Below, piece by piece: positions 1 through 64,000 of a stretch of 64,000 bases of DNA. The notes beneath the pieces were generated by a model, which ran no database searches, was not told the origin of the DNA, and saw only the letters and a list, made by a program, of their open reading frames with translations. The DNA is taken from NCBI GenBank assembly GCA_015680685.1, contig MNCI01000001.1, positions 440,524 through 504,523 of the forward strand, read 5' to 3'. Numbering within the stretch: the first letter of the stretch is position 1; each line of letters opens with the position of its first letter. The stretch comes from Gnetum montanum (lineage: Eukaryota > Plantae > Gnetophyta). Position numbers and translations under genes: made by a program.

Positions 1-3000
1 GTGTTAAGATTTATGTAATCTCTCGATTAGTGACCTTAGCTTGGCCATTGGCTTGGGGGTGATATGGTGTTGTGAATTTATGTTTAACCCCCAAGTGTTG
101 CATCAGCTTCTAGAAAGTGGCACCTATAAAATGAGTTCCATTATCAGAAATTAACGCACGAGGTACACCAAACTTGTTTACAATATTTTGTTGTACAAAC
201 TGAGCAGCAGTGGTGGATATACAATTGGTGATAATTGTTTCTTCTATCCACTTGGTACAATAGTTAGCTACAACTATTATATATGCCTTTCTATTTGATA
301 AAGGTGCAATGGGACCCATAAAGTCAATGCCCCAAATGTCGAATGGTTTAAGAGGTTGTATCCATTATTGTGGCCCCTCCATTCGAGCTATCATTCCATC
401 ATTCCTCTGGCAATGATCACAAGCACGAACAAATTGATGTACGTCCCTAAAGATTGTTGGCCAATAATACCCTTCCATGAGGATTTTTATGGTTGTGTGT
501 CTCCTAGCATAATGGCCCCCACAAGGACCTTCATGAGCATAGTTCATCCATATCAGAGACACACCAATGTACCAAGCCATCGGGACAAACCTTGTAAAGG
601 TTTTCATTAATCTCTATAAAATATTTAAACCAATGAAGAAATTGTTATTTCCTTCTAGTGTCTATCCCTTGTGGTAGTTCTTGCTTAAGTAGATAAGTGA
701 GGATGGTATCATACAATTTTAGTCCATTGGGCATTTGTGCATTAATAGCACCTGCAAGGAGAGATTCGTCAAGGAATTGATCAGATAAAGGGCTATCTTT
801 CTTCTTGTCATCCCATCTCAGTCATGATAAGTGATCCATGACCACATTCTCCACACCTTTATGATCTACCATCGTGAGATTGAATTTCTACAAAATCACG
901 AGCCACCGTATAACATGGGAGCTCACCATCGGTTTGTTCATTAGAAGTTTGATGGCACTATGATCTATGTGCACAAACACTTTATAGCCAAGCACATAGT
1001 GCCTAAACTTCTCTAAAGTGAACACCACTACCATCAAATCCTTTTCTATGGTGGTGTAGTTTAGTTGTGCACCTGTGATGCTCCGGCTTACGCAGTGAAT
1101 GTAATATGAACGTTTTTGATCATCCATCTATGTAAGAACTGCTCCCAAAGCATAATTCGATGCATCAATCATCACATGAAATGGTCTAGGCCAATCTCGT
1201 GCTTGAAGAATGGGAGTTGCAACAAGCTTTTACTTCAATTGTTAAAATTATAATTCACATGCAAGGGTCCAAATAAACAATGCATCCTTTTTTGTCAATT
1301 CTACTAACGGCTTGGAAATTTTGAAAAAATTGTTGATAAATCATGGGTAATAGCCAGTATAACCAAGGAATGACCAAAATTATTTGACTATTTTAGGTTG
1401 GCAGGTTATTCCTTGGATGATCCTTATGTTTTAGGATCCACCTCAATTCTTGCTTTGGAGATGCGATGCCCCAAGACTAGGCCTTCCTACACCATGAGAT
1501 GGCTCTTTTGCCAATTGAGCTAGAGGTTTTTCTTAGCACATCTCTTCAACACCTACTTAAGATAGTCTAGGGCTTGCTCGAACATAGCTCCATAGGTAGA
1601 AAAATCATCCATAAAGACTTTTACCCTGCTACTGATATGTTGTTGGAAAATGCTAAGAACTAATCATTAAAATGTGGTTGGGGCATTTCATAGACCAAAT
1701 GGCATCTATCAGTAGGAAAATGTTTCCTAAGGACTTGTGAAAGTTTTCTTTGCCTAAGGAATTTAATTATAGCCACTATAACTGTCCAAAAATCTATAAA
1801 ATTTGTGCTCTGAAATGGTGCCTAGCACTTGGTTGATGAAAGGCAATGGAAAATGATCCTTGAAAATTGCCATATTGAGTAGCCGAAAGTCAATGCACAC
1901 CTGCCATTTTCCTTCTTTCTTTGACACAATCATGAGTGGGCTAACCCACTTACTATGTATGATAAGATAAATGAATCCCACTTTGAGGAGTTTTTCAATC
2001 TTCTCTTTGACAATCTATTTTAACTTGGGATTCGAATGCCACTGCAACTGTCATTTCAGCTTGAGAATAAGGTCGGTGTATATTCGGTGCTGGCATATTC
2101 TTAGATCTATCCTAGTAAGTTTGGAATATGATTAGGAAAAGGCTACTGACCATTTTTTTACAACTTTTATCAATCTTTTCTTTTATTCTGTAGCAAGCTT
2201 GGTATTAATAATAACTAGCCTTCCATTTTTCAAAAATACATACTCCATTCTAGCCAGTAGTGTCTTCAATTCAAGGGGCTCTTGTTTAAAATTATCAATA
2301 ATTTTCAGCTCATCCCAATTGACATCATCATTTGCTTCTTCGAAGAGCTGTTGGTGAACTTACTCAAGTTTATCCATACTTGCAACATATTCATACATTA
2401 GGCCCTCAGTCAGTTCCATGCATAATGTACTACTGCTAGCATCAACTGTCAGCCACCTGGTGCCCTCTTGTTTTGTGACTACTATGTACATACATCTTTG
2501 GATCTTAGCTTCTAGTGCACACTTCTTGCATGTAGAGATATATGTTTGCTTTACTGATCATAACTTTTGCACATAATGACACCCTGAATCGTTGTACGTG
2601 ATTCATGGAACATTCTTCTCCTCAATCTTTTCAAATTCATTTTCTTTTGATATCACCAAAGAAATATCTCTAATGCCCATTTTGGCATCAATAGTACTTA
2701 GCCACGTCCTTCCGATAATAATTGAAAAATCCCCCTTGCAGTTCTGCACTTTGATTACTAGGAAATCAGTGGGATATGACCACCCACAACTGGTGGTGAC
2801 GATGTCTTTAACTAATCCCAATGGAATAGTAATGGATTGGTCTACTAGTTCCATCTAGATGTTGCTCTTCTTCAAATGAGAAAATTTCCACATTATGTAT
2901 ATCTCATGCAAGATCAGATTAACACCGAAACCAAAGTCAAGAAAAGCTTTGCAAGGCTCATTCCTGACAATTTGCAAGTAAACCAGGGGACTCCTAAGAT
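1..3000 (-). pseudogene. pol: pol (PR-RT-RH-IN) of element A, disrupted
   Basis: ORF-track fragments 110-319, 365-607, 888-1127, 1763-1981 and 2603-2854 carry gypsy motifs in the expected order. Confidence 0.92.
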
Positions 3001-5700
3001 ATAATAATTTTATGGGTAGGTTACTAGCTCGAATCTAATTAGATATATCATGTGTCAACATTATAGTATGGATTCAAAAAGGATTTTGATTTGAAGGAGA
3101 CTCGGATAGTGAGGAAACAAAGGAAGTTGGAGGCGTAGGGTTACTAACCACCAATGTATCCAAGGGCTTTAGTGTACTATGAGGCTTGAAGAAGGATCCT
3201 TTTTTTTATTCATGGTTCTAACCTGCTGGATGGGTTAACTAATTGTAAGTTAACTACCCTCATAGCATTTCTTTGTTGTGGTTGTGCAGGCAATTCAGCC
3301 TGCATGGACAGAGCAAGCGATAGTTGTGCAGGAGGTGGAGGAGTAGGTGCAGGAATAGGAGATGCATGAGGGTAGTAGGTTATATCCCTTCTTGGATAGG
3401 GTGATTGGTATGTTTTAGGAGAGTAATGGTGAGGTTGGTAAGAAGAAACATGACCAGAGGAGTCCCGTGGAAAAGAAGGTTGCTGAACATAATAGTCGTA
3501 GGGATCTGGTTTCCGGTAAGGGTATTATTGTCTTGGAGGTGGCAATGCCCATGATTTGGGTTGCTACCACTACTGGTACAATTCATAGGGTTGTAGAGAA
3601 TTTCCACTTGGATAGTATTACCGTGGTTGGTGAAACTGTCAAGGATTTCCTTGTGGATAAGGCAATCTTTTGGGCATTTGCCTTTGTGCAAGTCATGGAT
3701 GTAAGGCATACACCCCAAATTCTTGCAAGTGTGATATAACTAGAAAACATCCCTTAGGATTTTCATGCTGGAAAATATCACATCCACCATCATCATCTGA
3801 GTTTCTATCCATAGCCATCTCTATTGCATCCATTTTACCTTTACCCTTAGATATGGCACGTTTAGCCTTCTTATGCCTCTGATGCTCACACTCACCACCG
3901 TGCTCCTTAGACTCTTCAAAATATTTTAAAATAGCTTGAAACCTATTATTCATGGAGTTCCATAATTGATCAACCTTAGCTATGATTTCTTATTGAAATT
4001 TCTAGAATGACAAGGTTTTCTAATTAACCACCTCATCTTTGGTGAATTCATCCTCACTGTCACAAAATCTAACCACTTTTTTTTGAATAGAAGGGTCTCT
4101 ATTATATTCTTTTTCACTTTCACATTTTCTAAGCTCTCCATCCTCCTTGGCTACCTACTCAATTAATTTTTGAATTTGACATATGCTTAACTCTGTCAAT
4201 CTCTCTTGGGCATACATGCCAAGGATTTTCCTGGTTTTAGACTGCAACCCATCTATGATATGGTAAAATTGATCAAGTTGAGAGTATCCATGGTTGGAAC
4301 ACCTATGCAACAGAGAGTAGTATCAGCCAATAGCAGCATCCAAGGGCTTATGATTCCCTTATTTTCACCCCTAAATTTATTTTCTTAGATTGGATACTTG
4401 GGAGTACATTTGACATTTGTCATTGAATAATTCCAACATCGTACTCTACCACCTAATCGATTCTGGTTCCAAGGATCGATACCAATTTTCTACTTCCTTT
4501 ATGAGTGTCCTTGGAAATAATTTCAGCTTTTGCTAGTCATTTTCAATATTCTGCAAAGCACATGCATCCTGGAAGGCCTAAAGATGATTTTGTGAATCAA
4601 CATCATATCCTCCCTTAAACCGAGGGATGTTGTTCATATCTAGCCTCTTTATCCTATTGTTCTTCACATGCCTTGTTGGAATCCTCACAACCTCTGCAAT
4701 ATTTAACATGCCCTGAGTAGCAAGTAGAGATTCATCAAGGCTATGATGGTGGTGCCTACGATGTTCCCTACTAGCCCTTCTTTCTTGATGATGGGCACCT
4801 CTAGATTGCCCACGTCTTCACTCATGACTATCTTGATGGTCCCTTCTATTATTTTGGTTTTTTCAGTCACCCCCATCATGGTTATTTCTTTTGCAATCAT
4901 GATTTTAACCAGATGAAGAAGATGATGATGACGATGAAGGGGAAGAAGAAGGAGAACTTGCTCCATGCTGATGCCTATCATCCTTCCTTTGATGGTTGTG
5001 ATCACAATCACAATCATGATCTCCTTTGTTCCCCTTTTCTTGACTTTCTTCTTCAGATCCATTTTTTTCATTGGATTCGTTTTGACCAAAATTAGGATTA
5101 TGGATTATGGATTGTATATTCTAGTTGAGGGCTCCTTGAAAAAAATCAAATAGAGGAGAATTACTAAAGAAGTGGTCACCTTTATCAATTGGGAAAAGCA
5201 AAGGTGGAAAGATATTTGACCCCTTACCCTTCACAAGCTCGTTTTGGTGCTCTAGCTGCCGATTCCTTAATTTTTGTGCTTTAGTGGGATGATAATCCCT
5301 TGAGTTGGGATCTCACATCTTGTATTCTCCATGGAGATGTTGAAGCCCAGCTCATGTGAGCATTAGCTAGAGCATTGCTAAAATAGATCATTCAGGTGGC
5401 AAAACAATGTTGCCTTCCATATCGTGCCAGCACTTCAGTTCATCTTGATGTAAGATGAAGGTAAAGTCTAGTACATACTCATCGAGATGAGCATACACCA
5501 CCTGGTATTGTTGAGACACCTGAACTACCCTGGGTAAAGATGGGATCCTATGAGAAGAAAACATTTTGTGTTAATAAATAGTGTAGTTGAGATTTAATTT
5601 AATTATAATAATTTTTATTTTCATAGGATTTGATTCTTAAGGTTTGAACAATGAGATTACTAAGTTTCACTAGGTTTAGATAGCGCACAAAGAACTACAA

Positions 5701-5719
5701 TCCCTGGAAACAGTGCCAA
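5701..5719 (-). other. Primer-binding site of element A (tRNA-Asp type)
   Basis: Minus strand reads TTGGCACTGTTTCCAGGGA directly after the LTR end. This fits TGGCGCCGTTGCCGGGGA (Athila-type PBS) with mostly transition changes. Confidence 0.75.
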
Positions 5720-6570
5720 TGATGAGTGTCAAGCTACCCCTACATCTAACCATATGAATCACAAGCATTCACGTGCAATCTGGTTGAATTCTGCAGACTA
5801 TACTTACTAAGTGCACTAGACGAAATAGTGTGTGCGTGTTGTTCATTTGTTATCTTCCCAATCCCACTTGTGGGATGCAGTTGTATGGTTAAGTGTGACT
5901 GAGGAATAAGAATTTTAGTATTTTGTGTTTTTATGGAATTACTCACCTAGAATAAGAATAAAAGTAAGAGTGAATAAAAGTAAGAGCAATTAATTACTAA
6001 GTAAACTATAGTCTAATCTATCCTAACACAAGTAACTGTTCCCACTTCTCGAACATATCCTGAATGTTGTGCAAACACTGCTGGGTTGTCAAACGCTAGT
6101 TGTTTCTAACCTACTAAGTGTCACACGTATGTTTGAAGGGGTTGTGCTTGTGTAATTTAATGATTTTCTTAATTGATCAAAATTAATTGCTACATAAATA
6201 ACATTAATGTAAATTGCATGAAATATAAATGCATAAGAAAGAAAATCTCAAGTGCTACAAGGAATGGATCAAAGAGCTCGTCTTTATTGCCAACCCAATG
6301 GTGTGCTTAGGTACATTAATGCTTGAATAAAGATCCATTCACACTTAGATCTTCTGCTGTGGGGACTTGGAAAATATTCTAACTTTCAAATGGACAAACT
6401 GCAAGAGTTTCTCTACCAACTGCTAAAAAATTCCTCCCAATTATGCACCTAGGCGCTATATTTATAGACCCAGGAGTAACCCTATGATATCAAGTGTACA
6501 ATATCACATCTTAGGTCACGATATCACGTACCTAGTATTATGTACCCGATATCATAGCCACCCCAATATC
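5720..6570 (-). repeat. 5' LTR of element A (outer end eroded)
   Basis: Starts TGATGAGTG..ACCCCTACA, homologous to the LTR at 35024. Minus-strand TATAAATA at ~6459-6466 is followed by GATATC-type repeats. Confidence 0.8.
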
Positions 6571-6574
6571 GAAG

Positions 6575-6860
6575 TGATGAAAAACACAATTTATGAATAA
6601 GCTATAAGCAAAGGTTGCTACATCACTATTTTAGTAAAGCTATTGAAAGGAAGATGAAAGAATAAATGGGAAAAAATGATGAAAGTTGATATGAAGAAAC
6701 TATAAATAAGTAAAGATCTAGCTCTTCATTGAGGTGAATTATGGAAAATAACTCATGTAGCCAATCCCATTTTATTGGGACAAGGCTAGGATGATGATGA
6801 TAATGATGATGACCAACTAGAATCAAACTTATAAACGAAACTTTCCAAATTAAGATTTTC
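6575..6860. repeat. Dispersed repeat remnant, homologous to ~21255-21475
   Basis: Shared strings such as aaaggttg..atatgaagaaa..gatcta.ctcttcat..aaggctaggatga.gatgat..atcaaacttta. Family not identified. Confidence 0.55.
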
Positions 6861-7027
6861 ACTACTAGGATAAAAACATATTGATATGTATTTCTTTTTA
6901 TAGGCTAAATGAATTATAGGTATATTTATTATCAAAACTAGAACTAGATGACTATATAATCTAGTGTTATTAATAAATATAACTATAATCTAGTTAGGCC
7001 ATAAAAAGAAATTCGTAGCAATATGTT

Positions 7028-7225
7028 GTTATCCTAGTCTTAAGAATCTTAATTTAGAAACTCGAAGTTATGAGTTTGATTCTAACAACTAGCTTTGAGT
7101 AATAAACTTCTATGAAGGTTTCATGTTGGATATATATCTAGGAGGTACATATAGTCATCTATAATGAAGTGTTAGCTTGGTGATTAGAGTCTTGAATTGG
7201 AAACCCAAGTTGTATGTTCAATTCT
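7028..7225 (+). mobile_element. Two decayed tRNA-derived SINE-like heads
   Basis: A-box-like TAGCTTGGTGA (7173-7183) and B-box-like GTTCAATTC (7216-7224) with tRNA-like spacing. A second, more decayed copy lies at ~7030-7085. Confidence 0.35.
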
Positions 7226-7639
7226 TTTGATAAATATTGAATATGGATTTTAAAAAAAAATCCATAAAAGAAATTCTAAAGCTATTTATGTAATATTAAT
7301 GTAACCCCTTTCCTTTTCATAAAAAGGAAATACAAGAAATTACCAAATATATTCTATTAAATAAATCCAATCAACTAATTAAGCATTATCAAACAAAGAT
7401 TCATAGAGTTAACACTTAAGTTTCTTAGACTAGGGTTGTTACACTTAATAAATCAATGTTGAGAGTAAATCCTAAAGAGCCTTTTCAAGGACTTCAAGAT
7501 AAGCATTGTAAGCATCATTTTCAATAATATAACAAAATCACTTATAAAATACTATAGGAAATCCATTCATTTGAGGGAATTTGTCATATTTAAGCTGTTT
7601 AAAAGTCTTTAAAATTTTCTTCTTAAAGATGAAGCTATT

Positions 7640-8882
7640 TGATAGGGATCCTACTAGTTTTGGATCAATAGAATTTATCCCATAATTCATAGTGTAATTT
7701 GGTTGTATTCTTTGGGGATGATGTTGAATGTATTACCAAGAATACTTATATATTTCATTGCAATCAAGATATATAAAATATATTATAATACATATAATTG
7801 AGTTATGACATATGTTGCCATAGTGAGAGGTAGATAAAATATTCATGATTTTATGGTTTATAATTTTTATAGATTTTATAATTATAAGAAAAAAACAAAC
7901 AATAAGAAATACACACACATTTCAATCCCACTTGAAGAGAATCATAATTCTCATATTACAATTTGTTAAGGATCAGGTGCAACACTAAACACATAAATGC
8001 AAATAAAATAGCTCTAAGTCACAACCTTGATAGCCCAACACCATGTCGTATATTTGTAACCTCCTTAGGTAAGGTTAAATTATTGTAGCATATGAAAATG
8101 AGAAATGAAAAAAAAATTGGTTTTAGTTTTTTATACTATTTTTAGTATTTTAATTTGTAAGGCATTAATGGTGTAAAAAATGAGACAAAAACCATAATCT
8201 TTATTCACCATGCAAACATCAAATACTACATCAACCAAACAGCTCTAAGCTACATAAGTAAGATAACATTCTAATAGAGTCTAGTGGCACTTATGTAAGA
8301 GACAATACAAAACATACATAAAATAGGAAAGGAGTCACTTACCCAAGAAAGGAAGAAGTCTTTACACAAAACTATATTCCAAAAGCTAAAGGAAAATATT
8401 TGGAATCAAGTTCATTTTATGTGAAGCTTGTCCTAAGTATTTATAATTTTTACAACACAATGGTAGGGGGTCACTAATTTCCAAGCCTCAACAAAGATCT
8501 ATTAGCATAGCTAAGACTTCCTAGGACATATTGGAAGAGGCTCATAGACAAAGGTGGTTAAACCATGGTACCAAGAGGGGTCTATTAGCATCCCTGTACT
8601 AATGCAAGAGGTGTACTACTATAGAAAGCTTAGCATCCACTACCCCCAAAACTTTATCTTCCTCTTTTTTGATGAAAGTTGAGATGTCATGGAACATATT
8701 GGAGTCTTCCTAGGATTTTTGAACAAAGCCAAAAACTTCTCAAGAACATTTAAACATGTACCAAACCTACAAGTGTAAACTAGAAGACTATGATGCAGAT
8801 CTAGAAGATGAAAACCTCAACCATATGCATGAAAAATATAAACACATATTACATTATATACATCCTATATCTAGGACTTACA
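7640..8882 (-). repeat. 3' LTR of element B
   Basis: TGATAGGGATCC...GGACTTACA, collinear with 16870-18112. Confidence 0.88.
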
Positions 8883-11800
8883 AAATATCACTTGCTAACT
8901 TATCATGCCTCCATGACTAAGTAAAGCTAGTCCAATATGTTTAAAGCTTAAAATACAAGACTAGAACTAGAGACATGACATGATTAATGTAGAGGGATAC
9001 ATTTGGATAAATGTACCAAACATGAATATATTACAATTGAGTATAAGCCACCTCATCAAGAAGTGCTAGTAGGTAATGTCTAAGAGAAGAATCCCCCTAA
9101 TGTGCCTACATAGCATGGGAAAAAGTTGAAGGAGCTAGGTGTAGACATATGAAATCTCTGAAGTTGTGCCTCTAGGTCCATCATCCTTACTCAAAGCTAT
9201 CAATTCTATTCATGCATTGATCCTTTCTCTTGAAGAAGCACTTGTTACTATTCCTCAACATTAGCTTAGAAATTCTCATGACTCCTTTTCTCCTACAAGA
9301 TCTCACACTGGGGCACGTTTAACTTGACCATCACTCAATGGGGTTTCTTTTATAGTGCATTAAGTAGTTGGCCCATAGAATTTTGGACCACATAGAGATA
9401 CCTCTTTTGTTCCACCTAAACATCCTCTTCAACTTCTTCAAGTCTCCTTTCAGGGACATGGATATTTGCTTTATGATGGAGAATATATAGGTTTTCCAAA
9501 AGGTCAATTTCCTCTTACAATATTAGCTTACTTGGAACCATTTATTGGATTTTCTAATGTAAGGTGTTGGATTTCAATGGGCCTATCCATCAATATCATG
9601 TGCTCATTCCAAGAATGAGCTTATCCTTTGGTGTGCATTGAAAAATGTCAACTAAATATTGTAAATACATAAGCCTTGGCTCTTTAGTGATTTGATAACC
9701 TTATCCTTCATCTCACACATCTTCCCATTTACTTATTCATTCAATAAAGCTACAAGTTTATGCAGTCTATGCACCTTGGCATCCTAGGTTACCTGCTCAA
9801 TCAAACAGAACTTTCTAAGCTCATCAATTTCCATGGTCATCTTGTTTACTATATTTTACCATAAGTTCTAGTGATCCTTTTTTGTGCAAAGGTAATTATT
9901 CCAAAATTGGACCATGATTTGACTTTTATCCTCTTACATCTGATAAAAGAGAAAAAGTAACTACGTCTTCTTTTTTTATCATCCTTTCCCATTCTTGGGA
10001 CTAATACTTTAACATTATTATTTGCTAGTCCAATCTATCTTTCATAAATATAACTTCTTTAATAACCTGACACTCCTAGAAAATTTTAGCCTACAGGCAC
10101 TCAATTCGCATCTCTAGAGTGATTGTAGAAGGTTCAGGTACTCATGGTGTTAGATGTTCCAATTATTTGTGTAACCATCATAACTCATCTTAGCTTCTCT
10201 ACAACTCCCATAGATAGAATGTTCTATCAACATAATTGGTTTTCAAATCAGTCCATACCTTAATGAGTTTAGTTTCTACTATACTATCAAAGTTCCTTAA
10301 TAGAAATTGGGCACCAAGATCAACTCTATGATTCTCCTTCATCTAGCGGCTAGTTCTAGGTTGAATAATGCGTACCTGGAGAACTTTAACTACATGCTAG
10401 ATGTTATGCATGCTTTTCTTTAATCCATGTGATAAGGAAGGCACATGAGTGTCAAACTAATTAGGAACATTAAAATAAGTCATGGATAGATCTTTTAACA
10501 ATGTGGGAGGAAACCAAAAGACGTCTTACCTTATTGCTTCACCAAACATAATGGCTTTCATCATTTGCAAGAAATTGTTATCAGGGTTGTTAGAATCTTA
10601 AATTTTAAATTATTCTAGCCTAGCCCTCACCTTTGATGTGCATTACAAACTACGAACCACTACTAGGAAGAGGTTCCTGGCTTTACCTCATGCTAAAACT
10701 AGAAGGTAAGAAAATGATCTTAAGGTAGGATATGGAATAACTCTATGAAAGGAATCTCATCCTTCAAGTCAGGTACATCTCTAATGATCTCATAACTTCA
10801 TCTTGGAGCAACCACCATCATGTTCTCCTAGTTTTCCATTTCTATTGTTGTGGAATATCTTCCCACATGGTTGACTATTCCTACAAGTTCACAGAGCTTT
10901 CACATTAACATTGGAAAGGCATAGATCTCCCTTTTATATCTTGCCACATCTTTAATTTTCTAGATTAGGGCTTTTAGAGAAAATTGGAGATATTGATGGT
11001 ACACTTTTTCCTCATCATGGCCATAACTTGAGTCCCTAGAGTAAAGATACTTGATGGTTGTTTGATGGGAATGAAGTTATAGCTAATAATTTTTCAAATG
11101 GAATTTTGAACTATGAGAACTTTAGACATCTTTTCCTCAACATTTTCTATATTAAAGGCCTTTAGCATGACCATAGACCTAAGCTTAGGCTTAGTATTTT
11201 AGATCTATGGTTACCAATTATTTGCTAGTTTATTTGAAAATCTTGTAACCTATGAGATTGCCCAAAAATAGGCACAAGAACTCCATCAACAAAATTCATG
11301 GCTCCATCAGTAACAAGATTCTTATAAAATTCCTTTACCTCATAGTAGTACCATGAGAATTATTGAGCTTAATAGGGCCAAGCTCAAGGAATTAATAGTA
11401 ATTTGTCTTCTTATGGATGGATCATTGGTGGACATTATGAGCACCCAAACCCTCTAGAATGTCATTAGTATCCTCTTCATCATCTTCTACTAACTTCTTT
11501 GGTACTTGTTCAGTTGCCTACTATTGCATACATGCTTAACCTAACGATCGAGGATGTGATTGGCTACCTCATAATTTGCTTCTTGGTGGAGGCCTTTTTG
11601 GAGTAGGACCTGTAGGCTCTAGATTAGAAGATCTAACTTCTTCCCCCTCTTCCTCTTTGAGAATCAATGATGCATGCAAAGTTATGCAACTAGAGGTATT
11701 AGATTATTCAATCTCAACTCTCTGTACTCTATTTAGCTTGGATGGTAATCTCCTCTAAATGATTAGTTGTGAAATTTACTAAAAACCAAGTGAGTTTTCC

Positions 11801-11914
11801 TAGGAATCATACTAACATTTCAAAAATTATGCATGACAAAAATGATGAATACAAACCTTGGGAAATACTTGAAAAACCATCATCATAACTATTGAATTAT
11901 TGCATGCATGAACN

Positions 11915-12589
11915 ATGTGAGTTTTGATTTTTCTTTCTTCAAGATTTGAGCATTATAAACTCTATCAATTCATCTCAATTGTGCCTATATTTCATGATTT
12001 TTGATGCTATACTCAATCTTCTATTATTCTAACCCTTAATTTGTAGTCTTGGGTTCATGGAAATGGCTAAATGAATCAAATTATTTTCCATAACTTATGA
12101 TGTCATCTAAGTTTTACTTATAAAGATCTTCTTGTCTTGATTCTCATACACCTTGTAAGGTCAATAAATGATGGTTTTGATGAGTGGTGGAGCTTGTACG
12201 TTACTTACACAATTACAAAAGATAAGTTGAGGCATTGTGGGTGAAGTTGGACATTTCTCCCTTGTTTGGGAAAGTGCATTGATGCACCCTTGGGTTTGTG
12301 TAGTGGAATTAACACCCTTGTTNTCAAAACCATCATTTATTGACCTTACAAGGTGTATGAGAATCAAGACAAGAAGATCTTTATAAGTAAAACTTAGATG
12401 ACATCATAAGTTATGGAAAATAATTTGATTCATTTAGCCATTTCCATGAACCCAAGACTACAAATTAAGGGTTAGAATAATAGAAGATTGAGTATAGCAT
12501 CAAAAATCATGAAATATAGGCACAATTGAGATGAATTGATAGAGTTTATAATGCTCAAATCTTGAAGAAAGAAAAATCAAAACTCACAT
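11915..12589. repeat. Perfect 266-bp inverted repeat (11915-12180 / 12324-12589), probable assembly artefact
   Basis: The arms are exact reverse complements and each begins immediately after a single n (11914, 12323). Confidence 0.85.
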
Positions 12590-15500
12590 AAGTGAAAGGC
12601 CAATCAAGTATTGTATGCAATGCAACCCTCATTGTCATTGGGAGATAAGGGTTGTCTCACTCACATATGATGCCAAGTCACTTAGGATTCATAGGTGGGT
12701 CCTTCCTAGAGTATGCACTTGTCTTCATTACCCTTGTGAATCCCATTAATAAAACACTTGTAGACTTTTAACAACTAGTATGAAATTAGTATCAAATGTT
12801 AGTTTGTCTCCTTGGATGACTAGGTCTCATTCTATGCTTTTCTCAATTAGCCTTATGCCAAATACAACCATGGATAATAATGAAATATGAAGGATGATGA
12901 AGGAATAATGGATGAGAGAGCGAAAGGAAAAGAGTGCAACATCACTAGATTCCTAGCCAATTATTCAATTAGTTCATGCAACATGTGAGCAAGTTCTATA
13001 TCCCATGAGAGATTTTCTCTCACATAATTTTACTATTACTTGTCCATACAATAGGGATTGGCCTCCAAGTCTCTATTCTAAGTGCAAGATCATACTAATC
13101 ACATCCAATGTAATCTAGCCTTGATTATTCTATGATCTAACCATTGATGTAGACCAAACCAAGGCAACATATAACCAAACATCTAGAAATTAAGATTCCA
13201 TTTTGGTTTTCCTTCATCCATGCACATAAGCATAGTAGGCTCCCCAAATTTTACTGTATTGGAAACCTCTCATCAATTTCCTTGGTTGCACTAATTGATC
13301 CCATACCCAAAAAAGAGCATAATACCATGAAAATCAAGAAAATATATTTTGGATTTAAATATAGTTTAGGATTAGGTCAAAGATGAGGATTTTAGACCCT
13401 TAGAAAAAATGATTAGGGGCTTTGGTAAAAGTAGCAATTGACATTACCAAGGTTTACAAACAAAGAGACTTCTAGGCCTTCATGGCCATGGTTTGGTATG
13501 AAATAACATTATGAGAAGATCACTTATTTTTGATTATTTCATAGGAAGAGGGCTTTTAATGTAGCATGGGAATCATTGAAATGATTGAAGTACTAGATTA
13601 CCACTTGGAGTCTTCAACTTGCATGAACATGAGAATTCATCCCCCACCACATTACTCGTATAGGTTCATGAAATCACAAATCTCTTCTAACCAAGATGGC
13701 TAGGTAAGGTACCATGTATACCTTGGTTCAATCACATTGATTAGACCCATCCACTAGTTATAAGAACCCTTAATGACATAAATATCTAGGATTTTTGAGC
13801 TCACACACTAAGATGTGGATCCATCACCTATCTACAATTCTAGTAGCCCTAGCATCAACAACTTGTAAGTTGAATTCTTGCTCTATACTAAATCTGGGCC
13901 TAGTTTAGTAGGGATGGATAGAATAAAAGTGTGTAGATGAATATTTTTACATGAGCATTCCATTGATCAAACCTTTACATTAGACCTATTTGGCACTTTT
14001 GTATCATCATTGCATCTGTAGCTCACCTATCCAACATTGGCTTACTGGATGAGCATTTGTAAAGCACTTTAGTTCGTTTTTCTCCACACACAAATAAAAG
14101 CACTCCAAAAGAAAATAAAATCTTATGAATGATTATTTTTTAAGCTCAATAAGTGAAAAATTTTAATTAAACATAATAATCTTTATTTATTGTAAAAAAT
14201 GAAATAGTAAAAAATAAAGTTTTAACATTGGGCAAAGGATCTCTCCCCCATGAATAATCCATGTCTATCACCCTCAAATCCTTTGAGTAGTAAATTGTTC
14301 ATTAAGCATGCTCAAAGGTGAAAGATGTTCATTATGGTACATCATGTATCACCCCACAAGTGTTCCATTTGGCTTGTTTGAATGGCTTATGGTCACGATG
14401 TAGTAGAATTGGAAAGGATCACAGGGTATTCTCTTGTAGTTCATCCTTATAGTCTCATTCCTTATACCAATCTCAAGGTTTAGATCTTAGAGAACCAACC
14501 TAGCATTTGTAATGCTCAACCAAGCTCTTTCCATTATAGCAAGAAGATCCTCTTCCACCTTATCTTTTGATTTGAGCACCAAGAAATTAGCAGCATATTA
14601 ACAACATATAACAAAATTTATTACATTACATACCTATCCCATGAGGTCTGTGTATAATTGGTCTACTACCTCTAACTAAATGTTGGTATGCTTGAGAGGA
14701 GGAAGCCTCCAACCAAGTTATTACTACAATGAGATGAGATTGACTTCTCTCGAGTCATAGAGAGCTAGATAATGATCCCTTTTACCAATTTAGATATCCA
14801 CCATGGGACTACTAGGATTTGGTTACTTTTCAACTAAACATCATTATTTAACTACATGTGTTGCCACCACTGATATAGAGATGGTGACAACATCACCATC
14901 TGGTACCATCATGCTATCTTCACTAGACATAGCAATGGAACTCATCTTGAAGTAGATATTATATTTGAATTATGATAAAGGATGTTCATTACCTCATGAG
15001 TATAAACTTGTATTTGAATTGAATGGTTTTTCTCTTTGTAATGTGAAGAGAAGGATACAAACCCAGTCTTATGATTCTCACATTTGCACTTATGATAAAA
15101 TTCCTATTGTGGGACCTCAAATGTTTTACTGTAACCAAATCAATAGATGACTGGTAATATTTTCTAAATGCATGGATAAATGAAGGATAATTATCATAGA
15201 GTATTTGTAGAGATTCTCACCATAAAAATAGAATGAGGAAGCCTCATTTGGATCTTCTTTAGTACATTTAGAGTAAGAGAGCTTCCCTTTACTCTTACCA
15301 TCATACCTCTTTTTGTGTTCTTCTGGTGTGATTGCTTTGATTATAGCTTCAACCACCTTCCTTGAGATTAGTGATCATCTTTTTATACATCACATCCTTG
15401 ACTTGATCCATGTGATGGGCCAAGTTTGTCAATGCTTTCCTCATTCTAATTTGATCTGATGCTAGAGTCTCAACTATAGTGATAGATTTAGTGGTACCTT

Positions 15501-16869
15501 CAACATTATTAGCCCTCTGTCTATATGATGGATCCTAATTGTACTCCTTGACTAATAGTAACTCTATTTCACAACTTGGTTAATCCTACTAGGCCTATAT
15601 TGGATGGTGAAATTAAAATCCTATAAAAGCCCTTCTTAATTTCTATGATTGTTTTAAATAATTACCTTCCATGATAGCAATGGTATTTAAGAGTGCTTTG
15701 ATTGGAACCATGGACTTCTTGTGCATCTAGCCCATGACGTACATGCCCATGCACTCTCTTGTTTTCAACTTTAGCCCTTCTACAATGTGCATCAATTGAT
15801 CTCTTTGGCTAAAATCATGGTTTAGACAATAGTGAGAAACTTTTAGGTACCTTTCCATGGTAATGTTCAGAGGCTCACAAGCTCCTTGCCTCCATCCAAT
15901 CATCTCCTTCCATATGTTTGAAATTTAGGCATACATATAAAATTTTTGGTAGAAAATTTTAATCATGTCAACCCATCTTTGAATCAATTGAGGAGGCAAG
16001 GATTTGTACCAAGTTTTTACATGTTTGACAAAGATGTGGGAAACAACCACAACTTTTACCAATCACTCATGATCCCTTGGAGATAATAAGAATTATTAAA
16101 TACTTGCACATAGAATTTGGAATCACTAGTATACCCTTTGTATGTTGGTTCATTTGATTTTATTGTCATGAAGATGCTTCCTCATAATATGTACAACTAT
16201 TAACTCATGGTAATCATCCCAGTATAACAAAGGAGAATCATCATTATCACTAGTAGGTCTAGACAAATGCAATGTTGAAACTTGAAAAGGAGATCATCAA
16301 AATGGAGTAAAGATACTTGACTAGGAGCCTTGATGGTAGGCTAGTCCTTTGCCTTTTTTATTTACTTTAACTTCTTACTACTCATAAAAATAATTAGATG
16401 AAATGTTGTGGCCACCTTCTTTTTCTACCATTTGATCTTAAGGATCTTGCATGTACAAAGGCTCATAATCATGGATCATGGGATCATGAACCTTGTATGC
16501 TATACGTTCATCCTCTAGCCTCATATTAATTAAGGCATTAATGGGATCAATTGGTGTAGCCACAATTATGCCTCTTGAAAATCAACCATGAGCATCTCTC
16601 TAGCTTCCTTACTTATTTAAATGATAAGCTAGCATAACTGGTGGAAGGGTCTTATCCTTTTAATGCTTGAAAGTAATGAAAGGCCTTTTTCTTTTTGGTG
16701 CATTACTAAAAATCTTCTATAGGCTTTTAGCACTATCTACCTTTTTGTTTGCATTCACAACCTACGCAACAACATTAAAACACACACTTAATTTGAATAA
16801 AATTTAAAATCAATAATGTACAAGTATTTTCAAATAATTCACCAATGCTCTTCCCAACAATGGTGCAAA

Positions 16870-18112
16870 TGATAGGGATCCCACTAGCTTTGGACTAATG
16901 GAATTTATCATACAAATCATAGTGTGATCTAGTCGTAAGCTTTGAGGATGATGTTGAGTGGATTACCAAGAACACTCACATATATCATTGCATTCAAGAA
17001 ATATAAAAAATATTATAATGTATATAATACAGTTATTACCCATGTTTCCATAGTAAGAGGTAGAGAAAATATTTATGATTTTATGTTTTATAATTTTTAT
17101 AGGTTTTATAATTATAAGAAACAAACAAATAATAATAAACACACACACACTACAATCCCACCTAGGGATAGGGGCAATTCTTGTATTGCAATCCCTCAAG
17201 GAATAGGTGCAACATGACACACACAAGTATAAATAAAATGGCTCTTAGTTATAACCTTGATGGCGCAAAACTATGTCATATGGTTGTGACCTCCTTGAAT
17301 AAGGTTTCATTGTTGTAGCTTATAAAAATTAGAAATGAATAAATATTTTTATGGTTTCAATGTTTTATAATTTTTTTGGTATTTTAATGTTTAAGACATC
17401 AACAATGCAAAAATGAGGAAAAACCATAAGCTTTATTCACTATGCAAATACTGGACTTTGCATCAACCAAGTGAATATTGGCTACATAGGCAAGAGAGCA
17501 CTCTGACAAAGCCTAGCCAGACATCTAAAAGAGGTGACTCAAAATACACACAAAATAGAGAAGGAATCACTTTCCCAATGGAGGAAGAACACTTCACATA
17601 AAACCAGATGCCAAAAAATAAAGGAAAATGCTTGAAATTAAGTTTTTTTTGTGTGAAGCTCATCTTGGGTATTTATAGTTTTCACAACACAATGGCAAGG
17701 GTTCACTAATGCCCAGGCATTAACAAAGTTCTATTAGTGCAACTAAGACTTTCCAAGACACATTAAAAGAGGCCAAGAGATAAATGTGGTCAAACCAAGG
17801 CACCAAGAGGAATGTGTTAATGCCCCTAAGCTAATGTAGGGGGTGCACATGCATAGGGAAGTTAGCACATCCATGCCTCCAACCCTTTATCTTCATTTTC
17901 CTAGATGAAAGCTAAGATGCCAAGGAACATGTCGAAACCTTCCAAGGATCTCCAGAAAAAGCCAAAAACTTCCTGAGAAGCTTGAAACATGCACCAAACT
18001 TACAAGTGTGAACTGAAAGCCTAGGATGCAAACCTAGGAGATAGAAACCTCAACCATACACTAAACCATAAACAGAGGTTACATGACATACATCCTAAAT
18101 CCAAGGCTTATA
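16870..18112 (-). repeat. 5' LTR of element B
   Basis: TGATAGGGATCC...GGCTTATA (terminal CA changed to TA), adjacent to the PBS. Roughly 80% identical to 7640-8882 by eye, mostly transitions. Confidence 0.88.
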
Positions 18113-18654
18113 ATTGAATTTTAAAATGCTACTAGATGACTCATCACTATTATTGTCAAAAATATTTTAGTTAAAAAAATTAAGAGCTTTAAAGTATGTT
18201 TTGATGGCTTCTTCATCTACACCATAATTTTAAAAAATGGGCTAGATGATTAGTATGAAAAACATTAAGAATATTCATATGTAAAGTGCAAGTATTTTCT
18301 TTAATAGAAGTGGCCTTAATTTGATGAGAAGAAGACTTACCTTTCAAGGAGTGGGAAAATTCTAGAGAAGTTTAATCTCCTATTCAAAGTTAAGACAAAG
18401 GGGCTTGGAGATGTGCACCTCTAATGTGATAATCCTATTTGTCTAAGTTTGTTGTTTGAAATTTCAAGGAGATCATAATTATTTTAAAAGCCAAGACCTT
18501 CATGAATCCATTTTTGGGTAAAAAAAATAACATCTAAGATTAAGTTTTTTTAATCTTTGAAAGTAAGTTTATGTTAGAGAGAACTCTATTTCCATAATGC
18601 TTTGAGAAATACTAAACATGATGAAAATTGTCATTGTACTAATTAATCTAACCA

Positions 18655-19005
18655 AAATTCTAGTAAGATTAAGAAAATAGAATTTCAAATTGGATCAGAA
18701 GATCATAGGAAGTTGTTGCTTAAGAAAGGCTATATTAAAGACAAATATTTGGAATGATAGACAAAAATATCTGGAATGATATGATTAATTGTAGTAAATT
18801 AAATTGAATCCACCAAGAAATACGAACTACCATAAAAAAAAATTCTAGTAAGGTTAAGAAATAAAATTTCAAATGGTGTAAAAAGATCGTATAGGAAGGA
18901 ATTGCGTAAGAAAGGCTATATTAAAGACAAAAATACCTGGAATGATATGATTAGTTTTAGTAAATTGAATGGAATCCACCAAGAAATACGACTACGATAG
19001 AAAAA
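18655..19005. repeat. Diverged tandem duplication (~185 bp period)
   Basis: aattctagtaag..taagaaaggctatattaaagacaaa..gaatccaccaagaaatacga occurs twice. Confidence 0.8.
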
Positions 19006-19109
19006 CGCTTATGAATAATCTAGTGCAACTATTCTGAATAATTTAGCTAATCTGCAACTGGAAAATTTTTACAATCTGAAACTCAACATTTATAGTATAT
19101 AAGTTCACA

Positions 19110-19390
19110 AATAGATGCTTCTTTATTATAAACCCTAGAGGTGGTGTTCATATTGACCCACCGTTCAATTGCCGTACATGTTGATCAAAGTATATTTCAT
19201 TAATAAAATATCATTTTGTGTTTTCCTTTTGCTTTTTCCAGAATCTTTCATTATAAACTCATCATTCATTCTATCTTTGTTTCTTAAAATTTTGTTGAGT
19301 AACAGGAATAGATGTTCTTTAATTATAAACCGTAGACGTGGATGTCCATCCTAACCAACCATTCAGTGCCTGTACATGTCAATCAAAATT
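19110..19390. repeat. Diverged ~80 bp direct repeat, ~198 bp apart
   Basis: atagatg.ttcttta.ttataaacc.taga.gtgg..gtacatgt..atcaaa at ~19110 and ~19308. Confidence 0.65.
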
Positions 19391-19459
19391 ATCTTGATGT
19401 TTTTTCTTTAAACCTTAACTTTACGTAAGTTTTAAAGGCCACAGGATTTATATCAATCC

Positions 19460-19597
19460 TGAACGGTATCAACGTGCAAAAATATCTATTTTATTTGAGA
19501 TTACTTGAACGGTATCAACATGCAAAAATATCAATTTTATTTGAGATTACCCGAGCGGTATCAACATGCAAAAATATCAATGTTATTTGAGAATACT
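19460..19597. repeat. 46-bp minisatellite, 3 copies, just upstream of the I-domain exon
   Basis: Unit TGAACGGTATCAACRTGCAAAAATATCWATTTTATTTGAGATTACY repeated three times. Confidence 0.9.
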
Positions 19598-19674
19598 TGA
19601 AGATAACATTTTGTTAAAAATTAGCCAGACTTTTAAGTATATTCATTTTAACTTATTTTCATGCTATACTGCAG

Positions 19675-19738
19675 GATAAACAGCATTCTGGAAAGATACA
19701 AAAGATGTTCTGTTCCTTATCTTGTAAATGATGCCCAG
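19675..19738 (+). CDS. MIKC-type MADS-box gene, I-domain exon (exon 2)
   Basis: Acceptor ctgcag| and donor CAG|gtaagt. 64 nt, phase 2 to 0, encoding (x)INSILERYKRCSVPYLVNDAQ. ILERY in this phase is the hallmark of the exon following the MADS box. Confidence 0.8.
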
Positions 19739-20085
19739 GTAAGTAATAAATTTCAATAAGCTCCAATGGGTAATAATATTTAAATTTTTGCATTGCTTCC
19801 ATTTTTATTATTTTGAAACTGATTCTTTCCCAGAGATCTTTACGATTCCATGGTGTTTGCAGGTTCGTTTTCATTCATTCTGATTTCCAAATAAGTAAAG
19901 ACAATTCATAATAATTAAATTTTTTATACAACCAAACCTAACTGCGAAACTCCGTAAAGCTCACGTAAATTATCGGAAACACAAAGCGTAGCCGTAAAAT
20001 ACATGTTGCCTAAGCTATAAAAATCCGTCGAATATTTTATCCAAGTTAGACACTCGTAGAATGGCAGGGAATTGGACTAGATTAT

Positions 20086-20203
20086 CCCTCGCCCATTTAT
20101 GGGCCTAACCCATAACCATTACAAACCATTACTGCTTTAGAAGGCCCTCGCCCATTTATGGGCTAACCCATAACCATTACAAACCATTACTGCTTTAGAA
20201 GGC
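20086..20203. promoter_or_regulatory. 59-bp tandem duplication with two perfect CArG boxes (20093-20102, 20152-20161)
   Basis: CCATTTATGG matches CC(A/T)6GG in each unit. It sits in the near-palindrome GCCCATTTATGGGC, which also contains TGGGCY site-II motifs. The repeat is directly visible; function is inferred. Confidence 0.6.
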
Positions 20204-21254
20204 TAAAGATAGCCTTAGAGCATCCAATTTCCGACTTTGTGGACATTGTTGTTTACCATTTTCCGCTAGAGATGATATTAATAAAATAAGATCTAAAGGG
20301 AATAAAATTAGTTTAGGATAACTTGGTGGGAAATAAAGCAATAACAGATAATTTTAGAAGTAAAATGACAAAATCCGCTCATTAAGCGTTGACATGTTTA
20401 AATAAAGTAATGTAATACCGAAAATATTTAATAATTAAATAAATTTATTTATGTCTAGCTATACTACTATTACTGTGTTACAAATACACAGAAAAAATTA
20501 AAGTATTTAATTTTATTTATGCTAAAACATTGAGATCCTGGGATCGGTAGGCCAGGATATCATAAATTTTTTAGATATGTTAATTTTTAAAGAAGATATT
20601 TAAGAAAAAGTTTGGGAGTTAAAACATAGATTTAATTTAATATTTAATTTTTATAAGCTTAGAAATATTCTTTAGTACTAGTTAGTCCTTCCATGCCTAG
20701 ACTATTAACATTAAGCTAACACCTTATTAATAATATTATTTAAGATACAATAATAAATTACTTTAAATTTATATTTACTTTGATTTAATGATTGATTTGG
20801 CTGGTTAGACAATAAAAGTGGAATTTGGTATAGAGATAAGGTTATATAAGCCTACGCTTAGATGTTATTTTATAACAAGAAATGATAACCTCTCTACAAA
20901 CAATTTGGCTACTTAGTTTTAATGCTTCAATCATATGATAAAATTGATAAAGATATAAAAAATAGAATTAAAGTAGAATGATCAAATGAAGATAGACTTA
21001 GTGACATCTAATGCAATAACTCAATTCTAATAAAACTGAAGGGAAAATCTTTCAAGAGAGTAATCAAGCCTACTATATAAAAGAGGCATGAACATTAAAT
21101 TATGAAAGCAGAAATGTGAATACTTAATTAAATAGCTATTTAATATTAGAAGAAGAAATAAATTGCAAAATGCATATATTAGGGAAAGTCTTAGTGTAGT
21201 TTCTATTTGAGATAAGCTACAAGAATGATATCTTAGATGATGTAGTTGTGTACA

Positions 21255-21475
21255 AAAAAGATAGATAATGAACCTATCAAAAAAAGGTTGTATTAGTATT
21301 CCAAGAAAGCCACCAAAAGAAAATAAAAATAAAATGGAAAAATTAATTGAAGATAATATGAAGAAATTGCAAGAAAATAAGGATCTACTTCTTCATAGAG
21401 ATAAGGCTAGGATGACGATGATGATGGTGATGAAAAATAAAAAATGATAACATCAATCAAACTTTACAATTTTAA
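21255..21475. repeat. Dispersed repeat remnant, homologous to 6575-6860
   Basis: See 6575-6860. Confidence 0.5.
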
Positions 21476-21759
21476 GTATTGATATTATATAATAAATTAT
21501 CCTTTGCCTCCTAGTCAAATAAATCTTCTTAACCTCATTTAACATCATTATATATGATAGGAATAAATGATAATTACATTCAATATTATAAAATTATAAT
21601 TTTATTTGAACGTTAACTCAGTTACATTATTATTTTTCCACTAAACATTAATTTCATAATCATTAATAATACATGTAATGACTCTATCCTTATTTTGATA
21701 TCATAATATGAGTGCACAAATACAAAAATGTCATTTTCTTAGTTATGAGAAAAAGCTAG

Positions 21760-23460
21760 TTTTAAAGTGGCCGCGGAACTTCAAGATACTAATCAATAGA
21801 AAGAAAAATTTCAAAAAATTTTGCACCAAACAAGGAATCTTTCATCAAACCACTTGTGCTTACAATTCACAAACTAAAGGAATAGACAAAAGGAAAAAAT
21901 AGAAGTCTTCAAGACATGATGAGATGTCTTGTTAACAATGCATACCTCTCAAATGGATAATGGAGTATGGCCATAACCATGGCTACATACATTACAAAAG
22001 AGTCATCAGTAGCAAAAATAAGAATAGATCCCCATATGAATTACTATACAACAAAGTTTCTAACCTTGTTGACATGAAGAGATTTGTTTATTATTATTAT
22101 GTCAAGACTCCAAAGCAACTTCTAGAAAAATTAGATTATAAAGGAAGAAAATGCATATTCATTAGCTATTACTCAAAGACCTCAACATACAGATGTTATG
22201 ACCCAAAAGAACATAAGTAATACTCAAGTGATGCTATTTTCCTTGCAAAAAATTTTGAAAAAATTTATTTTCAATAAGAAAATAAAAAATAGACAATCAA
22301 CTTTTCCCAAAATCATGGATTCAAAGGGACCATTCTTCAACACAAATGTTAGATACAAATTTTGAAAGGAAGAAAATAAGATCCAATATCATTACTAACA
22401 TGGCATATTTAGTTCCCACTCAAGAACTAAAGCATATTCGAGAAGCCTTAAAAATTAAAGCATGAAAAGAAGTCATGTATAGTGAATACAAAGATATCAT
22501 GCAAAAATAAGATATTGAAATTAGTTAATAAACCAAAAGATAAAGAAAGCAATAGATTATAAATGACTGTATAAAATCAAATTCAATTGAAATTGATAAA
22601 TAATCAACCACTAGGTAAAGCTTATGGCAAGAGGCTTCAAATAAAAGGAACATATTAACTATGAGGAGATAGTTTCTCTAGTGGCAAGATTTATAACAAT
22701 TAAACTGATTCTTTCCATTTCTGTCCATCATGTTCTCAAACTCTATCAAATGAACATAAACTCAACTTTTCTTAATGGCATCATTAATGAAGAGGTCTGT
22801 TTCTACCAAATAGAAGGATATATCATCAAACCAAACGAAGAAAGATTTTTCAAAATAAACAAAGCCATGAATGGACTAAAGCAAGTTTTTATAGAATGGT
22901 TTTAGAGAATCAATAACTACTTGCTAATAAAAAGATATTCATCTTGCATGTTTAAACTCACATTGCACTATAAGCATAGTAATAAGAAATTCATCATAAT
23001 CTTACTATGTGAATAATCTTATAGTTACAACAACAAATAATAATTTAATAGAAGAATTCAAACTAGACATGAAGAGTAAATTTGAAATGAAAGATTTAAA
23101 AGAATTGAAGTTTTTCTTAAAATGCAAGTTAATCATAAAAAGGAGGAAATTAAAGTTCATCAAACCAAATATGCTTTCGCCATTCTAGAAAAATATAAAA
23201 TTATCAAAGATAAAGCTATCCTAAAACTAGAACATAAGGACAACACCATTCTTGTAAATGAAACTCTATATAAAAGCATGATTAAAGCTTTCATATTTCT
23301 TTATTACATAAGACCAAATCTTGAATTTGCTATGTCTTACTTATTATAATATATGCAAGAACCAAGACAGTCCCACCTTAATGCTCTCAGTATATTTTAA
23401 GATATGTAAAATGCCTACCACACTTGTGAATTAAGTAAAGTCAAATTAATGCCTACCAAC
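21760..23460 (+). mobile_element. Ty1/copia internal fragment (integrase then RT)
   Basis: FKKFCTKQGIFHQTTCAYNSQTKG; SPYELLY..KLDYKGRKCIFISY..YRCYDP; LYQMNINSTFLNGIINEEV; RPNLEFAMSYL. IN-before-RT order. Confidence 0.9.
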
Positions 23461-24099
23461 TTGTGAATACCCAACCTTCATTTCTCCAATCTCTATAAAT
23501 ATTCTACTAATTTAACATATGTAGACTTCTTTCTCCTTTCAATGACAACAAAAATCCCTCTCTAATCTTTCTAATAGCTTTTGGTGCTTTATAATAGGAG
23601 AAAATAAGTAGAAAAAGAGTAACTAATCTTTCTTTCTTAAAACTAATAGTTACTATCTACATCCTAACTTTAACTGAAAGGTTATTAATTTTTTTCTATT
23701 CTGGAAAAATAAATTGTAACTAATGATGAATCTAGTATGATTGAAAACATCTTGCAGAGAAAACAAATGCAAACTATGGATGATATAGAGTAAAGATTTG
23801 ATTTAATAAGCTAAATATTTGACACATTTTCTTTGCTACATTTTTTAAAAAGAAAAGTTTAATCTATAAAATGAGCATGAATAAAATTTATTAATTCTAA
23901 AAACTAGAAAATGGAAATTTTTATTACATCTAGAAAATCATAAAGGATTTATTAGATAGCTACAAAGCTTGAACACATTTTTAAAAGAAAATTGAAAACA
24001 TCATTAATTTAATACCCTAATGAAATAATGTTAATTTTGAAGAAAACAATCAACACATTTTAGTTTATATTATAATTCATTTGAATATAAGCTAAAGAT

Positions 24100-24960
24100 A
24101 AGAAAAATAACAAGGCATGTTCTTCATCCTCAATGCCTTATTTGCATAGTCTACAATATGCTTTTCTCGTAGTACATTGACCTAAAAACCTTTCTTAATA
24201 AGGAGATAATGAGAGCTCATTCTTTCTCTAGCAACTTGATTCCTAGAATACATATTTTCTGGTGATTCAAATATTGGCTTGATTCCTAGAATATGAACCA
24301 TTTCATTTTACCATATAAATAAGTACCTAAACCTTCCATAGTCATAACATAAAAGAAGTCATAACATAAAAGAAGAGGAAATATAGCATCGCCTCGCCTT
24401 ACACTATGAGCTATGTGAAAGTTACTTTTATAAGCACCATTGATAGGGATGGAGAATTTTGTTCCTTTATAGCATTGACTAATCTTAGGTCTCTCGTAGA
24501 AAGGGAATTTAAACTTTTCCAAAATAGTATCCATGTACTTTCAATTTATACAATCATAAACCTTACTATTATTTAACTTAAGGGCAATTGGTTCTTTCTG
24601 AAGGGATGTTGACTGAAAAATTTCCTGGATAAAAAAACCCGATTAAGAATGAATCTTCCTTTTACAAAACCAACTTGATTTTCTTTGACCAGAGTTGTTA
24701 TGATCGGCTGCGATCTTAACATAATGAATCTTGCAATGATTTTATTCAGTGGAGTAAACATTGACGGGTGAAAAATCTGTAACGTTTAAAGTTGTCTCTC
24801 TTTGAAAGGGATTAGAAAGGACAATCCCAGTAACATTATATTCACCCAAGGTGTTATTCACCCAAGGTGTTATCCTTACTGCTAGATTTTATAAATCATG
24901 TCGAATACATCTTTGCCAAGTATACTCCAATACTTTTCAAAAGTCATCTATTTCGCCTTT
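24100..24960 (-). mobile_element. L1-type LINE reverse-transcriptase fragment
   Basis: KIIARFIMLRSQPIITTLVKENQVGFVKGRFI and FSIPING..SVRRGDAIFPLL (ORFs 24573-24761, 24286-24534). Confidence 0.85.
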
Positions 24961-25015
24961 AGATCTTGTTAAATGGCACGCTGAAAACTACCTATTTAAT
25001 CTGTTATGCCTGTCA

Positions 25016-25150
25016 TTAAGATGGTTTAATGTAATCCATTGTTAAATGCTTTGATATATCTAGTTCGGCTTTATATCTGGTTAAATTGCCCTCATGGGTT
25101 AATGGATTAAGATGGGTTAATGTAATCCATTGTTAAATGATTTGATATAC
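25016..25150. repeat. ~45-bp direct repeat, 2 copies
   Basis: ttaagatgg.ttaatgtaatccattgttaaatg.tttgatata at ~25016 and ~25107. Confidence 0.8.
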
Positions 25151-26619
25151 AATTATGAATTTGTCACCTCTTGATTACTTGCACCTATTCCTTTCCACTG
25201 CTTGTATTGAAAAGATAATTTGAACACTATGGTTTTAATCCTGCTTGCATAGATCTTGTGCAATAATTATTATTCAAGTTAAGAGGAAATTCAAATTAGT
25301 ATGGTCATGAGGGTTGGTGAATTGTATCTTAGGCCTTTATTTAATTAGTAGGAAAAGAACTAGTTACAGTTATCATTATTAAAACTATCTATACACATAC
25401 TTCTTGGCTTCTTGCTGACTTTGACTAACTTATCTAGTATGCAGTCATCAGGATTTTTCGTTAAAATCGGTTGCGTTTCGTTGCCTTTGGCTGCCGTTGT
25501 GTATGTCTTCATCTTTTGGTATTCTCACTTTTTAAAGCATCTTTATTTCCCATTTTATCACATCTTGAAATAGAATTCCATTATCCAATGGTACAAGAAT
25601 TGACAGATTGGCCTTCTGCAAGTAATCATATTTCTTCAACATCTGCTAAGTGTTGCATCATATCAGACGTCTTAATCCATATCTTCTATCCTGGTATCTT
25701 GTAGCTTCTTCTCTCAATCATTTTGAGACCTATTATAGATGTCCTACATAAAATGTTGCACCATTGATTAATAAAGATGATTTTGTCTTATAGCTCATTG
25801 ATGTCGTGAATTACCTGTGCACGTTCACCGTCGTTGAGAGTAGCATCAACTGCATTCATTCTATTAAAACGACAGGATCATGCTTGAAGATATTAATTAA
25901 TCTGTTGGCAAATTCTTTATGCTCCTTTTAGAAGGCTTCTTTAGCGTTCTTACACATGGCACAATAGTCTTTCTGAAAGCTTCCTGCATGGGCGCACATG
26001 GCAGTCATGCAGATTTTAGCTATGCTTCACAAGTTTTGAAATCCCAAGTGTAGAAGCATAGGAATCGTGATTTATAAAATTTTAAATCCTGACGTATCGT
26101 TGCAAAACTTTTTTCAGAAATTGCAACAGAATCGTAGTAACGAAAACTATAATTATAAATTTCTTTCTTAAAGTTTTCAGCAATGGAACACATCGTAGCC
26201 AACTGAAAATTTTATATTTTAGTAGCATGTGTTTCTTTTAATTTCTTAATTTTCTCCAAGTTGAACTCTTGCTTCAGTTTTTAAGACATCGATTGTAATA
26301 GTGGTCGCTGTTGCAGAGAACTGGGCCCTTTAAATCGTTTAACTGTTGTATTTTGTGTTTTGCCCGGATCTTTTGTTAAATATTAGTTTTATTGAATATC
26401 TTGAAAAAACTGGAATATTTAAAAGAAAATGGATGTTAAATATTGGTAATTGTTAAAGTTCTTTATGATGACTTTGGAAAAATCTAAAAGAGTTTTGAAG
26501 GGTTAGGTTCTTCTTTTGAAAGCTTTAATTCTAGTAGGAAATGCTAAGTTATAAATTTCTAGTTAAACTATATATCAGGGGTCTCAATATATTACCATTA
26601 TTTTGGGTTCCTACAACCC

Positions 26620-27205
26620 ATAAAACATATTTAAAGATAATCCAAGAAAAGATAGAGACCTTGTGAGATATAATCAAGTAAATTTCAAAATAGTTTGCTT
26701 ATTATGCAAGCATCCACATGTATTTATTGTAATAAATATTAATGGAATTACATTGCTTTTGGGTTTAGCAAGGCCTTGGGAGTCACTTTCTTTTCTATTT
26801 TTTTTTTATCACAATGTCTTTTGATGTATGGTTAATATTTTACCTAAGTTGAAATGTAGTAAAACTTGGACATTAGAAAAAACAAGAATGTCTATAAATA
26901 ATGGATGATAAATACTTGTAGTTGTTAAAGCTCTTAAAGATGAGTTTGAAAAGATTGAAAAGAATTTAAAGAATTTTGTATGTTAAAAACATTTCTAAAG
27001 ATAATCCAAAAAAAGATGTATAAACCATGGCATATTATTAAGGAAATTTTAAAATAGCTTGCTTATTATGCAAGTATCCACATGTATTTATTTGATGAAG
27101 ATTAATAGAATTGTATTACCTTATCCTTTGCCATGGTTTGGGAAGGGCTTGGAAGTCACGTTTTTTTATGTTCTCTTTTATCATAATAGCTTTTTATATG
27201 TGGTT
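26620..27205. repeat. Diverged ~215-bp direct repeat (26620-26835 / 26985-27205)
   Basis: taaagataatccaa..aaaatag.ttgcttattatgcaag.atccacatgtatttatt..gtcac occurs in both copies. Confidence 0.8.
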
Positions 27206-27376
27206 NAAATTTATACATAATATTTTTTAAACATTTTGATCATTAGAACCTTATACATCATTAAGTATAGCATGTCTTAAAGTAATTATATGAATTGTTT
27301 CATCTTCAAGATTAATCCCAATGATAATGTTAATTAGTCACTGTCCTTACATATTTTTTATGTTTAATGTTTGCAG

Positions 27377-27441
27377 GAAAGTCAACAAGTAAAGTTATCA
27401 AAACTTCATGCAAAACTCATGGTTTTAGAAAAATCAATAAG
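27377..27441 (+). CDS. MIKC-type MADS-box gene, first K-box exon (K1 helix)
   Basis: Acceptor tttgcag| and donor AAG|gtaaca. 65 nt, phase 0 to 2, encoding ESQQVKLSKLHAKLMVLEKSI(R). Matches the K1 pattern (KL+AK+..LEKS.R) in length, phase and split Arg codon, and is in frame with 19675-19738. Confidence 0.8.
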
Positions 27442-28299
27442 GTAACAATTATTTTGATTATAATATATCTTATTTTAAAATGATCAATTTTTCAAAAAAA
27501 AAAAATTAATTTTATAAGTCACAATTAGACTACTTATATTAATTCAAAAGTAAAATCAAAGAATGTACAAATAATCCATAAGAAAATAATCTAGAAAAAT
27601 GAATCAAGTAGTTTTAACATGATTTTTACTTTCTCTTTGGAAAATTCTATGTAATCACACTTTTCAACTTAGAATAATCTACCATAATAAAAGAAAAAAA
27701 ATACTAATACAAACTATAACAATATGCCCAAAGAAGATCTTGATACTTATTAAATATGTGTAGGCTAAAACAAGTTACAACTATATTAATGACAATCCAA
27801 ATCTACAAGACATTAAGAGAGAGTTAACCATATGCAATAACAGAGGCAAAAACCATACAAACTATAAGGTAGAAGCATCTAAAAAAATTCAATAAGTCAA
27901 ACCATATAAGTTAGTATAACATATTATCATGGAACTAAGAGGGAGAATCCAACGACATAGAAGTTGGATTGACTAGGTCATTTTTTAAGTAATAGCTGTA
28001 ATATTACTTATTTATGTTATAGGTATATATATGTATGCTTGAATCTAGAAATGAATCTTTCTTGATCATTGGCTATAATAATGTTAGAAAATAATCATTA
28101 GCATGAAGCAATCAATACTAGTCCCACAACCAAATATTAGTTCTAAGTATCGAGGACAAATGAGGTGGAAGTTTGAAGTAAGAGACTATTTCTACCTTTA
28201 CATATTGTCTCTTCTCTATTGAGTGCTTAGTATCTAAGGTGTTAACAAGTAGACTTTTTCATCTAGAATTATAAAAGATTATTAAGTTTGTAAGTATGG

Positions 28300-29900
28300 T
28301 TCATGAACTAGTTGGAGTGATGAGCGTAGTAGGGATAAAAGCCTTATACATTATACATCTTTATAATAGTTTTTTCCTTAAGATATTAGAATATATTTGT
28401 AAGAATATGTATAATTATTATTTTTAATAAATATTTACTATATATTTATGATGATTTAGAAAAGATAAGTATCATTAAGTCAAGAAAAAGAAGAATATTT
28501 ATGTTATGAATAAGAAAGTAAGAAAGTATGAAATAATAGATAAACCATGCATAAGCATAAGAAAATTAATGAAGTGATAACATGAGGAAATTATAAGATT
28601 GAAGAAATATATTATATAAAAAAGAGAAAGGTAGTAATATGAAATAGTGGAGAAACCTATAAATTACCTCATGAGATTCAAACATTCCATGAGAAATACA
28701 AAGTAAAGTTAGAAGATACCAATGCAAGTTTGTAAAGTATTGGTAAAGATTTCATAAAGTTTAAAACATGATTACAAGTATAAACTTAAAAACCTATGAT
28801 ACCATAGATTCCTACTGTCTAAATGGAGCACAAAGCACTTGAACATGATAGTGAAGAAAGTAATTACTATCAATCATTTAGCATTCAAAAATGAAAAATG
28901 AATTTATGAAGGTAAAGCATAGATAGATAAAGTACAAGTTCTATATCATAAACATGAAAAGTTCAACAAAGATAAAAGTATATACGTAAGAACCTATTAA
29001 CTTGATGAGATTTTGCATAAGGAGGTTAATCTAAGAAAATGAAATGGATACCTAGCTTACGTTAGATTAACCAAAGGCAAATTTAAGCTATATAGTAGAA
29101 TAGTCAAGTGCGTACAACAAAATCAAGAAACATTCTCACTTAGTATACTTTTGTAACACATTAAGAAAATATTGTTATATCAAGATATGTAGAAAATCAA
29201 AATTTTAAATTAAGCATAGTAAACATGGATAATAGTTGAAGATTATTATAAAAATATATGATAAACCTAAAATTGGTTATCATCTACATTATAATCATAT
29301 ATTGATGATTAGTTAGTTATAAAATATTGAATCCACTTAGATATCCTAGTGAAAATATAAAAGTTTATAAGTTAGAGAACATACATAACTAAGAATTTTT
29401 ATGGATAATAAATACTTATTAAATGCATAAGAATTAAAATTTTTTAATTTAAAGCTATCTAGGAGACATAGAAAAAACTCTAACATAGTATTGGAGTAAT
29501 GTTGAAGTCAAGTTAAAGCCATGCTCAAGGAGTATAATGATGAAAAGAAAATTGACTCTATTATTAAGGTTAAACTAAGAAGCTTATAAAAATGTTACAT
29601 ATAAGAATATATATGAATTTTAATATGAAAAAACTTGAGGGATGTGAAGCATCATCAAAGGAAATGATACTCAAATAGAAATCACAAGTTGTAAAGGCCA
29701 AAAGATATAATGATTCGAAATAAAGATCCTTTTTAAACAATAATGAAAATTTAGAAGGTGTAATTACTAGAAGATGCATTAGTTTGAAATGAATAACATG
29801 GAAAGACTTGATATTTATTATTTAATTATTATACATTAAATGGATTTACAAGGGATATGAAGGAGGTCAGTCTAGAATAAGTAATAAATTAACAACAATC
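28300..29900 (+). mobile_element. Highly decayed copia (SIRE-like) gag/protease remnant
   Basis: A-rich decayed coding strand with LDEILHKEVN (~29001) resembling the LDEIL..GLGY region of copia gag. Weak signal. Confidence 0.4.
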
Positions 29901-32900
29901 TGCACCAATTTTCTATTCATTAAGATACATACTAGAAAAGAAGTTTTAGTCATTGAATGTTGTTGAGGCTAGAAAATTTTATGTATTTGATATGATGTAT
30001 GGAATATTTTTATAATGGAAGAACAATTTAGAAAGATAAAAATTAAGTAATTGATGAATTACTTGGATGTTTTAGAAACTTGAAATATCAAAGGAGATTC
30101 CTTGATCTCTAGGATGTTGATATATGTTTACATGTAGTTCTTTGCAATGTTATTATTTTACTTAGTTGAAGTTATCATTAGGTAAATAAGTTGGGGGTTG
30201 ATTACCACTATGTTATTGTTGACTTCCATGTTCTTCCATTTAATCGTCCTTATCCAACCCAAGTATTATCATTAATGTCATCCTTATGCATTATGCATCA
30301 TTATGGAGGTATGTTCACTTTTAGTTTGGCATATATATGCTTTTAAAGGTGTTCATTCCTTCTTGAATAAATTAGATAGTGTAATCTTACAAGATTGTAT
30401 ACTACTTGTCCTATTCTATCTTGAAATGTTTGGACCTTGCTCAAGAAGACTTTGCCAATGGAATCCTTTTTGTTATTTAATGTATTTTCAAAGATTCAAA
30501 TTTTTATTTAGACTTTTATGATGTGATATGGTAATTACATATGCATCAATTTGTTTTATTGATGTTTTATGATCCAACCTAACTAGCCATAATAGCATGC
30601 ATCTCAAAGGGGATATATTATAATAGGATGTTACATCTCCTTTCCAAAGAACATAATAATTCATAACAAGCAAAGAAGTATAGGTCATACTCTTTTTTTT
30701 TCACTTTTTTCATAAGTTATTTTTCAAGTATATATTTTGGTGCATTTTTATTCTATTCCCTACAAATCATATGCATGAATTTCATTTGACATCCTCTAAG
30801 TGAACATGAATACTAGTAGAAGACATTTGATATAATTTTAGCTACAAAGGCCCATGGCTCTAGAGTTTTAGTATAAGAATAAAATTTTTTATTTTCTACA
30901 TAATATAAGTCTCTATTTAGAAATCAACAAACCATATGCCTTTGATCATCATGATGTATTCTAGTAGTAGGCTGGGAAGATCTAAGATGATCTTTAGCTA
31001 CACCATAATGATGATGTTTTTAATAATAAATACCTTTCCCAAATATTTGTTGAGAATTTATTAACTATACCTCTTTTCTTGGATCATTGATCATACCATC
31101 AATTTTTTGGCTTCTTTGCCAATGCCTAGTTCATGTTGATAGGCAAACTCACTATGATTAGTAGAGAAGCTTGCGTGTTAAACATTAATGTAAACTTACA
31201 TTACTTAGCCATTAACCATGGTAGTTATTGTGTACTAATGGAAGGTAGGAAAACATTATAATCTTTAAATATTATTATAATAAAATTTTTCCCATCCTTC
31301 ATTAGAAGAAGCTACATGTTATGATAATCAAATTTACAATAACCTCAAATTGATTTGGGTAAAACGATATTATTATATATTATGTAACGTTATATCATTG
31401 TCTAGCACACTAGCACTTATTCACTATTCTTAGTGATATTGTTGAGTGCGTGTGACTCATTAACAATATCTTCTAGATGATAAAAAAAATGAAAAATGTA
31501 AGGCCATAGAGTTATCTTGTTAGTACTGGTTTAAGTTTTTAATCATTTTCTAATAGGTTAGAAAAGTTGTGAGAAATAGTATAAATGTATAGTTTCCTAA
31601 CTACATGAATGTTTTATTTATGGTGAGTAGAGTAGGATTAGATAGTATTAGATTTGATGTTATAAAAGCTTGATTCTTCATCAAGGATAGTCCCTAGATG
31701 ATATTTCTAAAATTTACATTTTTGAGAAAAAATTTTTTGATCACAAATCAAGGTTGATTCATGGTGGCCTAATCATAGGTTATCATGGCCTCATGGTACT
31801 TGATCATGGGTTATTATTAGGTCATGATTAATGTTACTATTTAAATGAATTAATCATTAGTGATAGCTTCCTTGTGCTTTGCCTCACTGCAAGTCATGAT
31901 GAGATTGTGGTGCCTAACAATGGATTGTGGTCAAGGCATAGTAGCCTTTGAAACAATTGATGAGTTACCTTCTACATATGTGTTGATTTCAAGTAGACCA
32001 TGAACCATGGAAAGCCCATGGTTTGGAATATCATGGTCCATTGTTTGATCATGTTGGCTAAGAAACTCTCAAAATAAAAGTCATTTATTTCTAGATATTC
32101 CATGAATTTACCATCAGTCCTATTAATGCTTTGGGCTAACCACATGTTGTAGTTAGATCATGGTTTTGTCACAAAAGATACTCAAGAGAAAAAACATGAA
32201 ATCTAAAGTCATTATAGCCCAATTTAGGGCATGTAAAGCTTAGAAATAATTTCTAATACCTTTTTATTCATTAGCATGGGATAAAATTATGATTTAAACA
32301 TGATTAATAGGCATATAACTTGAATTTTGAGGGGCAAATAGAATTCAACATGAATGGGTAGCTTAGCTTAAATTTTGGACAATAAATTAGCCACATAAAT
32401 GTACAAAAAGTGCTAAAAATATATATCATAACATGAAAGGATTCTCTTGAACTCTCTTAAAGATCACTTTCATAGAGTTTAACATCAAAATTTACATGCC
32501 CTTTGACTCATGAATGAGAGATTTGAATAAACATGAAAATGTCCATGCTTAGACAAAAATTATAAACTAAAATAAGGATAAATTTATGAGCATGATGACA
32601 TCAATTAAGAAGAGGCTTGAATCTCTTGAAACCTTCCATTATACATGATAATTAAAGAATTAAAATAGAGGCATTGAGATGGCCTCTTCTCTTCAACTAA
32701 AATTTATCTCTTAATGATGCTGAAAATATCCATAAAGAGACCATATAAACTTTAAGATGTTAAAATTTCTGCTGATACATCATGTGGAGGAATAACCATA
32801 AATAATATTAAAATTAAATATATTTCAATTCAATATATATGAACATGAATTTCTACAAACATTAAAAATTACAACATTCATATTAAAGCTTCAACTAAAA

Positions 32901-35023
32901 AACATGTGCATGAAACATAAATNAACATTTATTTGGCTTTCTAGCCTTCTCTTGGTACATAACTTAAAAACATAAAAGGACAAACATCTAAATGATAATG
33001 AAGGGATGGAATGATAACAAAAAAAAAGGTTTGATGTTTTCCAAAATCATTATATTTGGTAGTATTTACATTCATGTTTGAAGACTTGGTTTAATGTATT
33101 AGGTATTATAAGTATCTTTTTTGTTTGAAGAAAAGAATCAAGAAAATGTTAGGTTAAGAGAAAATATTCAAAAAAGCAAAGAATAAGATAAAATCCTTCA
33201 TGTTGAACCTATGAAAAAATGAGGCAAGTTCCTCCACAAATAAGGATAAGTAGAAGTATACCCCTCCCATTCTAACTTGCCAAGCTTCTTGAGACATTGA
33301 ATAAAATATTATTTTCCTACTTTTATTTCTCTTACATTGAGTATGTGAGTTGGGTGTTTAGCTTGAATCTCTCTTAGCTTTAATCATTCTTTTTCCTTCT
33401 CTCATTCTTTCATGATGCTTTTTATAGCTTGATGTATGAATCCCTCTTTCATGAATTCTTCTCTCAATTTCCTTCAAGCCACAATTACATGAACTCTCTT
33501 AATTTTTTGCATTCTTCTAAGTTTCTTACATAGTTCTTTCATTTTTTAAGTTCTCTTAAATTCTAAACCCAATTACATGTTTTAGCATATTTCACTTCAT
33601 GAATTGAAGTAGTACGAAGTTGATTTATGTTTAGATTTAAAGGATTTACTTCCATGCTTCTAATTCAAGCCATTTCCCTTTGATTTACATGTTCATGTTC
33701 ATGTTAAAGAAAGGTTTCAACACCCATCATCTTAATTTCATGTTGTAAGCTTATATTTATTGATGCCTGAGTTTTGTCCAAGTGCTAAATATTGAGAATA
33801 TGTTTTCTAATGTTTTAATCTTAGATTCATGATGTTTTTTATGTCAATAGAAAAGGTTAAAAGTATTTTGCATGAATTCCAAGTTTCGTATGCATGTTAT
33901 ATAAATTTAAGAGAATTGTTAAAGATTTTATGTTTTCTTTTTACTAGTTACATCCATTGACATGTCTAGATGCCTAGCATGATGTTTTGAGTTATACTTG
34001 CAAGCCTAGAGTTGTTTTCAAAAATTAACTTTCATCTAAATTATTCATAGTAACTATTTTTCTATTTTTTGTAGTAACACCTCACTACAACTCAGGTTGA
34101 GTATTTTCTGAAATTTGTATAGATCAAAACTTATGATTAACTCAATCATGATTATCCAATGATTGAGAAGTCTAAAGTACAAGGGATTTAAAATGGCCAT
34201 CACAACTTGACCATGATGCATTATCAACTTTTGATATACTAAACTTATTTTTCACTATTATTATAGGACCACAACCCATGATCTATTTTCCATGAGAAAA
34301 CCATAACTCTTGGTGAAATAACATGATTTGATCATGGCTCATAATATCAAGAAAAATCCATCACATTTACCTTTACTACTCATGTTTGATTTAGAAGTAG
34401 ATAGTAGAGATCTTATACCACTATGCAAGCCTAATAATTGGCATCAAATTAGAGGAGTTTTAAAAGTGAAAAAAATATGGTCACAAAAGATATTCTAAGA
34501 TATAGTATGATCTTCAATGACTTCTAAGATTTTTTCTATTGGTCTCATCTTGTAGAGTTTCTCTTACAAGGTAATGAAGTACGGTCATATGTTAACAGTG
34601 GTGTAATTCCTTAACATATGAATGCCCAAACCAAAAAATAGAAGGAAATTATCTTAATATATGGAGTAATATGCTCTTACTAAAATGATCATTTATGATA
34701 GGTATAGTGAGGTCATTAGTGCTAACATTGTAATTAAGAATACATCAAAAAAATATTGGAAAACTCTTCAAGAACGGTAAAATGATAATAAAGCTAATAG
34801 AAAGATAAAGGAGTTCAAAGAGAGGATTGAATGTGAGAACATAAGAGTCTTAAAGGATGAGCCACTAGGCCACTTTCTTGAGAGGCTTACATTATGTCAT
34901 AGGAACATAGAGAAGCATAATTGTAATTACTACATGAAGAAAAAGATAAAAAAGTAATGACCATGTTGTATGATGATTACAAACTCTTAAATATCATTGA
35001 GAACATAGTATATATATATATAT

Positions 35024-35940
35024 TGATGAGTGGCAAGGTACCCCTACACTCAACTATACGAAATGAGCATAGCACGCGCGACCCGGTTGAACTCTGCAGA
35101 CGGACTAGTTGTGGCACCTAGACAGTTATCCTTAGGTCACAGTTCACTGTCTTCCCACCTGGACTAGTATTTATATTTTCACGTATGGTTTAGTCCATAT
35201 GAGGTGTATGATGTGTTCCTAATTCTAATGCTACTCCTGAAGGTAGTGGAAAATAATATTTAACTAAGCTAAGCTAGAAGGAAAAGGGTAAGAAAGTCTA
35301 ATCTAACCTAAGTGTGACGAGCAACCGATTCCTTGATCAACCATACACATCTTGGACCTCGTGCACGACTACCACTGGGATTACCAAGCATAGATCCTAG
35401 GTACACCACTGGAATTACCAAGTGCAGATCCCAAATACACCACTGGGATTACCAAGCGTAGATCCTAGCTACGCCACTAGGATACCAAGCAGTCACACTT
35501 AAATGCTCGTAATCAAATCATACTCGTTCTGCATTCTAGGAGTTTAAGGGTGAGAGAGAAAGTAGTAAATAACATTAAATAAATAAATAAACAAATAAAT
35601 AACAAAGTGAATGCTGCAATGATGATGTAATCTCAATCTTTATTGCTGGTCATGTACGTGTCCAAGTACGTCACACTCGAATAGAGACACCGTACAATTA
35701 CATTCATCACACTACGGGTAGACACGGAAAAAATAATCTAACTCTGGAGGGATCAAACTACCAGAGCTTCACTACTTCTAACTCCTAATGCCTAAAACTA
35801 GGAAAGCTACTTCTTATTTATAGAAATTGCGGCACACTATGATATTGTGTACGTGATATCGTAGGGAAGACGTGATATCACGGCGGATGCGATATTGCGG
35901 CGGACGCGATATCACGGTCTATGTGAATCATGTCTCATCA
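35024..35940 (-). repeat. 3' LTR of element C (917 bp)
   Basis: TG..CA with 7-bp terminal inverted repeats. Contains a ~34-bp tandem repeat x4 (~35370-35490), TATAAATA (~35815-35822) and a GCGATATCGC-type array. Confidence 0.93.
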
Positions 35941-36111
35941 TACCCCCATGACTGAATAAAAACTCATCCTCAAGTTACAAGGAGAACAAGCTTCATTGAT
36001 TACACAGTGGATAGGTATGGGATTATTAACTGGAAAAACAAAAAATGAAATGATGCAGCAGTGTGGGAAGACACAACACAGAAAAAATACTACAACTACA
36101 AAAAATGGAAC

Positions 36112-37718
36112 TCATGTAGTTCCTGGTGGTGGTGGCTCCTCCATGGGTGCTTTTCCTTTGTCATGTACTCCAGGCTTTGAAGCTTGATTACATTGAAGTA
36201 TGGCCTAGAGCTTCTCCTCTTTAGTTTGAGGGTCTTGTGTCGTCCATGCTGATGTTCTGATGTTTGATGGAGTCGGCACTTCCCATGGACAGGGTAGTTG
36301 CGGGAACATCTAATTAGCTTTGACATACCATGCCACGAACACCCATCGTTCCTCTTCATAGGCTCTAGCTTTATCTTTGTATTCATGAAGGTCTACTAGC
36401 CATCAAGCCAAGTTGATTGCAACATTTTTCTGCCCCTGGTAGCTTTCTTTTACCACAGTAAGTTCAAAATTTGCGACATCTAGTTTCTCAACTAGCTTCT
36501 TGCACTCTACAAATTCTGCTTCATATTTGATGTGTGTGGAAGCTACCTGATGCTCGAGCTCTGACCTCGGGCACCTTGCTGTTAACATGGCAAGGTTGGC
36601 ATACCTGAGATTTGTCAACTCCATGTACTCTGTTAAGTCTTGGGTCTGCAGGTCCTGGTTTTTAACTTCCGCTTGGTGGAAGAAGACGTAAGTGTCCAAT
36701 ATGGCCCTCCAATCAGTGTGCTGAGCACTGATGTTGTTGATTTGAGCCTTGGCCATATGGATCTCCTTCTCCAAGATTTTCTTGTACATTTCCACCTGAT
36801 CACGGAAGTGCTCCTTCAGCTTGTCATGTCGTTTAGCCTCATTCTACCATGCGCTTATCTCGATGGATGATTTTTGGCGAATAGTACATACCTCCTCCAT
36901 TAAGAGGGTTCAATTCTCTCTGGCTAAATGACTGACATCTCGATTGACCCGAATGAATTGTTCTCATAACTAATGAAAGTGTTCATCGAGAAAATTCTTT
37001 TGTTTCTCCACAGAAGTCAACCAAAGGTTATCTGCAACCAACTGTTTGTTCTCTTCTTCTAAGGCTTTGAGTGCCTTAAGATGCACATGAGTTTGCACTT
37101 GTGCTGTGAAGGCATCCCAAGTGGCTGTCTCCTCTACCAAAAGATTTATCTCTGCCATAAGCCTTCTCTACCCAATCCTTTCACACATCAAGGTCTGATC
37201 GATAGATAACCGAGCAACATGGGGGCCTGAATTCGAAAGGTTTAACACTTTTGAAATCACCTGCGTAGAAAGTCTACTGTCACACCACAAATGTTAACTA
37301 TGGTGCCTTGCTCCCTATTGTGCCAGAACTGGTACATTTCACCTAAGTACCAGGCACCGCTTTCAGAGAGGATAGGCCACAAGGGAGATCCCTTGAGATG
37401 ATCCCTAACAGCCTCAGGAGAAAACTCTACAAAATATTAGAATTTTAGCTCCACAATCACAGCAGCAAATGTGGACTTCTCATGGATAGCCTGAACACCC
37501 TCTGGGGACAACATGAGTTTTTGTCCTAGTTTAGGCGCAGCAGCAGCTCCTTTTTCTGCCTGCCCAGACTATCTGGTAGGAGGTTCTTCTTGATGGATGC
37601 TGAATGATTGCACCTCCTATTCTACATGTTATCCGACAGGGACCTATCTTTCGCCTCTCCAAGGTTGTTTCGCTCCAACTTGAACAAGACCCTCTTGTTG
37701 TGCACATTTTGGGGCCAT
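36112..37718 (-). pseudogene. Extra (env-position) ORF of element C, ~535 codons, coiled-coil-like, disrupted
   Basis: Starts MAPKCAQQEGLVQ at 37718, includes ORF-track pieces 36970-37158 and 36403-36795, and ends DKGKAPMEEPPPPGTT* at 36112. Contains internal stops and at least one frameshift. Confidence 0.7.
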
Positions 37719-38185
37719 CTGCAATCACACGGGTCAAACATTAGTAAGGCTTTTTTCAAAGTCAGGTTATACCTTACTATATGCCTTTAATTAAAGATCT
37801 TATGTTATCATGTGATCGTGCCTAAAAATTATAATAATGGGTCCTATGACTTAGGTGGATTTCATTTTAATCTCCCAGTGTACCTAAGGTCATATGATTT
37901 TTGGCACAATTTTTCTAAGTGTTAGTGTTAATTACCCTAATTGATGTCCTTTGGCCGATGATAAATTTCAAAAAATTTGGGCACTTTTTAGCAAGTTTCT
38001 CTCCCCCACGACTGAACTGAACTCTCTAGGTTTAAGTAGGTTTAAACGGAATTAAAATCAGAGAACCAGTGAGCGAGATATGAGTGAAAAAGTAGGGGTC
38101 ACGCAATCGCAAGTCACAGTGAAAAATTTCAAAAATTCCCCCCACGTAAATGGAAAAATGATGCTAAGTGTTGCGGTGGGGGTAT

Positions 38186-38240
38186 CCTATTTATAGGGAA
38201 ATAGGACGTGATATCGCGTACGGTACATCGCGTCCCCAGT
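38186..38240 (-). promoter_or_regulatory. Putative internal promoter for the extra ORF
   Basis: CCTATAAATAGG (38186-38197) is preceded on the minus strand by GCGATATCAC/GCGATGTAC motifs, the same arrangement as in the LTR. Confidence 0.55.
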
Positions 38241-39459
38241 GATGTGGGACATATGAAAAATACCAAATTTTGAAGGATTTTCTTGAAATTAATGGTGTAA
38301 ATTGAGGACATTGTCAAGTATTAAGATATCCTAGGGTAATTTCATTAATTCGAGAGGCACTGTTAATGATAATGATGTGAATTTAGCAATTAAAAATTTG
38401 GCAGTTATGAAGAAAAGGGAATGTAATGGTACATTTGGAACGTTTAAATGATAGAGGGATAATAATAGGGAAAGAAAATTAAGAAAAATTAAGCTAAAGG
38501 TAAGAAATTGTGTGTTTGAGCTAGAGAATTAGTGAAGATTACAACAAGATTACACAAGTGGGTCCTCCCCAAAGCAGCTTTCAACCTATAATGCCCTTGT
38601 GTAATCACACTTAAAGTGTCTGTGGGCACTAGAAGGGTTAAATGTAATCTGCACTAACTCCACGAAACACACGCATGTAAATATCACCAAAATGAGATGA
38701 AGATTCTATGCTACATGGGACACGAGCTACAATTACTCAAACAGTGAGATAAGGTGAAGTATAGAAAGGGATCGTAGAGATTGGGACATGAGGTAGCTAA
38801 ACTAGGACATAGTGAATCCTGCGTGTAAGGCATGATTAAGGTGTCATTAACCCAACGTTCCAAGATCAGGACCAAGTCCATCCTTCTAATCAGTAACATC
38901 GCATTGTTTCATCCCATGGTGAACAACTATAAAAGTACCATAACAACAATGCGTACGATCACTTGGCATTTACTACAATTGAGGAGTGGTTTCTGTTTTA
39001 TGGCACTTCTTTTTCTTTTCTTCTTCTTTTCTTTTCACTTTACTGAATCCATAGAAGCCAATAACCTTCAGGCATGGGTGCATGTCTTTCCAGTGGAATC
39101 CCCTAGAACAATGTTGATTTTTGAGTTCCCTTTTGATTACTCTTACTCCCATTTTTCATTAGATCTACAAGGATCTTAGTACAACCATATTGCATGATAA
39201 CTCCCACAGAGGTCACCAAAAAGAATCCACAAATCCCCTTGATGTCACACCCTAATCATTCCCTCTTGGTCCATCCTTCTTCATTCTAGGTACAATAAAC
39301 ACAAAATTAATTTTAAGTTTAGAAATTTCAAGAATATCACTGTACCCTNAAAAAGTTGAAAAATGAAAAACTGGAAAACAAAAAGTTGTAAAATTAAAGA
39401 AAATGAAAAATATTTATTAATCCTGCTTGTTAGTAAAATGGGGGATATCCCCCATAACT

Positions 39460-41380
39460 AATCATTTGAGTATGGCAAGGATTAATAAATGAAGGTTGAG
39501 GATCCTTGCATGTTGGAAGTATTGGAACTGGTCCATACTTACCCCATTGGGGTTCACACAATTGGTTATAGAAATCATAGTGGGGCACTTTATACGATGT
39601 AGTTCCTGGATAATGAGTTGACCCACTATGATGTTGGCGACCGTTAGATGGTATGCAAGGATTAGGATGATGCCTCCCATGGTTGTGTTCATTGGGTCGT
39701 ATGGTTGTTGGAGTGTTAGATGGTGGCCCTAATAAAGTTACATGAAGCGTTGGATTCGAAGGTAAGGGTGCATCACAGTGTGGAACTTGTGTTGGGTTGG
39801 AAGGTGCAATGGCCTTGGAATTGTGTTGTCCCTTCCTACGGCCGTGTTTAAAGAAAGGACACTTTTGATGTTGCTAAGGGTTCTCACTCTTGTTGGTATC
39901 AGTAGCACAAGTGTTGTTCGTGGGTTGTTGTTATGGCACAGGCACCTTAGGAACAGTTGGTGGCATTGTGGAAGGAGGGAAAGGATAAGAATGTTGAAAG
40001 TGAGGAGGGATGTAAGGTGCACAAGGTGGTGGTTGTGTTGAAGGTATGGGATGATAGTATTGTGAAGAATGGTATTGTGGTGAGATAGAGTACGTTGCCC
40101 CAAATGGAGAAACAGGATGTTGAACGTGATAAACATTCGAACTCGGAAAATATGAAGGGTGCCTCCAGTCTAAGGGTGGTCTCCCCACGACTGGGATTGT
40201 TGCCACTGTGATCGAACACAGTATCTCTGTACGAACTCTAGATGTAACATGTTTTCCCAATGCTCATATAAATGTGACAAGATTGGGAATTGGCCTTTGA
40301 GATGATCATACAAGCATATGTTGCATTCATATGTAGGATTGGCAGTTGAGCGCTTATTCCATTTATTCTTTTTTTTCGAATGTCTAATGTTTCATCCTAC
40401 TTCTTGGGTTGTCAAAACTCTATCTCCAATGATGTTGATATATTCTCCACACTTTTGATTCATCCAATCCAACATCTTATTGATCTTTGCCTTAGTTTCT
40501 TCTAATGTTTGTTGTATTGGCAAAGATGATGTTTCCACCTTGAGATTTGTTGATTTCTCCTTATTATGATCAGGGACCTTTGTTAAGTTAAAATTTTGGT
40601 CCTGTTTATGTTTTTCAACACTCTCCCATGTAGCTATTTCTCCTTCTTCTTTTGGTACCTGCTTAATAAGCTCTTGGATTTGATGGGTTTGTAGTTCGTA
40701 TAGTTGACCTTGGGCATATGTTCCTAAGGTCTCTCTTGTTTCATTATGTAGCCCATCAATGATATGGTACATTAGCCTTTCCTCGGAAAACCCATGGCCT
40801 GGACAATTGTTTAACAATGCGTAATATCTTTCTAAGGCCATGTCCAAGGGTTTATGTTTTTCTTGTTTCCATCCTTGGATTTGTTTCCTCAAGGCTGACA
40901 CTCTTACGTAGGTTTGATATTTTTCGTTAAATATTTCTATCATTGTTGACCAGCATCATATTGAATTTGGTTTTAATGATCTATATCATACTTTTGCTTG
41001 GTCAACGAGTGTCATTGGGAAAAGCTTAATTTTTTTCACCCATTATCAATGTTATTCCATGTGCAAGCATCGTAGAAGGCTAGTAAATGTTGATGAGGAT
41101 CTAAGTCATAGCCTCCTGAAAATTTGGGAAAGTTGTTTATATTGAGCCTGGGTAGTCAGCTCTCTTTACGATGCCTACATGAGATTTGAACAACTTATTG
41201 TATTTGCGTTAGGCTTGTAGTGGCCAGTGGGGGTTCATCGTCATCTTGTAAGTTATGCCTTCATGTGTTATGATGATGTTGTTTTTGTTCATTTTTATAA
41301 GAAACTCCCACTTCAGGTTGTATACTCCAATCTTCATTATCATATAGTTCGTTGGTTCTCCAATGAACTTCCTCACTAAN
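39460..41380 (-). pseudogene. gag: gag of element C with P/H/Q-rich tail
   Basis: RLNINNFPKFSGGYDLDPHQHLLAFYDAC (~41065-41152). ORF 40392-40943 (WKQEKHKPLDMALERYYALLNNCPGHGF) is typical Athila gag and homologous to element A gag. Confidence 0.88.
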
Positions 41381-41703
41381 NNNNNNNNNNNNNNNNNNNN
41401 NNNNNNNNNNNNNNNNNNNNNNNNNNNNNNNNNNNNNNNNNNNNNNNNNNNNNNNNNNNNNNNNNNNNNNNNNNNNNNNNNNNNNNNNNNNNNNNNNNNN
41501 NNNNNNNNNNNNNNNNNNNNNNNNNNNNNNNNNNNNNNNNNNNNNNNNNNNNNNNNNNNNNNNNNNNNNNNNNNNNNNNNNNNNNNNNNNNNNNNNNNNN
41601 NNNNNNNNNNNNNNNNNNNNNNNNNNNNNNNNNNNNNNNNNNNNNNNNNNNNNNNNNNNNNNNNNNNNNNNNNNNNNNNNNNNNNNNNNNNNNNNNNNNN
41701 NNN

Positions 41704-42232
41704 AGATCCTAGGTACACCACTGGGATTACCAAGCGCAGATCCTAGCTACGCCACTGGGATACCAAGCAGTCACACTTAAATGCTTGTAATCAAGTCGTA
41801 CTCATTCCACGTTCTAGGAGTTTAAGGGTGAGAGAGAAAGCAGTAAATAACATTAAATAAATAAACAAACAAATAAATAACAAAGTGAATGCTGCAATGA
41901 TGAAGTAATCTTGATCTTCATTGCCGGTCATGTGCATGTCCAAGTACGTCACACTCGAATAGAGACACCGTACAATTACATTCACCACACTGTGGGTAGA
42001 CATGGAAAAAATAATGTAAATCTAGAGGGATCAAACTACCAGAGGTTCGCTACTTCTAAGTCCTAATGCCTAAAATTGGGAAAGCCACTTCTTATTTATA
42101 GAAATTGCGGCGCACTGCGATATCGCGTATGCGATATCGTAGGGAAAATGCGATATCGCATACATGATATCGCAGGGGATGTGATATCGCGACGGACGCA
42201 ATATCGTAGTCTATGCAAATTGTGTCTCATCA
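41704..42232 (-). repeat. 5' LTR of element C (partial; remainder in the gap)
   Basis: About 90% identical by eye to 35425-35940, mostly transitions, with one extra GCGATATCGC-type unit. Confidence 0.92.
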
Positions 42233-44789
42233 TATATTTATATAGATGAATTAAAGTTAATCTTGAAGGATTTCCAAGAATTGGAAGATTCATCATCAAA
42301 GAAGAGGATACCTATGTGACCTAGAATTCTCAATCATCAAGAGAAAGAATTAAGGGTAGATTAGGAAGATGAACATGTAAGTTCTAATGAGGAGCATTTC
42401 CATAGCATCATCAAAGAAAACTAAATTTTAGAGGTAGAGGAAGAGAAGGTCTAAGAGGAAGAGGCACAAGAGGAGGTGTAAGATCAAACTTCCAACAAAA
42501 AATATGTATCTTTGGATCATATTCATTCATCCCATGGTGGAAGTTTTATAATAAGAAAGGTTATTTAAAGAACAAATGTTGGAAAAATATGGGGATCCAA
42601 AACCTCACAATTCAAGAAGATAATAATGAAGATCAACAAGAAGATGAAGCATCTTTAGTTAATACATAGGTAAGCAAGTAAGTGATTCCTTGAACATATA
42701 CTTTACTACTTAACATGTCTAAGGAAATTGATTACTCTACTTGGGTTATTGAAAGTGGTTTTAGTATTCACATGATCCATGATATATATTATTTCATTAA
42801 GTATAAGGATGATATTAGTCTTAGACTAATTAAAGTTAATGATGAGTAATATGTGGAAATTAAAAGTATTGGTAGGTGTCAAATAGCTTTTTGATAATGG
42901 TAGTCCTAGCCAAGTCCATAATGTATTCTATTTTTCTTAATTAACTAATTTCTTACTTTTAGTTTGTCAAATTTCAAGAAAAGATATCAAAATTGTCTTG
43001 AAGAATGATGAATGAAGAATCTTAAATGTTTATGATCAAGTATCTAGATTTCCAATATTGAAAGATAAGATCCATTGTTTTAGAGTACTAAAATCCTCCC
43101 ATGCAACTTCAAGTCAAGAGTCATCCAAGCATGGCATGGTAAATTATGACATTGAAAGTTGATCATGCTTCTTTCTTGTAGCTCATAAATATCATTAAGA
43201 GTCAAACAATCATTGAATTGAATTTTCAAGAATCATCTTAAGAATTTTCTAGTACCTGTCAAAAGAGCAAGCTTAAGGTCCTTCCATATCTAGGTGCAAG
43301 GATGTCAAAGTCATTTGAGGTACTTCAAATCGATGATGTGGATCCAATGCCCAAAACATGAAGAAGATGAATATTTCTAACTTATTATTGATGTTTGTTG
43401 TAGATATAGATGGAGCTACATCCTTTCTCTAAAGATGAGGCATTTTGAGCTTTTCAAAATTTCATATGTTTATAGAAAATAGTCTTGATTCTAAAACTAA
43501 AATCATAAGAAATGATGAGAAAGGTGAATTATTGAGTAAGAACTTTGATTAATTTTATAAAAAACAAAACATAAGAAAAAAAATACATGTGAATATGAGA
43601 CAAAAATAAATGGAGTGAATAAAAGGAATAATGGTGCCATTTAAAAAATGTTTAAATATCTCTTGAAGAATGCATTCATTTGTAATTTCTGTTGAAATGA
43701 TGTAGCCCACATGGCTACATACATTCTCAATAGGCTTATCACCTCTTCCATTGATGAGAATACTTCATATAAACTATTGTACAAAAAAGTGTCAAATCTC
43801 ATCCATCTCAAAGTCTTTGGTTATGTGTGCTTTGTAAAAATATCTAATGCTTTTATAAAGAAACTAGATGATAAAAGAAGAAGAAGTATCTTTCTTGAAT
43901 ATGATTCCAAGACTAGTGAATGAAAATATTTTGATCCACTTGAAAAGAAGTGATATGTATCATAAATGGTAATCTTTAATAAGAAAACCTTAGGGTTGGA
44001 CTCATTCTATAGTCATGAAGAAGACCAGAGGAAAGAAGAAGAACAGTTTTATGAGCCACAACCTTGGTTGTAAAGGAGCCCTCATCATCCTAAATACTTG
44101 ATACTAAATTTTAAAAAAAGGTTTTGAAAAAATTAAAATCAAATATGATGTTGTCTACTCATCCCTAATTGAAAAGCCATTAAATGTAAAAGAAGCATTG
44201 AAGGCCAAAGTATGGGAAGATTGCATGTAAAAGAAATATGACTTTAAAATGAAGAATCAAACATGGTCCTTAGTGGAAAAATCCAAAGGAAAGAAAATGA
44301 TATAATTTAAGTGGATTTTTAAATAAAAGTATGATGACCAAGACAACATCTATATAAAAAACGTATGGTTGGTGGAAAGAAGCTTCAAACAAAAGATTCA
44401 CATTGAATTTACAAAGACATTTACCTTGGTTACTAGGTTTGAAACCATCAATCTCATTATCTTCATTTTTAGTCATCTCAAAGTACAAATGTATGAAATG
44501 AATATAAATTTAGCCTTCCTCAATGATGCGCTTAAATAGTAAATACACATACTCTAATTAGAAGGGTTCAAAGTCCACAACCAAGAAGAAAAACTATGCA
44601 AGATCCACAAAGCTCTTTATTGAATCAAGAAAGCACCATGAGCTTGGGTCCATAAAATTAATGATTCAATCCTCAAGAGTGATTACAAGAGTTATATGTT
44701 TGAGACCAATATTTACTTTAAACATGTAGACATGAATGTAATCATGATCTCTTTATATTTTGATGACTTAGTATTATCGAAGATATTAA

Positions 44790-46386
44790 TTTTTAATTGA
44801 GGTGAAGATTTTAATAATTAGGGTTTTAGCTACGAGGGTTTTAGCATCGATTTGAGGTAGCAAGAGGTTTAGAAGTTAGGATTTTAGCATTAAGAATTTA
44901 TATAGCAAGAATGGTTGTTAGAGGCAAACTAGATTGATAATTATTTTAGGAGTGAGGATTTGTTGTTAAAGAGATTTAGTCGACTACCTAAGAAATTTGA
45001 AAATTTTAACATGACATCATTAAATGATATATAGAAAAGAAAATCCCTAAATGAAATTAATTTTAAATAAATTAAAATTACATAATGATAGCATATGGTT
45101 AGCAAAATGGTATTGTTAGATAATATCCATGAACAAAACAAAAAAATTATTCAAAGGTTATTAGTCCTTGAAGAGAAGATTGAAGAAAAGAAAGAGACTA
45201 GTGCTACTCTGAAGGATAATGAATAAATTTTATTGGTATTAGTAAAAATTTAATCCAAGGTGGATGAAAATAAAAATAAATCTAATCTTGAAGAAATAGA
45301 AATAAATATGGGATTTGCAATCATGAAATCTTTGAAAGAGCAAAAAAAATACATTTTATATGTATCCCAAAGATAGAGGGTGAAACACATAAACCTTTGT
45401 TTAAGAAAACTAAAAACACTATAGATAATATGCATATAAATTCTCCAAAAATTAAGAAATTTTTAGGATTCCAAGTGAATAACATGAAAAGACCTAACAT
45501 ACAATTGTTAAGTTTCATGATGTAGAAAATAAATTTTATGTTTGGAGACATCAAATTGACTTGAAGCAAAGTGAAAACGGGAAAAGCATTTGGGTAAATG
45601 AGGATCTTATAGAAAAGGAACTTGTAGAAAGGGCTGAATAATTGAAAAAGATTAAATCAGCTTGTGAACATGGTTTTGTAGCATACATAAATGCTAGCAA
45701 CATGGTAGTAATTATAAATAAGTAGTATTCCAAACATTATTAAAAAAAAAAGGTTTTTAAGGTATGGATTTCTTAATTGATATGGAATTAAAAATAATTT
45801 TTTTGAGTAATTTTTTCTTCTTTGATAGCTTTGATATTTTTGGTTTTTTTTTTTAAAACTTGGGAAGATGTTAATTTTATAGATTTTGTAGTTCCTAGAT
45901 TTATTAAATTTTTTTGTAAGGAATACAAAATTGGAGAGAAGAGGTGGACCTTCTAGTGGCATTGTAGTATCAGTGAGAATATATCCTAAAATTTATATGG
46001 TTTTAGAAAAATTAATGATAATAAATAATATGTTTGGATAAAAATATTATATCTAAATAGTTGTGCTTTTCTTGCTATATCTTATTTTCCTCCTAGACAT
46101 GCTGCATTGTATGATTCTATAGAGATGTTATGTAATTTTCCTTTTTAGTTCTTGGGAAGAGATATTATAGAATTCTAAGCAAAAGGCTCAGTATCTATTT
46201 ATAGTGATTTTAATGCAAGGCTATGTTTACAACAAATAAAAATTATTTAGTGGTAACATAATGTTGGTAGTTTATACATTGTTGAAGATCATATTTGGAC
46301 ACAATATTCTAGGGATGGCACTATTAATAAGATGGATCAACAACTATTAGAATAGATAAAAAATTTTAATCTTATGATTTACAATG
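44790..46386 (+). mobile_element. LINE 5' portion (ORF1 plus APE endonuclease), truncated by a gypsy insertion
   Basis: ORF1 remnant SIWVNEDLIEKELVERAE (45585-45638). EN motifs KTW (~45857), RRGGPSSGIVVSVR (45937-45978), YFPP (46083), SDFNAR (46203) and NKMDQQLLE (~46326). Confidence 0.75.
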
Positions 46387-49100
46387 TGATGTGGACATAA
46401 CACAGGCCAATGCAACATCTCTCCAATGATGGGATCTTTGTATGGATTTTTGACATGTTTGGGAGTGTTTTGGGGCTATTTTGATAACTTTAGGGTGGTC
46501 TAGGGGATATGGGGACTTGTTTGGAGGTGTCCAAAGGTTCCTAGTCTCAAAAGAAGGATCTTTGTATTATGGCCTTGTAGAGAAGACATCTGATCTATAA
46601 GTGAGATGTCCCACTTGTAAGTGAAACATCCTATCTATCTTGTATATGTCTCTGTTAAGATGGCCCACATGATTCGAAGATGCCTACTCTAAGACCTCTA
46701 CAATTGGAAAAGATGTCTCCTAGTTCTCATAGACATCTCCCATGGATTTTAATAGAGATTAAATTTAATGATAAATTAGAGGAAAGATGAAGAGATAGGG
46801 GGGAAAAGATAAAAATAGACTCCTTGAGCCTTCAATTTGAAGAAGAGGGTCTAGAGAAGGAAAAAGGGAGTTTGAAGTAATTCTAGAGAGAGAGAGAAAG
46901 AGTGTAGGAAGTTGAGAGAAGAGTAGAAGAAGAGATAGAGTCTTGGCAAGGTGCCTTGATGATCATCCTTGTGTGTGTGATTTCTTTGATTGAGTGTGTG
47001 ATAGTTGGATTGAATCTCTTGTCTATCCTTGGGAATTTGTGCTTCCTTTTAGTTGTAATTTCTCCATTTGAGTAAGAATAAAGCTTTCAATTTCTTTTCT
47101 TCTTAAAATTTTCTATTGTTATGACATTGAGAGAGCTTGGATTGTGGAATCCATGGGAGCTCCTAATCAAATTGGTATCAAAGAAACTTGGAATTGAAGA
47201 TAATTGCATTCAAGTGGATAATTCCCATCTCAATTGCAAAGAATCACTCTAAATTCTTATGCTTGGATGAATTCTCTCTTGCTACTTATTCTACTCATCC
47301 TAGGATTTTAAAATTTACCTTTGATTCCTAAGTTTTCCATATCTTTTAACAATTGGAAGATAATTGTGGAATTGGACATCCATTGGCTTGTAATAGCTAG
47401 GGTTTAAAGATCTTATGCTAATTTCCCTTAATATCTGAAAATTTCTTATCTTACTCCTGGAGAAATCTTGAAAATTTCACATTTCCTTGTAGAATTGTTT
47501 GAAATTTTCATTTTAGATCAGTTTTCTTCATGCCTCCAAAGAAGAAGATAGTTCAAGATTTGCCAAGAAACATGGATGACATGAGAAATTCTCTCAAGCT
47601 TATCATTTAGAAATTTGAAGAGCTTGGAGAGAACAAAGGATATGCTACTTCACCAGAGGAATCCAAGCAAGCACACAAGTCATGAAAGTCTTCACCAAGA
47701 CCTTCTTAAGACCTTCTTCAAGACATTCCTCAATGCCATCCCTTGAATATGATATTCCTGTTAGATATGAATATTTTGGAGAAGGAGAATCTCAAGATGA
47801 TGTTTTACTTCATTCTCCTAGTGCTAAAAATAAGTCTCAAGGCTTTATTTTTCCTAGGAAAAGCCTCAAAGAAAGTAAGGTGAAGGAATTAAAGTTACTC
47901 TTGCAAAATCTTTTAGACATGCTTCAAGGATTACTCATGTTGAAGTCAAGTCCTTAAATGGCATGGAAGAAACTGAATCTTTTCTCTCTTGGCTGAAAAT
48001 GATTAACAAGTACTTTGAACTTGAAGATGTGAAAAATCATCAAAAAGTGTCTTTTTCTAAAACCAAATTGAAAGGCATAGCACTTGTATGATGGGAAAAG
48101 GAAAGTCATTCTTACAAGATGAATAATGGTACTCCTATCAAGGATTGTTCTTTAATGTAGTTCATGCCCAAGCAAAAATTTGAGAAGGCTCATCATAGAC
48201 AAGAGGCCATCCAAAAATTGAAGTACCTAAGGTAAGGTGATAAGAGTGTGAAGGACTATTACATGGATTTTTGTAAGGCTTTCAAGTTGCAAAAGTTCAT
48301 TGGAATGATTATGAACAAGCATCTAACTTTCAAGGTGGACTTAAAAGGGAGTATCAACAAGAGATAACCTTCTATGAGCCCCAAAAATTAGATGATGCTT
48401 TTGAATTAGCTCTTAAGGCTGAAAAGAAACTTTGAGGCTACACCAGAGGTCCTAAATCTTCTAAGGGCAAGAACTCCAAAGCTTTTGAAAGTGAAAAAGG
48501 AGCCAAGGAGGTTGGAAATGCTAAGGAAGACACCAATGAGAAGCAAGAGAAGTCCAAGGAGAGCCAAGATTCCAAGAACAACTACTCCAAGTATGGAAAG
48601 GATAAAGGAAATGGCTATGCATCCAACCTTTAATGATTAAATTATGGTAAAAAGGGACACAAAAAGTGGGAGTGTAATAAGCCAAAGGTTTCCAAGAGAA
48701 AGGAACTCCAAATCTTAGAAAAGGAAGAATGCTCTAATGAAGGTAGACATCTTGTAATTGAAGATGCAGTAGAAATTAATTTTTGCATTTTTATGGGAAA
48801 TGTAAATGTTAATCAAGGAAATGAAGAAGAAATATTTGATGAAGTAAAGATCAACGAGAAAATGAGTTCTCAAGTATCTCTTATTAAGCAAAGAAGTGCT
48901 TAATACTCCAAGGTTTTAAGGAAGGAAACTAAGGACTTCATCAAAGGGACCAAGAGATATTTAAGGTCCAAGATGGTATATGCTATAAATCAAGGAGAGT
49001 TCCTACATCATGAGTCATGTGAGGTGAAGGATCCAAGCCAAAGGAGTGGTCAGGATTAAGGGACTTCTCCAAGAAGGGTCAAGAGCATTAGTAGAAGGTA
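46387..49100 (+). mobile_element. Ty3/gypsy, CRM-like: 5' LTR, PBS and gag
   Basis: LTR TGATG..AATCA (46387-47169), PBS TGGTATCAAAG (47173-47183), gag start MPPKKK (47530), KTKLKGIALV*W, and zinc knuckle LNYGKKGHKKWEC (~48637-48675). Confidence 0.85.
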
Positions 49101-50799
49101 CGATTCTCATACTTTTTGCAATTATTCTATACCTTATTTTATATTTTTAGGAATTTTGGAAGGCCTAAAAACTATGTTTTGGTCATTTTTAAAATTTTTC
49201 ATTTTCCAAAGTTTAGGGGTCATTGAACAAAAGGTGCTTTATTTTTTTATGAAATAAAAAAAATATTAAAATATTTATCATGACCTCATGATAGGATTGT
49301 AATGTACCAAATAGGATGCCTCATGCTTCATGTTGGCATACTAATCATCTTTTAATTCTTGACCATCAACATCTAGAGTCATTTCAAGGATCAAAAATGT
49401 AAAAAATAGCTCAAAACCCTAGTTCTATAGGTGAATTTTTAGCAAAATTTAGAACAAAGAAAAGGCATGTCAAAACTAGTTAACATATGATAAAAATTGA
49501 TTAAAACATTAAATAATGTCCCATACATGATATAAAATCTTTGAAATAGTCAAATTAAAAAAAATATTAAAATAACAAGATATGAAAAAATCAAAAAAAT
49601 CACCAAACAGTTGTAAAACAACTAAAAAGTATCAAATTAATGTGTACTAATCAAATTACCAAAACCCAAATGAGTAAAAAAAAAATTATCCTACCTAAAA
49701 TAGACAATACAATAGGAAAGATCATTGTATAACTTTGATCTCCTAACTAAATTCCAAATCCTAGGAATAATTGTAGAATAGCAATTGGATCCAATCAAGA
49801 TATGAAAGAAAATCTAGAAATAATGGCTTACCATAAGTCTTGGTTAATAGTGTAGAACTAGATCTAGCGCACGCTCTCTCTCTCTCTCTAATCTATCAAA
49901 GTCTTCCTCTCTAGCTCTATCTTCCAAATGTTAATAAATCAAGGCAAACAAATGCTTTGTCATGGAATAATAATCATGATTATATTATAGCAATGATGAG
50001 CATTGGAAAAAGGAGATATCTCACAGAAAAAACCAAATAAAAAATAAATTTTAAACCTTAAAATATTTTTCTCACATGAGCTAGTGGCCAATGCTAGTCT
50101 AATGGGCATGTCCTATGAAAAGTTCATAGTTATGTCTAACCTCAAGTTGATAGTTATGTCTAAGCCTAAACAAATAACAAGATCTAAGGTCAAAAGCATA
50201 GCTAATGATTAGCACGAGTTCCTCTGAATCATAAGCTAAAAAAATTTAAAAATAAAATATAAAATATAAAAATATAATTTTACCAAAAATATAAATTATT
50301 CAAAGAAAGCATACCAAAACAAAGTAGTACCCCATGTGCCAATGACCTATCCATTGCCTGATACTTGCTAATTTAAGATTCCAACAAAAGAGGTAGGGCA
50401 TATGTTATGTTTAAAGAAAAAATCAAAAAAATATAAAAATATTAAAAAATATTGAAAAAATACCACATGTAATATCATTTAAATACATAAAATTTTAGAA
50501 AATAAAATTAAAACCTTATGATATACTAGAGGTATTAGAACCCCAAAATAATTGTAATTTATGTACACCTCAAGATATATAGTCTAATAAGAATTTAATA
50601 ATTTAGCATTGCCCACAAAAATATAATGACTTGGAGCTTTCAAGTTAGTAATATTTACCACTAGGCTACCACCTTAGTATTAAAACCTTATTATATATTA
50701 AAAAGTAAGAGGTCACTTAAAAGGACATAGCTAGCTACATATCTCATACCACAAAAGCATAATCAACATTAGAAAAAGGATTAACAGTCATAGAAATTA

Positions 50800-51560
50800 G
50801 TTAGCAATAAGACATCAAGGGTTCAAACCACAAATATACCAAGGGATAAGGGGTGTCTGAAGTAGGAGTAATACATTCTTGCTACTTTCCCTATTGATAT
50901 GCTTTTCCTACTAGTGTGATCTCCTCATCAAGATTCTTAGTCTTGACTAAATCATAGTCTTTAGATGGGCCAACATTAAATTTACAATCATGAGTAACAT
51001 GCTTCTCAAAGTATGTGAAACTCTTAACTAGGTTCTCATCTAAAATGAGATGAAGCTCCTCTTATTAAGAGTTGCTAGCTTATGTCTTATTAAGTCTCTC
51101 AATCCATGTATCCAACATATATAGGTTGTACTCTATTTTACTAAATATCTTGACAAAGACATGTAGAGCCTTGTTCAAGGTGGAACCAATTTTGCTCTCT
51201 AGTAGATCCAAAACAAAAGAGTTAAGGCCTTGTGTCTTTGATTATAGATGATGCTATTACTCCTCTACTCTAACCACCCCACTTTTGATCATACTCACCA
51301 ATCCCCATCTTACCATGGATGGTGGACATGTCAAGAATGTTGATCTTCTCATTGTTATTAACAATACCAATGAATAATGAATTCCTAAAGGTTTGGACTT
51401 TGACATGCCTAGTCTTATATCTCTACTAATGATATACCAAAATTCAAGTTAACTTCAACAAGTATGGAATATACAACTAAATCCTACTAGAGAAGTAAAT
51501 GATCATAAATCCCATCCTTTACCAAAATATTATAGTAAATGATGAATGTTGCTTATTCAT
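50800..51560 (-). mobile_element. Very decayed gypsy integrase-like fragment
   Basis: Minus-strand remnants SKSKPLG..HPPW resemble the region after the integrase zinc finger. Weak signal. Confidence 0.35.
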
Positions 51561-52274
51561 AACAAAATTAGTATTATGAAATAATTTCAAATAGAAATCC
51601 CTCTTTTCAAAATAGTGGTAAATGCAAGATATTAGCAAGAGAGTTCACCCATAATTTATGTCCCTTAGATGCATCAAATACTAGTAATTTATTGAACAAC
51701 CTAGGAGTAGTTGGAATAATTATTCAATTAAAAAAAGTGCTAAATATCCTAGTATGCACATTCATGTCATTAATGTTACAAAATATCTCTCTAATCATAA
51801 CCTCTATAATGACAATAGAAAGACTAAATATGAATGAAAGCCCCAATGCATCAAAATATGATTGGATTTAAGATTTGCACTTGGGGTTGAAATCAAAATC
51901 CCTATATAATATAATGGAAACATTCTAATGGGACTTATACCTCTTTTTAGCTAACTATAACTTGAAAGAGTATTTGTATCCTCTTTCTTCTAATCCACTA
52001 CCACTCTACCACTACCAAATTTACTCCTTTGAAACTACTAAGAGCTCTCCTTTATTCTTTTCTAACTACTTCTAGTTCATTCCTTACTCTTTTCTCTTAG
52101 CTTCTTTGATGCTAGACTCTTATTGGTAACAAATGAAAATGTCCAAGGACTCTTATTAGTACAAATTAGGGTTTAAATTAATTTTTTATTTTATCCATCG
52201 TGGTGGCTAGGACATCTCATAGACAGGGTGGACATTCTAGGGATCTTATGTTGGAAGTTGAAGGACAAATCCAT

Positions 52275-53820
52275 AGATGAAAACTCTAGAATTTTGATAA
52301 AATTTAATGAAAATATGTAATAATTTATTTACCAGAATCATGTTCTTCAAAATACAAGCTAATCATAAGTCATGATCTTTAAAAATAATGAAAAATTCAA
52401 ATATGACGATACCACAAGTAGAACAAAAGAGCATCATGATTTATGGTCTAATAAAATAGTCAAACATTTGAAATTAAGAATATCATGAATCATGCTATGT
52501 TTATGGAGTTTCATGGTATTTTCAAGATGATCTAACCATGGGTCATGGTGGAAAAATAATTTTTATTGGGTTAGATTTGGAAGCCTATAACTCCCTTATT
52601 ATTTGGAATTTTAAGGTGAACTTATACCTATTTGAAAGCTCTTGATGGGATCTACCTACGTACAAAATTTTAGTTGGATTGAAGTTCATTTAGTTAGCTA
52701 AATTTCACTTGAAAAATGTCATTCTAAACTATTTAATTTTATGGGAATAGTTCAACACGTGTCTTGAAAATCATATCACAAGTCATTGTTGACAACCATG
52801 GATCATGGTTAATGATTTTATTGAATATGAGTAGTGGTGACCTTGTAGTTTGACACTAATAAAACCACAAGCTGACCATAAGGCATGATGTGTTTTTTAA
52901 GGATACCATGAGTTGAATAGAAAAAATCAGATTTTAAGGAATTTGGGCTTAGAATTTTTTTAAAAAATTTGATCCTTGATGTTGTATAAAGTCTTTGAAT
53001 AATCAATAATGATAATTGAATAAATCAAATTAAATTTATCATTAATTTAAATTAAATAATATTGATGATCTTTGGGCTTCCAAACATGAATGCTAAATAT
53101 ATTATGTAGCAAATTTGATTGAGATACTTTGATGATATTGTTAATGTTAATGAGTTGATGATGAGATGAAGTAAGAAATTTTCAATGAGATTATTGATAA
53201 AAGTTAAAATTTTTGGAAATGATGAATTGTTAATAAAATAATTATAAGTAAAAAACATTAATGAGTTGAATGATAAAATTGATGAAAAACTAATGAACTA
53301 ATGGATTAAATTTCATCAGCAAAATAATCTAATTATTGAAGCATCTTGTAAAATATATTAATAGGTAATTAATGGGGCCATAATGGTATATAATGAGATA
53401 ACCATTTTTAATGGAAAATGAGCTAAAAATTGAAGAAACATGAGAGATTGGGGTCATTATTTAATTACACTCAACTGACAATATTTTATAAAACAGGAAA
53501 AGAAAAAATAAATGGAATTCCCTATTTTATCCTATTTGTTATAAGAATTCAAATATAAATTACATGAATTTTGTTTCTATGTTACAAAAATTCTATTTTA
53601 TTAACACTTGATCTTTCATCTTGTACTTTGTCTTATCTTAACTTTGAATTTTACCTTTTGTCTTCATACTTCTAATTGACTTTGGTGCATTTCCATATGT
53701 AAATATGACCTTCTATTACCTTTAACTTTAGTGTGTTAAATTTATTTCTCTTTCTCATTGAAATTCATAACATAGCCATGAAAATTGAATGATGTATAAT
53801 TGTTCATGATGCATGCTAAA
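52275..53820. repeat. ~1.55-kb diverged direct repeat, copy 1
   Basis: Collinear with 56965-58500 (e.g. accttgtagttt, gatctttgg.cttccaaa, attaatgagttgaatgat, tgcatttccatatgtaaatat). Confidence 0.85.
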
Positions 53821-56800
53821 ACTAATAATACCTCCTTTAGGATGCACTTTTGAGTCATTTAACTAATCTTTAATAGTTTTTGAAAAATGGTTAATAAAAT
53901 TCATGACTATTGTTCTTGGTTGGTAATATTTCTATTGATTTTGGCCCCTACAATTTGTCTTGACTACTTCTTTCCTCTTCATTATTTCAATATTTTAATG
54001 ATGTAATGTGTGTTCTTTTAGTTTCTTGATGACATATTGAATTTGATGGAGGTGTGTTACTATTCTTACTTTTTTTGTGATTGTATTTTGGAGTATTTTA
54101 TTTCATAAATTTGAGGTCTAATATTTCTTCATTAAATGAATTTTAAAACCACATCTAAATCTTCGATATCCTCTATTTTCTTCTCCTTTGTTGAAGGCAT
54201 ATTTTGTTTTTTAAACTTGCTTGAATTAGTATGAATTATTAATCATGAAATAGATTCTAAATAATAAATATAATTTTGAAACTTTTTAAACTTTTCTGTT
54301 ATATTATCTTGATAAAAATGATATAAAGGTCATTTTAAATATTATATCATACTGATCATTTATCAATTAAGTTGTTGATAGAAGTGATTTTTGAAGATTT
54401 GACACATAAAAAACATCTCTAATTTCAAAATGACTTTAATCTTTCAAATTATGTTTATTGTAGAAGTTTTAATTATTTCAAAATATCTTCCATATATAAA
54501 ATAAATTTTGTTAAGGTCATGTCACATTCTAAAATTTATGTTAGAAAAATTATAAAAATTACTTAATTGTATGAGAAACAAAACTTATTTTTCTTAATAG
54601 ATCCTTAAACTACTTAAATGCTTATCAAACCTCAAAATCACGTCACCTAGAAACTTAATTACTTCAAATTTATTTTAGAATTCATGTTACATATAAATAT
54701 ACACTTAGTTCTCCTTATCACATGAATAAAAATTTAATGGAAATTCAAATTTCATTATCCATAATACAAATCCATAACATGACCATCAAAACAACAATAT
54801 TACATAAAGGAATTAGCTATTAAGTGATGTTAGTTCTTCTTCCAGCTTCACCTTGATGTCCTCTAAAGATTTTTGCTAAATTTTCATGAAACACATGTAG
54901 GAAGGAAAAGTATACCTTACTGTAGATGAGAACAACATGAAAGCTCCTTGAAGTAAGATTAGAAGATGAGGCCCAAACTACCAAAATATATTGTTAGTGC
55001 CAAAACACATACAATTAATCATAAATGTATGAAGTAATCCTAAAGATGCTCTTAAAAGTAATGTTTCCATATGATTTCTAGCATCAAACAATAGGATAAC
55101 TACAAGGTTAATACCAACTAAAACTAGCCCTCATGCAAGATAAGAAAAACTATTGGATTATAAATCCTAATCCATGTCCAGAACAATTGTTGGATTATTT
55201 TATGGCTAACAATAGTTCTATGGCTATACTAAGGTCCTAATGTCTCACATCAATCTAATTTGACATGATATTGACTAACTTTAATCTTCAGAATAACATG
55301 TTAGTCTACAATTTCACAAACACTTATCATTGACAACAAGTTACGTATTAGTAGTCTCTAAACATTGCATTGATTATGTTCTCTTAAATGATTACTCAAG
55401 TGTTTCCAACATATTCAACATGTCTATACATATTTGATATTTCTACTAGTTAATATCATGAAAACATGTTGTTTCTACCTAACATTGAGATAATTGCATC
55501 ACTTTTGAAAATGCACAAAAAATGCATAGCAACTTTAGTTATAATCCCCATAAGTCACTATGTAGGTAATGAGGATAAAAATATTGTCATCACAACCACT
55601 AAGAGGAGATGTCATAATAGAAAGATCAACTCAATACACAAAGTAGAAAGTCATGAAAATGACAAATTACAAAATGATTATAAAAAACCAAGGTTAGATT
55701 TGTAATACATTCAAGATAATTAGTTCGGCAATGCAAGCCTTCATAAAAGAAAAGTAAATATGAGAAGGTAATATACTTTTCAAAATTAATAAAATCAAGA
55801 ATATTTCTTCTACCTTAATAAATTATTCACCAAATATTTTCCAAGCAAAAATAGGTTCAAATCTAGAAATCACTAAGTAATATGCCAAGCACAACCATGA
55901 GCAAAAGAATGAAAGAGAGAGAAATGCATAATTAATACCAAGAGAGCTAACATTATCAAGTATTTATATCCTTAAGAGATAGGATTTTGGTAATTCCAAA
56001 AAATAAGAATTAATAATTATTTTCTAAAAATAAGATAACATGTATTCACAAAGAGTCCAATAGTCAACCAATGAATTAAAGANAATATCAAAAAATATAA
56101 TATTATACTTAAATAACAAGCATAAAAATAGATAACAAAGCAAAGTTTCCAAGTTATAAACACTAAGGTATTATAGGCTATTTATGAATATGACATCAAT
56201 AAAGTTTTATATTCTTAATGCCATGTGGTTTGTGTAACCACTTCCTAGTGGCAACATATTGAAATAAATTTGATTTTTTGAGTGAAAGAATGCATGAAAT
56301 ATTATTTTCTCTTTCTCCTATTAACCATTCTTCTTTTCTTGAACCTTACCTTTTTTTTAATATAGTCATTTATAATTTGTGTTTTATGTTAAAGTATTCA
56401 TCTTTTGTATGTGCCTTTACATTGAGTTTTGAATGCTTCAAATCTTCTTGAATTTTTCTTTTTTATGATTTCTTGTAAATTTAATTTTGATTTTAAGTAA
56501 TCTCTAATTTTCATTTAAGTCTTACTTGTCTCTTTATTTCTTCAATATGAGGTTTCCTACTTGACTTCTTGAAGCTTTTATATTTTCTTGATTTTTAGTT
56601 GTACACTCTTTATCTTGATATTTTTCTTGAATATACTATCATATGTTTTTGCTAGTCTTCATGATTGAAATTGTATTTCTAAATTTGTTACATATTGAAT
56701 TGCAAATGATACCTCCTACCATGTCACCTTATTTTGCCACATTTTAGAATTTCTTATTCAAGCTTTGGTATATATACCTTAGTTTTAGAATGTCCTTTTC

Positions 56801-56964
56801 TACAATATCTTGACATCATTAAAATCCAATAAATCCTTTATCAAGCATTACCATAAGCTTTAGTGACATCATGATAGTTGAACATCTTGAATAAATTTTA
56901 CTTTGATCTACCATGACTTCAACCTTAAGCTCTTATATTAATGTTTAAGATTTGGAGAATGAAT

Positions 56965-58500
56965 TCCTTGATGGAAGCTCTAGAATTAAGATAAAATTTG
57001 ATGAAAATTTTCAAAAATTTATTTATCATGAGTCAAGATCTTCAAACTATGAGTTGACCAAATTTCATGATCTACAAAAATAAATTTTTTAAAAAATCAA
57101 ATCTCATAATACTATAAGTGTACCACAAGGACACCATGAATTGTGGTTAGATAAAATAGTTAAAAATTTTGAGATTGAGGATATCACAAATCGTATTATA
57201 TTTGCTATGAAGTAATCATGGATCATGGTTTAAAATGTATATTTTGAATCAAATTTGAAAGCATGAAAATATGTTATTATTTTGAGTTTTAAGATCTTGG
57301 AGTCATTGAAAATGTTTTGAAAAGATTTTTCTGCATTAAAAATTTTAACTTAATTAAACTTCATTTAGTTGATCAAATTTGATCTAGAAAAATGTCACTT
57401 TGAACTATTTAATTTTGTCAAAATAATTCACTGTAGATATTGGGAAAATACTAGAAGTCGTAGTTAATAATCAAAATTTGTAGTTGAGTTATGATTAATG
57501 ATTTTAATAATCATGAGTGATGATAACCTTGTAGTTTAAAACTAACAAGACCACAAACTAACCATGAGTCATCATCTATTTTTGAGGATACCAAAAGTCA
57601 TGGTTAGGTCATAGTGAAATGAAAAAAATAAAATTTTGAAGAATTTGAAGTTTGAATTTCAAAACAAGTTTGATTCTTAATATCATTAGAAGTCTCTAAA
57701 TAGTTTATAATGATAAATCAAAAAATTTGAATTGAATTTATAGCCACCATTTTAAATTATAAAATCTTGTTGATCTTTGGACTTCCAAAATTGAATGCTA
57801 AACCTATTTTACAATAGATTTGGTTGATATACATTGATAATATTATTGATGATAATGATCTCATGATGAGATGAAGTGAAAAATTATTAATGATTTTGTT
57901 GAGTATAGTTGGAATTGTTAGAAATGACAAATAATAAGTGAAAAATATTAATGAGTTGAATGATGAAATTGATGAAAAATTAATGATGGAGGAAATTTTA
58001 TGATCAAAATAATCCTACTGCTGAATCATCTTGTACAATATATTTTATCCATATATTTATAGCCAATTAATAAGGTCACAATGATATATGATGGGACAAA
58101 TATTTTTTCATGACAAATAAGGTATAAATTGAAGGAACATGAGACATTGGAGTCATTATTTCATTATATCTATTCAAAAATATTTTATAAAAGAGAAAAT
58201 AAATGAAATTTCCTAATTTTTCATATTTTGATATGAGAATTCAAATATAAATTAAATGGATTGTATTCCTATGTTTCAAAAAATTCTATTATATCTTCAC
58301 TTAATCTTTCATCTTGTACCTTGTCTTTTCATAAACTTTGAATTTTGCATTTTGTCTTCATACTTCTATTGGACATTGATGCATTTCCATATGTAAATAT
58401 AGCCTTCTATCATTTTGAACTTTGGCTTATTGAATTCATTTCTTCTTCTAGTTTAAAATCCACAACATTGACATAAAAATTAAGTGAGGTATGATTGTCT
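56965..58500. repeat. ~1.55-kb diverged direct repeat, copy 2
   Basis: See copy 1. Confidence 0.85.
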
Positions 58501-58849
58501 AAAGTGTAAGCTAGAATCAAAACCTTATTGGGATGTCTTACTTAAAGAAGGATATCCCACTCAGTAAGACCTATGCATAGGGTAACATTCCACCTATATT
58601 GAAATTTGTTTTTGGGAACATGTTTGAATAGTTAAATGTCTCAAAAGTCATTCATAAGAGATAGAGAAAAAAAGATAAATGGAAAAGAAAGAATAAAATA
58701 AAATAAAATAAAAATAAAACATAAATTTTAACTACTCTATGGTACTAGCTAAGAGAAAATTTACCTTCACTTATGTGGTTAGGAATGATTCCAAATTGAA
58801 ATTATGTAGAAATGATGTAGGGTTAATTTCTTTTTATTTTTTCTTGCTT

Positions 58850-60317
58850 TTACATGAGGTCCTCTACTCTTTCTTTCTAGATTTATTGGTGCATTTTTTT
58901 CATATATGTGATTGATCTTCACCTTCATGTTGTTTCTCTTTACCAGTCTCCTTTAAATATCCATCTTTTTATCGTATAATCCTATAAGATATTATTGCCT
59001 TGTCTCTTCTTATAAATCAAAAGATACATGTCATAAAATTTAATATTTTTGGATTGACATGTCCAACTTGATGGTAATGAATTTAAACTTTGAATCTAAC
59101 AAATCTTGAAGGAAAGAAATAATTATACTTATATTATGTTTCTTTTGGTTCATGAGAGAGGCTAGACATGGTGGGTTTGTATTCAAGAAAACTCTTGTTA
59201 TTAGGATTTTTTCCTTATTGTAGCATACAATTTAGTGATACCTTACTAAGGATATATTTTTTAGCAATATATCTTTTCCATTTAACCTTATTTTATAATT
59301 CTTCAACTAGTTTCCTAAGTAACATAATTTTTGTTAGAAACAAGATGTTAAACTTTTATGCTTCTATTTCTTATGATCTTGTAACTTTAGAGGTTATTTA
59401 AATTCACTAGTTTAGTAATATTGGCTATTTAACTTTAGAGGGCCATGATTTCACTTGTTAAGGTCAAATAAGAGTTCTTCTTATGTTTGAACTCTAGCCA
59501 ACCTTGGTGAGTTTTCTCTTAATTTTGAGATTTATTTATTACAATTTAACAAAATTTTATTTGTGACATTCATATATTTTTCATATGATGCTAATCTCTC
59601 TCTCATCACTTGAATATCCATCATTTTCTTAAGTCAAAGTTGCAATAGCTATGCATTCAAGATGGAAGTTGGAAGTTGGAAGTATCACCTTGTTCCACCT
59701 CTACATCACTTGTGTCTTCCTCTTTATCAAATTTTTTGTAAGGGATTTTTCTTTTTCTTTTATCTTGACCTCATATTAAAATCTCTTGTTACTTGAACAT
59801 TTTGATAAAGGATGTCATCATCCATTGCATGATTAACATATGATTTTTATAATTTTAGTAGAGAAACTAGGCCTTCAAATCTCACTTGTGGCTTTCCTCT
59901 TGGCTATCTATTTCTAGGACTTTTTCTTTTTTCTTTGAGCTAGTGGGTGATTATTTTGATAATGCTTCTAGTAAGAATCACTATCTCAAGATCATCTCAA
60001 TCATCATTACTATTATATAGGGAGGTCTCAACTTGTGTCTTCTTCACCTTCTCTTCTAGGGCTTGGCTGGAAGATAGTATAATAGAATCATATTTTTGCA
60101 CTTCTTCCTCAATGAGTATCATCTCATGATCCATGAGAGTACTTTAGAGTTCTTCAAATTTTAAGGCATCAAAGCTTCTCATCTCTTCCGTAGTTACAAT
60201 CTTCATATTTTATTCAAGGTTAAGAGTTTTAGTAATTTTATAAACAACTTTGCTCTTGAAAGCTCTTTACCTATCCCTCTAACAGAACTTACAAGATCAC
60301 ATACTTGATTAAAGTAT
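58850..60317 (-). mobile_element. Ty1/copia (SIRE-like) gag remnant, interrupted by the caulimovirid sequence
   Basis: YFNQVCDLVSSVRGIGKELSRAKVVYKITKTL..KIVTTEEMRSFDALKFEEL*STLMDHE (60125-60317, UBN2-type gag) and a zinc-knuckle remnant (~59050-59085). Confidence 0.75.
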
Positions 60318-60490
60318 TGAAGGACTTGTAGACTCCAAAATGCTTCGATGAGCATCTAGACTACAATAGAAATTACAATGACAACATTGGTTACTCAGAT
60401 AATCAACAAGAACTATCACTCATTCTAAAGACACTACACTACACAATGATTGCCTCTCATTCTCCCTTGCCTCTAGTAAGGAGGGAACAA

Positions 60491-60503
60491 CCTTATTTAT
60501 AGG
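60491..60503 (-). promoter_or_regulatory. Putative TATA box of the viral pregenomic promoter
   Basis: CCTATAAATAAGG on the minus strand, downstream of the last viral ORF, where caulimovirid promoters lie. Confidence 0.55.
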
Positions 60504-60619
60504 ACTCCTAACTCATGAGACTTGGCATGCAAGCCAAGCTACTTACAACTGGTGACAACTAGTTATGATGCTTATTTGTTTGACATGTTGTCCTCTTTTA
60601 ACCTTTTGACATGTTGTGC

Positions 60620-61250
60620 TTATCTGATGGCCTTAAGGATGGCTTTGTGTACCACACAAATTTTCCCATGCACTTTTGCACAATCGTTGCAATCCTTTAT
60701 TAATTTTAATAACTCCTCCAAGATTTCTAATGCCAATGTTGACAAGGATGCTTCATTCATTGGAGGCTTTTTGGGCACTACATTTTCATTCTCGTACCAT
60801 GTAAGATTCTGGTATAGGTTGATGTGCTGGAAGGAGGTACATAGCTTGTTTTCCCATTCATGGCTCTATAGTAGCTCATGAAAGAAATTCCTAGCTGATT
60901 GGTTGGCAAAAAAAGCTTAGCAAATTAATAGAATATTATATAAAACTTCCATGATGGTGAGATGTTGTAGTAGAAGTGGCTCCAAATGAGTCCATTAGAG
61001 ATTGTTAACAACATAATCGATCCTTCCTGCCATGTTTATGAAGAAGTCTAGGGTGGCATACTACTTTGAGATACTCATGGTAGAATCTTGTAGAAATAGC
61101 TGATTCAATTATCGACACCATTTTACTCAATCTTCCAAAGTTTGCACAAGCCACATTTTCTAATCATCTTTGTCCTAATTTGGATTTTGAGAATACCTTG
61201 GAGAGCTTTCATCTAACCTTTCTGGCTAGAGCATATTATTTTATAACATC
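60620..61250 (-). pseudogene. Caulimovirid terminal ORF of unknown function
   Basis: C-terminus ...LALEILEELLKLIKDCNDCAKVHGKICVVHKAILKAIR*, stop at 60620-60622. Interrupted upstream by stops. Confidence 0.6.
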
Positions 61251-64000
61251 TTCAATTCTCTCATTAGAGCATTTGGAAGGTGGTTTTCCACTCTTGGAAT
61301 TTGTTCAATTGAAAACTGATATGGGGCTAACAGAAATTGCCACCATGCGAACCTTTGAAGCTATGGTGATGGTGAAATTCTCCTTTTTAGTAGAGTAGCC
61401 AAATTTCTTGAATCTATCCTTAGAATGAAGGGTTCTTCAATAAGATAAACATGGAACTTTTCTATCCCTTTGATGGCTACTAAAATTTCCTTTTCTGCTA
61501 GTTAGTAATTCAACTCATTCTTGTGGAATGCTCTAGATGCGTAAGCACAAATCTCTTCTTCTTCTCATCACTTTCCTACTTTCAAAAGCACTACTACCCA
61601 TGTATCATAGCTAGCATCAATATTGAGGATGAAGGATCCATGAAAAAATGGAGATAATAGAGGGAGATTCTAGCATTCTTGCTTTAATTGCTGAACTTGT
61701 CTCATAGCCTTGAAATTCCAACTAAATGGTTCTTGATTCTTGCATTTTCGAATCTTTGTTGCTTTGTTTGAATGTTTTGGTATGTGGTAAGACACATAAT
61801 TTAGACATACTAGAAACTATAGACATTTTTCTTTGTCTACCAACTAGACTGGGAACATAGCGATTTTTTGCAGGACATGCATTTGCATGTGAATCTTTCC
61901 TTCCTTTAAAGTGACTCCCAAAAATTCTATCTCCATTCTTCCCACTTGAAACTTCTTTGGATCTACTGACAAATCTATTCCATGCTTTTGACATAAGTGA
62001 CCAAAAATCTTCAAGTGTTATGCATATTCTTCAACTAAATTAGAATATACCACAAAATCGTCAATGTAATTTGCGACAAAATCAAAAACTTGTCCAAAAA
62101 TTACATCCATCCATCTCTAAAACTGTGCTGACACATTCTTCAATCCGAAAGGCATAACCATCCATTCATATAAACCTTGAGGAGTGCTGAAAGTTGTCTT
62201 GTGATATCGTTTTCTACTATCTTTATTTGGTAATATATGCTCTTACAATCAAATTTACTAAAAATTCTTTTTTTTGCAACCTCCTAAATAAGGGCTTATC
62301 GATTTGGCAATAGCCATTTTACTTCGACTGTCACTGTGTTGAGAGGGATCTAGTTAATTATCATTCTATCATTTCCCCTTTTTATCTCTACATGATTTCT
62401 TACTATAAAACTTGTGCAAGCATAGTTGGACTAAGATTCTCTAATCAATCCTTGCTTCAAAAAGTCTTCAACCTAAACCCAAAGTTCTTCCGCATCTACA
62501 GGATTCAACACTATTGTCTTACTTTGGACTAGAATGTCATGTACTGTGGGAACGTAGGCTTCTAGATTATCTTTATCCCAAAATTGGAGGGGATGTTCAT
62601 AGCAACATTTTTTAAGTTCTTCTTCTACTAACAAGAGCATATGCGCTTCTCATTCTTTCATGTCGAACAAACTGGCCTTCATTAGCTTCTAGTGATTTTG
62701 ATATTTTAGCCTTGCAATCTCCTCTAGTTGATGTTGTGTGATGATTTCAAAGATTGACATATTGTTGAACCTGAATACACTTCTGATCTATTGATATTTG
62801 TTGTGGTGGAGCTCTGGTGGAATTCTACTAACAACTAGCTTCTACTTAGGCTTATCATTTGGATTAGAACAAACCAACAAATCTAATCCTACCGTGCACG
62901 GTGATAATGAATCCATGAAATGTGCCCCAATCCCTACATCAAAACCACTATCCAAAATTTTCACAAAATTGGTCTTACTAATGTATTCATCTCCAAATTG
63001 TACTAGCACATCAAAAGAAAAATGAGTCAACTACCTTACCCCATTCATTGTGTCCAACTTCATTGGGTTAGGATGAACGACCCAATTTTCTAACACATCT
63101 TTGTGACAAAAATTTAATGTTTCTTCTATGTCTATGAATGCTTGGTACTTTCTTCATTTTCATTTTCCATCAATAGCTATTTTGATTGGAATGATAATAA
63201 CACTGTGTAGAGACATCAAATGCTTAATCTGATGGTGTTGTTCAAGTGGGATTATAGATTTATCTTTGATTCTAGTGTGCTTAACTTCTGTTGATACAAG
63301 GAATCTTTTCTCATAAGGTGTGATCAAAAATTTTTGTGGAACTTTTTGTATGATTTGTAGTGATGGTTTTTCTTCCATTTATGAGCTCATGACTTCCGAA
63401 AAGCCTCCTGGAAGGGTTTCTTTGCAATGAAACACTGATGATAGACTTGCTTCTTCATCTACAAAATTGTTGATGGTGCGGTTGGACATTTGTTGTGTCA
63501 ACTAATCTACATATCCATCTAGGATGGAATACATTTCTTAATCATCTAACCAACTTTCAATCTCCACATAATCTTCCATGGTAAGATTCTAAATCCACTC
63601 TTCTATTGTTTCATCCCATTTTGATAGTGAATTTTTCATTATGAATCCATGAGATTCTATCTCTTCATTTTCCTTTTATTTAGTTTCTATCTCAGCTTGG
63701 ACTTCTTCACTATCATCATTCTCATCCATGCTTTCTGAATCTGAAAGAAACTAGATCTGATAAATCTACTCTGTTGGCTCCTCATCTTCAAGATTTTCCA
63801 CCGGTTCCCATTCTTCAAGATGTCTTTCATAAAATTCCTTCACCTTTGGATTTGACTTTTTCTGAGGGAACTCATGAGCATAATGACCATATTTTTTGCA
63901 ATGGTAACTGTTGGCGACCGTTTGGGACACGATCGCCAACGAGTGTCCTCGAACAGGATTTAGGTGCCTGCTGGTCTCTGGCAACACCAAGGCCCAGATA
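61250..64000 (-). pseudogene. Caulimovirid CP-AP-RT-RH coding region, disrupted
   Basis: Motifs as above in collinear order; RH ends IEQIPRVENHLPNALMRE at ~61255. Confidence 0.88.

What the first reader, a model, noticed from the sequence alone, without database searches (positions are those of the whole stretch)
19675..27441. Hidden MIKC MADS-box gene: two tiny exons in 64 kb of retroelements
Seen: two plus-strand exons with strong canonical splice sites (64 nt, phase 2-0; 65 nt, phase 0-2) splice in frame to INSILERYKRCSVPYLVNDAQ-ESQQVKLSKLHAKLMVLEKSIR. Known: this is the size, phase and motif pattern of the I and K1 exons of MIKCc genes. Inference: I found no MADS exon in the 19.6 kb upstream and no K2 exon in the 36.5 kb downstream. 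If intact, the gene has introns of >19.6 kb, 7.6 kb and >36.5 kb packed with TEs and a virus, and would probably be missed or fragmented by annotation.
Basis: partly seen in the sequence, partly recalled or inferred. Interest (0 to 1): 0.85.

Follow-up and report, generated by a model that had tools for sequence, protein, structure and literature searches.

The report
Two MADS-box exons amid transposons
Two tiny, well-spliced exons 7.6 kb apart in transposon-rich plant DNA are almost certainly the second and third coding exons of a MIKC-type MADS-box regulator gene. Such giant-intron genes are already known in large plant genomes, and I could not show that this one is whole or expressed.

Summary
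Plus-strand exons at 19675-19738 (64 nt) and 27377-27441 (65 nt) exist and read as stated.

- **Splice signature.** They are the only two places on either strand matching TGCAG|G, 56-66 nt, AG|GTAA. Chance expects 0.05, and none of 100 shuffles gave two.
- **Motif match.** A published I-region motif has its best six-frame match in the first exon. A published K1 motif has its best match in the second.
- **Structure.** Lengths and phases (1+63, 63+2) fit canonical MIKC exons 2 and 3. The K1 peptide has a clean 3-4-3-4 hydrophobic heptad.

I put the chance that these are MADS-box-derived exons at about 0.9.

Whether the gene is intact is open. The window holds no MADS exon and no K2 exon. 

Unchecked scan notes place a MADS exon about 55 kb upstream of the window and a 100-nt K-box exon about 41 kb beyond it, in the right order. 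That would give introns of about 75, 7.6 and 78 kb. The scan also noted a similar long-intron MIKC gene on another piece of this genome. I rate this a new member of a known kind, of modest interest.

The parts
19675..19738 (+). Exon I (intervening region), 64 nt = 1 + 63, phase 2 to 0. It encodes (x)INSILERYKRCSVPYLVNDAQ. Acceptor tactgcag|G, donor CAG|gtaagt.
   Evidence: Best six-frame match in the window to the published I-region MEME motif (score 31, rank 1). The generic ERY motif matches only here.
27377..27441 (+). Exon K1 (start of the K domain), 65 nt = 63 + 2, phase 0 to 2. It encodes ESQQVKLSKLHAKLMVLEKSI plus a split AG codon. Acceptor T-rich tract plus tttgcag|G, donor AAG|gtaaca.
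   Evidence: Best six-frame match to the published sunflower K1 motif (score 36, rank 1; SKLHAKLMVLEKSIR against SKLKAKIEVLQRNQR, 8 of 15 identical, ending exactly at the exon end). Hydrophobic residues at positions 7, 10, 14, 17 and 21 give a 3-4-3-4 heptad.
19739..27376 (+). Intron between the two exons, 7,638 nt, 25-33% GC. It is inflated by a decayed copia-type retroelement in sense orientation (about 21.7-23.35 kb) and holds local tandem duplications.
   Evidence: Pfam SH3_retrovirus at 21960-22217. RVT_2 at 22681-22902 and 23009-23185. Repeats.
1..19674 (+). At least 19.6 kb of the upstream intron; no MADS exon here. It contains an LTR-like repeat pair at 7640-8825 and 16870-18058 (77-84% identity, about 9.2 kb apart) and a 46-nt x3 tandem repeat at 19458-19601, ending 73 nt before exon I.
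27442..64000 (+). At least 36.5 kb of the downstream intron; no K2-like exon here. It contains an LTR pair at 35426 and 41704 (92%) with a gag on the minus strand, and an LTR-like pair at 53046 and 57751 (76-81%).

Best explanation
The two intervals are real exons: exon 2 (I region) and exon 3 (first K-domain helix, K1) of a plus-strand MIKC-type MADS-box transcription-factor gene. Transposon insertions have blown up its introns. Most likely the gene is still whole. Its MADS exon would lie tens of kb upstream of the window and its 100-nt K2 exon tens of kb downstream, giving a primary transcript of more than 160 kb. The 64- and 65-nt exons would be recognised through unusually strong, near-identical splice signals (TGCAG|G ... 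AG|GTAA). The encoded segment is the part of a MIKC protein that sets dimer choice: the I region, then an amphipathic 3-4-3-4 heptad helix. Shown: the exons, their splice signals, phases and sizes, motif matches, and transposon content of the middle intron. Inferred: linkage to flanking exons, transcription, splicing, and function. My odds: about 0.9 that these are MADS-box-derived exons, and about 0.5-0.55 that they belong to an intact, expressed giant-intron gene.
For: The splice-only pattern hits exactly these two intervals in 128 kb of both strands (expected 0.05), and the perfect 9-mer donor occurs once. Only 4 consensus-bounded open intervals exist in the window. Published MEME motifs served as a-priori probes (PMC10261973 motif 3 for the I region; PMC11225715 motif 4 for K1). 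Each has its top six-frame local match inside the corresponding exon, in the open frame and in the right order. My generic I and K1 regexes match once each, at the exons; shuffles expect 0.26 and 0.017 per window, and both occurred together in 1 of 1181 shuffles. Lengths and phases (64 = 1+63, 65 = 63+2) equal those of canonical MIKC exons 2 and 3, which are 67 and 62 nt after a 188-191-nt exon 1 and before a 100-nt exon 4 in spinach AP3 and PI. The exon-bearing segments are single-copy in the window and have no terminal repeats that would suggest transposon capture. The intron sits at the canonical position, so this is not a retrocopy. Leads only, not support: scan notes s1-829030 (a 302-nt MADS exon about 55 kb before the window) and s1-825461 (a 100-nt K-box exon about 41.4 kb beyond it), in the expected order.
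Against: There is no formal homology hit. Pfam on each exon was blank at E up to 10. PDB phmmer was blank. phmmer of the 35-aa stop-free piece against 1.84 billion proteins gave only a repeat-protein artefact. The Atlas gave no usable hit. As window-wide maxima the motif scores are not significant on their own: 21% and 68% of shuffles reach them. The significance comes from their coincidence with the splice-defined exons. No MADS, K2, K3 or C exon is in the window. The neighbouring-window note calls the MADS exon 'atypical, with substitutions at conserved positions', which could indicate decay. Several residues here depart from common consensus (LEKSIR against LQR.QR).
Confidence: 0.52

Rival explanations
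1. Relic fragment: the two exons come from a MIKC MADS-box gene, but the locus is a dead or partial copy. This could be a segmental duplicate or a gene broken by transposon insertions, no longer making a full MADS protein.
For: No other exon of the gene lies within 64 kb. The surroundings are decayed retroelements with LTR pairs only 76-92% identical. There is no expression evidence. 129 nt of open frame is short enough to survive by luck. The neighbouring note describes an atypical MADS exon (unchecked).
Against: Both exons keep full extended splice consensus on both sides, the only two such intervals in the window. They also keep open frames and the canonical phases. The transposons around them have lost nearly all ORFs. 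Candidate flanking exons of canonical size are noted in the expected order (unchecked).
Confidence: 0.35
2. Real exons of some other (non-MADS) gene encoding a coiled-coil segment, with the MADS resemblance coincidental.
For: The splice evidence is independent of any MADS reading. No HMM or BLAST hit ties the peptides to MADS proteins. Heptad helices are common.
Against: The top window-wide matches of two independent published MIKC motifs fall in these exons, in the right order. The ILERY motif followed by ..AQ at the exon end, the SKL.AK...L....R motif ending exactly at the split codon, and the 1+63 / 63+2 phase pattern all match MIKC exons 2 and 3.
Confidence: 0.08
3. Chance: two splice-like open intervals in AT-rich repeat DNA with no biological meaning.
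For: Each peptide is only 21 aa, and the motif scores alone are within the range of shuffled windows.
Against: The expected count of the splice pattern is 0.05 against 2 observed. My rough estimate of the joint coincidence with the two motif maxima, the strand, the order and the phases is below 1e-6. This is an inference, and part of the pattern choice was post hoc.
Confidence: 0.02

Closest known systems
MIKC(c)-type MADS-box genes (canonical exon 2 = I region, exon 3 = K1)
   Same: Exon order, intron phases, near-canonical exon sizes (64 and 65 nt against 67 and 62 nt in spinach AP3 and PI, PMC2923521), the ILERY I-region motif, the K1 motif SKL.AK...L....R, and heptad spacing. The K1 peptide matches best the sunflower consensus WTQEYSKLKAKIEVLQRNQRH (PMC11225715). 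From my own knowledge that consensus is typical of AP1/SEP/AGL6-like proteins.
   Different: The MADS domain and K2/K3/C exons were not seen here. Exon sizes are shifted by -3 and +3 nt. Some substitutions are unusual (KRCSVPY, LEKSIR). The clade is unresolved: ERYKR and ..DAQ followed by ..QQ also recall AGAMOUS-like genes (own knowledge, untested).
Ultra-long-intron genes of giant or transposon-rich plant genomes (Pinus tabuliformis, Sapria himalayana, Nigella damascena, Lilium)
   Same: Small conserved exons are separated by transposon-filled introns of tens of kb. PMC10246380 reports 23 Sapria genes with introns over 100 kb and cites ultra-long introns in 74 P. tabuliformis MADS-box genes, 51 of them highly expressed. 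PMC13507195 reports 4194 Nigella genes with at least 10 kb of intronic transposon sequence and transposon-dense introns in AP3-1, AG1 and SEP2.
   Different: The species of this window is unknown to me. The intron lengths beyond the window (about 75 and 78 kb) rest on unchecked notes. Expression was not shown.

Membership tests
MIKC-type MADS-box gene | MADS (SRF-TF, PF00319) domain encoded by the first coding exon | tested here: not met
   No MADS-box motif in any of six frames of the 64-kb window. A candidate lies outside the window according to unchecked note s1-829030. So the feature is absent from the window, but not shown to be absent from the gene.
MIKC-type MADS-box gene | K-box (PF01486) profile match | tested here: inconclusive
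   hmmscan of each 21-aa exon gave no family at E up to 10, but the queries are too short for the filters. The joined peptide was not searched, by instruction.
MIKC-type MADS-box gene | Conserved exon-intron structure: exon 2 in phase 2 to 0 (about 64-80 nt), exon 3 in phase 0 to 2 (62-65 nt), followed by a 100-nt exon | tested here: met
   64 = 1+63 and 65 = 63+2, compared with spinach AP3 and PI exons of 188-191, 67, 62, 100, 42 or 30, and 45 nt. The 100-nt exon was not seen in the window.
MIKC-type MADS-box gene | I-region and K1 sequence motifs (..ILERY..; ..KL.AK.E.LQ...R with a/d heptad) | tested here: met
   Published MEME motifs have their best six-frame matches in the two exons. Each regex matches uniquely. 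Heptad at L7, L10, L14, L17 and I21. The scores alone are not window-significant.
MIKC-type MADS-box gene | Transcribed and spliced into one mRNA with MADS, I, K and C regions | not testable with these tools
Ultra-long-intron plant gene | Introns of tens of kb made mostly of transposons | tested here: inconclusive
   The middle intron is 7,638 nt and holds a copia remnant. The flanking introns are at least 19.6 and at least 36.5 kb if the gene continues, and contain LTR pairs and a gag. Their true ends lie outside the window.

The most novel reading that the evidence does not exclude
An intact, expressed MIKC MADS-box gene spread over more than 160 kb, with consecutive introns of about 75, 7.6 and 78 kb. 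Its 64- and 65-nt exons would be found by the spliceosome through matched, maximal-strength splice signals. Its introns would host retroelements and endogenous viral DNA that could feed back on its regulation.
Probability: 0.45. Interest if true: 0.4.

Novelty: new member of a known kind. Interest (0 to 1): 0.3.

Why it matters
If the gene is intact, it is one more example of how developmental regulators stay functional when transposons inflate their introns a hundredfold. It is also a practical warning that exon-poor windows in giant plant genomes can hide key genes from annotation. The matched extended splice signals on both micro-exons give a simple search rule, which in this window found exactly the two exons and nothing else. 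The phenomenon itself (MADS-box genes with ultra-long introns) is already described in pine, Sapria, Nigella and lily, so it would not change current views.

Tried and rejected
**Searches that gave nothing**
- Pfam on each exon was blank.
- PDB phmmer on each exon was blank.
- phmmer of the 35-aa stop-free piece around exon I against 1.84 billion representatives gave one hit, P0001. It is a 709-aa tandem-repeat protein whose seven weak repeats add up, with no MADS or K-box domain. I rejected it as an artefact.
- The ESM Atlas gave no usable hit.
- The search for homologous proteins refuses queries under 40 aa, so exon-wise searching there is impossible.

**Reads**

**Attempts to identify the genome or walk to flanking exons**
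- Ten window ORFs are not in the protein collection.
- A gag ORF has no homologue at E up to 1e-5.
- A full-text search for the peptides found no paper.
- The Sapria paper's supplements do not contain them. Sapria is only a guess prompted by low GC and long introns.

**Tests that failed or were rejected**
- Forced full-length ungapped motif scanning failed because the motifs run across exon borders. I replaced it with local scoring.
- CArG boxes are not enriched: 9 against 7.35 expected.
- Transposon capture of the exons is rejected: no terminal repeats, the segments are single-copy, and the intron sits at the canonical position.
Full report
**Observation**

The two plus-strand intervals exist exactly as described.
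- Exon I (19675-19738, 64 nt) is bounded by ...tactgcag|G and CAG|gtaagt. After a leading G that completes a split codon, it reads INSILERYKRCSVPYLVNDAQ.
- Exon K1 (27377-27441, 65 nt) follows a T-rich tract and tttgcag|G and ends AAG|gtaaca. It reads ESQQVKLSKLHAKLMVLEKSI plus two bases (AG) of a split codon.
- Exon I ends in phase 0 and K1 starts in phase 0, so they join in frame by arithmetic. All searches were exon by exon, by reference.

**Are these real exons?**

I ran a test that knows nothing about MADS genes. The pattern TGCAGG, 56-66 bases, AGGTAA occurs exactly twice in the window on both strands, at these two intervals. Chance expects 0.05, and none of 100 shuffles gave two.

The full donor consensus CAGGTAAGT occurs once, at exon I. 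It finds four intervals in 128 kb, and two are these.

The exon-bearing segments are single-copy in the window. They have no flanking terminal repeats, so nothing suggests capture by a transposon. Because an intron sits between them, they are not a retrocopy.

**Are they MADS-box exons?**

Formal homology tools cannot see 21-aa queries.
- Pfam was blank at E up to 10.
- PDB phmmer was blank.
- The 35-aa stop-free piece around exon I, run against 1.84 billion proteins, returned only P0001. That is a tandem-repeat protein whose seven weak repeat matches sum to a false E-value, and it carries no MADS or K-box domain.
- The ESM Atlas gave nothing usable.
- The search for homologous proteins needs at least 40 aa.

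I therefore used independent published probes. These are MEME consensus motifs printed in two MADS-box family papers: PMC10261973 motif 3 for the I region and PMC11225715 motif 4 for K1. I scored them by local ungapped BLOSUM62 against all six frames.
- The I motif has its best match in the window inside exon I (ILERY core).
- The K1 motif has its best match inside exon K1. SKLHAKLMVLEKSIR aligns with SKLKAKIEVLQRNQR at 8 of 15 identities, and the match ends exactly at the exon's split codon.
- A second K1 motif, from Hypericum, ranks the exon fourth.

The scores alone are not significant as window-wide maxima. 21% and 68% of shuffled windows reach them. What is significant is that the two maxima fall in the two splice-defined intervals, in the open frame, on the same strand and in the order I then K1.

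Other lines agree.
- My own generic regexes for the two regions match once each, at the exons. Shuffles expect 0.26 and 0.017 per window, and both occurred together in 1 of 1181 shuffles.
- The K1 peptide has hydrophobic residues at positions 7, 10, 14, 17 and 21, a clean 3-4-3-4 heptad.
- Lengths and phases (64 = 1+63; 65 = 63+2) are those of canonical MIKC exons 2 and 3. Spinach AP3 and PI have exons of 188-191, 67, 62, 100, 42 or 30, and 45 nt (PMC2923521). That gives the same phases, with sizes differing by one codex each way (-3 and +3 nt).

I put the probability that these are MADS-box-derived exons at about 0.9. The clade is open. The K1 match is to a consensus that, from my own knowledge, is typical of AP1/SEP/AGL6-like proteins. 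ERYKR and ..DAQ followed by ..QQ also recall AGAMOUS-like genes.

**Surroundings**

- No MADS-box motif occurs in any frame of the window. No K2-like exon of 91-109 nt or K2/K3 motif occurs either.
- The 7,638-nt intron between the exons holds a decayed copia-type element in sense orientation. Its integrase SH3-like domain is at 21960-22217, and RVT_2 is at 22681-23185.
- Upstream lies an LTR-like repeat pair at 7640-8825 and 16870-18058, 77-84% identical.
- Downstream lie a pair at 35426 and 41704 (92%) with a gag on the minus strand, and a pair at 53046 and 57751, 76-81% identical.
- Most other stop-free pieces have no Pfam hit. Five of those blank pieces lie in the stretch the scan called an endogenous caulimovirid. 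I did not pursue that separate finding.

**Intact gene or relic?**

The scan's own notes are unchecked, and I treat them as leads only. They place a 302-nt 'atypical MIKC MADS' exon 55,069 bases before the window start. They place a 'lone intact' 100-nt K-box exon 41,417 bases beyond its end. The order and the 100-nt size are what an intact plus-strand gene would need. Its introns would then be about 75, 7.6 and 78 kb. I could verify neither strand, phase nor sequence.

The points in favour of intactness:
- Both micro-exons keep full extended splice consensus and open frames.
- The surrounding transposons have lost nearly all reading frames.

The points against:
- 129 nt can stay open by luck.
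- The neighbouring note speaks of substitutions at conserved MADS positions.

My odds are about 0.5-0.55 for an intact, expressed giant-intron gene and about 0.35 for a relic fragment. I give about 0.08 to exons of another gene and about 0.02 to chance.

**Mechanism (best reading)**

This would be a MIKC transcription-factor gene whose primary transcript spans more than 160 kb. The two small exons would be recognised by exon definition through maximal-strength, nearly identical splice signals. They encode the I region and the first amphipathic K helix, the segment that governs dimer choice in MIKC proteins (established knowledge of the family). Only the DNA features are shown. Transcription, splicing and function are inferred.

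**Comparison and novelty**

MADS-box and other genes with ultra-long, transposon-filled introns are documented.
- PMC10246380 reports 23 Sapria genes with introns over 100 kb. It cites ultra-long introns in 74 Pinus tabuliformis MADS-box genes, most of them well expressed.
- PMC13507195 reports 4194 Nigella genes with at least 10 kb of intronic transposon sequence, and transposon-dense introns in floral MADS genes.
- The scan also noted a similar long-intron MIKC gene on another piece of this same genome (s1-819417, unchecked).

This is therefore a new member of a known kind. Its interest is mainly for annotation.

**Not done, and why**

- The joined-peptide search was left out by instruction.
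- Species identification failed.

Noticed in passing
window 20086-20203: The 'duplicated perfect CArG pair' (CCATTTATGG at 20093 and 20152) is simply a 59-nt tandem duplication, 98% identical. CArG boxes are not enriched in the window: 9 found against 7.35 expected, and 34 of 100 shuffles reach 9.
   Followed up: partly
window 19458-19601: A 46-nt unit repeated three times head to tail (88% identity), ending 73 nt upstream of exon I. A 166-186-nt tandem duplication lies at 18654-19005.
   Followed up: no
window 21699-23346 (+): A decayed copia-type element in the same orientation as the gene, with an integrase SH3-like domain and two RVT_2 pieces broken by stops and frameshifts. No LTRs were detectable, so its ends are undefined.
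   Followed up: partly
window 35426-42003: The youngest element in the window. Its LTR pair is 92% identical and about 6.3 kb apart. A gag (PF03732) lies on the minus strand at 40395-40943, and a 324-N assembly gap at 41380-41703 sits just before the second LTR. The gag has no homologue at E up to 1e-5 in the 5.8-billion protein set.
   Followed up: partly
window 60519-63998: Five stop-free pieces of 72-120 aa in the stretch that another note calls an endogenous caulimovirid gave no Pfam family at E up to 0.01. That reading is unconfirmed by this simple test.
   Followed up: partly
window 11914, 12323, 27206, 32923, 39349, 56083: Isolated single N bases are scattered through the window, besides the one 324-N gap. 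One of them (27206) lies 171 nt upstream of exon K1.
   Followed up: no
P0001 (library protein, not in the window): A 709-aa protein made of about 12 near-identical 55-aa repeats. It gave a spurious E = 1.6e-8 to a 35-aa query by summing seven weak repeat matches, which is a caution for short-query HMMER searches.
   Followed up: yes
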